NCBI GenBank assembly: GCA_001244265.2
Contig: CDLV01000014.1
Span: 868,001-932,000, forward strand
Source: Microbotryum violaceum
Lineage: Eukaryota
Length of the DNA: 64,000 bases
Reading direction: 5' to 3'
Shown here: piece after piece, positions 1 through 64,000 of the stretch
How the letters are laid out: every line of letters starts with the position of its first letter
Numbering within the stretch: position 1 is the first letter of the stretch
Translations under genes and position numbers: made by a program
Notes under the pieces: model-generated
What the model was told of the DNA's origin: nothing
Database searches by the model: none
The model's input: only the letters and a program-made list of their open reading frames with translations

Positions 1-708
1 CCTCACCAACTGCGACTGACCGAAGTCGTCCTGATCGAAGTCAACATCACCAACACGGACTTGTTACACCTCCTCGGGAATGTGACGACGCTCAGGAAGC
101 TTACGCTGTGGTGCTCGTCGTTGTTATCGAAGCGAGGACTGACGCACGTGCTAAAACGGTGTCCGAATCTGGTCGAGCTCAAAGTCGGAGGAAGTTGGTT
201 CGGAGCCAAGGACGAAGGTACGCCCGCAAAAATGACATATATTGTTCTGTGTCGCTGACCTGTTTTGATAGATGATACCAACTTCCCACTCGATGCTTCC
301 CTTGCGAGCCTGCCTCGGCTCCGAGTCATCCACGTCTCGGGCTCGCTCATCTCCCCGGTGATCCTTCTGCTGCCCTCGACCAACCTCGAGCATCTGCTCG
401 TCCACGGTGCACCGGCGTTCACACCCCTGGCGATCCATTCCGCTTTGGCAAGGATGCGTTCGGACCCCTCACCCATCGCGAGGCTGACGTTACCCGAGAT
501 GGTTTTACAAGGTGAGGAGGCTCACACGAGTAGCGGTGGTCGACAAAAGCTTGGCAGTACTTGTGCCGATGTGGGATGGACCGAGCATTGGTTGTTCACC
601 GTTAAGGCGACCGCGCAGGCCAAAGGGGTGATTTTAGAGAATGGGAGGGAGGGCATGGAGGGGAGGGAAGATGACTTTGGGGACGATAGTGGGAGTGATC
701 GAGGTTGA
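1..708 (+). CDS. 3' part of an LRR (probably F-box/LRR, RNI-like) protein; runs off the window start
   Basis: Frame is open from position 1 with LxxLxL repeats (LRKLTLW, CPNLVELKV, LPRLRVIHV). A 54-nt GT..AG intron lies at 218-271 with a CTGAC branch site; stop at 708. Confidence 0.6.
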
Positions 709-968
709 GAATCGGTTCTGGCTCCAGTGTTGTCATTACTTTGATGTGTATTGTACCAAATTGATTTACATTGTTCTTCCTTTGAGCGACGAGGCACTGG
801 GACTGCCTAGAGCGCGATATAAACGGGAAAACCTTTGAAAACGGTCGAACCGAGGCCTCCTGACCTGCTGGGCTGGGGCGGGCTGGAGCACACAGTGCCA
901 CACAGAGCTGCGGGTTGGTTGGCCTTCGCATCGCCAGCGCCCACCGCGAAACGACGCCGCAAGCCACG

Positions 969-1979
969 ATGCAACGCGCTCTGACACCGCTACTGCGCGG
1001 CAGTACACGGCCAGCCTTGGTCACGAGTGCATCGTGTTCCACCTCTACCTCTACCTCACCCCAACCCGTGCACTCGCAACACCAGTGGCCTTGCAGATCG
1101 GCGCCGTCCAAAGCCGGGAAAGCGGCAGCGGCGAGTGGTCCGGTCGTCGAAGAAGCAAAGGATCTGTCGCATCTACTCGCCGTCCAGCCTGGCCCGACAT
1201 CCCGATCTCGTCTCCAGGACCACTACTCCAACACGCTCTCGCACGACCTGCTGTACATGCTCTACCACCACCAGACGCACGTCCAAGCCGCGACGCAGCC
1301 GAACCCGACCTCTCGCGCGCCCGTCTGGTCCCCCGAGAACGCCTACGCCAAGAACCGAGCACCTCCACGACCCAAAGGGAACCGTTACTTGGTCCCGAAC
1401 CAATCCTACACGAGCGCAGCGACCTTGCCCAAGCTCGAGGCGATTGTGCTTTCTTCCATGGCGCGCGAGGCGTTGACCAACAAATCGACGCTCCTCGCTT
1501 TACAACAATTTTTCTCCGCCATCACGGGTGAGGTCCCCCAGTCGATCCATCCCGGTCCTTATGGTCCTGGTTCGGGCCAGGGTCTGGTCGTGACCAAGTC
1601 GACCAAGAAATCGGCGAGCTTCAAGATCCGCGCCGGGATGCCGACCGGCGTCAAGGTCCAACTCAAGGGACAACCCATGTACGACCTCCTCGATACCTTG
1701 GTCGAATTTGTGCTGCCGAGATGGAAGACGTTCAATGGCGTAGCATTGCCACCGCGTTCGGCACCTCGACAAAGCCCCGCCGCGACGACTGGGGTCGTCA
1801 GCTTTGGTTTGCCCCCGGAGACCATGTCCCTATGGCCGCAGGTCGAACTTAACCTCGATCAATACCCGAGGACGTACGGAATGAACATCTCGCTCATCAC
1901 ATCCGCAAGAGGTCGGGGGGCGCAGGAGCAGGCAACAGCCTTGTTGAGTGGGTTGGGCATTCCGTTCGTCAAGAGGTGA
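969..1979 (+). CDS. MRPL7: Mitochondrial ribosomal protein uL5m (MRPL7-like)
   Basis: L5 family motifs (LPKLEAIVL, FKIRAGMPTGVKVQLKG, MYDLLDTLVEFVLPR, LLSGLGIPF) and an Arg/Ser-rich N-terminal presequence from ATG 969. Confidence 0.88.
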   Translation: MQRALTPLLRGSTRPALVTSASCSTSTSTSPQPVHSQHQWPCRSAPSKAGKAAAASGPVVEEAKDLSHLLAVQPGPTSRSRLQDHYSNTLSHDLLYMLYHHQTHVQAATQPNPTSRAPVWSPENAYAKNRAPPRPKGNRYLVPNQSYTSAATLPKLEAIVLSSMAREALTNKSTLLALQQFFSAITGEVPQSIHPGPYGPGSGQGLVVTKSTKKSASFKIRAGMPTGVKVQLKGQPMYDLLDTLVEFVLPRWKTFNGVALPPRSAPRQSPAATTGVVSFGLPPETMSLWPQVELNLDQYPRTYGMNISLITSARGRGAQEQATALLSGLGIPFVKR

Positions 1980-2164
1980 AAAGTCAACATCGAACAAGGC
2001 CGGTCGCAACTCGTTAGGAGTGCGAAGAAGGGAGAGCACCGTAGTCGTCGTCGTCGTCGCGGGGGAGGTGAAATACCATGACAGAGGAGAACGTGTACCA
2101 AACCGAGAGGACCGAGAAGAGAGTACCTCGCACCAGATACGACCAAGAATTCATGGTGAAACCT

Positions 2165-2520
2165 CTATTTGTGGGACCTCAGCAGCACAGACCTATCTTC
2201 TTCTCCTTGGTCCGGGTAGTGCAGTATCGTCGTCGACTTTAACACGGCCTCGTCCCGTCGAGAAGAAGCTGCCGGAGGAGCGTGAGTCATGATGAAGGTT
2301 CGTTCTGCTCCCAATGAGACGGAGGCGATGACTCGGTTTTCCTTCTTGTCGCGGTGAATCCCGATGTACACTGTGCCTAACCATCATTCAGAGTCTTGTC
2401 AGTGACGTCGTGGTGGTGCCGGCCGCCTTCGGTACCACGTCAATGAGGGGACAGTCAGGGACCTTCCTCGAGCACTCATAAGGTTCAGCATGCAATGGTC
2501 GAACGAGACACCTACTACTA
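2165..2520 (-). pseudogene. Decayed fragment of an AlkB (ALKBH2/3-like) 2OG-Fe(II) dioxygenase
   Basis: Shows GVSFDHCMLNL followed by VYIGIHRDKKENRVIASVSLGAERTF (HxD motif). The intron donor reads tATGAGT instead of GTGAGT, and no recognisable C-terminal H/RxxxxxR motifs follow. Confidence 0.65.
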
Positions 2521-2904
2521 TAGCTTCTCCGTGCTTAGGTCTCGACGATCAAAGCGCCGCGTTTAGGGTTCAGAGGTCGCAAGAGGGGTGAGACACGTCA
2601 ACAAATTGACATCATATACACGCAGACGAAATAAATGCAGTACAAAGCACCAAAGACTACACAGACGAATGTGCTACAGCGAAGCGCAGATTGGTCAGAA
2701 TCTACCGCAGAATCATAGAAAGCCCTCCCCCCGACGCAGCCATGCCGCTCATTCAGATCCTCATGTCGGCCCCTTCAATCTCAGGGGTCATCGTGACTTC
2801 CAAGTGATCGATGATGCCCAACCACACCTCCTCGAAATCAATGTGTTTGGAGCGCGAACTAGACATCAATCAGCTTACAGCCGCATAAAGGCCCAGGGTT
2901 TGCC

Positions 2905-4310
2905 CTAGTACGCGGCTTTAGGCGTCCGGCAACAACCAAAATAATAATACTGACGGGCCAGGAGACAATTCCCCCGAATGAGAGCAAACACCTTGCCCAA
3001 CCCATGCGACGCCTCGATTTCGTTCCAGCGGCGTTCGAGCAAAAAGGCGCTTTCGACGCGCTGGATCTCGTTGAACCGCGCCACGAACAAGCTGAACACT
3101 TCGTAGGGCAGCTTAATGAGATGCAAAAACGGCAGGCCCATATGTGGGTAGAGCAATCTTCGAACTATTCATTCTCGACTTACTTTCTGGGCGGTGAGTG
3201 ATTTGACAAAATCCGTATTGCGTCAGGAAGGGAAGGCTTTGCTTAGGACCACTGCCCGTCGACAGGGGATCGTGACTGGACTAACACTCATAGTAAGCCC
3301 TCTCCTTCAGTTCGGGTAAACCGAGCTTATCCGCCATACGATACATCGCTTTGGCGCTACAAGGCCCTCCTCCGCCTTTCGACTGAGGCCAAGGCGTGTT
3401 CGCGAGCAAGTATACGCGTCGACTCGAGAAGGGGAAGGGGGTGTCGAAGGCGAGAGCCACATCCCTGGCGACATGGTACGTCGAGGCCAAAGGTGCGAAG
3501 ATGATTGGATCGGTGTAGAGGTAGTGAAGAAGGGCGCGGTCCGAGTGGTGGCTGAGGGCATAAGAAGGGCCATGACACCAGTGTGAGCACTCTTGCGCGC
3601 AGTCAAATTCTGCCCCTAGTCATGAGGTACCAACACTCACGCGGCATCAGTAACTGGCACCACCTCGAACCAAGGTCTAGAATCAACTTCAGCCTTCTGT
3701 TGTAAAACCCATCCTGATTGCTTAACCAGTTCACCAAAAAAGAAGGAATCTTCAAGAAATGCTAAATCCTCTTTCAACACCTTCGCCTTCGATCCCGAGT
3801 TGCCTTACGGCTGGGACGAGCCCTCTTCGTCGTGGCAGGTTTGACGGGCGACTCAGGGGCCACGGGTGCGTCGACAAAAGTCAGCGCTCCTCCGTCCCTC
3901 GAAGCCCTCGCCACTCGTTCGCGGGTACGGTGCCCACCATCCTCAGCGCCCTCATCTGAGTCTGAGAGAGCTCGGTGCACATCGTCGTTACGACGCGGTC
4001 GTTCCCCTTCATCATCCGAGACCGCTGCCGAGGACGGTCACGAGCCATGGTCCGATCTCGGCTGACTAGCTAGCGATCGCCATCAAGGGTCCTGATTGCT
4101 GTCCGCCCACTGAAGACGATGACGAATTACCTCGATCCATGCCAACAGTCTGGGCAGAAAGAAAATATCGAGTCTTGAATTCCACTCCAACTCGTGTATA
4201 GAACGAATATACTCATCACCTCTTTCGTCGTATTTCTCAGCTCGCAGGCGTCGGCATCGCAGTGCTCCAGACCGGCGCTCAAATCGGGTCCGTCGCCCTG
4301 CCACACTCCT
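2905..4310 (-). pseudogene. Decayed BTB/POZ-type adaptor protein (basidiomycete type), C-terminal portion
   Basis: Exon pieces VTDAA / RALLHYLYTDPIIFAPLAS / PCSAKAMYRMADKLGLPELKERAY / LPYEVFSLFVARFNEIQRVE. Upstream frames contain stops, and the donor at ~3291 is mutated. Confidence 0.6.
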
Positions 4311-4344
4311 CCCTGCCCGAGCGCAATTGTCGCTTCGAGAAACG

Positions 4345-4570
4345 GAAGCTCTCTAGACCTGAAGGTTTGTTCAACGAAAATTGGAGCTGAAGGTTTGTTC
4401 AACGAAAATGGGGGGGGGGCGCGAACTGGGGAAATCCCTGAAGCTCTTTAGAGCTGGAGGTTTGTTCCAGAAAAATTCGGCGGCGCGGGCTTGGGAAATT
4501 GACGACGATCTCAGCGCTGGGGGGCGGCTGGCGAGGCGCGGCGAGTTTGGGAAATTGACGACGGTCTCAA
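4345..4570. repeat. Cluster of short direct repeats, possibly a TE subterminal region
   Basis: (g/c)ctg(a/g)aggtttgttc..aaaat occurs three times (4358-4477); ttgggaaattgacgac(g)(a/g)tctca occurs twice (~4491 and ~4547). Confidence 0.6.
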
Positions 4571-5441
4571 CATTACAGCCAACCGGCAAAAGCCGGCACA
4601 GACCTGCACAGACCGGCGCGGATCGGCGGCGAATGACACGGACTGCAAAGTCCTGTACTAGGCATGCGTTTCGGCCCGTCTGATAGCTGTGTGCGAACAT
4701 CAACATCTCAGTAGCTCATGGTACAGCCCTCCTCCACCGTGGAGTAGTTCATCAGTCACGAACGGTGCTCAGTCGGTCCGACACACTAGTCATTGGTATC
4801 AAGTGGCATTTGTGTCCACCCACCCTGCGGCGATGTCGATTTTTCCCAGTTCACGTGTCATAGTTGTGCCTCCCGACGCCGAGTCATTAGACAGCATCTC
4901 GGAGCTTGGCTTGACAAGAGGCGGTCGCTCTTGCCAAAAAAACATGGCGAATAAGTACAGTACACTTATCATGGACCGAACAGATTTGTTGTCTCACATT
5001 CGCTTGACGACGATCTAGTGATCAGGTGCTCATTGCGACAGCTCGCCTTGTCCAACGTCAAACTTCGTTTGGAACAACTGCAGATTCTTTGTCAGACTCA
5101 CAACTTGCAAGGCTACTCTTTTCGGCGATCAAGGGCTAGAGAACTGTTTTTGCGTATTCTATTGTCTTCATGCACTGGAACTTGTCCAGCATGTGAGAGC
5201 GGCTACATCTTCAAGCGAAGCACAGCCATTGACATTCTGGTCCCCAGACGGCATTGCGTACGCTGAGCGACGTTTTTGGCGGGGAATACCCATCTGAATG
5301 GGTATTGCCTGGGCTTTGTATTACCCATCTGAAGGGGTAATACCCAAGCAGACGGTATTCCCTTCGGTTCGGGTATTTCCAATTTTAATGGGTAATACCA
5401 TCCAAAAAGTCTCAATAGGGGCTCTTTTCGGGAGCGTGATC

Positions 5442-5551
5442 GAGCTTAATTCACATTAGCTTGCTCATTAGGTTCTGTATCATTAAACGCTAGTGCGAGC
5501 TCAATTGGAACTAGCTTACTCATTAGGGTCTGTATCATAAATTACTAATGC
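5442..5551. repeat. 55-bp imperfect tandem duplication
   Basis: gagcttaatt...tagcttgctcattaggttctgtatcat... at 5442-5496 is repeated with mismatches at 5497-5551. Confidence 0.75.
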
Positions 5552-5718
5552 TCGCGTTCATATTACTAATGTTAATGCAGCCATTTTATATTGCATGCCA
5601 GATGTTGTAGTATTTATCTAGCAAGTGTCTACCTCCGTTACCATCTTTGACCCGTAGCCGGATAGTTTGGATCGTTGGCATCCAAATCATCCGCAGCTGC
5701 CGCGCGTGCTCCGCTTCC

Positions 5719-7184
5719 TCAAGTCCTTGGAGACCGTTCCAATTCCTCGACTTCTTCTTCATCCTGTCCCTGATCCTCGTCTTCTTCTTCTTCAGCTCGA
5801 CCGTTGCCAAGGTCTCTCTTTGGGTTGGTCTGTTGGCTTCTGTTAGGATTGTGTTCGGTCTTCTTCTTCTTGTTTCTTGGCGGGCCCGGGCCTCTGACAC
5901 CGCTGGCTGCAGGAGTCGAACGTTGGCCGCTTGAACCCACGTGGGGGCTTGTTTGTTGAGTCTCCTGCGACAATTGTGGCGATCCTGCTCCTTGGCGCGC
6001 TCCTCGCTTCTTGGGCACTAGGGTCCTGTTCCTAGTTGCCAGCACTTCTTCCTCTTCGAGGTCGCTTGTGTCTGTATCTGAAGCCGAATAGACCCCGTCT
6101 TGGCTCTGAAGGAGTCATCACGGTCTCATCAGTGCATACCATCCAGTCCGATCTGGTTGAGAAGAAGGGGCTAACTTTCCGACTGGGACCTTCACCATGC
6201 CTGCTGCGGAGTGTCGCTATGTCTGCTTTGGAGAGCTGACCTTTGATTCCCGCAAGCCGGCACACTTCGCGATCGTACGCTAATTTCCAGGCGGACCGAA
6301 TATTTGCCAAGACATCGATGACGAGTTCTTCATAGAGCCAGTCGCCGGATGTGACCGCAAGGAAACCAGCCCGTTCGCGAATCTGACCAAGTGCCAATGG
6401 AGGAGTAATTGGTCAGCACGCAAGCGAGCGCACAACAAGGTGACGACCGGGGGGGGCTTCGTGTTACTTACATACTTGACAATTTCTCGTTGCTTCAAAG
6501 GGGAGAGATTCCCCCATAAGACTGTGTTTGTGCTAGTTTTGGCAGAGATGAGTCTGAAGGCGTCCTTGAGATCGTAGTTTTCGGGCAGGTCGTGGTTGGG
6601 GGACCACTCCTGGTTGATCTCCGCAAGCGGCCCATACAGCTGGACCGGGGTAGGTGTCCTGATCCCTGCCACTACTAGTGCTTCCCGCACCACCGACTGG
6701 GTCGAGGAAGGTTACGAGTGGCACAGGGATGTCAGAGCTAGTCGGTCGTGGGGCTCTGCTCGCTGGACTTGCCGGCACTTACGCGAACCCAATTGTAATA
6801 GATTTTGTCAATTTGCCCGCGCTTGCAAGTATAATCACGCAAGCCCATATTGCCCTTGTCTTTTCGTGCGTACATGCCGTCGGCATCAATGTATTTTCTG
6901 GCTGCAGTGGACCGATGCGGCACACGTCAGCGAAAATGTGGCTGACTTAGCCCGAACGAGACTCGGCCCAAGCTTGAGGCCTCCTGAGGCCTGAGCGCTT
7001 GAGCCCGAACCAGCTGAGCCCAAACCTGAGCCCGAACCTGAGCCCGAACCTGAGCCCGAACCTGAGCCCGAACCTGGCGAAGCAAATCCTTGAATCAGAA
7101 CAAGTACTGCATGCTGAGCTCACCAGTGCCCTTCCCATTCCGTCTTTGGTTCTCTTTGTCCTTCTCTGATGCAGATCCTGCCAT
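5719..7184 (-). CDS. Multi-exon hypothetical protein inside the CACTA element (accessory ORF)
   Basis: ATG 7184 (MAGSASEKDKENQRRNGKGT) is followed by GT..AG introns linking a GSGSGS exon, KYIDADG..YYNWVR, VVREAL..REIVKY, ALGQIRERAGFLAVTSGDWLYEEL and a basic/acidic tail. Confidence 0.6.
7000..7076. repeat. 12-bp minisatellite (ctgagcccgaac), about 6 units, encoding a Gly-Ser repeat on the minus strand
   Basis: Tandem units are directly visible. Confidence 0.85.
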
Positions 7185-7376
7185 TGCGACGCTCCCGTGT
7201 GGCAGTGGATGAATGGTGGGTGGAAGAAGGACTGAACACGTGGGCGGAAGGAGGGAAAGAGAGAAACGAAGACGCGCGCGCAAACTGCACGACTGCGCCG
7301 ACTGCGCCACAATTTTTGCAAAGTCTTCTTCCGGACCCTCAACGGTGGTAAACGTGCACCGCTCGTTCGCTCCGCC

Positions 7377-10300
7377 ATGGCGGGCAACACAACCTCTCGC
7401 CCATGCCCTTGTTCCTGGTGTAAAGGGGCTTCAGTGTCAAAAGCGACCTTCTACCGCCATCACGCTCGACAACCTAATGGACCCCGCGCTACCGAAGAGG
7501 CTGCCATTCTCGAGGTACCGCGGCAGCCATCGATGCTTCTAGCACCGCCTGGTCCACAGTCTCAATTATTCCAGCCCCCACGACCTACACCCAGTTGGTT
7601 CGCAACCCGCTCGCCACAAAAATATACCCAATCCGCAGAGCGAATCGTGTCGCGAAAGGCGTTCGTCGGTTCTTCGATGGGCGCTCAGCTCAATGACTCG
7701 GCGCTTTCAAACGACACACAAGCTTATGGCAGCGTCTCGAGTAATATTTCGCACACCGATGCACCAAACTCACCATCTCTGCCATACGAGAGCGAAGAAT
7801 TCAGTATGAACATCAGCCCCGAGCTTCCCCAGATCCCTGAAGGCGATTACGATTTCGAGCGAGCTTCTTGGACGGGGGGGGTCAATGGACAGTTTCGAAG
7901 GCCATGCACTGGAGTCGGACCAAGACGTACTTCCTCAGACACAACTGTTTGAAATGACTTCCGCTTTGGAGACGACATCCCCCGCCCTGCAGCCCCTCGA
8001 CAATTACAGTTCGAGCTCGCTCCCATTCGACGACGACGATCCACTTGTCGTCGAGGAACTTTGGAGAGCGGATCAACGGTTGGATGCCAATGGTGTCTAC
8101 AACACACCCACCACATCCCGATTGTCCAGCTCCCAGGAGCGCGCAGTGGCAGAGGAGGAAGTTCGCCAAGAGATCGAGTTGGGTGAGATTCATATCATAA
8201 ATTGAATGTTGCTAGTGAGTGGGCGAGTGCCGCGTCCCTGATGTGAACCTCTGCTCCACTGCCTTCAGCCAAGGCTCTCCCGTACTACGACGTGGATACA
8301 CTGTACGACTTTTCTTTTCGACATATGTACAACATGACGCGCCAGGCGAGCAAAATCTGGGAGGTACTTGGGAGTCGGCCTAGTTTGCAGAAAGTACGTG
8401 CTCGAGTGTTTGCATTGACAGGTAAGTAGTCGGGCTGCATTCCATTCTTGATCTTCAAAGCGCAGTGTTCGCTGACAGTTCGTCGATTTAGGCTTGAAGC
8501 CTGTTCGGATACCCTGCTGCGTCAAGACCTGTGTTGCTTTCACTGGGCCGAGAGAAGCATTGACACATTGTCCAGTATGCAATTCGCCGAAACTGGATCA
8601 AAATGGCCATCCTCAAAATACATTTCTGTACCTGTCGCCCGACGTGTACTTAAACATCTACCTGCGCGATCGAGTGTACGCCTCCTTGATGCGTTATCGA
8701 TCCGACTTTGAGCGCAATCGAGATCCTCAAGAGGTCGTGGACTTATTTGACGGTGATCGTTATCGCGAGAAGCTGGATCAGAACATATCATGGACGAACC
8801 CACCTATCGCAGGTGCATCCCAACCGACCGTCTCTACAATCAACGTCAAGTATTATGAGAACGATGTCGACGTCGCGTTCGGGCTGTTCACCGATGGCAT
8901 TCAACTATTCAACAAGACTCAGAGCGAATGCTGGCCAATCATGATGATCAATTACAACCTACCGCCAGAGATACGTTACAAGAAGAAGCATCTCATGACC
9001 GTCGGCATCATACCCGGCCCCAAGGGCCCCAAAGACATTGATTCATTTCTTCATCCCCTCTACGAAGATGCTCGAGCATCGGCTAGAAACGGACACATGG
9101 TCTTTGACGGTGTTACAGAGGTGTGTAATAGCGTCGCCGAGTTAAGTCCTGCATATCCTCCGCCCCGTGGAGACTGATGCACATTGCCGCATTGACAGAC
9201 CATGGTGCGACAGCGATGGTTCATACACGTGATTGGAGGCGACGGACCTGCTCTCTCAAAGATGCTTGGTTTCAAGGGTCCAACCGACAAATGGCCTTGC
9301 CGAGTCTGCCTCATTCAAGGAGTTCCATGCGCTGCTGCCCACAATCACAACTACTACCCCCTCAAGATGTCTCTCGACTCATCGCATGCGAACCGATCTG
9401 ATCTGACCGCTTTGGATCTTCCCATGCGTTCGGAAGCAACGATCCGCGAAGCGGCATCGGAAAAAAATCCTACATTCGGCCTCAGCAAGCTGAGCTCGGC
9501 GGCGCACCTTCCTGGATTTTCGCTTCATCAAGACGGACCTTCGGACTTCATGCACGCTGTCTTCGAAAACGTCGCTCGAAAGCTCTTCAATACGTGGCAT
9601 GGTGACTTGGCGGCTCAGAAATCAAAGGGTTACAAGACCCAGGCGCCACAAGCTCAGAGAGGCAGATCCGCGCAAGGGAAGGTGACATCGGCGGCTAGTG
9701 CAGAAGCAACGACGTCCGCGGCCGCAGTAGACGAAGCGCTTGGGACCGACTTACCTGACTGGGTGTTACCAAACAAATATGGGAGGTCATTGGCCAGGAA
9801 ATCACCAACGGCGCAAAGACAATACCCAGCCTATTCGCTCGAAAGATGCCCAACATCCACCTACAGACTGGAGCAATGACTGCAGAGGATTGGTCGAACT
9901 GGATTCTCTATGTTGGCCCCTGTGTTCTTCATGATCGACTGCCCGCCAAATATTTCGCCCACTTCCTGGCGCTTCGGAGGTGGGTTAAAGATTGCATGGC
10001 TATGACAATCAACAAGGAGGATGTAACCAAGGATGGCGCTCTTCGACGTGACATAGCCTCCTGGTGTACCGAGTTTGAATCGTAAGCCCTCACGGTGCCA
10101 CTCTTCCCTGAACGACCTCAGTCATCTGACCCTAATCTGCCTTGTTTACCTCGGCTTCAGATTATATTACTCAGGGAAATCAGCTCACTTGATCAATCTG
10201 CCGCACTCGGTTCATGCGGTCTTACACATAGCCGATTTCATCGAATGGCATGGGCCACCTGCCATGACTTGGTGCTTTGCCATGGAGCGGCTCAACCAAA

Positions 10301-11368
10301 CGGTCAAGCGTGTCGCAAGCAAGGCTCATCGTCTACCATATGAAGCAGTGAATCGTTGTCAGTAATTCTCTGCCCAAGGAATACGAGTTGATTGCGATGT
10401 AAAATCTCTGACCACTTATCTGTAACCCATGCAGATGTGTGTGCGGATGCTGCCTTGCAAATGGCGTGTTCGCGCTTTCCTCGCTTCTCTTATCCCATCA
10501 CTGTACCGGCACTGATGAAGCATCAGAAGGACAAGCAGATGGAGCTCGAGCAGATGCAACAGTCACGGGGGTTGTTCATGAACGCAACGGGAGATCAAAT
10601 GCGCGGTTCGTCCGCGGCCGCATCACGACAAGCTTCGAGTGAAAATGGGGACTCGGGGGCCGAAGCTTTGGGTCTTTACGGACGGCGCAGTGACAAGCTG
10701 AAGCAGGGACCGGGTATCAACGATGTAATGCGAGTTGCGCAATTTATTGCACGCGAATTGTTTGGTCAGCTGGCCCCTGTGGTCTTCAAGCGAAAGGTGC
10801 GTATTCACATTTGGTTCAGATCCATCCGGCATTTCGAATTGCTAATCTGCGGCTCACTGCCGCATAGGTTGACGCAATCAGGACATCAATTTTGAGCTTG
10901 TCGATCAATTCTTTTGAAGGCTACCGCATGGACTCTGGACGGGACCGGATTGCGGCGGCGGAGCGACTGTCAAAGCATGCAAGAGTTTCTGCAGACACAC
11001 GGGATGCTTCATGGATCTCAGTAAGTTATAGTACCAGGTTACGATTACAGTTACGCTGAGGAAGCATTTTCAGTACGATCTATTGATAGACAGTAGTCGA
11101 CGTCGTGCAAGAGACAACTCTCAGGCGTTCCCTCGTGAAGGCGAAGGAGCCGATCGTGTCAAACATTTTGGTCAACTTTTGGCGATTTATGAGTTCCGAT
11201 ATGGGGAGCAGGTGCGCGCATTCGCACTTGGTTGTGCCAGGCGGCCTTACGACCCTGACACATTCCTCTCGCTTCATAGAACTTCCTGCTTGGGAAGGTA
11301 CGGTCGCTTGGTTTGAGCCACTTGCAACCTGTCGACACGGTGAAGCCTCCAACTTGAACCTGCGTTAA
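7377..11368 (+). CDS. CACTA-family transposase (Tnp2/Transposase_21 plus DUF4218-like region), multi-exon, with homopolymer frameshifts
   Basis: N-terminal CPCSWC..TFYRH; CCVKTCVAFTG..HCPVC; DLFDGDRY; GLFTDGIQLF..CWPIMMINYNLPPEIRY..GIIPGPKGPKDIDSFLHPL; GDGPA..GFKG..PCRVC; DFMHAVFEN; HAVLHIADFIEWHGPPAMTWCFAMER. Frame slips occur at the G8 run (7874-7881) and the A3 run (~9775). Confidence 0.88.
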
Positions 11369-12121
11369 GTTGCGGCGCGCTTCAACTCTCTCCCGCTAGA
11401 CGGCCGAAAGCAATACCGATCCATAGTGACCGTTTTTGGCTAAAGGTTAGTGGTCCGAGCGGGCGCGTATTCCCTGCCAAAGTCAATCGACGGGGCGGCC
11501 ATCATCTCCGGGAGATTCTACTACTTGATTCGCGAGGCAACTTGAATGACCGGCGACGCTTGGGCCAAAGCGTGGGATTTGGCACTTTCGTGCTGGTGTA
11601 GCACAGGCGTGAAGGACTCTGACGGTTCATCTCTCAGTTCATGATCATTCAATATTGCAAGCTTCATCGTGATTGAACCAGATCGCAAGAAAACCATCTC
11701 TGGATGCCATGCTATAGCAGAAAGGTCGCTTTCCGAGGCCCAAATTTTGGAGGGCAACTCCGCCGAACGCGACCTCTGCAGCGCGCACAAACTTTCAGCT
11801 TCAACTACAAGCGGATCCGAGTAAGGGGCCTGATTTGATCGCAGTATCACCAACAGATATTGAACGTAGCTGGTTGTGTAGGGATAACGTGTAAGGAGAG
11901 ATGATTGGGTGGTGGGGGGGCCGTGGGGGCTGACGGCATACCCTACACGCGATCACTGGTTGACAAAAGCAAAGGTCCAATCTAGCATTTTCGGGGAGGA
12001 CAGGCACGTAGATGAAGCAGTGATAGAGTGACATAATTCGAGGTGGGAGTTTGCCCCTGCAGGCAGGAAAGGGAATACACCATGATCTCGAACACAAAAT
12101 GAAGAGGGACTTTGGGTAGGA

Positions 12122-15100
12122 TTAATTGAGCTTGACGCAATCTGCAACAAGTACGATAGTATCCAAGTGAGCTGTGAACGGCAGCAAACCGGTCGAAAGG
12201 GAACGTTCGAGCAAAGCTTGCAAATGCTTACAGTCGGCGTTAATTTTGGATTGATCCGGGTTCAGAGCCCAGAGCGGCATGTTGACGGCTGCGCCGGCAC
12301 CTCCCTGGACCGCAAAGGTGGCTGTGGAGAAAGAAAGGATGGAGATGAGATTGCGACCTTATGCGGCCTCGGAGCAACGATGAATCGTTCTTTTCAGGGG
12401 CCAGAACACTCACCCACGAAGACCATCAACTCTGTTGGCCAACGCGCAGGGTGTTGGGGGAGTACATGGTTAGCAGTGACCGTCGGCTGCTCATCGCGAC
12501 AACTCACGAGTTCCACCTGGTTCCCAAGGCAAGCGGACGACTTCGTCAGTTGTGACGGACTGAAAAATGCAAGGTATAATATCACCAGTGACGTACCGTC
12601 TAGTGCTGCGCTCAAGAGGTAATTGTACTTGCGGAACCAAGTGGGCTTGTACCTGCGGCTGTCGGACGAATTCCGGGATTTAGTGAGCAGCGTAATTAGG
12701 AGCTTAGATTTGTGGTGTGTAACTCGGAGGTGGGACGTACAGGTAGTATTGAGAGAACATGGCGAGAGAGAAGGTGGTGAAAATTGAACTGTTGATTCCG
12801 ACAGAGAGGTTGCCGATGCACCAGGCCCACTGCAAAGTTGCCATTCCGTCGGAGAGCGTTAGCACTCTCAGGAGGCATAGCGGTCTACGAGTCACTCGGT
12901 ACTGACGACGGGGCTGACAAACTTGTCAAAGTGCAAACGAGGGAAGAACTTGTGGAGGAAGTAGAAGGGGATTGGAACGAAAAGTCCGATGATGATTCTG
13001 GTGACATAGAAAAGTCCCAGGTCGTTCAAACACCGGTTGTGCTACGCACCGCATGCGAGTCCGGACTCACGACATGGGAATCAAGAAGTAGGGCCGATCG
13101 CTAGAGTACATCTGCTTGCCTGTGGTGTTGAGACAATGATGCGTGCGCCACATGTCAGATAAACTCGCCCCAGCAGGATGCAGTTTTGTCTAGGGCCCTC
13201 ACTCAGAGCGCCCCCTGTGAGGCAGAGATGAATTCTGGCGAATCAGCTTTAACTCCTTTTCCCCAACGGGAACGCCAACGGCTCACAGGTCACTGCAGCA
13301 CTATTAACACCCTGAACTTGCTGACCGGACCATGCCGAGGTACCTTGAACGGAGAGAAGTATGTCGCGCTGATTGCTAACGATCGTGCTCATGACGACAA
13401 TTTGAAGAATACCTCCGAGGATTGTCCCCGCGAGTTGACAAATGAGCGTGTGTCGAGGAGGGATTTTTGTGTACTGCCCCATCTGTTGACATAGTAGCGA
13501 ATGAGTGGTTGATCCCGGAACGCGAACATTGGTATAGAATGCCCACCTTCAGATCTTGTGAAAGACCAATCGCCTGTGACGTCGTGTTGTCGCCGTACAA
13601 ACTGTCAAGTCGACTCTTCCTTCAGAATTCCTCCAGCGCGCGTTAACGACGTTTCAAGACGCACGTGAAGTAAAGATTGGCTCGACTATTGCCAGGCACC
13701 AATGCAGCTGTCGGAGGGCTCAAAGTAAAGTCAGCTGAGGCGAGGCACACGTCGTGTGGCTTCGGAGGCGGCTTACCTCCAAGCATTTGACTCAGTTGGG
13801 CGGTGTCTGGTAAGTTTTTGACAAGTGCAATCAGCATGACGCTGCAGATACATACGCGTCCCCACATCAACGCTCACCAATTTTGAAGCCCACAATACCG
13901 TACATCAACGCTTTGATGGGGTACATGATCATTGCCGTCAAAAGTGTCACTAGAAGAGCCCACCAGGGTAATTGAGAATGTGCCGACTGCAAGGAACACG
14001 ACTGAGAGTCTAGGTTATCGAGCCCTTTGAACCGTCGAGAGCGTCGACGGATTAGCCCGTGCTGAGGACTGAATCACTCACGTAAGTTGTGGCAAGCGCC
14101 ATAGAAAGAGAGCCGGCCATGATTGCGAGGTACCATGACAACTGCAGTGTGGTACGTCACATGGGTGAGATTTCGCAACTCCTACCGGACGTGCGCAAAC
14201 AAGAACTCACAGGAACTTCAGGGTAAACGAGCCTGGAGCGAAGAAGTCCCCACGTCAGTCAGATTCCTCCCCCCAATACGAAGGACGTGGACGCAATACA
14301 GCAATCGGCGTGCGCACATCTTCTCGTGGTGAGGGTCGTATTCTGTGCGGGTTTTATCTGCAGCGCCAATCCGCGTGAGGAAGATGTTGAAGGACGTCAG
14401 AGAAAAGTGTGTAGAACGCTTCGGACACGTACTCACACTGGGCCCAAGCCTTTCGGATCTGAGGTCTAAACCAAAGGACGATGTGGGTAATGGAGCATCC
14501 GATCGCGAGGTTGCAGCCGAGATAGTAAATCGCCGTCGTCGTCGAATACCACGGCAATCCTTGGATGGCGAGGGCCGTCTTGTTGAGCTGGAACTTGTCG
14601 TCTAAGATCAAAGATTGGTCGTACTGAGTACCGTTGAGGTAGAACAGGTCTTGGGCGAGGAAGGGGAAATTTTGAGCGTGCCAGACGTTCTTGGCGTAGC
14701 ATGCGAGCGAAACAACGATGCACGTCAGGAACCCAATATACAAGCTAACGAGTGTCGAAAGGGGCGAGAACAGAGCTCCCAAGGATCCACCTCCGGATCC
14801 CACGAAGCTAGGGTACATCAAGTAGAGCAAAGAAACACATTATCAGCTAGATCCAACGAGAGATTCGAACGGTGTCTCGACACCCACTTCCAGTCGAGCG
14901 AAACCGAGAACACGCCCATTCCTTCGTTTGGCGAAGCACCACCAAAGATCCTAGTGACCCAGGGCGAGTGCTGGTGTGCTAAGCTGTGGTATGCAAATAG
15001 AAGGAACAAATCAGTACTCAGGGGAGCTCGGGGCACGTGCCAAGGCGCCATTCGGCAAGGTGCGCACCAAAAGACAGAGATCCCGATCAAGCTCGGCGCA

Positions 15101-16389
15101 ACGTATTCGGGGATCCATTCCCAGATAAAGATGCCAATCGCGATGCACCAGAAGAAGCGCCATCTTTTCTTGGCCACAGCACTATCAGGATCACGGCCGA
15201 GTGCATCATAGAGGGAGACTGCGGGGAGGATCGTCGGATACAACGCGTAACACGGGTAGACGCAGAGACTTCGAGAGAGGCCCGCAAGCGAGTAGCCGAA
15301 GCATTGCGAGGCGATGAGACTAAAGATGGCGATCCCGTTGTTGAGATTGAGACCGTAGTAGAGCACTTCGACGGCGAAAACACCCACAGATCCGGCGCTG
15401 TGAAGGGAGGTTGAGCTCATAATACCTGTGCACGAAAGGTGATAGGGGCCGGTCAGTACCTGCGATCAGCTAAAAAACTTCGACGTACCAATTGCCACAT
15501 GTTCCTTGATGTTGAAGTCACAAGGGTTGACAAAGGCCCAAAATCTGCTTTTGTCGGCCTTGGGGAGCACGCGATACCACAGTTTGCCCAAGAGGTAGGA
15601 GATAATCTGGACTGCGATCATAATAGGCCCAGCGTGAGCGAGCGGCCGAAAGTGAAGGTGTGGTACATTTTCCTAGTGCCTTACCGAAAAGCTGGCTGAC
15701 GTAGACAGTCTGTAGCGAATTTATAGTAAATTAGCTGAACATCCGACTACCTGAAAGACTTTTCTGTTGACCAGAGCTCACCTGAGGACGGAAGTAGAAG
15801 ATCTGCGCCAGCGTCGCAGCGAAACACGTCAAGCCGAGGCCGATGACCCACATCCGCAACGTCATGACCAGCATGGTCGGGTCGTCCTCGAGTGAGATGC
15901 ACCTGTGACAGAGCAATCGAAGAATTGAGAAAATAAATATTTGGATCACATCGAGTAGATACATAGACCACGAAGTGACCTGTACGCAATGTCTTCGGTC
16001 GTTTCGAGAGGGCGCTAACAGGTGAAAAGTCAGGGGGGAGGACCCGCCACGGGTTGTGAAAGAGGGGATCAGTTCCGGCCAGTTCCGGCCGCGGCCGCGG
16101 CCACGGTGTAAATGAAACCCGGCACATAGAGCAGGGCCCTTCTAGACAGACCACTTACCTCTTTACCATTGGGCAGCAAGCTATCCGGCTCGAGCTCACT
16201 GACATCCGCGTTCCCACCTTTGACGTTGACGGCAATGGTTTTCGCCGGCGAGGGCTCGAGCGTCGCCGTTTTCTCGTCCACGTTGCCTTCACCGCTGTTA
16301 TCTTTCTCGGTCGAGTCCTCATCAGTGTCGATCTGCGGCTTTGTCGGTGCGGGATTACGCTGAAGTCGCGCTCGAAGCTGGCTGAACAT
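12122..16389 (-). CDS. OPT-family oligopeptide transporter (many introns)
   Basis: EDDPTMLVMTLRMWVIGLG, YEWIPEY-like (IWEWIPEYVAPSL), LSQDLK.GQYTKIPPRHTLICQLAG, WFRKYNYLLSAALDG and FAVQGGAG..MPLWALNP..ADYC. ATG 16389; stop TAA at 12124-12122. Confidence 0.9.
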
Positions 16390-17501
16390 CCTGGATCGTA
16401 AATGTTGTGATCCCACGCCAGAAAAGCCAAGAAGACAAGCTGTGGGACCGGAGTCGGCCGGGAACCAGGATCGAGGCTGATCGGTCGACGAGGCGGAGAG
16501 GAGGCACAGTTGCACTCACCGCGCCGTGCGCTCGCATGATCGCATCGCATCCAAACCGACGAGGCGCCCGTCGCGGACATTGACACACGCGTTGACCTCG
16601 ACTAATCGACGCCGAACCCGAGAAGATCCGGTCTGGCCGGCTCGTCACAATTCACCGCGGCTGAGGTTACCGGGACGGTGCCCTGCGAACTGCATACCAA
16701 CCGCTAGTAACGACCTCGAGGCCCGAAGGAAACCGTGTGACCTCGGGGCGACTTGGCGGGACGGATCGGATACGGACCAGTGAATGCTGGCTCTGGATCC
16801 CCGAAGGACCACATGGTGGCCGATATATCTGGTGTGATGTGATGTCGTCCATTTTATATGCCAAGAGACCAGATAAATAAAACAGTTGCGTATCATATGA
16901 AACCGCCCCGCCAAGTATGGCGGGTGGTGCCCCCACCCAGCCCTAAGACAGTAAGACAGTTACAGTTAAAGACAGTAAGACAATTACAGTCACAGCTAGG
17001 TTTCAGGGGGTTCCGAGGACATTGCCTATTCTCCTGCCCTCGATCCGCTCAGGCTTCCGGCGGCTCGTTCCCCCTCCGAGTCTCGCCATCCTCCTTCAAT
17101 TGCTTTCCTACTCGTTCAATCACCTCATCGACGTTCAAACAGCAGGATACGCACCGTTCCGAACACCGGCACGCAAACTGCAAGAGGCCCCGATGGCAAT
17201 GAACGGCGGCGGCTTCATCATGCAAGAGGATGCGGCGAGCGCTTCCATGCTGGGTATTACCCAGGAATTGCCGACCGAGATTGCAGGCGTCAGAGATCTT
17301 CAATTCTTCAAGCAAGAAGATGCGACTTACTTTGCCAAGGTAAGCTTCACACCGAAATTCGTGCCAGCAAACGGCCTGCTTATTCTGCTGCTCGTGTTCC
17401 ACAGATATTGGGTGACCAGGATGAGAGCGAACTCTCGATCGAGGAGCTCAAGGAGCGCAAGATAATGCGCTTGTTCACCACCTCAACTGAGGGCGACACG
17501 C

Positions 17502-18922
17502 ATGAACAACCACAACAACAACGACACCAGCAATGCCACCCCCGGTGCTATAGCACCTAATCGCCCTCCCGACCCCACCGGCGTCACCGTCACCGCCCAA
17601 ACCAAGTCGTACTCCGCGGCCGTCTCCGCCCGTTCCCATGCGAAGACCAACGCCACCCCCGCCACCGCCACGACTGTTGCCTCCCACCCGATGATTCACA
17701 ACATCGCCAACTGTGTAATCATCAAAACCCCTCCCGCGACCACCTCCGAGAAAGTGCTCTCAGCACTCGATCACCACTACCCGGCCCTTGCAGGCGCCAT
17801 GCCCTGCGTCATCAAGGGACAACACGGCATCCGATTCCCTAAGGACGCCGACATCGCCGACCTGGTCGCGAATGGTCTGACCGTTGGAAAGACCTTGTGC
17901 CAAGTCGAGAAACTATTCTCAGCCACTACTGGTCTATTTCAATGCACCCTTTCTGGCTTCTTCTCCGATGTAGAGGGCCTCCGCCTCTTTGATGAGCAGA
18001 TTGCCGAGTACGGCAAGGTCCTCCTTCGCCGCACTCATTACATTGGCAAGACTAGGCACATCTCTGGGGTGTATGACTTTGTTCTTGCCCTCGGGGACCC
18101 AAACAAATTGCCTCCTGCATCCATCTCCATTGAACGCGACGGCGTGACCGAGCGTATCCCGCTCAGGATCACCGGTGGCATGCGCCACTGTGTTTTCTGC
18201 CGTTCCGCGGCCCATGTCCGTAAGGACTGCCCCGTCGCCCCGGCGTGCAAGTCGTGCGCAAGCACCTCGCACGCCAGCCAGCATTGCCCGGGCCGCCGCT
18301 TCGCGTCGAGACCCCAGGGCACTCCCGAGTCACGTGCCGCGCAAGCCTCCACCATGACCAAAGCCCCCCGGCCTCCAAGTCGATCCCTGCGCCACCCGCG
18401 CCCGACCGCTCGTTGAAGACCAAAAAACGTCGAGTGAACCCAGACCAGGACCTGGCTGCCCAGCCCCAAGATCCATCTAACAGGGCTCAGCCTGAACCCC
18501 TGTCGGAGACTCCTCGCCCCGGTTTCTCCTTCAATTTCCCTCCCAACTCCGCCCCCCTGCCCGCCTCCAACCAGTCAACTGCCCCTCCCCTCGTTGAAAA
18601 ATCCTCCGAGTCCCCCAGCTCGGAGACGACCCCTTCGCCCCCAAGCCCTGCTCCGGCCACACCAACGCCAAAGACGATCATCACTCGTTCCCAGTCAATT
18701 GCTGCCCTCTCCACACCAGCCACTCGTGAAGACCCGCCCACTCCGCCTGCCCCCGAAGCCTCCGAGCCGAACCCCCGGCCCTCCTCGCCGTTGCCCTCAG
18801 CGATCAAAGCCCGACCCGATGCCACCGACGCCGACGAAGATGCCGAAGAAGAAGGCAAAGACCAAGAAGCACCCCCCGAGGACGTGGACGACGTTATGGA
18901 GCAAGACGATGAGCACAATTAA
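17502..18922 (+). CDS. LINE ORF1 (gag-like, two CCHC zinc knuckles, Pro-rich tail)
   Basis: CVFCRSAAHVRKDC and CKSCASTSHASQHC. One frame slip at the C6 run 18364-18369 joins ORFs 17502.. and ..18922. Confidence 0.8.
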
Positions 18923-21900
18923 GATCCCAAACGTGTCTTTTGTTGCTGCCAACGTGCAGTCAATCAATGAAGATCGTAAGCGTGCCTCTCTTTTCTCCAA
19001 TCTCCGCTCCCATAACGCCGATGTCTTTCTCCTGAGCGAAACGGGCCGACCTTCCCCGGAAAGGGTTGCCCAGTGGACTCAGGAGTGCCAAGACTTAAAG
19101 CTCTCCGCTCTTTTCACTCCTCTCAACAACACCGCTATACTCTGGAAGAGCGACTCCGTGGTCATCACTATTGATCCCGAGTCACCTCCCAACACTCTTC
19201 GTGCCTCTTTCGCTTTCCCCGACCGAGTCACCGACGCCACCTTTCGCGTGGGAGACTCAAAAATCCGGGTTGTATCAATATACGCGCCTTCCTCCGACAA
19301 GCCAGACAAAAAGCGTTTCCTCTCACATCTCAGCACAGCCCTCCGACAAGTCGTGCGCGACGAGCCCTCGCCGCCTGCGCTCTTAGTCGGGGGGACTGGA
19401 ATTGTGTTGAGTCCCAACCCCTCGATTCGGAGAACCAAAACGGGACGAATTATGGGGGCCAGGAGATGCGCGACCTTGCCACGGCCAACAACCTCTTTGA
19501 TGTCTATCGGCTTCACCATCCCAAAGGACGAGCCACGACGAATCGCTCAGCGCCCGGCACGTGCCGTCGCCTTGACCGCATCTATGTCTCGCCTGATTGG
19601 GTCGACCTCTTCCACGACCACAAAATCTGGGCTCCTGTCCTCAAATCGACGCACTCGATGGTGGCGGCGCGGTTCCAAGTGCCGGGCGCAATCGACATCG
19701 GTCCGGGTAAATTCAAGTTGGGTTTGCACGTGATCGAGGGCGACGCGACCTGCGAATACCTCACTTCCACTGTCCAGGCCCTCTACAATGAAGCCCTCCT
19801 CCAGACGCCCGACGACCCATCAGCAGCTTGGACGTCCACCAAACAACACTTGCTGCCCGAGCTTCAGGCTCTGGCTCGCACACTTGCCCGCTTCCGACGT
19901 GGAGGATCGGAGGAGGCGAAGGCAGATCACTCGCGCTACGGCGCGGCGCTGCGGTCCCGCATTGATCCTTCCCTCGCGGGCCCATCTTCCATCTTCATCC
20001 GCCTACGCAAAGTGCGCGCATCCGACCTCATCCCTTCCCTCTCGGTCGACAATGTCGTCCACTCCGACCCCGACTCGATGCTTGGAGCCGCTAGCAAGTA
20101 CTTCGAAGGGGTCTACGAGGATCGCGCTATCGATGACGCCGCCTTGGAGAAGATTATCGACGGTCTCGCCTCGACTCGCCTATCCCCTGCCGATTCGGAC
20201 AAGCTCGAAGGAGCGTACCCCCTAGAGGAGATAACAAAGGCACAAGAGGCGTGTAAGTCGAACTCCTCGCCTGGACCCGACGGTCTCCCGGTCGAGTTTT
20301 ACCGCGCAACGTGGACAGCCACAGGCCCCATCCTCCGCGACGTCATCAACTCGATCCCCACCGACGACGCCAGTTCTCGAACGTCGGCCCGCCACACTGC
20401 CCACATCCACCTCATCCACAAGCGCGGCGAGAGGGATCGGCTGGTGAACAAACGCCCCATATCACTCATCAACGCTGATGAACGCATCATCTCCCAAGCC
20501 CACAACCAGCGCCTTGCCCCTCTGCTCGAGACCCTGATCGGCTCGACCCAGCGCGGTTTCGTTCCGAACCGCTGGATTGGCACGAACATCGCCGAGGTGC
20601 AGTGTCTCATGGATCCTGGGCTCCCGGGTTCAGAGCCGGTGTCCGGTCTGCTCGCAGTGATGGACTTCGAGAAGGCTTACGACCGTCTTTCCCACACCTA
20701 CATCGATGCAGTCCTCAGCGCCGTTGGCCTTGGCCCGAAAGCCTGCCAATGGTACCGAGCGACCTATACAAACCAATCCGCCTCAATCTACCTCAACGGA
20801 TGGCTCTCGGCCGCGTTCGATATCCTCTCGGGAGTTCGACAAGGCGACCCGCTGGCTCCGTCGCTCTTCGTTCTCGCAATTGAGGGCTTCGCCGTACAGT
20901 TGCGGTCACAAGTCAAGGGCATCGCGAGCCCGGGACTCCCAACCATACGAGAACTTCTCTTTGCCGACGATGCCTGCTGTGCTCTCCACGACACCTCGGA
21001 CCTCGACCACCTCAATCGGGCGATCGAGCTGTACGAGCGGGCAAGTGCCAGCAAGCTCAGCAACGCCAAATCTTTCCTCTACCCCTCGGGTCATTCAGGG
21101 ACCGTCCGATCCCTTCACACCTCGGGTCCTGGCGTCTCAGCGACTCGCAGTTTCGTTACCTGGGAGTGCAGGTTGGGGTGGACATCGCCGAGGATGCGGG
21201 CTGGGAGGAGGTCAAGTCCGCGACCGTCGCCCGGATACGATCCATCCCAATGTACGACCTTCCGTACGCAGCGAAATGTTCGATAATCAATATCTACTGC
21301 TACACGAAGATTCTCTACCATAATCGTTTCATCCCAGCTTCCAAGAGCGTCGTCAAGGAGATCGAGGACGCGGTCATGATCGCTATCCACGGTCGAGCCT
21401 CGGACGGATCTCAGAAACCCCGAAGGTCTCTCGGCTGCGCCTCTGCACCCCTCTCGACCACGGCGGCTTTGGCTTGATTGACTTACCTCGGCGCCTCGCG
21501 GTCGATCACGCCAAGTGGGTCTTTCATCTTCGGGACCCGGACGGCTGCTTCATTCGGCACCTCTTCGACATCCGCACTCGCCTTCAGGCGGCGAACGAAC
21601 GCACCCCCTTTACCTTGCCCAAATCAGGCCCCAACCCACATCGTCGCTCGTGGGTCTGGATCTGGTGGGCCTACTTTTGCCACCCTCCTCCACAGTGGGA
21701 ACGCGCAGTGAGGAAGACGAAGGCCCTGCTCCCTCCACGATGGATCCGCTATTTCGAAGCCTGGGATTTGGTGACAACGCTGAACCCCCCGAACTTTCCA
21801 AGAGCCCGAATCTGGAGCGGTGGGCAACACACGTCCTCTACTTCCCAGCAGGCCACGGAATCCGACTCTCGGTGAACCCGACGCTTTTCCGAGGACCCGA

Positions 21901-22476
21901 TGGCGAGGTGATGACTCCGTCTTCGTTTGTGAACGCGTCCAAACGCCACCAAGCCTTCCTCTACCCTCCTATCCTCCCTCTCGGTCATCAGAGGGTTTTC
22001 TGTCTCCCGAGCAACGCTGGAATGCCTGGTGGAAGGCGCTACGCAAGATTCGCAGGGTTCATTCGGACGCCGAAGACACGGCCCACCTCCTCTCCCTAGG
22101 TTCACTTCATCCAGGTAGCCAAATCGCTTCTCCAAATAGCCGTTCTCTCCACAATCGATCTACCGCATGTGTCATGTGCCTGTCGGAGGCTCCGGAGACC
22201 CTGGCACACCTTGCGGTCGGTTGCCCGTTTGCCCGCCGCCTCTGGTCTGCGCTCACTCCTATCCCACACCCCGACTTTGTTCAGTTCGTGTGCCCGGTCG
22301 TTTCTCGCTCGGAACGCCGACCCGTCGAGCTGCGTCTACTCTTCTTCCACGCGATCTGGAAGCTCTCTCGTCGCCGTCGATTTTCGTCGGATCCTCTGGA
22401 GCCGATCGCCGAAACGGCATTTGAGGAGCTCCGCGCGTCCATCCAGGAGTCCAAGGGACGACTGGTTTCGCTGTAA
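18909..22476 (+). CDS. LINE ORF2: APE endonuclease, reverse transcriptase and C-terminal CCHC
   Basis: AANVQSIN, DVFLLSET, SIYAP, GGDWN (restored), RLDRIY, SPGPDGLPVEFY, RPISLIN, QRGFVPNR, DFEKAYD, GVRQGDPLAP, LFADD, GGFGLIDL and CVMC..ETLAHLAVGC. Five single-base slips, all in homopolymers. Confidence 0.9.
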
Positions 22477-23054
22477 CCGCCTAAGGGGGTTTTAGTGGGT
22501 ATGGTTGATTTTGTTCCAAGGTCAACGAGTCCCACACTACTGGCCTCGCCAGTGTGCTTAACTGCATTCCCTCCGTCTTTTCCGAGGATTTTTAGGCATT
22601 AATATAGATATGCTGTTAATGAAATCTATTAGATAAAAAAAAATTGCTCAAGATCAAGAACGGCACACCGCCGATGCGAAAGACGGCATTGCGACAGGCT
22701 TCGGAGTAATAAAAAAATGAGAAAAGGACAAAAATGCACTCGAAAGATAGCGAAAGGACGAAAATGCCCTCGCTTCTTTTCATGAGGACAGAAATGCCCT
22801 CGGATTCTCGACTTCTGTAATACTTGATATATCAGCTCATAAACACGACGGTAGCTTCTTGTAGTCGTTGTGATCAGCGCCGTATACTCAGAATCCCCAG
22901 AGATATCGTGAGAAGCCAGTTATCACGGTCGCAAGCCGAAAGCGAGCGATGAGTATAGACCGCAGTGAATTTCATATGAAACAGGCCAGCATGCCTTCAA
23001 CTTGTAGTAACATTGACAGTCCTGACACCTTATGCTCAAATGCAAATGGTCTAT

Positions 23055-23582
23055 CTATCTATCGCATGTAACTCGGTTGTGTCCGGGGCCTTTGCAGAGA
23101 CCACAGATCGTGTCACGCTTGGACCTCTCGTCCGCACCCTGGATCCTGCGCTTGATCGGACGTCGTGTACGCGTGGAGAGATGTGACGGAATGATAATGA
23201 CACCTTCTTCTTCGCCAGTTGAGTCACGATCGCCCACTTCACCATGACCTCATGACGCTCACGAGGAAGACGATGCAGCTTCCTTGCGGCCCGAGATGGA
23301 ACTGGTTGGAGCGGTGTCGGGTAAGTCTGCTCTTGCTGTCGCCGGTGTGCAGCAGCGATCGGTGACTGTGGGCTTCATTAAAGACAATGATGGGCCAAAC
23401 ACTGCATTCTCCTTTGGAGACAGCAGTGGCAGAGAAGGAGCACGGAGGATATTGGACACTCTTGCTCACGACGCATGTCAGACTTGCGAATTTCGCTGAA
23501 ACTGGTGATCAAGCGCATATTCATGGCCCGCATCTCTGAGCTCCTTCTAGAGACTTCCCCCCTCCCTGAAAGAATGTTCCAT
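23055..23582 (-). pseudogene. MuDR-type transposase remnant: N-terminal DNA-binding domain and C-terminal CCHC knuckle, DDE core missing
   Basis: Across frameshifts it reads KELRDAGHEYALDHQF..RKSD..KSVQYPPCSFSATA..WPIIVFNEAHSH, then KRRIQGADE..ICGLCKGPGHNRVTC. Confidence 0.7.
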
Positions 23583-23901
23583 TGTCGAAAGTCGGTGGTG
23601 ACTTCGATGTCGTGGCGAGAATGCGGAAGGTGGCCAACGTCGATTCGTGAACTCGCGCGCCTCGACGCGTCGACGATCGATGAGGACCCCTGACTTTGCG
23701 ACCGTGATAACTGGCTTCTCACGATATCTCTGGGGGTTCTGAATATACGGCGCTGATCACAACGACTACAAGAAGCTACCGTCGTGGTTATGAGCTGATA
23801 TATCAAGTATTACAGAAGTCGAGAATCCGAGGGCATTTTGGTCCTTTAGAGAAGGGCATTTCTGCCCTCATGAAAAGAAGCGAGGGCATTTTCGTCCTTT
23901 C

Positions 23902-26008
23902 TTTTTTTTATTTGATAGACTTCATTAACAGCATAAGTATATTAATACCTAGAACTCTTCGGAAAAGTCGGAGGGAATGCTGTTACGCACACTGGCAGAA
24001 GCCAGTAGTGTAGGACTCATTGACCCTGAACCAGGATCCACCATACCCACTAAAACCCCCTTTGGTGTCTTACAGAGACACTAGGCGACCCTTGGACTCC
24101 TGGATAGAGGCTCGAAGCCCTCGAACTCCGTTTCGGTGATCGGTTCCAAAAGATCCGACGAGAATCGACGACGGCGACAGGGCTTCCAGATCGAGTGAAA
24201 GAAGAGGACTCGTAGTTCGACAAGTCGACGTTCCGAGCGAGACACGACCGGGCATACAAAGTCCACAAAGACTGGGTGGGGGTCGGGGACAGAGCAGACC
24301 AGAGGCGCCGGGCAAATGGGCAGCCGACCGCGAGGTGAACCAGGCACTCGAGTGCTTCCGAGAGGCACATCACACAGGAGGTAGATCGATTGTTGGGATG
24401 TGGGCTGGTAGGGGAGGCGAATTGGCTTCCCGGATGGAAGGACCCCAGGGAGAGAAGGTGGCCGGTATCCTCGGCGTCCGAGTGAACCCGGCGAACCTTG
24501 CGCAAAGCCTTCCACCAAGCGTTCCAGCGTTGCTCAGGAAGATCGAATACCTTCTGGTGTCCCTTGGGGAAGATTGGGGGAAGATGAAGACTTGGTGGCG
24601 TTTGGACGCGTTCACAAACGAAGACGGGGTCATCACCTCGCCATCGGGCCCTCGAAAAAGCGTCGGGTTTACCGAGAGTTGTATTCCGTGGCCCGCTGGG
24701 AAATAGAGTACGTGCGTCGCCCATTGCTCGAGTGTCTGGCTCTTGGAGAGTTCCGGGGGATTGAGCGTGGTCACCAACGCCCAGGCTTCGAAGTATCGGA
24801 CCCAACGAGCAGGAAGAAGTTTTGTCGTTTTTCTCACCGCATGGTCCCACTTTGGGGAGGATGGCAAAAGTATGCCCACCAGATCCAAATCCAAGGGCAA
24901 CGATGCTGGTTGGGGCCGGTCTGGACAAGGTGAAAGGGGTTGGTTCGTTTGGTGCCTGGAGGCGGATGCGGATGTCGAAGAGGTGGCGTGTGAAGCAGCC
25001 GTCCGGGGCCCGGAGCTGGAAGACCCACTTCGCGTGATCGATTGCTAGACGCCGAGGCAGAACAATCAAACCGAAGCCGCCGTGATCAAGAGGGGTGCAG
25101 AGGCGCGACCGGGAGACCTTCGGACGTCGCTGAGTACCATCCGAAACTCGACCGTGAATGGCGAGCATGGCGGCCTCGATCTCCTTGACAACGCTCTTGG
25201 GGGCGGGAAGGAATCGGCTGTAGTACAAGATCTTTGTGTAGCAGTAGATGTTGATGATCGAACACTTGGCTGCATATGGGAGATCGTACATCGGAATCGA
25301 GCGTATCCGAGCGATGGTCGAGGCCTTGACATCTTCCCAGTTCGCATCCTCGGCGATCTCCACCCCGACCTGAATACCAAGGTAGCGAAACTGTGAATCG
25401 CTGAGACGCCAGGTCCCGAGATCTGGGGCGATCGACCGATCCCGAAAAGCTCCAAGGGGGTAGAGGAAAGATTTGACGTTGCTGAGCTTGCTGGCACTTG
25501 CCCGTTCCGTTCGTAAAGCTCGATCGCCCGATTGAGGCGGTCGAGGTCCGAGAGGTTGTGGAGTGCGCAGCAAGCGTCGTCGGCAAAAAGGAGTTCGCGA
25601 ACGTTTTGGAGGCCCGCAATATCGATGCCCTTGACTCTCAATCGAATCTGACAGGCAAAACCTTCGATCGCCAGGACGAAGAGAGACGGAGCCAAAAGGA
25701 TCACCTTGCCGAACGCCCGACAGGATGTCGAAAGTGGCAGAGAGCCAACCGTTGAGGAAGATCGAGGCAGATTGGTTGGTGTAGGTCGCTCGGTACCATT
25801 GGCGGGCTTTGGGGCCGAGGCCAACGGGGCAGAGGACTGCATCAAGGTACGGGTGGGAAAGACGATCGTAAGCCTTTTCAAAGTCCATCACCGCTAGGAT
25901 GCCAGACACGGGTGTTGAGCCCGGAAGTCCAGGGTCCATGAGACATTGGACCTCAGCGATGTTCGTGCCGATCCAACGGTTCGGAACAAAGCCACGTTGG
26001 GTTGGGCC
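23902..26008 (-). mobile_element. 5'-truncated L1/Tx1-like LINE, copy 2 (diverged relative of copy 1), inserted in the MULE right TIR
   Basis: Starts mid-RT (GPTQRGFVPNRW) and is homologous to copy 1 through the 3' UTR, with T8 at 23902-23909. Carries several indels, including a 5-nt gaacg duplication near 25505. Confidence 0.92.
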
Positions 26009-26312
26009 GCTGTCTTTCGAGGGCATTTTTGTCCTTTTCTCATTAAAAAACAGCCTTGTCTTTCCGTCACGTGCGGGCGCTTGCCGACCTCGATGCAAAC
26101 TAGTTTGGTGACTCCCTCGGTGGTCCCAATCACGAGTGTCTCTTGTGAATTCGCTCTCAAGGCATTGACCAAGAATTCAACACGAGAAGAATGGCTGGCA
26201 TGCTGTTACAGATATGAAATCACACACATAGGTCAAGAGCCTTCTGAACAAACGATATCCGATGGCCTCCTTCTTTTCTTATTATTTTGCTTCTGCGCTG
26301 TCGTTCGGGAGA

Positions 26313-28079
26313 CTATTGCTCGTTGACGAACACACTGGCCATACCCATACCACTGCCAATGCACATACTCGAAACGATGACCTTGGCGCCGGATCGCTTG
26401 GCCTCGGCGAGAGCGGTGGCGTATTGACGAGCACCGGTCGCGCCGAGAGGGTGTCCGAACGCGATCGCACCACCGACCGGGTTGACTTTCTCGTACGGGA
26501 TCTTGAGGTGCTCGATGGACATTACGGCTTGCGAGGCGAAGGCCTCGTTGATTTCCCACAAGTCGACCTCCTCGATCGTCAAGCCGGCCTTCTCAAGCGC
26601 CTTGGGAATCGCGAAAGCGGGACCGATACCCTGAGAACGCAAGGAAGGCAGCATGATTCAGCAGTAAATCCGTCGTTCAACGCCGCAAGAGACTCACCAT
26701 GAGTTTGGGCTCGACACCGACCACAGCGGCGCAGACAAATTTGCCGAGGACGGGCAAGTTGTGCTTCTTGGCGAACGAGCGGCGCGTGAGCAAGACGGCG
26801 GCGGCACCGTCCGAAACCTGCGAGGCATTACCGGCGTGTGTCGAGCCGGTCTTGGAGAAGACGGGCTTGAGCTTGCCGAGCGACTCGGCGGTGACGCCAT
26901 CTCGGATACCGTCGTCCTTGGTGACGGTGACGGTGGTCTCCTCGCCGGTCTTGGGGTCCGTGACTTGGACGGTGACGGGCACGATCTCGGAATCGAACTT
27001 GCCGGCCTTTTGCGCTGCGACAGCCTTTTGGAACGACTTGGCGGCGAACTCGTCCTGGGCTTGACGGGTGACGTTGTACTTTGCGGCAACATTCTCCGAG
27101 GTGATACCCATGGGGACGAGGCAGTCGGCGGAGGGCTCGTGCTCCAAGATCTTGTCCGAGAACTTCTCGGGCATGACACCAGCGCCTGTTGGGCAGTCGG
27201 GGCAAATGTCAGCTCAGCCGCTTTGCAAAGAGGGGCACGAAAGGATCACTCACCGTAGCCCATGGTCATGGACTCGACACCGGCACCGATGCCGACATCG
27301 ATTTGGCCGGCGGCGATTTGGAGTGCGATGTTGTTGATGGCCTGGAGGCCAGACGAGCACTGTCGGTTTAGGGTGCAGATAGACGACGTCACCGGGAAGC
27401 CGACTGTAGACGACGGAATGGATTCGCAAGAGTGCAAGATGCAGGTCGTCAGTACGAGAAAGGGCGGATGTCTAAAGAATTAGGAGCATCCAGGAAGAGT
27501 GTGCCAGCCCGGTGTTTTGCGACCGTTGGCCCCATCATCCAAGTCGAGGAGAATCCGACGTGCGCTTGGGGCTGCAACTGGAACGAGCTCTAATGCGCTC
27601 GAATAAAGGATTGCGACTACGAACTGACCTGCGAGTTGGGCCATACGGGCGACGGTCGCACCACCACCGGGAGGGAGGACGTTGCCGACCTGGATATCTT
27701 CGACGAGGTTGATGTCGATGCCAGCACGGTCAACGGCGGCCTTGAGTGCGGCGGCCAAGAGGTCCTCGGGGGTCGTGTCCTGTTGAGCGGCGAGGGAGCG
27801 CGCAGGCGGGAGCGGGGGCGAGGTCGCCGGTGAGAGCGAGAGAGAGCCATGGAGGTTGTCTTGGTCAGCCAATCGTGTCATCACCACCCTAGAGGAGTCA
27901 GACTCGATCGCAGTCTTACTGACCTTGAAAGGACCCTTCTTGGCTCGGATCAGAGGGGTGCGCACCGCCGAAACGATCACAACGTCGTCGTCCTTCTTGG
28001 CGAGCACGGCCTTCTTGCCACGTGAAGAGGGCACCAAGTGCGACGCCAGAGCGGCAACTCGTTCGAGAGCGGAGGACAT
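26313..28079 (-). CDS. POT1: Peroxisomal 3-ketoacyl-CoA thiolase
   Basis: NRQCSSGLQA, GNASQVSDGAAAVLL, EINEAFASQ, GAIAFGHPLGATGAR and SMCIGSGMG; N-terminal PTS2 RVAALASHL. Confidence 0.93.
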
Positions 28080-28682
28080 GTCTTTGTGGAGGGGAGTGGA
28101 GTTGGGAAAGGGCCGAAAGTTGTGCTAGGCGAGTGGCTGGCTGGACAAGATGGTCAAAGTAGCGCAGGAAGCAGATGGGATGGGTAAGGAACGGGAGAGA
28201 AAGACGTCGGGCAGCCAGAAGCGGCTGGCAAGCGACCCGGGCCCGGCCACAAGAATGCGACAAGCCAAGCTCCGGCTTTCACATCGGCCGACGCCCGAGG
28301 CGCGGGTTCGCGGCCACTCCCCTTGCCAGTCCGAGCGACAGGCGTGATGATCAAGCTCAGGTGAATTTGTCAAGGCGGTTCGCAGCAAGGTTTGTCTGCT
28401 GATCTGGATTCTGGAGCCTTCAGGAGTTGGGGGTGCAGGCACTTGGAACACTCACTTCCGCTGACACAAAACGCGTGTGGCAAAAACAGTCCATCCCTCG
28501 TTTACGTCATCCTAGACTTGATCAAGCCAGGGGTGCAGCAGCCTACCCGAGCTCGAAGGACCGGCCCGTCGGATACTGAACTAAACAGGCCTCTTTGATT
28601 GCAAAGACAGCACAGATAGTCGATGCAAATTTGTACCAAAGACTCTCGCCCGATCCACAACACCAGCTACTCTGCAGCGTGT

Positions 28683-31600
28683 TCACGACTCGTCAGAGTG
28701 CTCTTCATGAACCGAGCCATGACGACTCGCAGGCTCCTGTTGCAGCTCCATGACCTGAACGACCAGTTCTCGGTTCTTGTTACGTAAGCGTTCCAACTCT
28801 TCCAGCAACTTGGAGTGGTCGTCTTTCGTGAGCGTCGTCGCTGCGATGGCCGAGCTTAAAGCGATAGGGTTCGCCTGGCGTAGTTTGGCGAGCTCATCGT
28901 CCTTGACACTGAATGATGAAACGGGCGGTGAAGGCTTAGAACTAATTTAGTAAACCGAGATTGGTGTAGGGGAACACTCACCGGAGTTGTTGGCGCAGCG
29001 TTGCAGCTTCCGCTTCGATCGACTCGCGCAGCATCTCGGACTTTTGAGCCTTGGCGGCGAGTAAATCCATCTGTCGTTTCTGCTCCTTGAACTTGATCAG
29101 ATCGGCGTCACTGCAAGTGTGCGTGTATTTGTGAATTAGCACCGAAACTTTTGGTGTAATCGCTACCTTGTCAAACTGACATAATGGCGACAGCTTTGGT
29201 CAAAGCGCCAATACGTTTTTCGTATTCCTCGAGACGGCTGAGCTTTTCCGAGTCCAGCGCGACCTGATTGCGAAGGTCAAGGAACCTGTAAACCACGCAA
29301 AGTATGTCAGCTCCAGCCCGCCCTTCCAACCTATAAAGAAGCCTTGGGTGCTGACTCTGCCCCTGTCGTGTCCAACTCCTTTTGTAACTTGGCCTCCCGC
29401 TCTTTGACCACCTCCAGCTGAGCCCTCAACGTCTTCCCCTCTTGATCGGCCTTGCCCTTACTCTCCCTCACGGTCTTGAGCTTCTCCCTCAAATCATCGA
29501 TATGCGACACCCAATTGACCTTGATCGTGCTCGACTCGTTCCTCAATTGATCCAAAGACGACTTGGTCTGCTTCAGTTGCGCTTTCAGCGTCCGGATCGT
29601 ACGGTTCAATGCTTGGCGTTCGGCCTCGGCCCCACTTCCGAGAACTTTCTGGCGATGCAGCGTCCCCATATATTGGAGGTGAATCTGCTTGAGGTAGCGT
29701 TGGAAATCGACTTCGCCTTGCAGGAGCGCAATGTCGCGTTCAAGTTTGCTGACTTGCACACCGCCGGGGACGTGGACCCCGCGGAAGCGAGAACGAGGGC
29801 GAGACTCGAGGTGGTCCACCGGAGAGAGGGCATTGAGCGTGCCGTGGATCGTCGAAGGAGAGCCATTGATCGATGATGCGCGTGAAGATGAACTCGAGGC
29901 GTGGGTTGATGAATCGGTCGACGTCGTGATCAAGCCGGACCAAGCTGGGTGAGAATGGTCCGCCAGGTCCGTGATGGGCGTGCGCGGCCGGGATCCCGAG
30001 CGGCTCGTCGGAACGGACTTCAACAAGGTCGAGCCGGAATTCTGACGTGCTTGGAAGTTGGTGAAGTGCGTTGCTAAGGGCAAGTGGGGTATCGGTGAAC
30101 GGGAGCGAGAGCCCGAAGGAGAGGCTTTGCGGATCTGAGAGGGTCGCAGGCTGCCTGGGCGTGATTCGGTCACAGCGAGACCCGAGGCGGCTCGTCGCCC
30201 ACGGGACAGTCGAGGACTCGTCGGGACTTCTGGAACAAACCCAGGCCCTTCGTGAACGACCGTTTGGTCGCACAAGGCCATCACACCGGCAGCATCGGCA
30301 TCGCCGAAGCGAGTGACATCCGTGAGCTCTGACGCTGGGTCCGAGGAGAGTAAAGCCGGATGGAGCGTGTGTCGAGCAATGAGAGGCTGAGCATGAGCAG
30401 AAAGGAGAGCATTAGAGTCACGACTCACGTAGATATAATTCAAGAGATTAATTTTGAGCTCACCTTGCTGAACGCTCGAACACTCGCGGTATCAAAGAGA
30501 CTGTACGCTTCGGGCGGTCCGCTCCAGTTCTTGCTCCGCAGATACCCCGTCGCATCGCGCAAGAATGCCGTAAAGTTGCAAGGAAAAATGCCGTACAGGC
30601 AACTGAACAGCAGCATTGAATCCGGTGTCTCAACGGAGATGATGGGCGACTCATCCGTATCTTCCAGAGGCGCATCCTCGAGCAAGTCGTCTGGTCGTTC
30701 CCAGCAGACGAGGCGGGCGTAAATGGCAAACAGGCCCGGGAGGTGGTCGCCGATCAAGACGGTGAGCTGGACCAAGGAGATGACAAGGCATTTGGCGCCA
30801 AGGATGACGGAGGCCGAGTCACGCGAGGTCAAACACAGGGTGATGAGGGCTCCTAACAACGGCGTCTCGTGAATTCCTTTGGCCTTGTCCGGGTGACGCG
30901 AAAGGAAAGCGACGAGCAAGGAAAGGGTGGGTAGTTGCGGTGATCGCGAGACGGTAACGAAGGGTGCCATTTGATCAAACAGCCTCTGTACAACAGCTCA
31001 CCGAGATCGGTCTTCAGGGGTAATCCGAAAACGCGATGGAAGTGGTCCACTCACGACGTAGAACTTTTCGCCCCAATTGATGAGGCATTCCTGAAGATTG
31101 TGCACGCCATACCCTTCATCGAAGCCCTTGAGACCGGCAAGAGCTTTCTGCTCGTACTCGTCTCTTACGGTCAAAAAGAATGGAGGCACGTACCTCCACT
31201 CCTGGTCCGATTCCTCCTGCGTCGGCGACATGCCCCACACGACCATCGTCGTCGAGGCCTCGAGCGCTTCTCTCGATACTGTCAGAGGCTTGAGCAGTGG
31301 GTCGGAGGCGCCTCTACTCGTGCTTGTTCGCTCCGCGGGTGCAAGTGTGCTCGATGGAGTGGCCGCGTCCTTCCCCTTTTCGGATTTGCCCGACTTGCGA
31401 CCCCTCGAACGTTCCGGTGGGGCCGTTGTCCTGTCGTCGGTGCGTTGCAGGTCCTTGCCTGAACCCAGGATGACCCTCCTCAGCACGGCGCCCCACCACA
31501 CCTTGGCGATGTCGTGGCGGGTGACGATCGCGGACGAGTCGTCATAGTCGTTGCCATCCGCACTGAGTTGACACAGCAGCACGAGAAACGCCGAGACGCG

Positions 31601-31978
31601 AGCTACGGCCTGAGGTTCGGTCTCGGTCCCGGCTCGAGGTTCTGCGCTCGCCCACAGTTCGAGCAGTCCGTCGCGCCATCTCGTCCTTTCCCGCTCCTTG
31701 GCCTCGTGTGCAGAGTCGGGGAAGGTCGAGGCAAAGGTGTTGATATGTTCCTGGATACTCGCCTCGAGGGACGCGGGGATGCGTAGAGTCGGGAAGGGCG
31801 ACGAGGTCGGTGACGTCGTGCTCGAGTAAGAGGTGGAGCTGCTCGAGGCGCTCACCGTCACTGATGTTGCGGCGGTGGAGTGGGAGCCAGCAGCTTGAGC
31901 TGCTGCAGAATCAAACAAGGCCGACAGGTGTCCCAATAACTCCTTGGCTGATGCCCTGCGATGGGGTCCAAATGCCAT
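28683..31978 (-). CDS. TSC1: Hamartin / tuberous sclerosis 1 homolog
   Basis: LFAIYARLVCW and LFSCLYGIFPCNFTAFLR..HTLHPALL core, then coiled coil LERDIALLQGEVDFQRYLKQIHLQYMGTLHR. Spliced 3' exons end at a TGA (28685-28683). Confidence 0.85.
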
Positions 31979-32477
31979 GGCCTGGTCAGCTCACTAGCTC
32001 GAGCTACGCCTGTTCGTCGGGTCGGCCGCCCTGTGTTCCGAAAAGCAAAGCGGGCAAGGACATGGACGACGACGTACATGATACCCTAACCGGCACCCAA
32101 ACAGCCCGCCCCGAGAAAACTGGCTCAGCAGAGTGTGGGTCCGCCGACTACAACGATTCACACAAGTTCACTGGACCAGGAATGATGTGGACAGCAGCCA
32201 AACGACGACCGTCGACGCGCGACGGTTCGGCTATGCTGCGGTTACACACACCACCGAAGCGGTCCGAGCGGCACTCGCTCGGCCCCAACGGTCTGTGTTC
32301 GGTCTCCCTCGAAAAAGTAATTTCATGGCATACAGAGCAGCACCAGCACCTATCAAGGGTACCTATCAAGGACCGTGAAAACCTTTTCCTACTCTGGATC
32401 GGCGACTTGGGGCAGAGCACTTCCACCATCGCCTTTTCATTCCCTCAATAATGCCCAGGCGCTAGCCCTTAGCGCGC

Positions 32478-35400
32478 TTAGCGCTTGCCACTCTTGCTCT
32501 TCGACTTTTTAGGTCGGTCCGATCCACTATCCGAAGCTGCTCGTCCCTTGCCATTCTGTCTTCGTTCCTGTTCCTTGCGTTCCAGTTTTTCCTCCGCATC
32601 ACTCCAATCATCGGCGCTGATGTCCTCGGCGCTCTCATCGTCATCGTCCGAAGCGTCGTCGTCGTCAAAGTCTGACCCGGATTCAGAGCTCTCACTCTTG
32701 AACACGTCCGACCCAGCCGAGAACTCGGACTCTTCCTCGCTCTCGTCCGAGTCCTCCTCGTCGTCACCCTTGGCCGACAGGAAGCCCCAGCCGCCTTCCT
32801 TGAAGAACTCGTACGGGTCCTCGTTGACGGTCTTCATGATGGCACCCCAGTTGAGGTTCACCGGTCCTTCGGTGAAGGGGATGTCGACCGAGTCGAGCCA
32901 TTCCTTGACATTGTCCAATTGCGCCGACGGCACCGTATTAATGTGAATCGGCGTTCGCTTGAAATCGGCAAAGACGAAGACCATGTCAAAGTTCTTGAGA
33001 CCGTATTGCACGCGCTCAAGATGGGCGACCTCGATCTCGCTCAGCGTCAAGACCAAGAACGGAGGCTCGGTCAAGAAGACGAGCGTCTCGGTCGTCGGTT
33101 GCATAAGCACGTTGGACCGGAACGGCACACCCTGGAAACCAAGCTCGCGGAAGGGAATATCGACCTCGACGCGCCCGTCCGAGGCCTCTGCGATCTTGTC
33201 CGAGAAGGCTTTGAAGTACTTGTTGAGGTCGGACCGACGCCTTCGCTCCTCCTGCTCGGCCTCGAGTTCGTCCTCGTCGTGGTAATTTTTCCGTCGCTTC
33301 TTGTTGCCCGTCTCGTCGAACGACTGGTCCGACACCTCTCGGAAGAACTGCACATCGGCGGCCTTCTTCTTGCCGATCAGGATCGGCGTCTTGAGATGGA
33401 TATGCAAAATGACGATCAGCTCGTGGTCGCACGGCTGGAACAGCAAGTGCTTCATGTTGCTGAAAAGGATGTCTGTGCGCGTAGATAAACATTGATGCAA
33501 GTTGAGTCGGACAATCTCAAAAGCCCACACCTAGGCACAATACTCACCAATCTTTTGTTCCGACTTGAGCGACGACTGGTAGCGAATACCGTTCGAGTGG
33601 ATCTCGACATCGCCCATCTGTCGCTTGCCATCGAAAACAGGTCGAACCTGCACGTCCGTCATCCTGATCGGTCGCTTGCCCTTCAGCTCGATCAAGCGGT
33701 CCTGCTCGACGACGTCGGCGAGTTCCTTGCGTTCGGCCTCGCGCTTCGTGGCGGCCTTCTTCAGCTCTGTGATGTCCTTGTGCACCTCGGCGTAGCGGAA
33801 CCCGTCGAGCGAGCGGTACGTGATGCCTCGGATGAACGTCGCCGAAGGGTCCTCGAAGGGTGTATCCTCCTTCTTGCCCGTGATCGCACCGGGGGTGACG
33901 AACATGAAGCGCAAGACGGTGTAGTCGCCTTCTTCTTGCTTGACGATGCTCTTGAGCGTGTTGATGTGGAACGGCACAGCGTATCCATTGATGGGCAGGA
34001 TGATGGTCGAGCGGCGCACGTCGACCGAAATTTTCTGCGACGTCACCGCCTCGGGAAGCTGCGACTCCTTCTGGTAACTCGTGAAACTCTTCCATTGCTT
34101 CTCGCCGCGTCCACGCCCACCGTCGCCCTCAGAGAAGCGCTCCAACCCAGCTTCCTGTCGGCGGACTGCCAATTCGCGCTGATGCTCTTCCCTTCGCTTG
34201 AGCGCATCCGCATCGACGTCCCGGTTCTCGTTCCTCAATTTGGACTTGACCATGACCGTCGGTGCGGCTTTGCGCGCCACTCCGCGTCCCCCCTGCGCGG
34301 CCTTCTTCTTATCCTCCTCGTCATCGTCCATGAAGAACATGACGTCGTCCTTGCCCTTCATCCCTTCCGAAAGGATCTTGGCACCGGATTTGCCAACCTG
34401 CACGGTATCGACGAGCGAGATCGCGTACGTCTTGTCCCCCTTGGCCTGCGGGATGTTGTGGAACCCGAGCGAGAGCGAAAAGATCATATCCTGTTTGAGC
34501 GTGCGAGTCCCTTTGGGACCGAGCGCGTACGCCGCATCGCGGAACTCCAACCCCATCCCGAAACCGCACGTCTTGACAAAGTGAGGCAACAAGTCCTCTC
34601 GGTCGTTACGAATTTTCTCAACGGTCGCGGCGTACACATCCTTGGCCACTGCGCCCTCCTTAAGTTCCCCAATGACGAACTTTTGCAGTTCGACGAGGAA
34701 GAGGTAGTTCTTCTCTTGCGCCGAATCGGGGTCGATCATGAACGTGCGACCGACGTTGCTGCAGTACGACTTGTAGCGAATACCGAGCGAGCACAGGATC
34801 ACGCCCGGCTTGAGCTTTTGGTCGTCCGTCTGCGCCGAACTTTTGAGGTCGTAGTTGCCTCCGGATTGGATGATGGGCGAGTAGCACCAATCGCCGAACC
34901 CGGTCTCGAACCCATCGCCAAGTTTTAGCGAACGCCAGAACTTGGTATCCTCGAGCTTTTGCTCGATCTGCTCGCCCAATTGCTCGTGGGTGATGCGCTT
35001 GCCCTGATCGATCGCGGACGACATCGCATCGCTGAAGTGCGACATGAGGTGGTTCGTCATTTTGGCAGCGTGCATCTCGTTGCGCTGCAATTCAGAAAGG
35101 GAAGCAAGCATGTCAGCCAAGTGCGCACTATGATGATGAACCGAGCTTGTGACCCACCAGCTCCTCTTCATCCTTGACGGCCAACAAAGTCGAGACCCCC
35201 GGTCCAACATCTATCTCCTTGATGTCCTTGCCCGAGCTCGTGAAGACGCTCTGCCATTCATTGACGAATTTGCCGGCCATCTTGTCCTTCGGGAGCGTAC
35301 CGACCGTGTTCTGCAATGCATCGCGCGTCACACGTCAGCTTTCTTGCCCCGCGTGCGCCCGACGGGACGCTTCCAACTCACGCCATCGCCAATCGCATCA

Positions 35401-36129
35401 ATGACCTGCTCGAACAAGTTCTTGTTCTCGGCCTCATCCTTGGACCGAGTCAGGATCTCGACCTCGAACTTCTCATCCGATGGGGCGGTCAAAAGCGGCT
35501 GAAGCAACTTGGCTGTGGTTGAAGAAAGTCGGATCATCGAAGCAGGGGTCAGTACACGAGCGAACGCGATCGGATCCGTGCGCATGAAGCTGAAAACGTA
35601 CCCTTTGAAGTCGATACGACAAAGACGACCTTCTTGGCGCGACCCTTGTTGGAGAGCATCATCAACGTCGAAGGGAACTCGTAACCGAGCAAATAGGTCT
35701 GCGTCATGTCGACAATCTGACGCGTCAGAACAAACGCTCGAATCGGGTCCGGAGCCGCGTCTAGCTGGACTGACCTGCAGTGCGGAGCCTTTACGGTACG
35801 GGTTCTCTTCGTCCGAGTTACCGGCGACGACGAGGAGATGCTCGACCTCGGGCAAAGGGGCCGAGTCATCTTCCTTTTTCTAGTTACGGGAGGACAAGTC
35901 ACGATCAGCGCGCGAGCTCGGACAATCAGGTGCCCCGAGACGGATCTTCGTCGGGTAGTAGCAAGGAAACGTACCTCCCATAGACTAAAGATACGAAGTG
36001 CTCGACGGTGAAACGTCGAGGAGGAGATGACGACGTCCGACACTGCAGTAGACGAGGAGTCAGCCCAGGATCAGGATCGAGGCCAGGGTGCGAGACGAGT
36101 ATTCCCAGGCCCGGCTGCGCTGACTGACT
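32478..36129 (-). CDS. SPT16: FACT complex subunit Spt16
   Basis: [69 protein letters not shown] and [10 protein letters not shown], plus an acidic tail. The start codon is apparently split by an intron. Confidence 0.95.
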
Positions 36130-36937
36130 GATGAAGGTAGATCAGGTTTGGCTGTGGTTCCTCGTGGTGATATGCCAAGTACTCCGGTATCGCACGACGA
36201 GTGTGAGCGTTAGTGCGTGCGTGTGGTCACTGGTCCGTGTTCTGTGCGCGGGATTGAATTGACATGTGCGACTCGAGTCAGCAAGTCGCGTTCCCTCTGC
36301 TGTGCTCGACCAGGCTGGCCGCATGAAGGACGAAAAATGAAGGATGAAAAGGAGGGGAACAGACCACTCCAAGAGCACATCCGGTCCAGAAAACACGTCG
36401 ACCCGTGGTGGTGCACCGAGCAATGCAACAATCCCGCCTCGCTCCCGGCTGGCGGCGCGTCCGGGAACCGCTTCCCAGCCGCCTTTCCCAAAAGCATCCC
36501 GCCGACATTGCCATGAAGCGGCCCACTCACTCGACGAGTTGCGTTATCCTCTCTGCTCGTACGCGTTGTGTAGTGTGTAGGAGGATGGTCCAAGTCCGAA
36601 AGAGGGCGACAAAGGGAAGCAGGCCAGAAGCAAGCGAAACACGTCGTCGCCCGCGCTCTCAGTCTCATCAAGGCGCGTCCCCAGCACCGTCCTTTTAGGC
36701 CCTTTTTCACGACGCGTCAAACCAATTTCCGCCCTGCCTGCCTCTCACGCGGCGACAGGCTACTTCACCAGACCGTCTCAAATTCGCAAATTGGTCGTCA
36801 TCGTATAGAATCATTAACATTGTAGGTCGTCTCAAAAACTTATTACTTCCTCCAAAGAAGGAAGAGGAAAAACAACCCGCCCCCCCCCCCACCTCCCCAA
36901 CCCCCAACCCATCTCAAAGATCATCCACAGTCCCAGC

Positions 36938-39900
36938 TCATCCCCTTCTCCTCCTGAGCGGAGCGATCTTCCTCTTATTCGGACTCTCGTCCCCGCCACT
37001 CCCAATACTGAACAAAGCCCCCGCACCACCCGCAGGACTTAACGGCGCATTCGAGGACACACCTACAGGGGCTGAAGGAGCACCAAAGGAGGTCCCTCCA
37101 CCACCTGCGGGGTTCGAAAGTCCACTTCCGAAGCCGTTCGAGGGTGTAGTCGGTGCAACACCGAACCCCGCGAATCCACCATTGCTATTCATCGGCGTCG
37201 AAGAAGGCGGTGCACTGAAGGTGAACGTCGAACTCGTTGTAGGTGTACCGGGGTTGGACGACGCACCGAACGTGAACGAAGGTATGGCGGAGGGAGCTCC
37301 AAAAGGCGCCCTCACGGCTGGTGCAGTCGGGGCACCGAACCCTGGCGCGGAAAGCGTTTGCGACATCGCTGCTCCACCCGCGGAGCCGAACATGTTGCCG
37401 TTCGTTGTCGAGGTGCCCGAGTTGCCGAACAGACCACCGGAGGAAATCGTCGACCCCGAGGGGGCCCCGAACGTGAACGCCGCCGGCGCAGCAGAAGCGG
37501 TGGGAGCAGACGGAGCTGCGGAAGACGTGGTTCCGAATGAGAAGGCCGTATTCACGAGACCCGCGGAAGGAGGTCCAGGCGAAGGCGAGGGTGAGAAACC
37601 ACCAAAGGGAGTCGATGTGGCCGCACCAACACCGCCAAACAGCGACGAGCTGCCCGCCGTGTTGGCCGCACTGCCGAAAGAAATGCTCGTCGGCTTTTGA
37701 CTCGTTGTCGCAGCCTGAGCGCCGAAGGAGAAGGGAGCGGCCGAAGTCGGGGCACTGGCGCCAAAGACGGGGGAACTGCCGAAAGGTGACGGCGACGATG
37801 CCCCAGCTGCGGGTTGTCCGAACCTGAACGGCGACGGCTTGGGGGCGGTGTTCGAGTCGGTTGCTCCCGTCTCGTCCTCCATTCCACTGTCTTCGTCACC
37901 ATCATCAATGCTGGGCATGACGACGACAGGAGGCATCAATGGAGCAGCTTCAAAGCCAGCGGATGGTGTCGGAGCTGTCGGAGCGACAGGCTTTTCCGTC
38001 GAGCCGGATTCGGGTTTCTTCTCGGCCGCAGCGGGCGGTTGCCCGAAGCTGAAGGAGGGAGCGGATGCAGTCGAGGCAGGGGCGGCGGCGGAGGAAGCAG
38101 CTGGTGCACCAAAGGTAAACGGCGCAGGGGCAGCTTGGGGCGTGTCTTCGGCCTTCTTGTCGCTCGTAGATGAAGAAGCAGTTGCAGCCGTAGGGGCAGG
38201 GGTGCCGAACGAGAACGAAGGTAGCGGGGCAGGTGCTGTGGGGGCCGAGGTCGAGCTTGTCGCCGAGGATGCGGGAGCCCCGAACGAGACAACAGGCTTA
38301 GCCGAAGGCGTATCCTTCTTCCGTTCAAAGGGAGTCAAGTTACGTCAGATCGGAATCTTCCAACGATTGGCCTGAACAGCCCGCTCACCTCTCCATCCTG
38401 CTTGGGTGCAGCACCGAAGACACCACTCGACGCGCCAAACGGACTTGCTGTCGACGAAGCACTCCCAAACATCGGCGGAGCAGCCTTAGCATTCTCCGCA
38501 CTGCTTTCCCCAATAATCACAGCAACGGGTTTTCCTAGTGCCGCAAAAGGATTCGCCACATTCGAAGTCGAAGGAGCAGGGGCAGGCGCCTGCTTCGCCT
38601 CCGCGGGTTTGTTGACGCCGAAGAAATCGGACGCCGAAGGGAGGGTCGGCAAGGGGGGTGCATCGACTTCGTTCCTCTTCGTTGGGGGCGCGGCCGAAAC
38701 GGTAGCGAAGAAGTCGGGAGGTTTGGTCGAAGAGGTCATCGAGGTGTCGCTGGAAAAAGTGGGGAGAGTAGGGGGTTTCGAGAAGAAATCGGAGGCCATC
38801 GAGGTCTTGGGTGCGGGAGGAGCGGTTGTGTTATCGTTCTTGGGTGCCGGAGGTGGAGCGAATGGAAACGGTGTTGGTGCAGCGTTAGGTTTGCTCGAGG
38901 CAGGTTCCGACGACGTAGGGGCAAGACGACCGAAGAGGCTGTTGGTCGAAGTAGCCGGTGCAGATACTGGCGCAGGTGCTGGTGTCGCCTTCGTCGTACT
39001 TGTCGATGCGGTGGAGGAAGCGGCCCCTCCAATGGGTCCAAAGGAGAAATTGGCAGGGAACTTCATCTCGGGCAACTTGATCTTGCCCAACTCGTTCTCA
39101 TCGACCGGAGGCAGATCCTCTTCCCTCGCCGAAAAGATCTTGGACGATGCGGTATGGGTCCGAGACGTGTGCGAACGACCGGGACGAAGGGAGGACGAGG
39201 TGTTGGCGGCTCGCTCGGCTTCAGTGATGGGCTTGTACGACAAAGCTGGAGCAGATTCCACGGGTGTCGGTTCCGGAGGCGGAGGAGAGGGACTCGCTTC
39301 CTTGACGGGGGAAGGTGATTTGACGGCGCGTCGTCGCGATGCGGCGGGTGGTGGTGACATGGGCACATCATCGGCCTGCATCGATTCCTCGGACGCAGCC
39401 TTCCTCGCCGACCGTCTCGTCACTCGAGCCGGTGTCGTCGACGCAGCAGCAGCTTTGCCTTTGCCCGTCCCGGCCCTCGGTTTCGCAGGTGTCGACGTCA
39501 TCGGTTTCGGTTCCTTCGCCGCCATCGAGCGCGTCTTGCGTCTTGCTACCGGCGCAGTCTCCTCATCCTCGATCGATTCCATCAGCATCTCATCCTCTTC
39601 CTCGCGCTTCAACCTCTCCTCCTCATCGCGACGCCTCCGACGCCTCTCGACGCGTTGTCGTTCTCTCTCCTCGTCCTCCAATCGTTCCTGCTCGCGTTCT
39701 TCCCGCTCTCGTTCGATTTGAGCGCGTCGTCGTTCTTCTCGTGCTCGGAGTTGCGCTTCCAATCCGACCCCACGGGTGGATTCGCGCGTGGCCGTGGTGA
39801 CGGGGGCACGACGACCGTACGGTGAGGCCGTCGCCAGAAGTGGAGTCGAGGCGCTTCGGCTGAGTAAGCTCGATGTCGAGGCTTGCGGTACCGGCACATT

Positions 39901-41551
39901 AATCGGCTGTACGGACGAAAGCAACGTCAGCGCAAATTGCGCGAAAGCTAGGGGACTGTTTGCATGGCTCACCTTGAAGATCGCGCGCTGCGCTTCACCC
40001 AAAGGTGTACGACCCATCCCCTCCAGTACTTCCAAAATCCTCTCAGCTTCATTCTTCGGCGGCGGTGCTTGGGTACTGCGTCGGGGCGCAGAAAATTGAT
40101 GAAAAGAACGCATCAGTCAACCAATACCTCGCCTAGAGCCGTCTTTGACAACTCACGCTTCTCGCTCCCTCTCCATCGCCTCCCTCGAAACCAGACCCTT
40201 TTCCGGATCCCAAACCATCTGCTTCTTCCTAGCCCTCTCGAAACCCGGATCGACACTAGCCCCCCATACACGGAAGCTGACCCTCCGACCGAAGCGGTCG
40301 GGAGATGAGGGTTGAGTGGTGACCCGACCCTCGCTCGAGGGGAATTGAGCGCACCAGAAAGAGCGACGTAGGATTTCTTATGGTTCAGCGACGACGACAC
40401 GGATCGACTCGTCGACAGGGCGCTAGGGGATGCTCCACGGGGTTTGGGGGAGGCGTAAGGGAAGAGCGAATGACCGGCGGCACTGACACCGGCGCCGTTC
40501 GTGCTCGCGCCAGCGATGGACGAGACCGATGCACTGCGAGCGATTGAAGGGGCACGTCGTGGGACCACGAAAGGGGACCTCGATTGCAATCCGAAAGTAT
40601 TCGAGGTGGGAGCTTTGACGACAGCGCTTGAACTGCCGGCGCGAGATCCGGCGCGCATGTCGGACGCGGCATCGTGCGAGTTGAAGTTGAAGGCCGACAT
40701 GGTCCCCGCGAGTTGGTTGCGCGTTGGGGAAGGGCTCCGACGGGAGTAGCCTGCACCGGCGTTGGAGGACGGTGCGGGTGAGCCTTGACGCGAGTAAGAT
40801 GTCGGCGCGAGGAACGAAGGCGCGCCGCCGTTGAGGTTCGAGGGCGGCATCGTCAGGGTCGAATGCGACGATCTCGGCAGACCGCTCGAGGCACAGGTCG
40901 AGGATGACGCCACGGGTACACTCGTAGACGCAGATGCGAGGGTCGACAAGGCCGAGAGCGAGGACGACGACGGCCAAGGTCGGCCGAGTTCGGAGAGATG
41001 GACGCTCGTCTTGCTCCTCGACATGCCTCCTCCTCCTCCCGCTCCTCCCGCTGCAGCCCCAGGGGCGACCGACCGCTGAGCACCGGATCGTGTCCTGGAA
41101 GCGATCGTGTTTTTGGGTGATTGCGACGACCGTTGTTCCTTTTCGACAGCGCGTCGGACATCCTGCAGCGAGGCCGAGCTGGAGAGGGTCGCGGCCGAGT
41201 TGCTGCGATGGAAGATGTAGCCGAGCGCGCGACCGGGAATGCTCTTGATGCCCGAAAAGAGGCCGCCTCGTTTCTGTGTCTGGCCTTGGGCTTGGGTGGG
41301 GCTACGGAAGTGGATGATGATGATGGTGGTGGTGGTGGGTGTCGCCTGCGTTGGATCGGCGAATCGAACGAGGCATCGAAACTGGCATCGTCGTCATGGT
41401 CGTCGTGGTGGGTCGCCGTCGTCCTGCGCGCTGGGTAGGCATACGGAGAGTAACCTGGGCCGGACTTGCCCCCGACCGAACCAAGAGCGCGACCCGATCG
41501 AGTCGTGATGGGGAAGGTGCGGCGATCAGTGTTGCCGAGTTCGAGGTCGAG

Positions 41552-41584
<33 letters not shown>

Positions 41585-41699
41585 GTTGCGCGTGGTCGTC
41601 GCGCGGCGGTGGTGGTGGTCCTGACCGCACCTACATGCGACTGGGACGCTGCGGGTGTGCCGTGGTCGTCGCGGGGTACTCGACCCTCGAGGAGCTCAT
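36938..41699 (-). CDS. FG-repeat nuclear basket nucleoporin (Nup1/Nup124/Nup153-like)
   Basis: Many FxFG repeats in the C-terminal region, a basic C-terminus (KRKIAPLRRRRG) and NEAERILEVLEGM.TPL. The frame is continuous from ATG 41699 if three homopolymer deletions are corrected. Confidence 0.8.
41553..41582. repeat. (CAG)10 microsatellite encoding poly-Ala in the nucleoporin
   Basis: Directly visible. Confidence 0.9.
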
Positions 41700-43487
41700 A
41701 GTCCGCAGTCGGGCGAACGGAGGGGGTGGAGCGTGGTCGGGGTCGGAGTCGGAGTCGGAGGCGAGGTCGAGGCGAGGTCGAGGCGAGGTGAGCGTGAGTG
41801 GAGCGAAGGAGAGGAGCACGGAGCACGGAGTCGGCCTGGGAGAAAAAACGCCGGCCAAGCTGGGCCAAGCGCTACTAGTGCTCAAGCGCTCAGATGGTCG
41901 CTCCGTCTGAAGCACGTTTGAAGTTTGTTGAGTTTGTTGAGCTTTCTTGGGCACCGCTAACACGCCAGAATTGAATCGGTCAACTTTGCGAACAAGGCTA
42001 CGGCTAACACTACTAGTAGCATCTGCCCCGTCACGCGTCACGCCGGTGCTCTTGCACGCGCTCATCGATGCATACATTCTGAGCACTCAAGGACATTTCC
42101 CAGTATCTCTAACTTCCCCCCCCCCCCCCAACCGGACCATTCCCGTCAAGTTCGAGCCGAGCCTTGAACCGAGCCTTGACCGGTGATGCCCCCACCCAAG
42201 CTACGTGGCGGCTTCTTCCTCCCCTCGTACCACCCGAGAATACAAGATGTGCTGCACAAGTCACCACCTCTGCCCGCTGGACGACCCAATAAACCAAACT
42301 CGGTCGATGATTCAACCCCGAAAGCGGCTCTCAACGCTGTCCCTAAAGCTTCACCGACTCTAGCTTCGTCATCTTCCTCCACAGCGTCCCATGGCACTTT
42401 CAATCAGGTGTGTGTTAGTCGGTAAATATACCTCTCAACATGCTGACATACTGTATGTAATCGACCAGAACACCTCGTGGAACTCATCCCACGCTCCCAA
42501 GCGATTGGACAAGAACTGGTTCACCGCCCACAAGGCCCGAGGGCGTTGCTGAGGGAGATCCTATCGTTGCTGAGGGAGATCCTATCGTCCCAAGGCGCTG
42601 CGAAACTGCCGTTCGTGTTCGTGTAGACTAGATCTAGTGAATAGGTGCATCTCCTTGCTCGACTGGGTTTCACCGGGGAGAATCGCTGACTGAAGCCCGT
42701 TCGTCGCTCGCCTTAGCAGCAAACCCATCCGAACGACACGTCCAGGCCAACCCCACAAGAGATGATCCGCCCTCAGCTGGTCGTCCGAATCGACCTCGAC
42801 GAGCGAACCGGCTGTCGTCATTCATCAGAAAAGACACCTCACCCGTCAGGGAAGCTAGACGACACGACAACATCTTGTATCTTTACCCGGATTGTCTTAA
42901 AATACCAACGCACGACGCCCACAGAATCGCCGGTGGAACATTCAAGGCCTGTCCGAGCCCTCCAAGTTTTTCGCCAGGACTGGTATTGCATCGAACCTGG
43001 ACCCGCTTACCCGGCTTCAGAAGTCCTAGAGATGACTGAATTCTCTTCGTAGAGACTACCTAAACAGCAGAGGCAGCTCCCTTGTAACGCCCGAAAAGAC
43101 TCACCCCAAGGCACCGGCTACGTGTACCTCGCGCCCCCGAGAGATCTTCGGAGCCCAGGGTCTCCGCTGCGAGTCGGGTCTGGAACGGTGGGCCTTATCC
43201 CCCGCGCCCCCGGTCGCGGCTCGTCCGGAACTCCGCACTGCTCCTCTTCGTCTTGGGCGTATCCATCCTTTGTTTCCCTCTCTTTCGAACGCATCAACCA
43301 GCCCCAGGCGTTCCCCCTCCCCGGTACGACCTCAAGCTCGATCTTTTCGATCGCCTACCAAGTTTTGTCTCAGGTCACCTCCCCGTCGCCTCTGGCCACC
43401 CTCAACACCGGTCCCTCTGCTCGCGTCGCGCCGCGGCCCCCCATCATCCCGGCTCTACCTCAACTTCCCGCAACGACGAATCAAAGT

Positions 43488-44781
43488 ATGGCCGGTCTCT
43501 CCCAACCTGTTTGTGGCAAGCTTTTGAGTCAAGCTGCGTTGGTTTCGTCGAGTCAGGTCGAGGCGGTGCTGGCGGCTTATTGTTATGCGTGAGTGAGGAC
43601 GATCCCGCCAGCCGGTGCCTCGGAGACGGTGAGCCGGTGGTGGCGCGATACCGGCTCTGGTAGTTTCGGCGTTTGATAATATCCGGGAATCAAAGTCGGA
43701 CTGTTCTTGTGGCATTGTGAGGTACAAGCTACTGACCCTCTTGTCGTCACCCGTCTTGAACGCAACCGCAGTAAATGGATCAACTGCGGTGGCAACCCAT
43801 CAACGGCCTCACGCAAGCTGCACCTCCTGACCCTCTACCTTCGAGCGGTGTAAGTCCTCTCCCCCCCCCCGGTCCCCCTCTGCCGTTATCCGACCCTTTA
43901 CAACCGACTAATAATTCACCTTCACCTCTTCTCGACAGCGATTCGAGTCACCTCTTACAAAAGCACTACGAAGCCTTCACCATCATCGCCTTCACCCTCA
44001 AGCACCACCCCTCCTCCCTGCTCGATTATTCGCTCACGCGCACGTGCGCCTCGTCCCAATCCGATCTGTCTTCTTCGGAGCTCAATCAAACGAATTCGAA
44101 TTCGAGCCCGAGTCAGGAGGCGTGGAGTTTGGCGTTGAAGAGACCGAAATCGATGTTTAGGAGAATGTATTCGGTGCCGTTGGGTGGGGGCGGGGGCGGG
44201 GGCGGATATCTGTTGACCGTCACGGGGAATGGTAGTCGTAGTCGCAGTGGCAATGGGGGTGCGAATAGTGATGGACAGATCAGTGGGGGTGCGAATGAAG
44301 CTGAGGGTGAATTGGTGATGAATGGTGCACAAAGACCTGGGTTCGGGAGAAGTATTAGTGAAGGATCCATGTCGGGCTTGAGTGCTCTTGGGGAGACTGC
44401 ACAAGATGGTGAGCAAGGGATGGGACGAGGAGCTGGGTTCGCAGGTGCGGATGAGGGTTCGAATGAGGACAGCTTGGAACAGATGAGGGAAAGGTTGAGG
44501 CTGAGAGCTGGCAGGGGAACTTCACAAGGCTTGGGGAGGGGGTTGTTAAGGTACGTCAACGCGGTCGCTTCTTTCGCTCGGGGGCCAAAAATCTTCCCTT
44601 TCTCGCGAGAGGCTGATCCTCCCTCTCTTCCTCCCTTCGCAGTGCCCCACCCATGTACGACGCCTCCGTTCTAGCGGATTACATCGAACGGAATAGGCAC
44701 ATGATGCCGACCCATCGTGCACCCGGTTGGGATGAGGAGGAGTTGCCAGGATGGACGCCGAGGCTCGCAGCGGCGCAGTAG
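43488..44781 (+). CDS. Hypothetical protein, 4 predicted exons
   Basis: MAGLSQ..LAAYCYA / KWINCGG..LHLLTLYLRAV / DSSHLLQKHYEAF.. / SAPPMYD..EEELPGW stop, joined by canonical GT..AG introns. Confidence 0.6.
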
Positions 44782-44957
44782 CAGGGAGAAATGAGATCTA
44801 GTGGTTTGTATTCGTCATGGATTGTGGGTTGAGTTTTTGTGTCTGTAATTCTTCCTGGAGGCGTTTGGTTTTCTGTACCATTGTGACACTCTGGATCCTC
44901 TCGCTCTGTCCCATCTTGCTCGTCCGTTGGAGACCTCGGATATCAGTTTCCGACACT

Positions 44958-46628
44958 TCATCTGCGATCCCTATACCGATCCCTCCCTTCATCCCTTCCA
45001 CTCTCCCTGTCCCTATTCCTATCCCTCCGCCCATCCCTCTCCCTTTCCGACCTCTTCGGACTGGAGCTCCGATCCCTTCGTCTCCCATTGCTTTCCGTGT
45101 ACCCCCTGTCCCTGTCCCTGTCCCTGTCCCTATCACTTCTTGAAGATGGGTACCTCGATGAAGAACCTCGTTCATCGTTGTAGTGCGATGAGGATCCTCT
45201 CTCCCTGTCCGTTTCCTTCTCCCGCGTTGGACCTCTTTCCCTGTCACGACCATCGTCCCTATATCGATCCCTCCTCGACGACGAAGATTCTTCGTATCGA
45301 CCGCTCTCCTTGTCCCGCGTGTCCCTGTCCTCATTCCTCGTGAGCGCCTCCCTGCTTGACACCTCCCTCGATGACGCACCTCCATTCTGACTCCCATTTG
45401 TCTGCCCATTCCCATTCCCCCAACTTCTCCCCGCGCTCGTACTCGTACCGGCCCCCTCCTGCTCAGCCCTAACCTTCTTCGCCAGCGGTACGAACTTCAT
45501 ATCTTCCCTCTTACTACTCTTCACCACCCCCTTGCCTTTACTCGCCTCCGTCGAGCCCAAAACATCCGCAATCGGTCTGGCCCCGATGCCCAACATCGCC
45601 GGACGGGATTTAGGCACGAACGCTTCGACGGGTCCGGAACGACCGGATCGACTGGCCGCTTGACCGGGTTTCCAACCCATTCCTCGGAGCATCGCGGCAC
45701 CAAACTCGCCGACGGGTACGCGGACGTAATCTTCTAGTGTAGACTGAGGAAGGGGAGTAGGATCCGTCAGTGGTGGAGAAGAAGGCACGATAGGGACCAA
45801 GTGGAGTATACGGACCTGGTCAGGTCGTGTCTCGAGGTCCCTCTTGAACGCGTCGGATTCGTCAATGGGGGCGTTCCTCGCATCCGCGGCAGAGTAGATA
45901 ACTTCGACGGAGGGTTGGGTTTCCCCGTTCCCTAGTCCTGAAGCGGACGAAATGAGTTCGTTCAACGCTCGTTGCTCTTCCGTTTGGGATGCTGCGGTAA
46001 CGGTGGTCGATGATGCCTCGGGGGAAGGTTCTCTTTCGACCAAAGTCATCGTCGCCGTCGTCGTCGTTGTGGCCCGCGGTGTAAGTTTGGACAAGCCCGC
46101 GACGACGGGCTTCGAATTGATCTGATCGGCATCTACGTCCATCGCCTCACCATTCGAGGTGGAAGGGGCGACCGCATCCGAATTGAGCCTCATCCCAGCT
46201 ACAGCCTCGGGGATGTAGCGCGCCTTGTTCTTCTTCTTCTTGATCAGTTCCGCGGCCTCGCGCCAGTCCTTGTTGGGCAACGCGGCGATGACGAGGGGCG
46301 AAGAAGTGCTTTGACGGGGGTTCTTTCTGGACGAGAAGAAGGATGTGGATTCGTTAGATGGGGAGAAAGGGGACTTTGGGGGGATGGGGATTGTTACGGA
46401 CTGTGTGGCTCCGTTGCGGTCGAATGCGGTGACGAGTTCGTCCTTGGCTTTGCGAGTGGATGCACGTTGGGTCAAGGCATCGTCGGCGTCGTCGGCGTCA
46501 TCATCCTCGTCGTCGAGATGGTATGGCCGCTGTTGCCGTCGTTGCTGAGGTGCTGGCTGACTTGGCCCGGTGTTGGCTGAGGAGGGTCGCGGGGGTGCTC
46601 GGATTTTGAATGAGATGGATGAGGACAT
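44958..46628 (-). CDS. SPP2: Spp2/MOS2/GPKOW-type G-patch splicing factor
   Basis: LVIAALPNKDWRE and DYVRVPVGEFGAAMLRGMGWKPG..RPAMLGIGA, followed by an RD/RS-rich tail. Confidence 0.8.
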   Translation of the reverse strand: MSSSISFKIRAPPRPSSANTGPSQPAPQQRRQQRPYHLDDEDDDADDADDALTQRASTRKAKDELVTAFDRNGATQSVTIPIPPKSPFSPSNESTSFFSSRKNPRQSTSSPLVIAALPNKDWREAAELIKKKKNKARYIPEAVAGMRLNSDAVAPSTSNGEAMDVDADQINSKPVVAGLSKLTPRATTTTTATMTLVEREPSPEASSTTVTAASQTEEQRALNELISSASGLGNGETQPSVEVIYSAADARNAPIDESDAFKRDLETRPDQVRILHLVPIVPSSPPLTDPTPLPQSTLEDYVRVPVGEFGAAMLRGMGWKPGQAASRSGRSGPVEAFVPKSRPAMLGIGARPIADVLGSTEASKGKGVVKSSKREDMKFVPLAKKVRAEQEGAGTSTSAGRSWGNGNGQTNGSQNGGASSREVSSREALTRNEDRDTRDKESGRYEESSSSRRDRYRDDGRDRERGPTREKETDRERGSSSHYNDERGSSSRYPSSRSDRDRDRDRDRGYTESNGRRRDRSSSPKRSERERDGRRDRNRDRESGRDEGRDRYRDRR

Positions 46629-47063
46629 GATGTTTTTCTTTTCTTTTCGTGCGTTGCCCTGCTCCTCAGTCCAGCTGGTGAGGGGGTTACACTGAACGGG
46701 CAAGGGGAAGAGAGTGACTCGGGAGGAGTGAGGACGGGCGCGAGGTGTTGGTCAAGTCGGGCGACATTTGAGCTCGGACCTCTTGCTCGTTTGCTTCCTC
46801 CCGTCTGGGCCTGGGCTCAGCTCGCCGCGGTCACTTCCCGTCTGACTCGGACTTCTGACCTTTCCCCTCGCCCATCTCGTCTAGCCGCATCTCACCGGAC
46901 AGCCTATCACCTCCAGTAGCTCACAACTAACCCCTCGCGTGCGATCAGCCACCCGCCTCGCCCCCCCAGTCCCCCCAGTCAAGGCACCAAGGCCATCGTC
47001 ATCGCCGTCGTCCAGCAAGCACCCGTCGCTGCGAAGCCCGCCTCTGCCGCTCTCGTCTCGACC

Positions 47064-48911
47064 ATGTCCGATTCCGATTCTGAATCCGTTTCGGGCTCAG
47101 GCCCTGGGTCCGCTTCGGGGGCATCCTCGTCCTCATCTCGTGCATCATCACCTCAAGTCACTCGGGCCACCTCGAGCTCGTCCACGAAACCCATCGCGCA
47201 AGATGCCGTGACCACCAGTCCGGAGCCGGCGACGGCCAAGTCCGCGACTCCGACACCGTCGTTCGCGGACCTGGGCATCATCGAACCGCTCTGTGCGGCC
47301 TGCGCGTCCCTCAACTTCACTTGCCCAACCGAGATCCAACGCGAATGCATCCCCTACGGTCTTCAAGGCAAGGATATCATTGGGCTCGCTCAGACCGGTT
47401 CGGGAAAGACCGCCGCGTTCGCCTTGCCCATCTTGCAGGCGCTGTGGGATCAGCCCCAGGGCTTGTTCGCTTGTGTGTTGGCACCAACCAGGTGAGTGGG
47501 CACAGAGCAAGATTTTGCTAGTGTGCGTTCCCACATCCTGACCCGATCTTTACCCTTCTAACCCCAGGGAACTGGCGTACCAGATCGCCGAACAATTCCT
47601 CGCGCTCGGATCCGGCATCGGCGTCAGGGTCGCGACCATCGTCGGTGGCATCGACACCATGTCCCAACAAGTCGCCCTGGCCAAGAAACCCCACATCATC
47701 GTCGCCACACCGGGAAGGCTGCAGGACCATCTCGAGAACACCAAGGGCTTTTCGTTGAGGACTTTGAAATACCTGGTGCGCTAGCGGGTGCGGCGGGTAA
47801 ACTTTGACAGATTGTTGGCAGCGGGAACTTAGCTAGCTCGAACCCCATCGCGCAGGTCATGGATGAAGCCGATCGGCTGTTGGATTTGGATTTCGGTCCC
47901 GTTATTGACAAGATCCTCAAACTGATCCCGAGGGAAGAACGCCATACGTACCTCTTCTCGGCGACGATGACGACCAAAGTCGCCAAATTGCAGCGCGCTT
48001 CGTTGCGCGATCCGGTCAAGTTGGAGGTTTCGTCAAAGTGAGCCGAGCTCGGTGTCTTTTGACGTTGTCATTCCGGTAGAACTGACGCAGAGTCACTTGT
48101 TGTGTGTAGATACCAAACCGTCTCGACGCTCCTGCAGTACTATCTCCTCGTTCCGATGAAGCACAAGGACCTGCACCTCGTCCATCTCGCGCACATCCTC
48201 TCGGGCAACACCATCATCATCTTCGTACGCACCGTGCTCGACGCCCAACGCCTCTCCATCATCCTCCGTCTCCTCTCCTTCCCCGCCGTACCCTTGCACG
48301 GTCAGCTGTCCCAATCCGCTCGATTGGGCGCCTTGAACAAATTCAAATCCGGTTCGCGATCGATCCTCGTCGCCACGGACGTCGCCTCGCGTGGTCTGGA
48401 CATCCCCGCCGTCGACTGTGTGATCAACTTTGATTTACCGACCCATTCGAAGGATTACATTCATCGCGTAGGTAGGACGGCCCGAGCGGGGAGGTCGGGC
48501 AAGTCGATCTCGTTGGTGACGCAATATGATGTCGAATTGTTTCAGAGGATCGAAGGTGCGCGGTTTTTCTTTCCTTTTCTGGCGAATGATGTATTCGTTC
48601 GGTTGGATCTGATGATATTTTCTCATTGTCTTCAACAAAAAGGCGTGATTGGTAAGAAAATGGACGAATACCCTCTCGGTGGGGGTGGGAAAGAACAAGT
48701 CATGCTCCTCGCCGAACGAGTAGGTGAGGCTTCCCGAGAGGCGGCGAGGGAGTTGAAGGAGAATGGAGCGAGTGGGGATGGGAGGAAGAGGGGGAAGAAG
48801 AGGGATAGAGGGGGCAAGGGGGATGAGAGGGATAGGGATGATGATGAGAGGGAGGCGGGGATGCCGAGGATGGGTGGGGGAGGGGGTAAGAAGTTAAAGG
48901 GGAGGAGGTAA
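47064..48911 (+). CDS. RRP3: DEAD-box rRNA helicase Rrp3/DDX47
   Basis: [68 protein letters not shown] and [13 protein letters not shown]. Confidence 0.93.
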
Positions 48912-49301
48912 GTGGTGTGGGGGCGGCGTGCTTTCTTTCGGTACACCCCTTTCGTTCTCGCTTTCGGAATGGGCCTGTAATGCCGACGAGCTGTTCAACA
49001 TCCAACCAGTGTTTTTGCGCACGGTTGGGAGAGAAGTATCTGCTGCGCATCCTAAACCCAGCCTCTTTGAAAACCAAGTATGAAAATCGAGAGCGTTTGC
49101 TGGTTACCATAAAATTATATTATAATGCTAAGATGTATTCTTTGCCGTCAAATGACTGCCTGTGGGTACTATAAACACGAAATCCGGCAAGCAAAAAGTA
49201 CTGCGGAGCCTGGGAAGGGTCGATGGTGATTGGGTTTTATAAAATTCAAAGCTTGTGGGTAGCACCTGAAGGGGAATGAAAAGGATGGACCCCCGTTAGG
49301 C

Positions 49302-50373
49302 TCATGCGTCTGGACCAAAACTCGAGGTCACCAGGCAACTCACGTTCTGAAGTCGAGTCGCGAGCATAAGCTTGGACAAGCCATTCATCGCCCTCCTTGC
49401 ATGCTCGATAGGGACATTGGAATCATCGCTCGAGAGGGATTCGTTAAAGACTCGAGTGACCAAGGTCCATCGTAACCGGTTTGAACGACGGCATCGGAGA
49501 AGGCTGAAACGGGAAGGTAGGCGCCGAGCTCGTTCTCGAAGGGGAAGAGACGGTTCCTTCGAGACCAAGGCCGAATAGGAGGGATCGAAGGGTCCGTCGG
49601 GGGTGTCATTGGCGGGGACATGAAGCGACCATCGGCGACTTGGTAGAAGAAGATCTTGTGACCGGGTACCCGTTGAACCAATTCGCGCATATTGGCTTGC
49701 AGCTTCTCATCCACGTCGGGGGAAAGGCGCCCGGTTGACGAGTAAGGATCGGCCCATTCGAGCGCAAGGGTATTGAACGAGTCCAGGCAGAGGCCGAGGT
49801 TGGGTCGATTCGCGTTTTCGACGACTTCCCATGCGCTTTGCCAACTCCTTCGATGTGCCGCGAATGAAAGACCTTCGTACATGACTCGGACCGGCGGATC
49901 GCACTTGGCGGCTTCGTCGGCGAGCCAGACAAGATCTTCGGCGCAGCGATGGAGGTCGCCGGTCGTCGCAGGAGCAGGGGTTGTGGTCGTGCAGCACAGG
50001 AGTAACCGTGTACCGAGGATGGGAAGGATGTCCAAGATACCTCGAGCAAACTCCCTCGACTTGCGTCGATCTTCGGCGTCGACGTAGCCCTCAAAGGTGC
50101 GCAACGGTTGCCAGCAGCTGATCCGAAGGCCGTACGATCGCACGAGATCGGCCAACGCCGCGGCCGCGAATTGACTAGTCGAATCGCCGTCGCGCGTCGA
50201 CTTGGACAGACCTTGGGCCTCGGACCACGAGTCACGGGATGCGGCCCAGTCGTCGTCGAACAACTCGATGTGTTGGAACCCCGCTTGAGCGGCGGCGGCG
50301 ATCTGCTCGGCAAGGTGTGGTGCTCGAACGAACCTAGAGAAAGCGAGGCAATGCCCAGAGTGGGACTCATCAT
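49302..50373 (-). CDS. AP_endonuc_2 / xylose-isomerase-like TIM barrel enzyme (3-dehydroshikimate dehydratase-like); 3' end uncertain
   Basis: GIASLSLG, QPLRTFEG, YEGLSF, NRPNLGLCLDSFN, KIFFYQVADG, WSRRNRLFPFE..GAYLP and GYDGPWSLE(V)FN. Two single-base deletions (~50309, ~49451). Confidence 0.75.
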
Positions 50374-51013
50374 CGGCAGCGGAGAACTTGCGTCGGGTTC
50401 GGGCGTGGAAGAGAGAAGATGTGGGTGCTTTGGATCGTGCAAGGTACGATGATGCAGAGCTTTCTGGTTGTCGTGAGGTTCACTCGCTGTCTTGGGGTTT
50501 GTGTGTGATGCGGAGAAGGGATCGGCGTCCAGCGCTGAACGCGCGCAAGCCGACGGGGCGAGGAGCGCGTCTGCTGCTCTCAACTTTTTGCCGGGCGCGC
50601 CGCCACGTCGAACTGACACCGCGGCGCGCCGCATCACGTGACAGACGCCAGCCCTCGCCCCGCCCGTCAGGCGTCAGGCGGAGCTCTGCTGTAGAAGCAA
50701 TGTGGTACAAAGCCACGCGCTTACCGTCCATTAAATACAATATAAGTGTTCTCACTGCTCTACGCCAATGAAAAAGTGAAAGAAAATACTGGGAACGCTG
50801 TAGCTTCGTCTTGCGCGAAAAATACAAAAGTTGCCACAGAGCTTGTACATGACTTCTGATCGGAACATGAACACCACAGGCAGGTGCGGCAGCAAAAGTG
50901 TGCTGGTACACTCACCACAGGCGGTCCTCCGGGCCGCAACACAGTCCAAAACAACGATGTTAGTTACATTCCTTAATCACTTTTTTTTTTTCACTAGTTA
51001 GAGTAAAGAGTAA

Positions 51014-52720
51014 CTAGTTAGGGTAGCCAGTGGGAACCCGCTAAATTAACGGGAGGGTGAAATTCAAATAGCAGGAGACTTGAACAGTCTACATGATTTC
51101 AACAGAGGTTAAATAAGCACACTACGAAGTACAGCAAAGAAACAGTTCTCCTCCACAAACAGCCTGCCCGTTGCTTGTTGCCAAAAATGTCGTCGTCGCA
51201 GAGTCGGTTCAACTTGGATTCAAACGCTCGTGCAATGAGTTCCGGTCGGTTGCATGCTTGGTCGTTCGGCCCCAGTGCAGCCTTGATTTCAGGCCATTCG
51301 GGGTTGCACGTCACCGTGATGAACAGCAAAGGCTTTCCATATTTTACGACGCACGCCATCGCATCTTGGTAGCGCTGCGTGTTCTCGCGCGGTCTATTCT
51401 TGAATGTTGAGCCCAAAATCACCGAACATCCAACTTGATCCGGGGCCAAGCGAGAGTATCCGTCATCACGAACGCCAGGAAGGCACGTTGGGTGCAATGC
51501 GGGATTGAGAAGTACTCGTCGCGTTTGTGCAAGTAGTACGCAAATGATTGTGAACGCGAGACTCGCCACCTCGATCCCCTTTATTTGAGCTTCGTCCTAG
51601 GTGTTCAAACGTTCAATGTCAGTCTGTGCGTGCGCCTTAACAGAATGGAACATCCGAGAAAGAACCGAAGGCGCTTACGTTCACCATCACCATTCCCTTC
51701 GTCCCCTTCCTCCTCGTCTTCATCCTCTTTGTCGGCGAAGGATGACCCAGCTTGTTTGGAACTGCACAGAGGAATGTTGAGGTGGAAGCTATCTTCCTCT
51801 GCGGGGAAGAGTAGTGGGTAACGGAGAGGCATCGCAGACGGATGGAGCGAGCTAACGATTTGGTACTTGGGCCGACGATCGGGACCTCGATCACCGTGCA
51901 CCTGGAGAATAAGGTCTTGCGGTGCACGATCTCCAGTGTTGGTGTCGGAATCGCAGATAAGCACCGCCATTTCGGTGCTCGACGTAGGAAGGTTGTGGGT
52001 GCGTCGGTCTCCGCCAGCTGGTAGGCAGAGGCGCGGGACCCACTCTTTGGCCTAACCTGCGCGAGCTTTGGCCGATGCAAATTCCCTCACAAAGAGATTG
52101 CCGGTACGCAACGTAGAATCGAGCTTGGTCAAAGTAGATTTTCGTATGCGACTGTCTGCGCCGTCGGGTACAAGTTGAGTGTCGGTGGCCTCGGCCGGGC
52201 AGATGAGCCATGTTTTGGCAAAGGTTGGGCGCTGATTGACGGCAGGATTCAGGGCGCCGAGAGTGCGCCGAGTCGATGGTAAAGGCGTCGAAAATCCGAA
52301 ACATGCGGGGTCCTTGAGTGCCTAGTCGAGTCTGGTCAAAGTGGGCAGCCAGCGAGCGAAGTGAACGACAGCGCGTTCAAGTTGTTGTACGACCGGGCAT
52401 TCTCGCGGAATGCAACCGCTTCTGTGTAGGTGGGTCGAACCCTTCAGCATGTGGGCCTACGACAGACTGGAGAGACTGACCGGTATCCGACCCTTCAAGT
52501 AGCTGTCGATACTCGGGATTGGGCCGCAGAGGAGGTAGCTGCACCTTACCCTGCGAGCAGCACGTGCTCAAGTGTCCGGTTCGTCCTTTGCACTCCCAGT
52601 GTCGAGCCTTGCAGTGGGCACACTCGGCCATCTGGGGCCGAGATAGTCGCGGATGGGAACGTGGGGCTTGAGTCGTTTGAGCTCGATTCGAGGCCTGCGC
52701 ACTTGCCTCTGCGCAGGAAG
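51014..52720 (-). mobile_element. Degenerate non-autonomous Helitron (RepHel N-terminus and Rep fragment, no helicase)
   Basis: CAHCKARHW..CCSQGKVQLP, FRENARSYNN, SLHPSAMPLRYPLLFP and YQDAMACVVKYGKPLLFITVTCNPEWPEI..RPELIARAF. A 3' hairpin at 51037-51053 is followed by CTGG and CTAG|T. Confidence 0.88.
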
Positions 52721-52729
52721 AGGTGGCGG

Positions 52730-53098
52730 TGGGGCGAGCTCACTGCAGCGGTGTCAGGTTCACAATTCTTTGCGTACTACTTGCACGGATGCTAAGATGG
52801 CGTGCGTTGTCAAACATGGAAAGCCTCCGCGCTGTTCATCACCGTGACGCGCGACTCCATTCGCGATTGGCCGCTCATCGAGGCTGCACTGGGGCCGAAC
52901 GACAAAGCATGGTCCAGATCTCATTGCACGAACGTTCGAAGCCAAGTCCGCCAACAAGCAATGGGCAGGCTGTTTCGGCAATGAATGTAAAATCTTTGCG
53001 TTTTTTGATTTCACCTCTGCTGAAATCATGTAGACTGTTCTTCGATTCTCATGCGATTTGAATTTCATCCGCCCGTTAATTTAACGGGATCCCACTGG
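52730..53098 (+). mobile_element. Short Helitron remnant in the opposite orientation
   Basis: SQFFAYYLH, MACVVKHGKP..LFITVT..WPLIEAALGPND, then hairpin cccgttaatttaacggg (53072-53088) and CTGG|T at 53095-53099. Confidence 0.85.
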
Positions 53099-53692
53099 TT
53101 TTCTGAAGAAGAAAAAAAGTTAGAGAAAAAAGGCATGTGCACTCAGCTCTAGGCAGTGACTAAGGATACATATCAAGGGGTGGTCGGGGTTATTTAGATG
53201 GTCTTGAAAGTCGGAGAGCAGTTTGTTCACGAGGTACAAGGGGAGTTTTGGAGCCCTGCCCGATCAGCCGGGGCCCTCACTCAGAGCGAGCACTTCGGGC
53301 GCGCCTCTGGCAGCCTCTGGCTGAGCGCGCCACGTCGAGCGCGATCGTGAAGCGTGGCTGTGACGACTCCCCTCTCGAGCTGCCGTGCGACGACGACGCC
53401 TCTTCGTGCTCGTACAATCGACAGGGGGTGCTTCTCGACCAAACTACACGTTTGAGACCGCCTACTTTGCGCGTTGGAGTCACTCGATTCCCGTGCACAC
53501 CCCGCACCAGTGTTCGTTCAGCTTGGCAACTCGTGGAAAGCTTGCGACCGGGCAGCGGTCAGTCGATGATCCTCTGAGCCCCACGCGTGCATGGAAGGTG
53601 TTCGGTCTTGTGCGATTCCAACTGATCATGTTGATCCTATCTGTCAGCTAGGTGTCACCCCGTCTGGTGGAGCCTACACCCGCTGGTAGACC

Positions 53693-55342
53693 TTGCTCCG
53701 TGATCGGCCGAACGAGCTCGACTTCGCATTGGGGAGATCGCATCACGCCTTGACACCTCGGCAGTGGCGGCGGAGCGTCAACCGAGCTTTAACCGAGTCG
53801 CTCTTGGACGCAGTGATTACGCAGGCGATGGGAACGACTCCACCCACTTTGACACCACCGCACTCTCAATCGATGTCAATCACTTTCGATACTACATCCA
53901 GCACAACGCGGCTAGCCGGACCGACGAGCCCCATGACTCGGCGACGTCGGTCCAGTTTCGGTGGGGGCACCCCGACCGCGAGCACCGATATCTGCGTTCA
54001 GCAAGCCCTCACATCGGACGAATTTGTTCAACGAAGGAAACGACGAGGAGGCGCCTCAGCCCTCGAGCATCAGAGTAGCGACAGCGCCCTCGCAAGACAA
54101 CCCCTGCTGAATCGAAAATCCATCGCGATACCCCCACCCAAACCCAATGTTGGCAGCAGTCGTGACCTCAGCTACGGCGGCAAGAGTCCCGACGCGAACG
54201 GATCCCCCGCCCTCTTACTCTGTTCTCCGAGCTCGGCTTCGACCATCAAGGCGTCCATGTTCCCCCGAGCGGCGCCAGCTCACGATGGCTCCGCGTCGGA
54301 ACGCACAGGCGCCAAAGGACCCAAGCGCCAACCTGCGTCGCGGTCGTTCGGCTCCCTCCAACGCCCTCGGTCGCGCCCGAGAAGTCCGAGGGCGACAAAG
54401 TGTGGTTCCGATTCGTCTTCGATTGCACCGCCGTCGCCATCATCCTCGCCCTCGCCCTCGCCGTCTGTCCTCTCTCGCTCCGGATTTCCGCAGCAAATCC
54501 ACTCGGGCGTGCACGTCCCTCAACGATCGATTTCAGCTTCGTCTTGTCCCGCCCCAAGGGGCGCCACACTGTCGCTAGGGCCTTCGACACCCATACCCCT
54601 CACGAGCTCGATTCTGGCCGAGGGTCAAGTCGAATTGTCGACAAATCTGGTCGCGGTCGAGGTGCTCGCGGATTTGCAGTGTGGACGCAGCGTGACGAGC
54701 AGTGAATGCGGTGACCGGGATCGAGAACGTGATCACGACTTTGGCAGCGACTTTTTCGTTTACGACTGCACGGCTCCTCTTTCGATTCCGGACGTGCCGC
54801 CAACCGATCCGGATTTCGCCGCCAAGGCGGGTGCCTCACTCCCTTCACCGCGCTCACCGACCTATGCCGGTCTGGTCCCTCTGCATCCTTCCGGACGATC
54901 CTCGACGATACGCAATCATACCGCTCCCCTACCTGTCAGTGATTTGGACGGTATGCGAGCGATCGACGAATTGCGCCGCTGTGCTTCAGCGAGCCCGATG
55001 TCGACGTCACCTCCCCACCAGGGCATCCCCTTGTCGAGCCTCGACAAGACTTCCTGGGACGGAGGCCGAGTGCTTGCGTCTGGTCAAATGAGTAGATCAT
55101 CTTCGATCTCCCGATCGAGCAGGAACGCCCGCTTCACGTCAGGGGAGGAGAAGCGTTTGCGCCACGAATCCGAGGCTAGCTCGGATCAGACGACTTCACC
55201 CGATGGGTCCAAGGTGCTGCTCAAACGACCCCCTCTGCATACCTACACCTCGTTCGAGAGTGCGTTCGACGTCGCTCCGCCACCATCGCCCCCCGCCAGT
55301 CCAAAGGGGCCGAACAAAGGTTGGCCGTGGCAGCGCGCTTGA
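53693..55342 (+). CDS. Hypothetical Ser/Pro-rich low-complexity protein; true start uncertain
   Basis: 549-codon ORF followed by a T-rich 3' UTR; no recognisable domain. Confidence 0.5.
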   Translation: MLRDRPNELDFALGRSHHALTPRQWRRSVNRALTESLLDAVITQAMGTTPPTLTPPHSQSMSITFDTTSSTTRLAGPTSPMTRRRRSSFGGGTPTASTDICVQQALTSDEFVQRRKRRGGASALEHQSSDSALARQPLLNRKSIAIPPPKPNVGSSRDLSYGGKSPDANGSPALLLCSPSSASTIKASMFPRAAPAHDGSASERTGAKGPKRQPASRSFGSLQRPRSRPRSPRATKCGSDSSSIAPPSPSSSPSPSPSVLSRSGFPQQIHSGVHVPQRSISASSCPAPRGATLSLGPSTPIPLTSSILAEGQVELSTNLVAVEVLADLQCGRSVTSSECGDRDRERDHDFGSDFFVYDCTAPLSIPDVPPTDPDFAAKAGASLPSPRSPTYAGLVPLHPSGRSSTIRNHTAPLPVSDLDGMRAIDELRRCASASPMSTSPPHQGIPLSSLDKTSWDGGRVLASGQMSRSSSISRSSRNARFTSGEEKRLRHESEASSDQTTSPDGSKVLLKRPPLHTYTSFESAFDVAPPPSPPASPKGPNKGWPWQRA

Positions 55343-55725
55343 CCTTACCGACGTGACATAGGACACACCCCCGTCCATTTTTTTTTCCTTTCGACAGTTT
55401 TTGTTCCACTCTTTCCCTTTTTGCCAAAGTGTCCACATCCTTGCTTGCCTCTCTTTGATCTGTCCCTATAGCGAGTTAATTCGTTTCGTACCAACTTCGC
55501 TCTGTGCCCCCTCCCTCAATATTACAGTTTCGCATAGCATACGCAATAGCATAATCCGATGACATGAATCTTTCTCAACGTGTGTGCCAACCTTTACTCT
55601 GCGGCCTCGCTCGTCCGACTCGCTTCATTCACAGGCAGCGCCGATGCAAACGGGGAAAAGGCCTGAGCTCATCGGTCTGTCTTCTTTCAGTCAACGCTTC
55701 ACCGCACTTTACCCAGCCTGATAAC

Positions 55726-57247
55726 ATGTCATCCCTCTCGGACGTCTATCCTGACTCTTCCTCCTCGACCACGACCATGTCCTCCCCCACCAAAGTAGTG
55801 GCCCCTGCTCTCCCCTCGAGCCGTTCGACTGCGGGAGCCACGACGGCCGCTTCCGATGACGTCGCGCCGCCGCCGTCGTCGTCATCGCCAGCAACGCCGA
55901 CCGGCCCACCGACCATGCTTGAAGTCGTGGCGGGTGTCCAAGGCTCGCGAAGGAGGTTCATGGCGTGGTATTTCGCTGCTTTCACTCTGGCTACAGCGGT
56001 GAGGATGGCTTGTTTCCACCCTGTGTGAGTGTCGAAAGCCTTGATCGCGGCACGGCCGGGAACGCCACGCCCCAGGTCGAAAAGAAAGCGACCCGAACTG
56101 AAGCTGACTATCCCCGCTGTACGGAGGTATCGCACACACAGCATCTTTGGGGACTACCTCGCCAAAAACTTGGCACCTGTCGAGAGGGATGATGTCCGAT
56201 GGGGCTACATCTTGCTCGTTCGCGCTTACGACCTCGCGCTCGGCGGTTATCTCTGGCCCAGGGTCGATGGGCTGGCCAAAAGGGATGGAGGTAAGTTCGG
56301 GATTTGGGGATTCGGTGTTGCAAAGTTCTGATATTTTGTCGTCTTCCTGGCACAGCTCTTTTTGGAGCGATCATGGCCTCCGTCTCGAGAATTGGTCTTC
56401 TCGTTTTTGAGCGAGCCTACTTCCTCCTGTCGTTAGTGCGACAGGCATCGGGCTCGTGCAAAATAAAAAGATCTCGAAACTAATAAAAAGTCTTAACTGC
56501 ATCCACGCCAGAACTGAGACGGTCTCGACCCTCTTTTTGATCGACCTCGTCTCGCTCATCGCCGCCTTTTCGCTTCTTCCGATCCTGCTCCCCCACTCGG
56601 TCGAATCACGCCCCACGTCGTCCGCCTTGATGCGCCTCGAGCGTCACCCCGAGCTCATCATCAACATTGCGCTCTCCATCGGCATCTCGACCTTTGTGTG
56701 CGCCTTCCTCGGCTACGCAGTCGAGCGACTCGGCGCGCAGCAGTTCATCAAGGTTCGAACTTTTGAAAGGAGCGTCCCTTCCGCCCTTCTGGCGCACACT
56801 TTGACGCCCTTGCAGATGCTCGAAACCCCGACGGTCGCGATCCCCTCGCTCCGCCATTTCCTCGAACCTTTATCGATGCCGCGACACATCATTCACTCCT
56901 TGTTCCTCTCCATCCTGACGATTCCGTTCGTTTCGATCTTCCCTACGACCGGTTCGGTACGACTCGCGCTCATTGCCTTCCTCCTCGTTGCCCCTCAAAC
57001 TGCGACGTTGCTCTGGGACGTCCTTCCTCTGCACGGTGAAGCCGCATTTTACGTCGGTGCGTTCGAAGGCGTCAAAGCCGCCATCTCGTCCGCTGTTACG
57101 GCATGGACGATCGAGGAACTTCGAGCCAGAAGGGAGAGGATCGAAACGGTGTACGCGATCGCTTTGATTGAGGACGAGGATGAGAAGAGCTCGTTATTGG
57201 TTGTGGCGGAGGGGATGGTCGAGGAAGAACCTGTTACGAGCGCTTAG
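55726..57247 (+). CDS. Hypothetical multi-pass membrane protein (spliced)
   Basis: ATG 55726, hydrophobic segments (WYFAAFTLATAV, LFLIDLVSLIAAFSLLPILL, IALSIGISTFVCAFLGY) and GT..AG introns. Confidence 0.55.
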
Positions 57248-57506
57248 ATGCGTTATGATCCGTGGGCAAGGCATATGCGACGCGCAGCTAAGTCGAAGGG
57301 ATTGAACAACGCTCCATTACGAAGAGAAACAAATACGTATTCCAATCTATCAACAATAAAGTTCAAGACACGATGACGGACGGTATCATTGGTATCATTG
57401 GAATTGCCCATTTCCGTCTCAGGGACCCCAGGAACGCCGCTACAAAGTTGGAACCCATTCGGAAAGATCACCCCACACCATGAAACACGCCCCATGATTC
57501 GCTCGC

Positions 57507-60247
57507 TTAAAGCTTGGCGACGGCCTTGGTCGATCGTCGGCCGTAGAGAGAGTCCAAAACGTCCTTGTGCAGCTTGTACACTTGAGGTCGCTTGGTCTTG
57601 AAGGTCGGAGTCATGGTCTCGGATTCCATACCTGTGAGAGCAAATGAGGGGACGGTCAGTATTGCTTTTTCGAGAGGCGATGGTAAGCAAGCGAACGGGC
57701 AAAAACTGACTGAAGGGGTTCAAAGAAATGGCAATATCATCGCCGACGGCCTCGTACTTGAGCAAACGAGCTTGCTTGGCATAAGGTTCCAATAGCGCCG
57801 CGACGGCCTTGAGCACTCGAGGATCCTTGGAAGCCTTTTCCATCGCCGCACCATCACTCGACAGCATCTTCTCCCCCGTGACCTTGGTCGCGAGAGCAGC
57901 GAAAGGTTCCGGATCGGGGATGACGAGTCCGACCACATGATCCTGGAGCGAATCGGCATGGACGTAGATCTGCATCACGAGCGGGCACAGCATGTACACG
58001 TTCTCGACTTTTTCAACGGCAACGTATTCGCCTTGGGACAACTTGACCAAGTTCTTGATGCGGTCGATGATCTTGATCCGACCGAGTTCGTCGATCAAGC
58101 CGATATCACCGCTGTGAAGCCAACCTTCGGAATCGACGGTCTCCTTGGATTTGCTTTCGTCTTTGAGGTAACCAGGGATAACCATTTGACCGCGGGTGAG
58201 GATCTCGCCGCGGGGGAAAGGTCGGTCGGTGCTATAGTAGGCCATGTCGGGCACGTCGATCAACTTGACCTCGACTCCCGGTTGAGGAGGACCGACGGTA
58301 CCGTTCGGTGCGTGATCACCATCGAGGCACTTGACTGCCGTTCCACAGTTCTCGGTCTGACCGTACCCTTCCGAAACCTCGCAACAGAGCGCTACCTTGA
58401 GGAACGAGAGCACAGACGGGTTGATGGGGGCCGAACCGGTACCGATCACCTCGACCGAACCACCAAGTGCCATCTTGACCTTTTTGAAGATGATCCGATC
58501 CCAGAAAACTGAAAGAGAGTGCAAGAAGGAAGATATGCGGTTAGAAGGGTGTTCGTATGAAAGCTAATGGAGCAAAGCCCGTCCAACTTGCCATGCTCGT
58601 AGGTACCGTGGTGCTCGAGATTGTAAAGCTTGTCGGCAAAAGCTTTGCGGCACATCTTTCCCTTGAACCCAGGCGCATCGACAGTCGAGGCCTTGATCGC
58701 CTGGTAGACCCTGTTGAGCACTCGAGGAACGGACACGAGGAAGGTAGGCTTGAGGACGGCGAGATCTTCGAGAAGACGGAGGTTGTCGCCACAGTGGTAG
58801 CCGATCGACGAGCCGGCGGCGAGCGCGACGTCCTCGCAAAATCGCTCGTAAATATGGGATAGGGGCAAGTAGGAGATAAAGATGCCGCCGGCGCGGAACC
58901 TTGATCCGTGCAAGTTGACGACCGCGGCTGAAGCGAGCGACGAGTGCAACAAGATCGCACCCTTGGGGTTGCCGGTCGTGCCTGCAATAGAGCAAAAGAG
59001 ATCAAGAAGTTCAGCAAGATGATGAGTAACCTAATCACGCTTGGATATCAGCGGGCGCACTGACCGGAAGTGTAGCAAATCGAAGCCATGTCCTCGGGAG
59101 CGGGAGGGTTGAAGGGAAGGATGTTGGTCCGTCCGAGGGCCTGCAACTCCTCAATGTCGAGCACGGTGATGCCGAGCTGTTCACCCCACGCCTTGAGAGC
59201 GACCTCGCTCGATGCACCGGGGCGCGAGGGGGTAATCTCCGACCAAGTGTCCATGCTGATGATGGCCTTGAGTCCGGGGCACGCCTTGGTGCCGAGTTGG
59301 AGCAAAGCCGGGATATGGTCCGATGCGGCAATGACGACGCGCACTTCGGCATGGTTGATGCAGTACTCGACTACGGAAGGACCGAGCGTCTCGTACAGAC
59401 TGACCGTCACGAGCGAGTAGGCCGAGCACGCCTGGGACGCCCATTGCCATTCTGAGCCAAGCGCGGACACCGAATTGAATCGAGCGGCCGGTGAGCATTT
59501 TCGGGTGTCACATGTGTTGCACCGGATCAGAGAGCGGTCATTCGAGTCAGCTCGTCTGTAGGTGTGTCGCGCGGCTCGCTCTCGGTGCCGACCTAGCAAA
59601 ACTCGAAGAGACTCCAAGATAAGATCTAGTACATACCGGGACGGTTGGGCGACCAAATGCCGACCGAGTAGCCTTTGGCAGGAACGCCGTCACCGAACTT
59701 GCCTCGGCGCTGTAGCGCGACCAAGCCACTACCGACCTCGGTACGGCGCTGGTCGACGCGGGCGTAGGTCTCCCAGACGTAGTACTTGGCCCAGTCTCCG
59801 TTCTCCCAGGGGCGTCGACCGAGGCACGGTTCGTTTGGTTTGCTCGCGAGGCCAATGTCAAAGCACTCCTTGGCCGTACGCGGGAACCTCGGGTCGCTAG
59901 CCGGGGTGGGCAGATGGGGGAACTGCGCATTGACGTAGATCGGCGTGGCGCCTGGCTTGGCCGATCCGGGGACGGCCTATGCATCAAGAAGCATATAAAG
60001 TCAGGCGCGCGTGTGGTGCAGAGATGGTGAGGGCCCGAGAGCAGTGGCGATCTCGACTGGGACCCGGGGCCACCGCGACGTGGAGGCGTTCGGCTGGAAT
60101 TGCACGCCGAGTCACCACCGGCTGCTGGACGTCCCCAGGCCGAGCCAATTTCTGATCACGGAGACTCACAATACCATGAGCTTGACGCGCAACATTGAAG
60201 TTCTCCGGAGCAGGGATCGGGAATGGGTTCTCGATGGGGGCGGACAT
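57507..60247 (-). CDS. Long-chain fatty acyl-CoA synthetase, probably peroxisomal (C-terminal AKL)
   Basis: ICYTSGTTGNPKG, SYLPLSHIYER, EGYGQTE, GWLHSGDIG, IIDRIKNLVKLSQGEYVA and MTPTFKTKR, ending ..KAVAKL stop. Confidence 0.92.
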
Positions 60248-60701
60248 GGTTGTTCAAAGAGTACTGTTAGGAAGAGGAGGTGGACGGGGGTGTGAAGCAG
60301 AGGAGGGCTAGAAGTCAGCGGTCTGGGGTACGCGCATCTCAGATCGAGAAGCTGATATCAGAAAGCACCCCCGGCTCGGCAGCAACCGGTCCCGGCGGAC
60401 CGCAGCCGCGAAAGAAGCACAGGCGGGCTCGGCACGGGTTTGTGGGCGATGGGCGCCTTCAAGGGACCGTCAGTTCAAACTTCAGGCTCAGCAGTTCACA
60501 ACGGTAGAAGCTGCTCCATACAGACCACCAAGATGTTGAAATGCACCGTCCAAGAAATAGATCACTAATCGTAAAATTTTAGGCTCTGATTTTCATCCTG
60601 GATATCGATCTGTCTCACGATTTGGATCGACTCGCTCATTCCAGCTGAGCAGGGTCAGCCTGTCAGGATCATTCTTGGAAATCCAGAGAACGCGAGAGCA
60701 T

Positions 60702-60705
<4 letters not shown>

Positions 60706-60775
<70 letters not shown>
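60706..60775 (+). repeat. Pure poly(A) tract, 70 nt
   Basis: Directly visible in the divergent intergenic region. Confidence 0.95.
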
Positions 60776-60777
<2 letters not shown>

Positions 60778-60969
60778 GTAGCTGATATATTTTCTAGAGG
60801 ATTTCCGGTCAATGATCTTTATCGATCCATGAACTGGGCCGAGTCAGATTCAATTTGTGGACGCGACGCGAGCTCGAGGCGATTCGCTCCCCCATCGTCG
60901 TCTCTGTGCTCGACCGCAGAGCTCAACTCAGCTCCGTTCACGACACACCACACCCAGCGGCTGCTGACC

Positions 60970-63257
60970 ATGGCACCTCGTCGTCGCGTCTCTAAGGGCA
61001 AGAAGGCCGTCTCTCCGTCACCACCACTAGTACCGGAGGTAGAGGAACAAGAGGATGACAGAATGCAAGTCGATGAAGCTGGTGCAGGAGATGGATCGGA
61101 TGAGAACGACGACGATGAGGTTCAAGACGACGATGATTCCGATTCGAGCGATGGCGAACCGGTCGTACCACTACTGGCCGGGCGAGAACGACGTGCGAAT
61201 GCGGGTAATCGAATGGCAGCACTGTTGGAGGATGAGGCCCAGGCGGAGGTGGAAGAGATGTTCAAGGAGGAGGAGAACGATATCGAGTTTGAGGCAAAGT
61301 GTCAGTCCGGGATGAGCTCGAGATCGGCTGCCGATGCGAAACACGATTTTCCAAGAGAGCTGACTGGGCGACGTGTATGATGACAGTTGAAGAGGATGTA
61401 TTCGATTCGGATTTCGGATCGACCGACTCGGATGCGGACCAGGAAGACGACGAAGAAGCCGGCGAACGGCAACTACAACGCGAGGCAAAGGTACGACTAC
61501 ACTGTCCTGATGCCTCGAATGGGACACAATTAACCATTTTCATACCATCACTCAGGCCGCAGCAAAGAGCAGCAACAAGAAGAAGAAGGCCAAAAAGGCC
61601 TACACGTCGTTCGCACCCGCGTTCGCTCGACAGACCAAATACCAACAAAAGGCCTCCGCCGTGGCTTCGACCTCGGCTTCGACCCTCGATGGCAATGGGA
61701 CTTCAACACCAGGAGGGGGCGTTTTGACGCCTGAACTCTCGAATAGGAACAAGCGCCGAAGAGGCTGGCCTGATGGGATCGATCCGGCGTTCTTGATCCC
61801 TCAGCGCGAAAGCTCGAGGCGATCGGCTGTCGCTTTCAAGGAGAGCGTCGAGGAGAGGCTGAAGGAGTCTGAAGAGCGGAGGGTCAGTACTAGGGTTTTG
61901 AAAAATCTCGATCCTTGTTTGATCTCTTTATTCATCCACTATTACCTGCGCTACTAACCAGGCCACGCTGCCCAAGCCATCCAAAAAGACCCAGCAAAAC
62001 CTCACCCAAGCCGACCTGATCGCCGAAGCGCTCGAAACGGAAGAGATCAACCGAGCCTCCCTCCTCGCTTTCTACGCCGCCGAAGAAGACCGTCGTGCGG
62101 CCGAACGTGTGATTGGACAGCGTTACGAGATCATTGGACCCAAGCTGATCGATTTGAGTCGGCGCGAAGGAGAACTCGAGGCGCCGAATTCACCGGGGAA
62201 ACGAAAGGGAAAGGGGCGAGCGATCGATGGTGGGGCTACGACGGTGCGGTCTGGAGAAAGTGGGAGGCGGAGATTGATTGAGGTGTTGGGTGAGGCTGGG
62301 AAAGCGGGTTGGAAGCCTGGGGAGGCGGAAGGGTTGAAGGCCGCGCAAGAGGCGGCGGAGAAGGAAGGGACAACGATGGACAAAACCCGGCAAATCCTCT
62401 CGCCGGACAAAGGGGTCAAGTCCGCAGACATGTGCGGAACAGATAAAGATACACCGCCTGTACCAGATGACAAGGTCGAGCCTCAACCATCAGCGGAGAC
62501 AAAGATGGAAGTGCTCGATCCACCGACCGTGCCGATCATGACGGAAGCAAACGGAGTCGTCTCGATCATATCGGCGGCCCCCAACGCAGGACCAATGGTC
62601 ACACCAGCTCCGGACCCCGTCGTCGCGGCTCCCTACTTCGCTCGGAACTATCTCATCTTTGACGAGTTCGTTGGTGCCACGGTCGGAGACGAGATGGAAG
62701 CGCTGTTTGGCGATCATTGCGATTGGGATACAGCCAAATCGGTGACGCTTGAATCCAGTCAGTCTGCATAGCCTACTTCACCCACGGCATCCCCTTTCAT
62801 CGCTCATCTGATCTGTTCATCCCGTTCATCTCCCTCAGATCGTCGTCCCAAGATTTGCCCCATCACTGGCCTGTCAGCCAAATACCGTGATCCACGCACC
62901 ATGACCCCGTACGCCAATAAATACGCCTACGACGTCCTAACTCAACTCCTCTCTTCAACCAAGACCGCAGAAAGGGCCGGGGATACGAAGCCCGTTTTTT
63001 CATGGAACGAGACGCTGGGTGCTTATTCGGGCGTCATCGCTTTGGGCAAGTTGCACGTCGATGTGGGGCCGAACGCAGGTGCTCTCGCTCCGATCGTTGG
63101 GACGATTGAGAAAGATCCCCTTACCTTGGACGAGCAAAGTAGCGTCCGAGCTACCCAGATATCCACTTCGACGGGTCCTGCTAAAATTCCGAGAACGAGC
63201 ACAGGGTACATGGGTGTTGGAGGAAGGAACGCCAAGAAGAGGGAGGATAACGAATAG
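60970..63257 (+). CDS. VPS72: SWR1 complex subunit Vps72/YL1
   Basis: RERRANAGNRMAALL, EEDVFDSDFGSTD and LTQADLIAEALETEEINRASL; YL1_C motif CPITGLSAKYRDPRTMTPYAN. Confidence 0.9.
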
Positions 63258-63896
63258 TCGCTCGGGACTTGTGTAGCGAATTTGGAATAAACGTTCATAC
63301 CCCACACGTTCACAAACAAAGAAATTGCATCGCATCTTATTTCACGACAATTAGTAGGGAGTCTTTCCAGTGTACAAGCAAGGTTGTCTTGTAGGGGTGG
63401 CAAGGTCGTCCAGGTCGATTTCGTCTAAGAGAGAGTCACGCCAAGTCCAACATCCAATCTTGCAGTTTCCTTCCGAAGTTGCCACGATGATCAAGCTCGC
63501 TTTTTGTTGGACGCGGCTGTGCCAGCTTTGTTACCGGCGAAGAGCGAGTAGGCGACGAAGGCGGCTGTGTGTAATCAAAAGACAAAAGTGGGGTGAGTTG
63601 ACTGACTCACGTGATCCGCATGAAGGGCCGAGGAGCGGACTCACCAAAGATGACCCCGATGATGACCGCGTTGTCTGAAGGAGGGAAAGTTTAGAATTAG
63701 AGCGGTCGTTAGTATCGTATACATCGGACAAGTCAGAGCGAAGAGCCTAGATCTACGTCATCGCTCGCTCCCCGCTCCTCCTTCCCCCACTCGCCTCCCT
63801 TTCCTCTCAAGGGGTACCTTTCGTCCCACTGGCAGCAGGCACTCACGCATCAAGAACGACACCACATCCTTAGCCAAACCCGCGATTCGTTCTACG

Positions 63897-64000
63897 ATGG
63901 AGACGATAAAATGCAAGATGTGTTGCACCAACGCAAGGATGGAGGTGATGATGCCTTTGAAGAAGGAGAAGATGGAGTTGACGAAGTCGCCGACGGCGTG
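63897..64000 (+). CDS. Possible 5' end of a gene running off the window
   Basis: ATG after a pyrimidine-rich leader; acidic frame open to the window end (MGDDKMQDVLHQRKDGGDDAFEEGED). Confidence 0.35.
   Translation, partial: METIKCKMCCTNARMEVMMPLKKEKMELTKSPTA

Follow-up and report, generated by a model that had tools for sequence, protein, structure and literature searches.

Templated patches of filler DNA are a known kind of sequence at repaired double-strand breaks. The fragment of the essential splicing gene SF3B1 described here resembles such patches, and also non-processed pseudogene fragments, in that it is short (386 bp) and internal, has kept an intron, has both ends in exons, is confined to a single locus, and drifts while its parent is invariant. 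It differs from filler-DNA patches in that the origin by break repair is, in this case, one that we infer. Another close system is transduplication by Pack-MULEs and Helitrons. An intron-bearing fragment of a host gene lies beside a non-autonomous long-TIR element here as well, and TIR elements and Helitrons are reportedly abundant in the genome. However, the fragment is outside the TIRs, it is not enclosed by a second terminus, and nothing points to amplification. Species-specific LINE insertions are a further system. The LINE that splits the fragment has in common with them a poly(A) tail, a near full length, an ORF1 with CCHC motifs, an ORF2 with an APE-like and an RT region, a site that is empty in the sister species, and a target that is restored exactly by deletion of the element plus one TT. 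In contrast to them, the duplication comprises only 2 nt (at most 2 nt for a second copy), and the inserted copy already has its ORF2 in three frames.

We estimate a probability of roughly 80% that the fragment is a DNA-level copy of a part of SF3B1, which is located between an OPT oligopeptide transporter gene and a thiolase gene, was later split by a LINE, and represents a pseudogene fragment.

An internal SF3B1 fragment between an OPT gene and a thiolase gene

The window, i.e., the whole stretch of 64 kb that was analyzed and to which all positions refer, matches reference proteins of Microbotryum lychnidis-dioicae. The left neighbor of the fragment is the multi-exon OPT gene on the minus strand (12233–16389), which matches MVLG_07217, and the right neighbor is the thiolase gene, also on the minus strand (26318–28124; N-terminal domain by Pfam, 3' end by eye). 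The SF3B1-derived sequence is on the plus strand and amounts to 386 bases, intron included, at 17142–17475 and 22646–22697. Its three coding pieces encode residues 356–462 of the 1252-aa Microbotryum SF3B1, with differences at 3 of the 107 residues. The first piece (17142–17339) encodes residues 356–421, with the translation AGYAPFRTPARKL...EDATYFAK; it carries the substitution I361F, which is private to the window, and T371A and G406R, which are common to the copy of the sister species. The second piece (17405–17475) encodes residues 422–444 and contributes the TT of codon 445, and the third piece (22646–22697) contributes the last base of this codon and residues 446–462. The original prediction of about 400 bp of the gene including a 65-nt intron is thus confirmed.

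The assignment to SF3B1 was likewise corroborated. The Pfam family SF3b1 was matched with an E-value of 7e-6 (26.9 bits at a cut-off of 25.1, covering only profile positions 97–128 of 130), the top protein match had an E-value of 4.7e-31 with 95% identity, and residues 418–520 of human SF3B1 align with the fragment (chain 5ife_C, E 6e-24). A tblastn search with the full SF3B1 against the window yielded an E-value of 1e-42, and the three pieces were the only hits with E ≤ 0.005. Judged by these scores, the match to SF3B1 is far above chance. In comparison to functional SF3B1/Hsh155, a component of the U2 snRNP, the 107 of 1252 residues lack nearly all of the HEAT-repeat body, and therefore the fragment cannot act as SF3B1.

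At the 3' side the SF3B1 homology stops within an exon at position 22697, while the unspliced relatives P0012 and P0028 continue into ITDKAREFG. In the window, ASE and then two stop codons follow. The 18 non-SF3B1 bases at 22698–22715 on the plus strand (gcttcggagtaataaaaa) start with 12 bases that encode this ASE-stop, and the same 3' junction is present in the gene model P0035 of the sister species M. silenes-dioicae.

The fragment might be the remnant of a larger segmental duplication of SF3B1 that was worn down to 386 bp by deletions. The retained intron, which shows that the template was DNA, and the richness of the locus in later rearranging insertions would fit such a history. However, the 64-kb window contains no further SF3B1 residue (all 11 other tblastn hits had E-values of at least 1.1), the borders are abrupt and both within exons, and the order of the flanking genes is conserved in two species, and we regard a worn-down duplication as improbable. 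In addition, a self-BLAST revealed no second copy of the fragment or of its flanks within the window.

Intact parent genes and the fragment in two species

The original prediction had named the existence of an intact SF3B1 gene elsewhere as a test. Such genes, with lengths of 1252–1279 aa, were found: M. lychnidis-dioicae has KDE09112.1 on a contig of 614 kb, and M. silenes-dioicae has C008g05175. In total, intact parent genes on other contigs are present in four species. The fragment itself adjoins the OPT gene in both genomes: MVLG_07218 lies next to MVLG_07217 on one 6149-bp scaffold of M. lychnidis-dioicae, and C003g02204 lies next to the OPT gene C003g02205 on one 1.9-Mb contig of M. silenes-dioicae. 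In both species it has already been annotated as a "hypothetical protein" (MVLG_07218 and BQ5605_C003g02204). Among annotated ORFs, the fragment-bearing proteins form one cluster with two members (58–188 aa).

A true SF3B1 locus in the window, either disrupted or misassembled, would agree with the presence of SF3B1 sequence and with nothing else. Full-length SF3B1 is found on other contigs of the same species, the window bears residues 356–462 only, and an independent assembly as well as the sister species have the fragment beside the same OPT gene. The intact SF3B1 elsewhere and the lack of further pieces in the window therefore rule out this reading.

The fragment has three amino acid changes (two shared, one private), whereas the parent genes of four species show none. 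The fragment evolves free of the constraint that acts on its parent.

Supplementary file 2 of PMC4469406 lists MVLG_07218 without annotation, the gene is not included in the expression table of the same study (supplementary file 15), and its name was not found in the literature text searched. The terms "gene fragment" and "MULE" were not found in the main text of PMC10502011.

The retained intron

The intron (17340–17404, plus strand) has a length of 65 nt, is in phase 0, has GT..AG borders (gtaagc...cacag), and directly follows the YFAK motif. Among the 21 relatives listed, in all nine unspliced ORF calls the protein breaks off exactly at the end of YFAK, where a V (GTn) codon comes next, and the other 12 proceed from YFAK to IL without a break. 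The gene models MVLG_07218 and P0035 both splice out a 65-nt intron. The sequence comparison thus supports the view that the intron is the parent's own, at a conserved SF3B1 intron site. The retention of the intron indicates that the copy was made from a DNA template. The earlier claim that the fragment was copied at the DNA level, and not retroposed, is therefore upheld by the intron at the parental site and by the intact SF3B1 genes on other contigs.

Alternatively, the LINE machinery could have made a retrocopy from a truncated SF3B1 transcript that had not been spliced. It could be argued that a AATAAAAAAA run begins 10 nt 3' of the fragment, and that one LINE family has inserted twice within 9 kb. 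However, not only is the intron present, but the copy also stops within an exon at residue 462 of 1252, far from the 3' end of the mRNA, 12 non-SF3B1 bases separate the fragment from the A run, and no flanking duplication was seen. A retrocopy is thus extremely doubtful.

A LINE insertion that is absent from the sister species

The fragment is interrupted by a non-LTR (LINE) retrotransposon of 5168 bp (17476–22643, plus strand), which starts with a 26-nt leader and ends with an A9 tail (22635–22643). ORF1 (17502–18416, plus strand) encodes 304 aa with two CX2CX4HX4C knuckles at residues 230 and 249. Remnants of ORF2 are distributed over three frames of the plus strand, with an APE-like region in 18438–19733, RT in 19175–21286, and zf-RVT in 21784–22476. 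RVT_1 was matched with an E-value of 1.3e-18 (67.9 bits). The match to Exo_endo_phos was weak (17.8 bits, under the cut-off of 24.5, first half of the profile only), and that to zf-RVT (23.6 bits) was also under the cut-off. A single open ORF2 was not found, because the APE, RT, and zf-RVT matches are in different frames with stop codons between them. RVT_1, the CCHC-type ORF1, and the A9 tail bear out the earlier description of the insert as a near full-length LINE. In a protein atlas, which provides leads only, the neighbors of ORF1 were zf-CCHC proteins and those of ORF2 were RVT_1 and Exo_endo_phos proteins.

The element is flanked by a target-site duplication of 2 nt, i.e., TT at 17474–17475 on the left and at 22644–22645 on the right, on the plus strand. 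The original prediction that SF3B1 is rejoined in frame upon removal of 17476–22643 together with one TT holds to the base: 12 joins across the insert were tried, three were in frame, and only the one with one TT copy removed restores the reading that is common to all four Microbotryum SF3B1 proteins. An RNA gene as the target of the LINE was not found, as the window contains no Rfam family and no tRNA.

The LINE site is empty in M. silenes-dioicae, where the 173-aa model P0035 reads across it without interruption. In the window sequence, the P0035 reading could not be produced by splicing at GT..AG sites near the borders of the LINE. The empty site implies that the fragment is older than the species split and that the LINE insertion occurred later, which agrees with the proposed order of events, fragment first and LINE second. 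According to PMC9004411, the species split 0.42 Ma ago. The LINE has a broken ORF2 and yet would have inserted recently, and this could be explained either by trans-mobilization of a defective copy, by an older polymorphism, or by indel errors in the assembly.

MVLG_07218 occupies positions 5848–6125 of scaffold 255 and maps to 17193–17470 of the window. From these coordinates, the 6149-bp short-read scaffold would end at about 17494, i.e., 19 nt into the LINE. Such an end is compatible with an assembly that broke off at a repeat, one that is present in that M. lychnidis-dioicae strain.

A non-autonomous long-TIR element and a second LINE copy

To the right of the fragment follows a non-autonomous DNA element with long TIRs (22716–26044, without assigned strand), the left TIR of which is located at 22716–22934 and the right TIR at 23696–23901 and 26008–26044. 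The arms have a length of about 219 nt and are 94–98% complementary. Each arm contains three copies of an 18-nt subterminal motif, so that six matches were found compared to 0.01 expected. A target-site duplication of 9–11 bp would be expected of a MULE. The flanks of the element are A runs with AAAAA as the longest perfect direct repeat; the best 9-mer fit by eye was 7/9 with symmetric ends, and 8/9 was reached with asymmetric ends only. The original prediction had placed a MULE with a TIR 21 nt behind the fragment. The long-TIR element is real but would be a putative MULE at most, and a part of it in the capture or truncation of the fragment, as suggested there, is hypothetical. Its six internal ORFs match no Pfam family. 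The distance is 18 nt according to the repeat alignment (TIR start at 22716), and 21 nt would apply only if the TIR started with GAG at 22719. The idea of a Pack-MULE, with a gene fragment enclosed by the TIRs of this element, was rejected on the grounds of the same Pfam result.

The fragment might still be transposon cargo, acquired by Pack-MULE-like transduplication or by Helitron capture, in which case the vehicle would be the neighboring long-TIR element or else a decayed partner, and the start of that element 18 nt 3' of the fragment is in favor of this. However, with its last base at 22697 and the first base of the TIR at 22716, the fragment is outside both TIRs. All six 18-nt motifs are inside 22725–26035, and the motif scan of the window found no match that precedes 17142, the first base of the fragment. 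Furthermore, the flanks are not repeated in the window, only one annotated protein cluster bears the fragment, and inspection by eye revealed no convincing Helitron-like end (hairpin plus CTRR) at either border. Capture by a transposon is thus unlikely.

The right TIR harbors a second, 5'-truncated copy of the same LINE family (23902–26009, minus strand, about 2.1 kb, T8 at 23902–23909), which has a flanking duplication of at most 2 nt and is 80.9% identical to 20539–22642 over 2119 columns. The two copies differ by 379 substitutions (216 transitions and 163 transversions) and about 20 indels. RIP-like decay was considered and rejected as the cause: TCG is the commonest context, yet it accounts for just 27 of the 216 transitions and is not dominant. 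By this substitution pattern, the two copies are diverged members of one family and not one RIP-hit copy.

A chimeric ORF that includes the fragment

In the sister species the fragment is annotated as part of a chimeric ORF. Its ATG and first exon-like piece, which is not derived from SF3B1, correspond to 16897–16950 on the plus strand (MKPPRQVWRVVPPPSPKT), and residues 1–18 of P0035 are identical to this region at 17 of 18 positions (tblastn). The sister-species model skips the following 56 nt (16951–17006, plus strand), which have GT..AG borders, and 24 nt are tandemly duplicated at 16945–16992. Then 45 codons (17007–17141, plus strand; GVPRTLPILL...HLIDVQT) lead in frame into the SF3B1 part; they match no Pfam family, and no PDB match was found before residue 63 of P0035. 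With 17006–17141, one base off the model frame, the sole match was to the repeat motif of an EGF-repeat protein (E 2e-5), which was treated as chance. Because the fragment is in frame with the upstream sequence, gene callers report a short chimeric ORF, with 173 aa in the case of M. silenes-dioicae.

In M. silenes-dioicae this ORF starts at an upstream ATG and contains two introns that can be spliced, and its SF3B1-derived segment reaches from the last part of the SF3b1 domain into the beginning of HEAT repeat 1. In the window, the ATG of the chimeric ORF and that of the divergently oriented OPT gene are 508 bp apart, a spacer that could serve both genes. It is very doubtful that the chimeric ORF is expressed as a young gene in M. 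silenes-dioicae and that the LINE cost M. lychnidis-dioicae that gene. If this were true, the putative product might bind a U2 snRNP partner in competition with full-length SF3B1.

Proposed history of the locus

The most likely history would have started with the copying of a 386-bp internal piece of SF3B1, comprising two partial exons and the 65-nt intron, into the spacer between the OPT and thiolase genes on a Microbotryum autosome. Copying as a templated patch of filler DNA during the repair of a chromosome break appears to be the most likely mechanism. A repair patch is favored because both ends are inside exons, no transposon ends enclose the fragment, and it is present at a single locus; the transposon ends were sought in one 64-kb window, and the protein databases list annotated ORFs only. 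In the lineage of M. lychnidis-dioicae, LINE RNA would then have been reverse-transcribed into codon 445, leaving the TT duplication and the A9 tail, and this insertion would have separated the final 17 SF3B1 codons from the rest of the fragment. Another copy of the same LINE family would have entered the TIR of the neighboring long-TIR element. On the basis of its sequence, the fragment is an ordinary pseudogene fragment with nested transposons, and a function would be hypothetical at most.

Meaning for the annotation and for LINE activity

The database entries MVLG_07218 and BQ5605_C003g02204 represent a remnant of SF3B1 and not genes in their own right. Beyond the annotation, the finding is of little import. 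A small puzzle is posed by a LINE with a broken ORF2 that has seemingly inserted after a recent species split. The insertion is clean, datable, and empty in the sister species, and could therefore serve as a marker of LINE activity in anther-smut fungi.

Results

A 386-bp piece of the SF3B1 gene is interrupted in the window by a non-LTR retrotransposon (LINE) of 5168 bp. Reading and translation of positions 16700-17700 and 22400-23200 divided it into a first part (17142-17339), which encodes AGYAPFRTPARKLQEAPMAMNGGGFIMQEDAASASMLGITQELPTEIAGVRDLQFFKQEDATYFAK, an interval of 65 nt (17340-17404, gtaagc...cacag), a second part (17405-17475), which encodes 23 residues and ends with TT, and a third part after position 22643, which consists of TT, a G and 17 residues up to 22697, followed by ASE and two stops. 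Three of the 12 joins tried across the LINE site gave an in-frame read-through, and the expected 12-residue SF3B1 reading was obtained from one join only, in which 17476-22643 and a single TT copy were taken out. The target is exactly restored by this removal, and, with the indexing re-checked, the fragment and LINE coordinates of the original prediction were found to be exact to the base.

The proposed SF3B1 identity was borne out by concordant searches. The Pfam family SF3b1 matched with 26.9 bits (cut-off 25.1, profile positions 97-128 of 130), the top database protein was the 1252-aa SF3B1 of Microbotryum saponariae (95% identity, E 4.7e-31), and a tblastn search of all 64 kb with full SF3B1 returned these three pieces only, with 11 other matches at E of at least 1.1. 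Three further species, M. lychnidis-dioicae, M. intermedium and M. silenes-dioicae, are represented in the 90% cluster of the M. saponariae protein. Residues 356-462 do not differ among these four species, and the window fragment, which aligns with human SF3B1 residues 418-520 in solved spliceosome structures, has three changes over these 107 residues (I361F, T371A, G406R). With 107 of 1252 residues present, a functional SF3B1 was rejected. The intact parent genes, whose existence elsewhere had to be verified, do lie at other loci: KDE09112.1 on a 614-kb contig in M. lychnidis-dioicae and C008g05175 in M. silenes-dioicae.

The 65-nt interval was compared with 21 relatives, of which 12 are spliced models and nine are raw ORFs called on unannotated contigs. 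Each of the 12 spliced models runs through FAK-IL... without break, whereas all nine raw ORFs depart from the protein right after YFAK via a valine (GTn) codon; two of them (P0012 and P0028) read through in frame and are back in register at ILGDQDES. Therefore, the interval is located at the conserved phase-0 intron of the SF3B1 family. The same unspliced ORFs are uninterrupted at the fragment borders (EIVDPP|AGY and ALRQ|ITDK), and thus both ends of the fragment are intra-exonic.

The LINE (17476-22643) starts with a leader of 26 nt, followed by an intact ORF1 of 304 aa (17502-18416) with two CX2CX4HX4C knuckles, the Atlas neighbours of which are zf-CCHC/ZCCHC3-type proteins (a lead only). 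In Pfam, ORF2 matches RVT_1 clearly (E 1.3e-18) and both APE and zf-RVT weakly; these matches (18438-22476) lie in three separate reading frames with stops in between. The element ends with A9 and has a target duplication of TT only. It is near full-length and is not autonomous.

A short-protein search with the fragment yielded one cluster with two members. The first, MVLG_07218, is annotated as "hypothetical protein, partial" (71 aa) on a 6149-bp scaffold of M. lychnidis-dioicae p1A1 Lamole and, between MAMNGGG and KIMR, is identical to the window fragment once the intron is removed; it also carries R406. The second, BQ5605_C003g02204 (173 aa), is encoded on a 1.9-Mb contig of M. silenes-dioicae and reads MKPPRQVWRVVPPPGPKT-GVPRTL...HLIDVQT-AGYAPIRTP..., unbroken over the LINE site. 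The fragment-LINE borders contain no GT..AG pair that could yield this reading, and therefore the LINE site is empty in M. silenes-dioicae, as expected if the LINE arrived after the fragment. A371, R406 and the ASE-stop end are common to the window and the M. silenes-dioicae model, which has kept I361.

This model is chimeric: gene callers fuse the fragment and upstream sequence into one ORF (16897-17475 with 22646-22709), in which 45 codons precede the fragment and the last 17 SF3B1 codons are replaced by the LINE in the window. Its ATG and that of the OPT transporter gene face each other at a distance of 508 bp. A 24-nt tandem duplication (AAGACAGTAAGACAGTTACAGTTA) at 16945-16992, with a second copy of 92% identity, lies in the interval that the model treats as its first intron. 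The UniRef name "n=2 Tax=Microbotryum" may point to a second taxon with the identical protein.

The OPT gene, to the left of the fragment (minus strand, coding sequence from 16389 down to about 12233), is complete and multi-exon (Pfam profile positions 2-622). Its window exon is identical to MVLG_07217 at all aligned exonic residues and 97% identical to BQ5605_C003g02205, which adjoins C003g02204. Therefore, the locus is orthologous in both species. By protein comparison the window agrees with M. lychnidis-dioicae. In Supplementary file 2 of PMC4469406, both genes are on scaffold 255, MVLG_07217 at 470-5359 and MVLG_07218 at 5848-6125, labeled "Autosomal". MVLG_07218 corresponds to 17193-17470 of the window, and thus the scaffold end would fall at about 17494, 19 nt within the LINE. 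Short-read assemblies stop in this way at repeats, which indirectly points to the insertion being present in the reference strain. By coordinate arithmetic the scaffold start would lie at about 11346, perhaps at the end of a repeat with an ORF at 8476-9177 (and ORFs at 7236-9879) that matches Pfam Transposase_21 (tnp2 type, E 2e-15), which indicates a further DNA transposon left of the OPT gene. In the expression table of PMC4469406, MVLG_07217 has values of 14.19 in late infection versus 0.99 in water and 1.97 in rich medium; MVLG_07218 is not present in this table.

Elsewhere in the window, the SPT16 (FACT subunit) gene (32478-35210, minus strand) is split into two adjacent ORFs. The match to its PH-like domain runs on from one ORF to the other (profile positions 34 to 35), and a short in-frame intron with a stop inside it is the best explanation. 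Within an ORF matching Pfam YL1, a 6-nt unit is perfectly repeated at 60706-60775.

Discussion

Read from the sequence, the internal intron and the intra-exonic ends argue that the fragment must have been copied from a DNA template, as the original prediction had held, and a processed retrocopy is rejected by the same features. A retrocopy of unspliced RNA, the last-ranked alternative, is nearly excluded by the presence of the intron together with the intra-exonic 3' end.

The first-ranked alternative is that the fragment was transposon cargo. A long-TIR element (22716-26044) begins only 18 nt from the fragment and extends toward the thiolase gene (minus strand) on its right. Its arms of about 219 nt are 94-98% complementary, and each carries an 18-nt subterminal motif three times (six matches in the window versus 0.01 expected, all within the element). 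It is flanked by A runs, which make the length of the target duplication unreadable, and its six internal ORFs matched no Pfam family; the label MULE is therefore tentative, plausible from the TIR length only. The fragment lies outside its TIRs, and a Pack-MULE was rejected for this reason. No transposon ends bounding the fragment were found within the window. Another element of about 2.1 kb (51027-53098) is bounded by inverted sequences of about 330 nt (78-86% identity), and its termini (CCAGTGGGAACCCG...) show no relation to the ones at 22716. Ranked second is a remnant of a larger duplication. Our preferred explanation is a templated patch left by the repair of a break, because the fragment is short, internal, without bounding transposon ends in the window and, in the protein cluster search, present at one annotated locus only. 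The nearby long-TIR element could mark a break-prone site; the role in the capture or truncation that the original prediction considered for it is conjectural.

The fragment, its 3' junction and two substitutions predate the divergence of M. lychnidis-dioicae from M. silenes-dioicae, for which a passage in PMC9004411 gives 0.42 Ma, and the LINE is absent from one of the two species. It was apparently inserted after this recent split, yet its ORF2 is spread over three frames; it may be that a defective copy was mobilised in trans, that the insertion reflects an older polymorphism or introgression, or that the assembly contains indels. A second, 5'-truncated copy of the family (23902-26009, minus strand) with a T8 run interrupts the long-TIR element in its right TIR. 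Its target duplication is at most 2 nt, so that this limit applies to both insertions of the family in the window. It is 80.9% identical to 20539-22642; 216 transitions and 163 transversions make up the 379 substitutions, and about 20 short indels come in addition. The two copies are old, diverged members of one family.

Duplicated gene fragments and lineage-specific LINE insertions are both well known. The window fragment is of the former kind, a piece of a non-processed pseudogene, the LINE nested in it is of the latter, and together they are an ordinary feature. No paper in the literature searched names MVLG_07218, and the database entries of MVLG_07218 and BQ5605_C003g02204 have no functional name. 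The small new point is that both are scraps of SF3B1.
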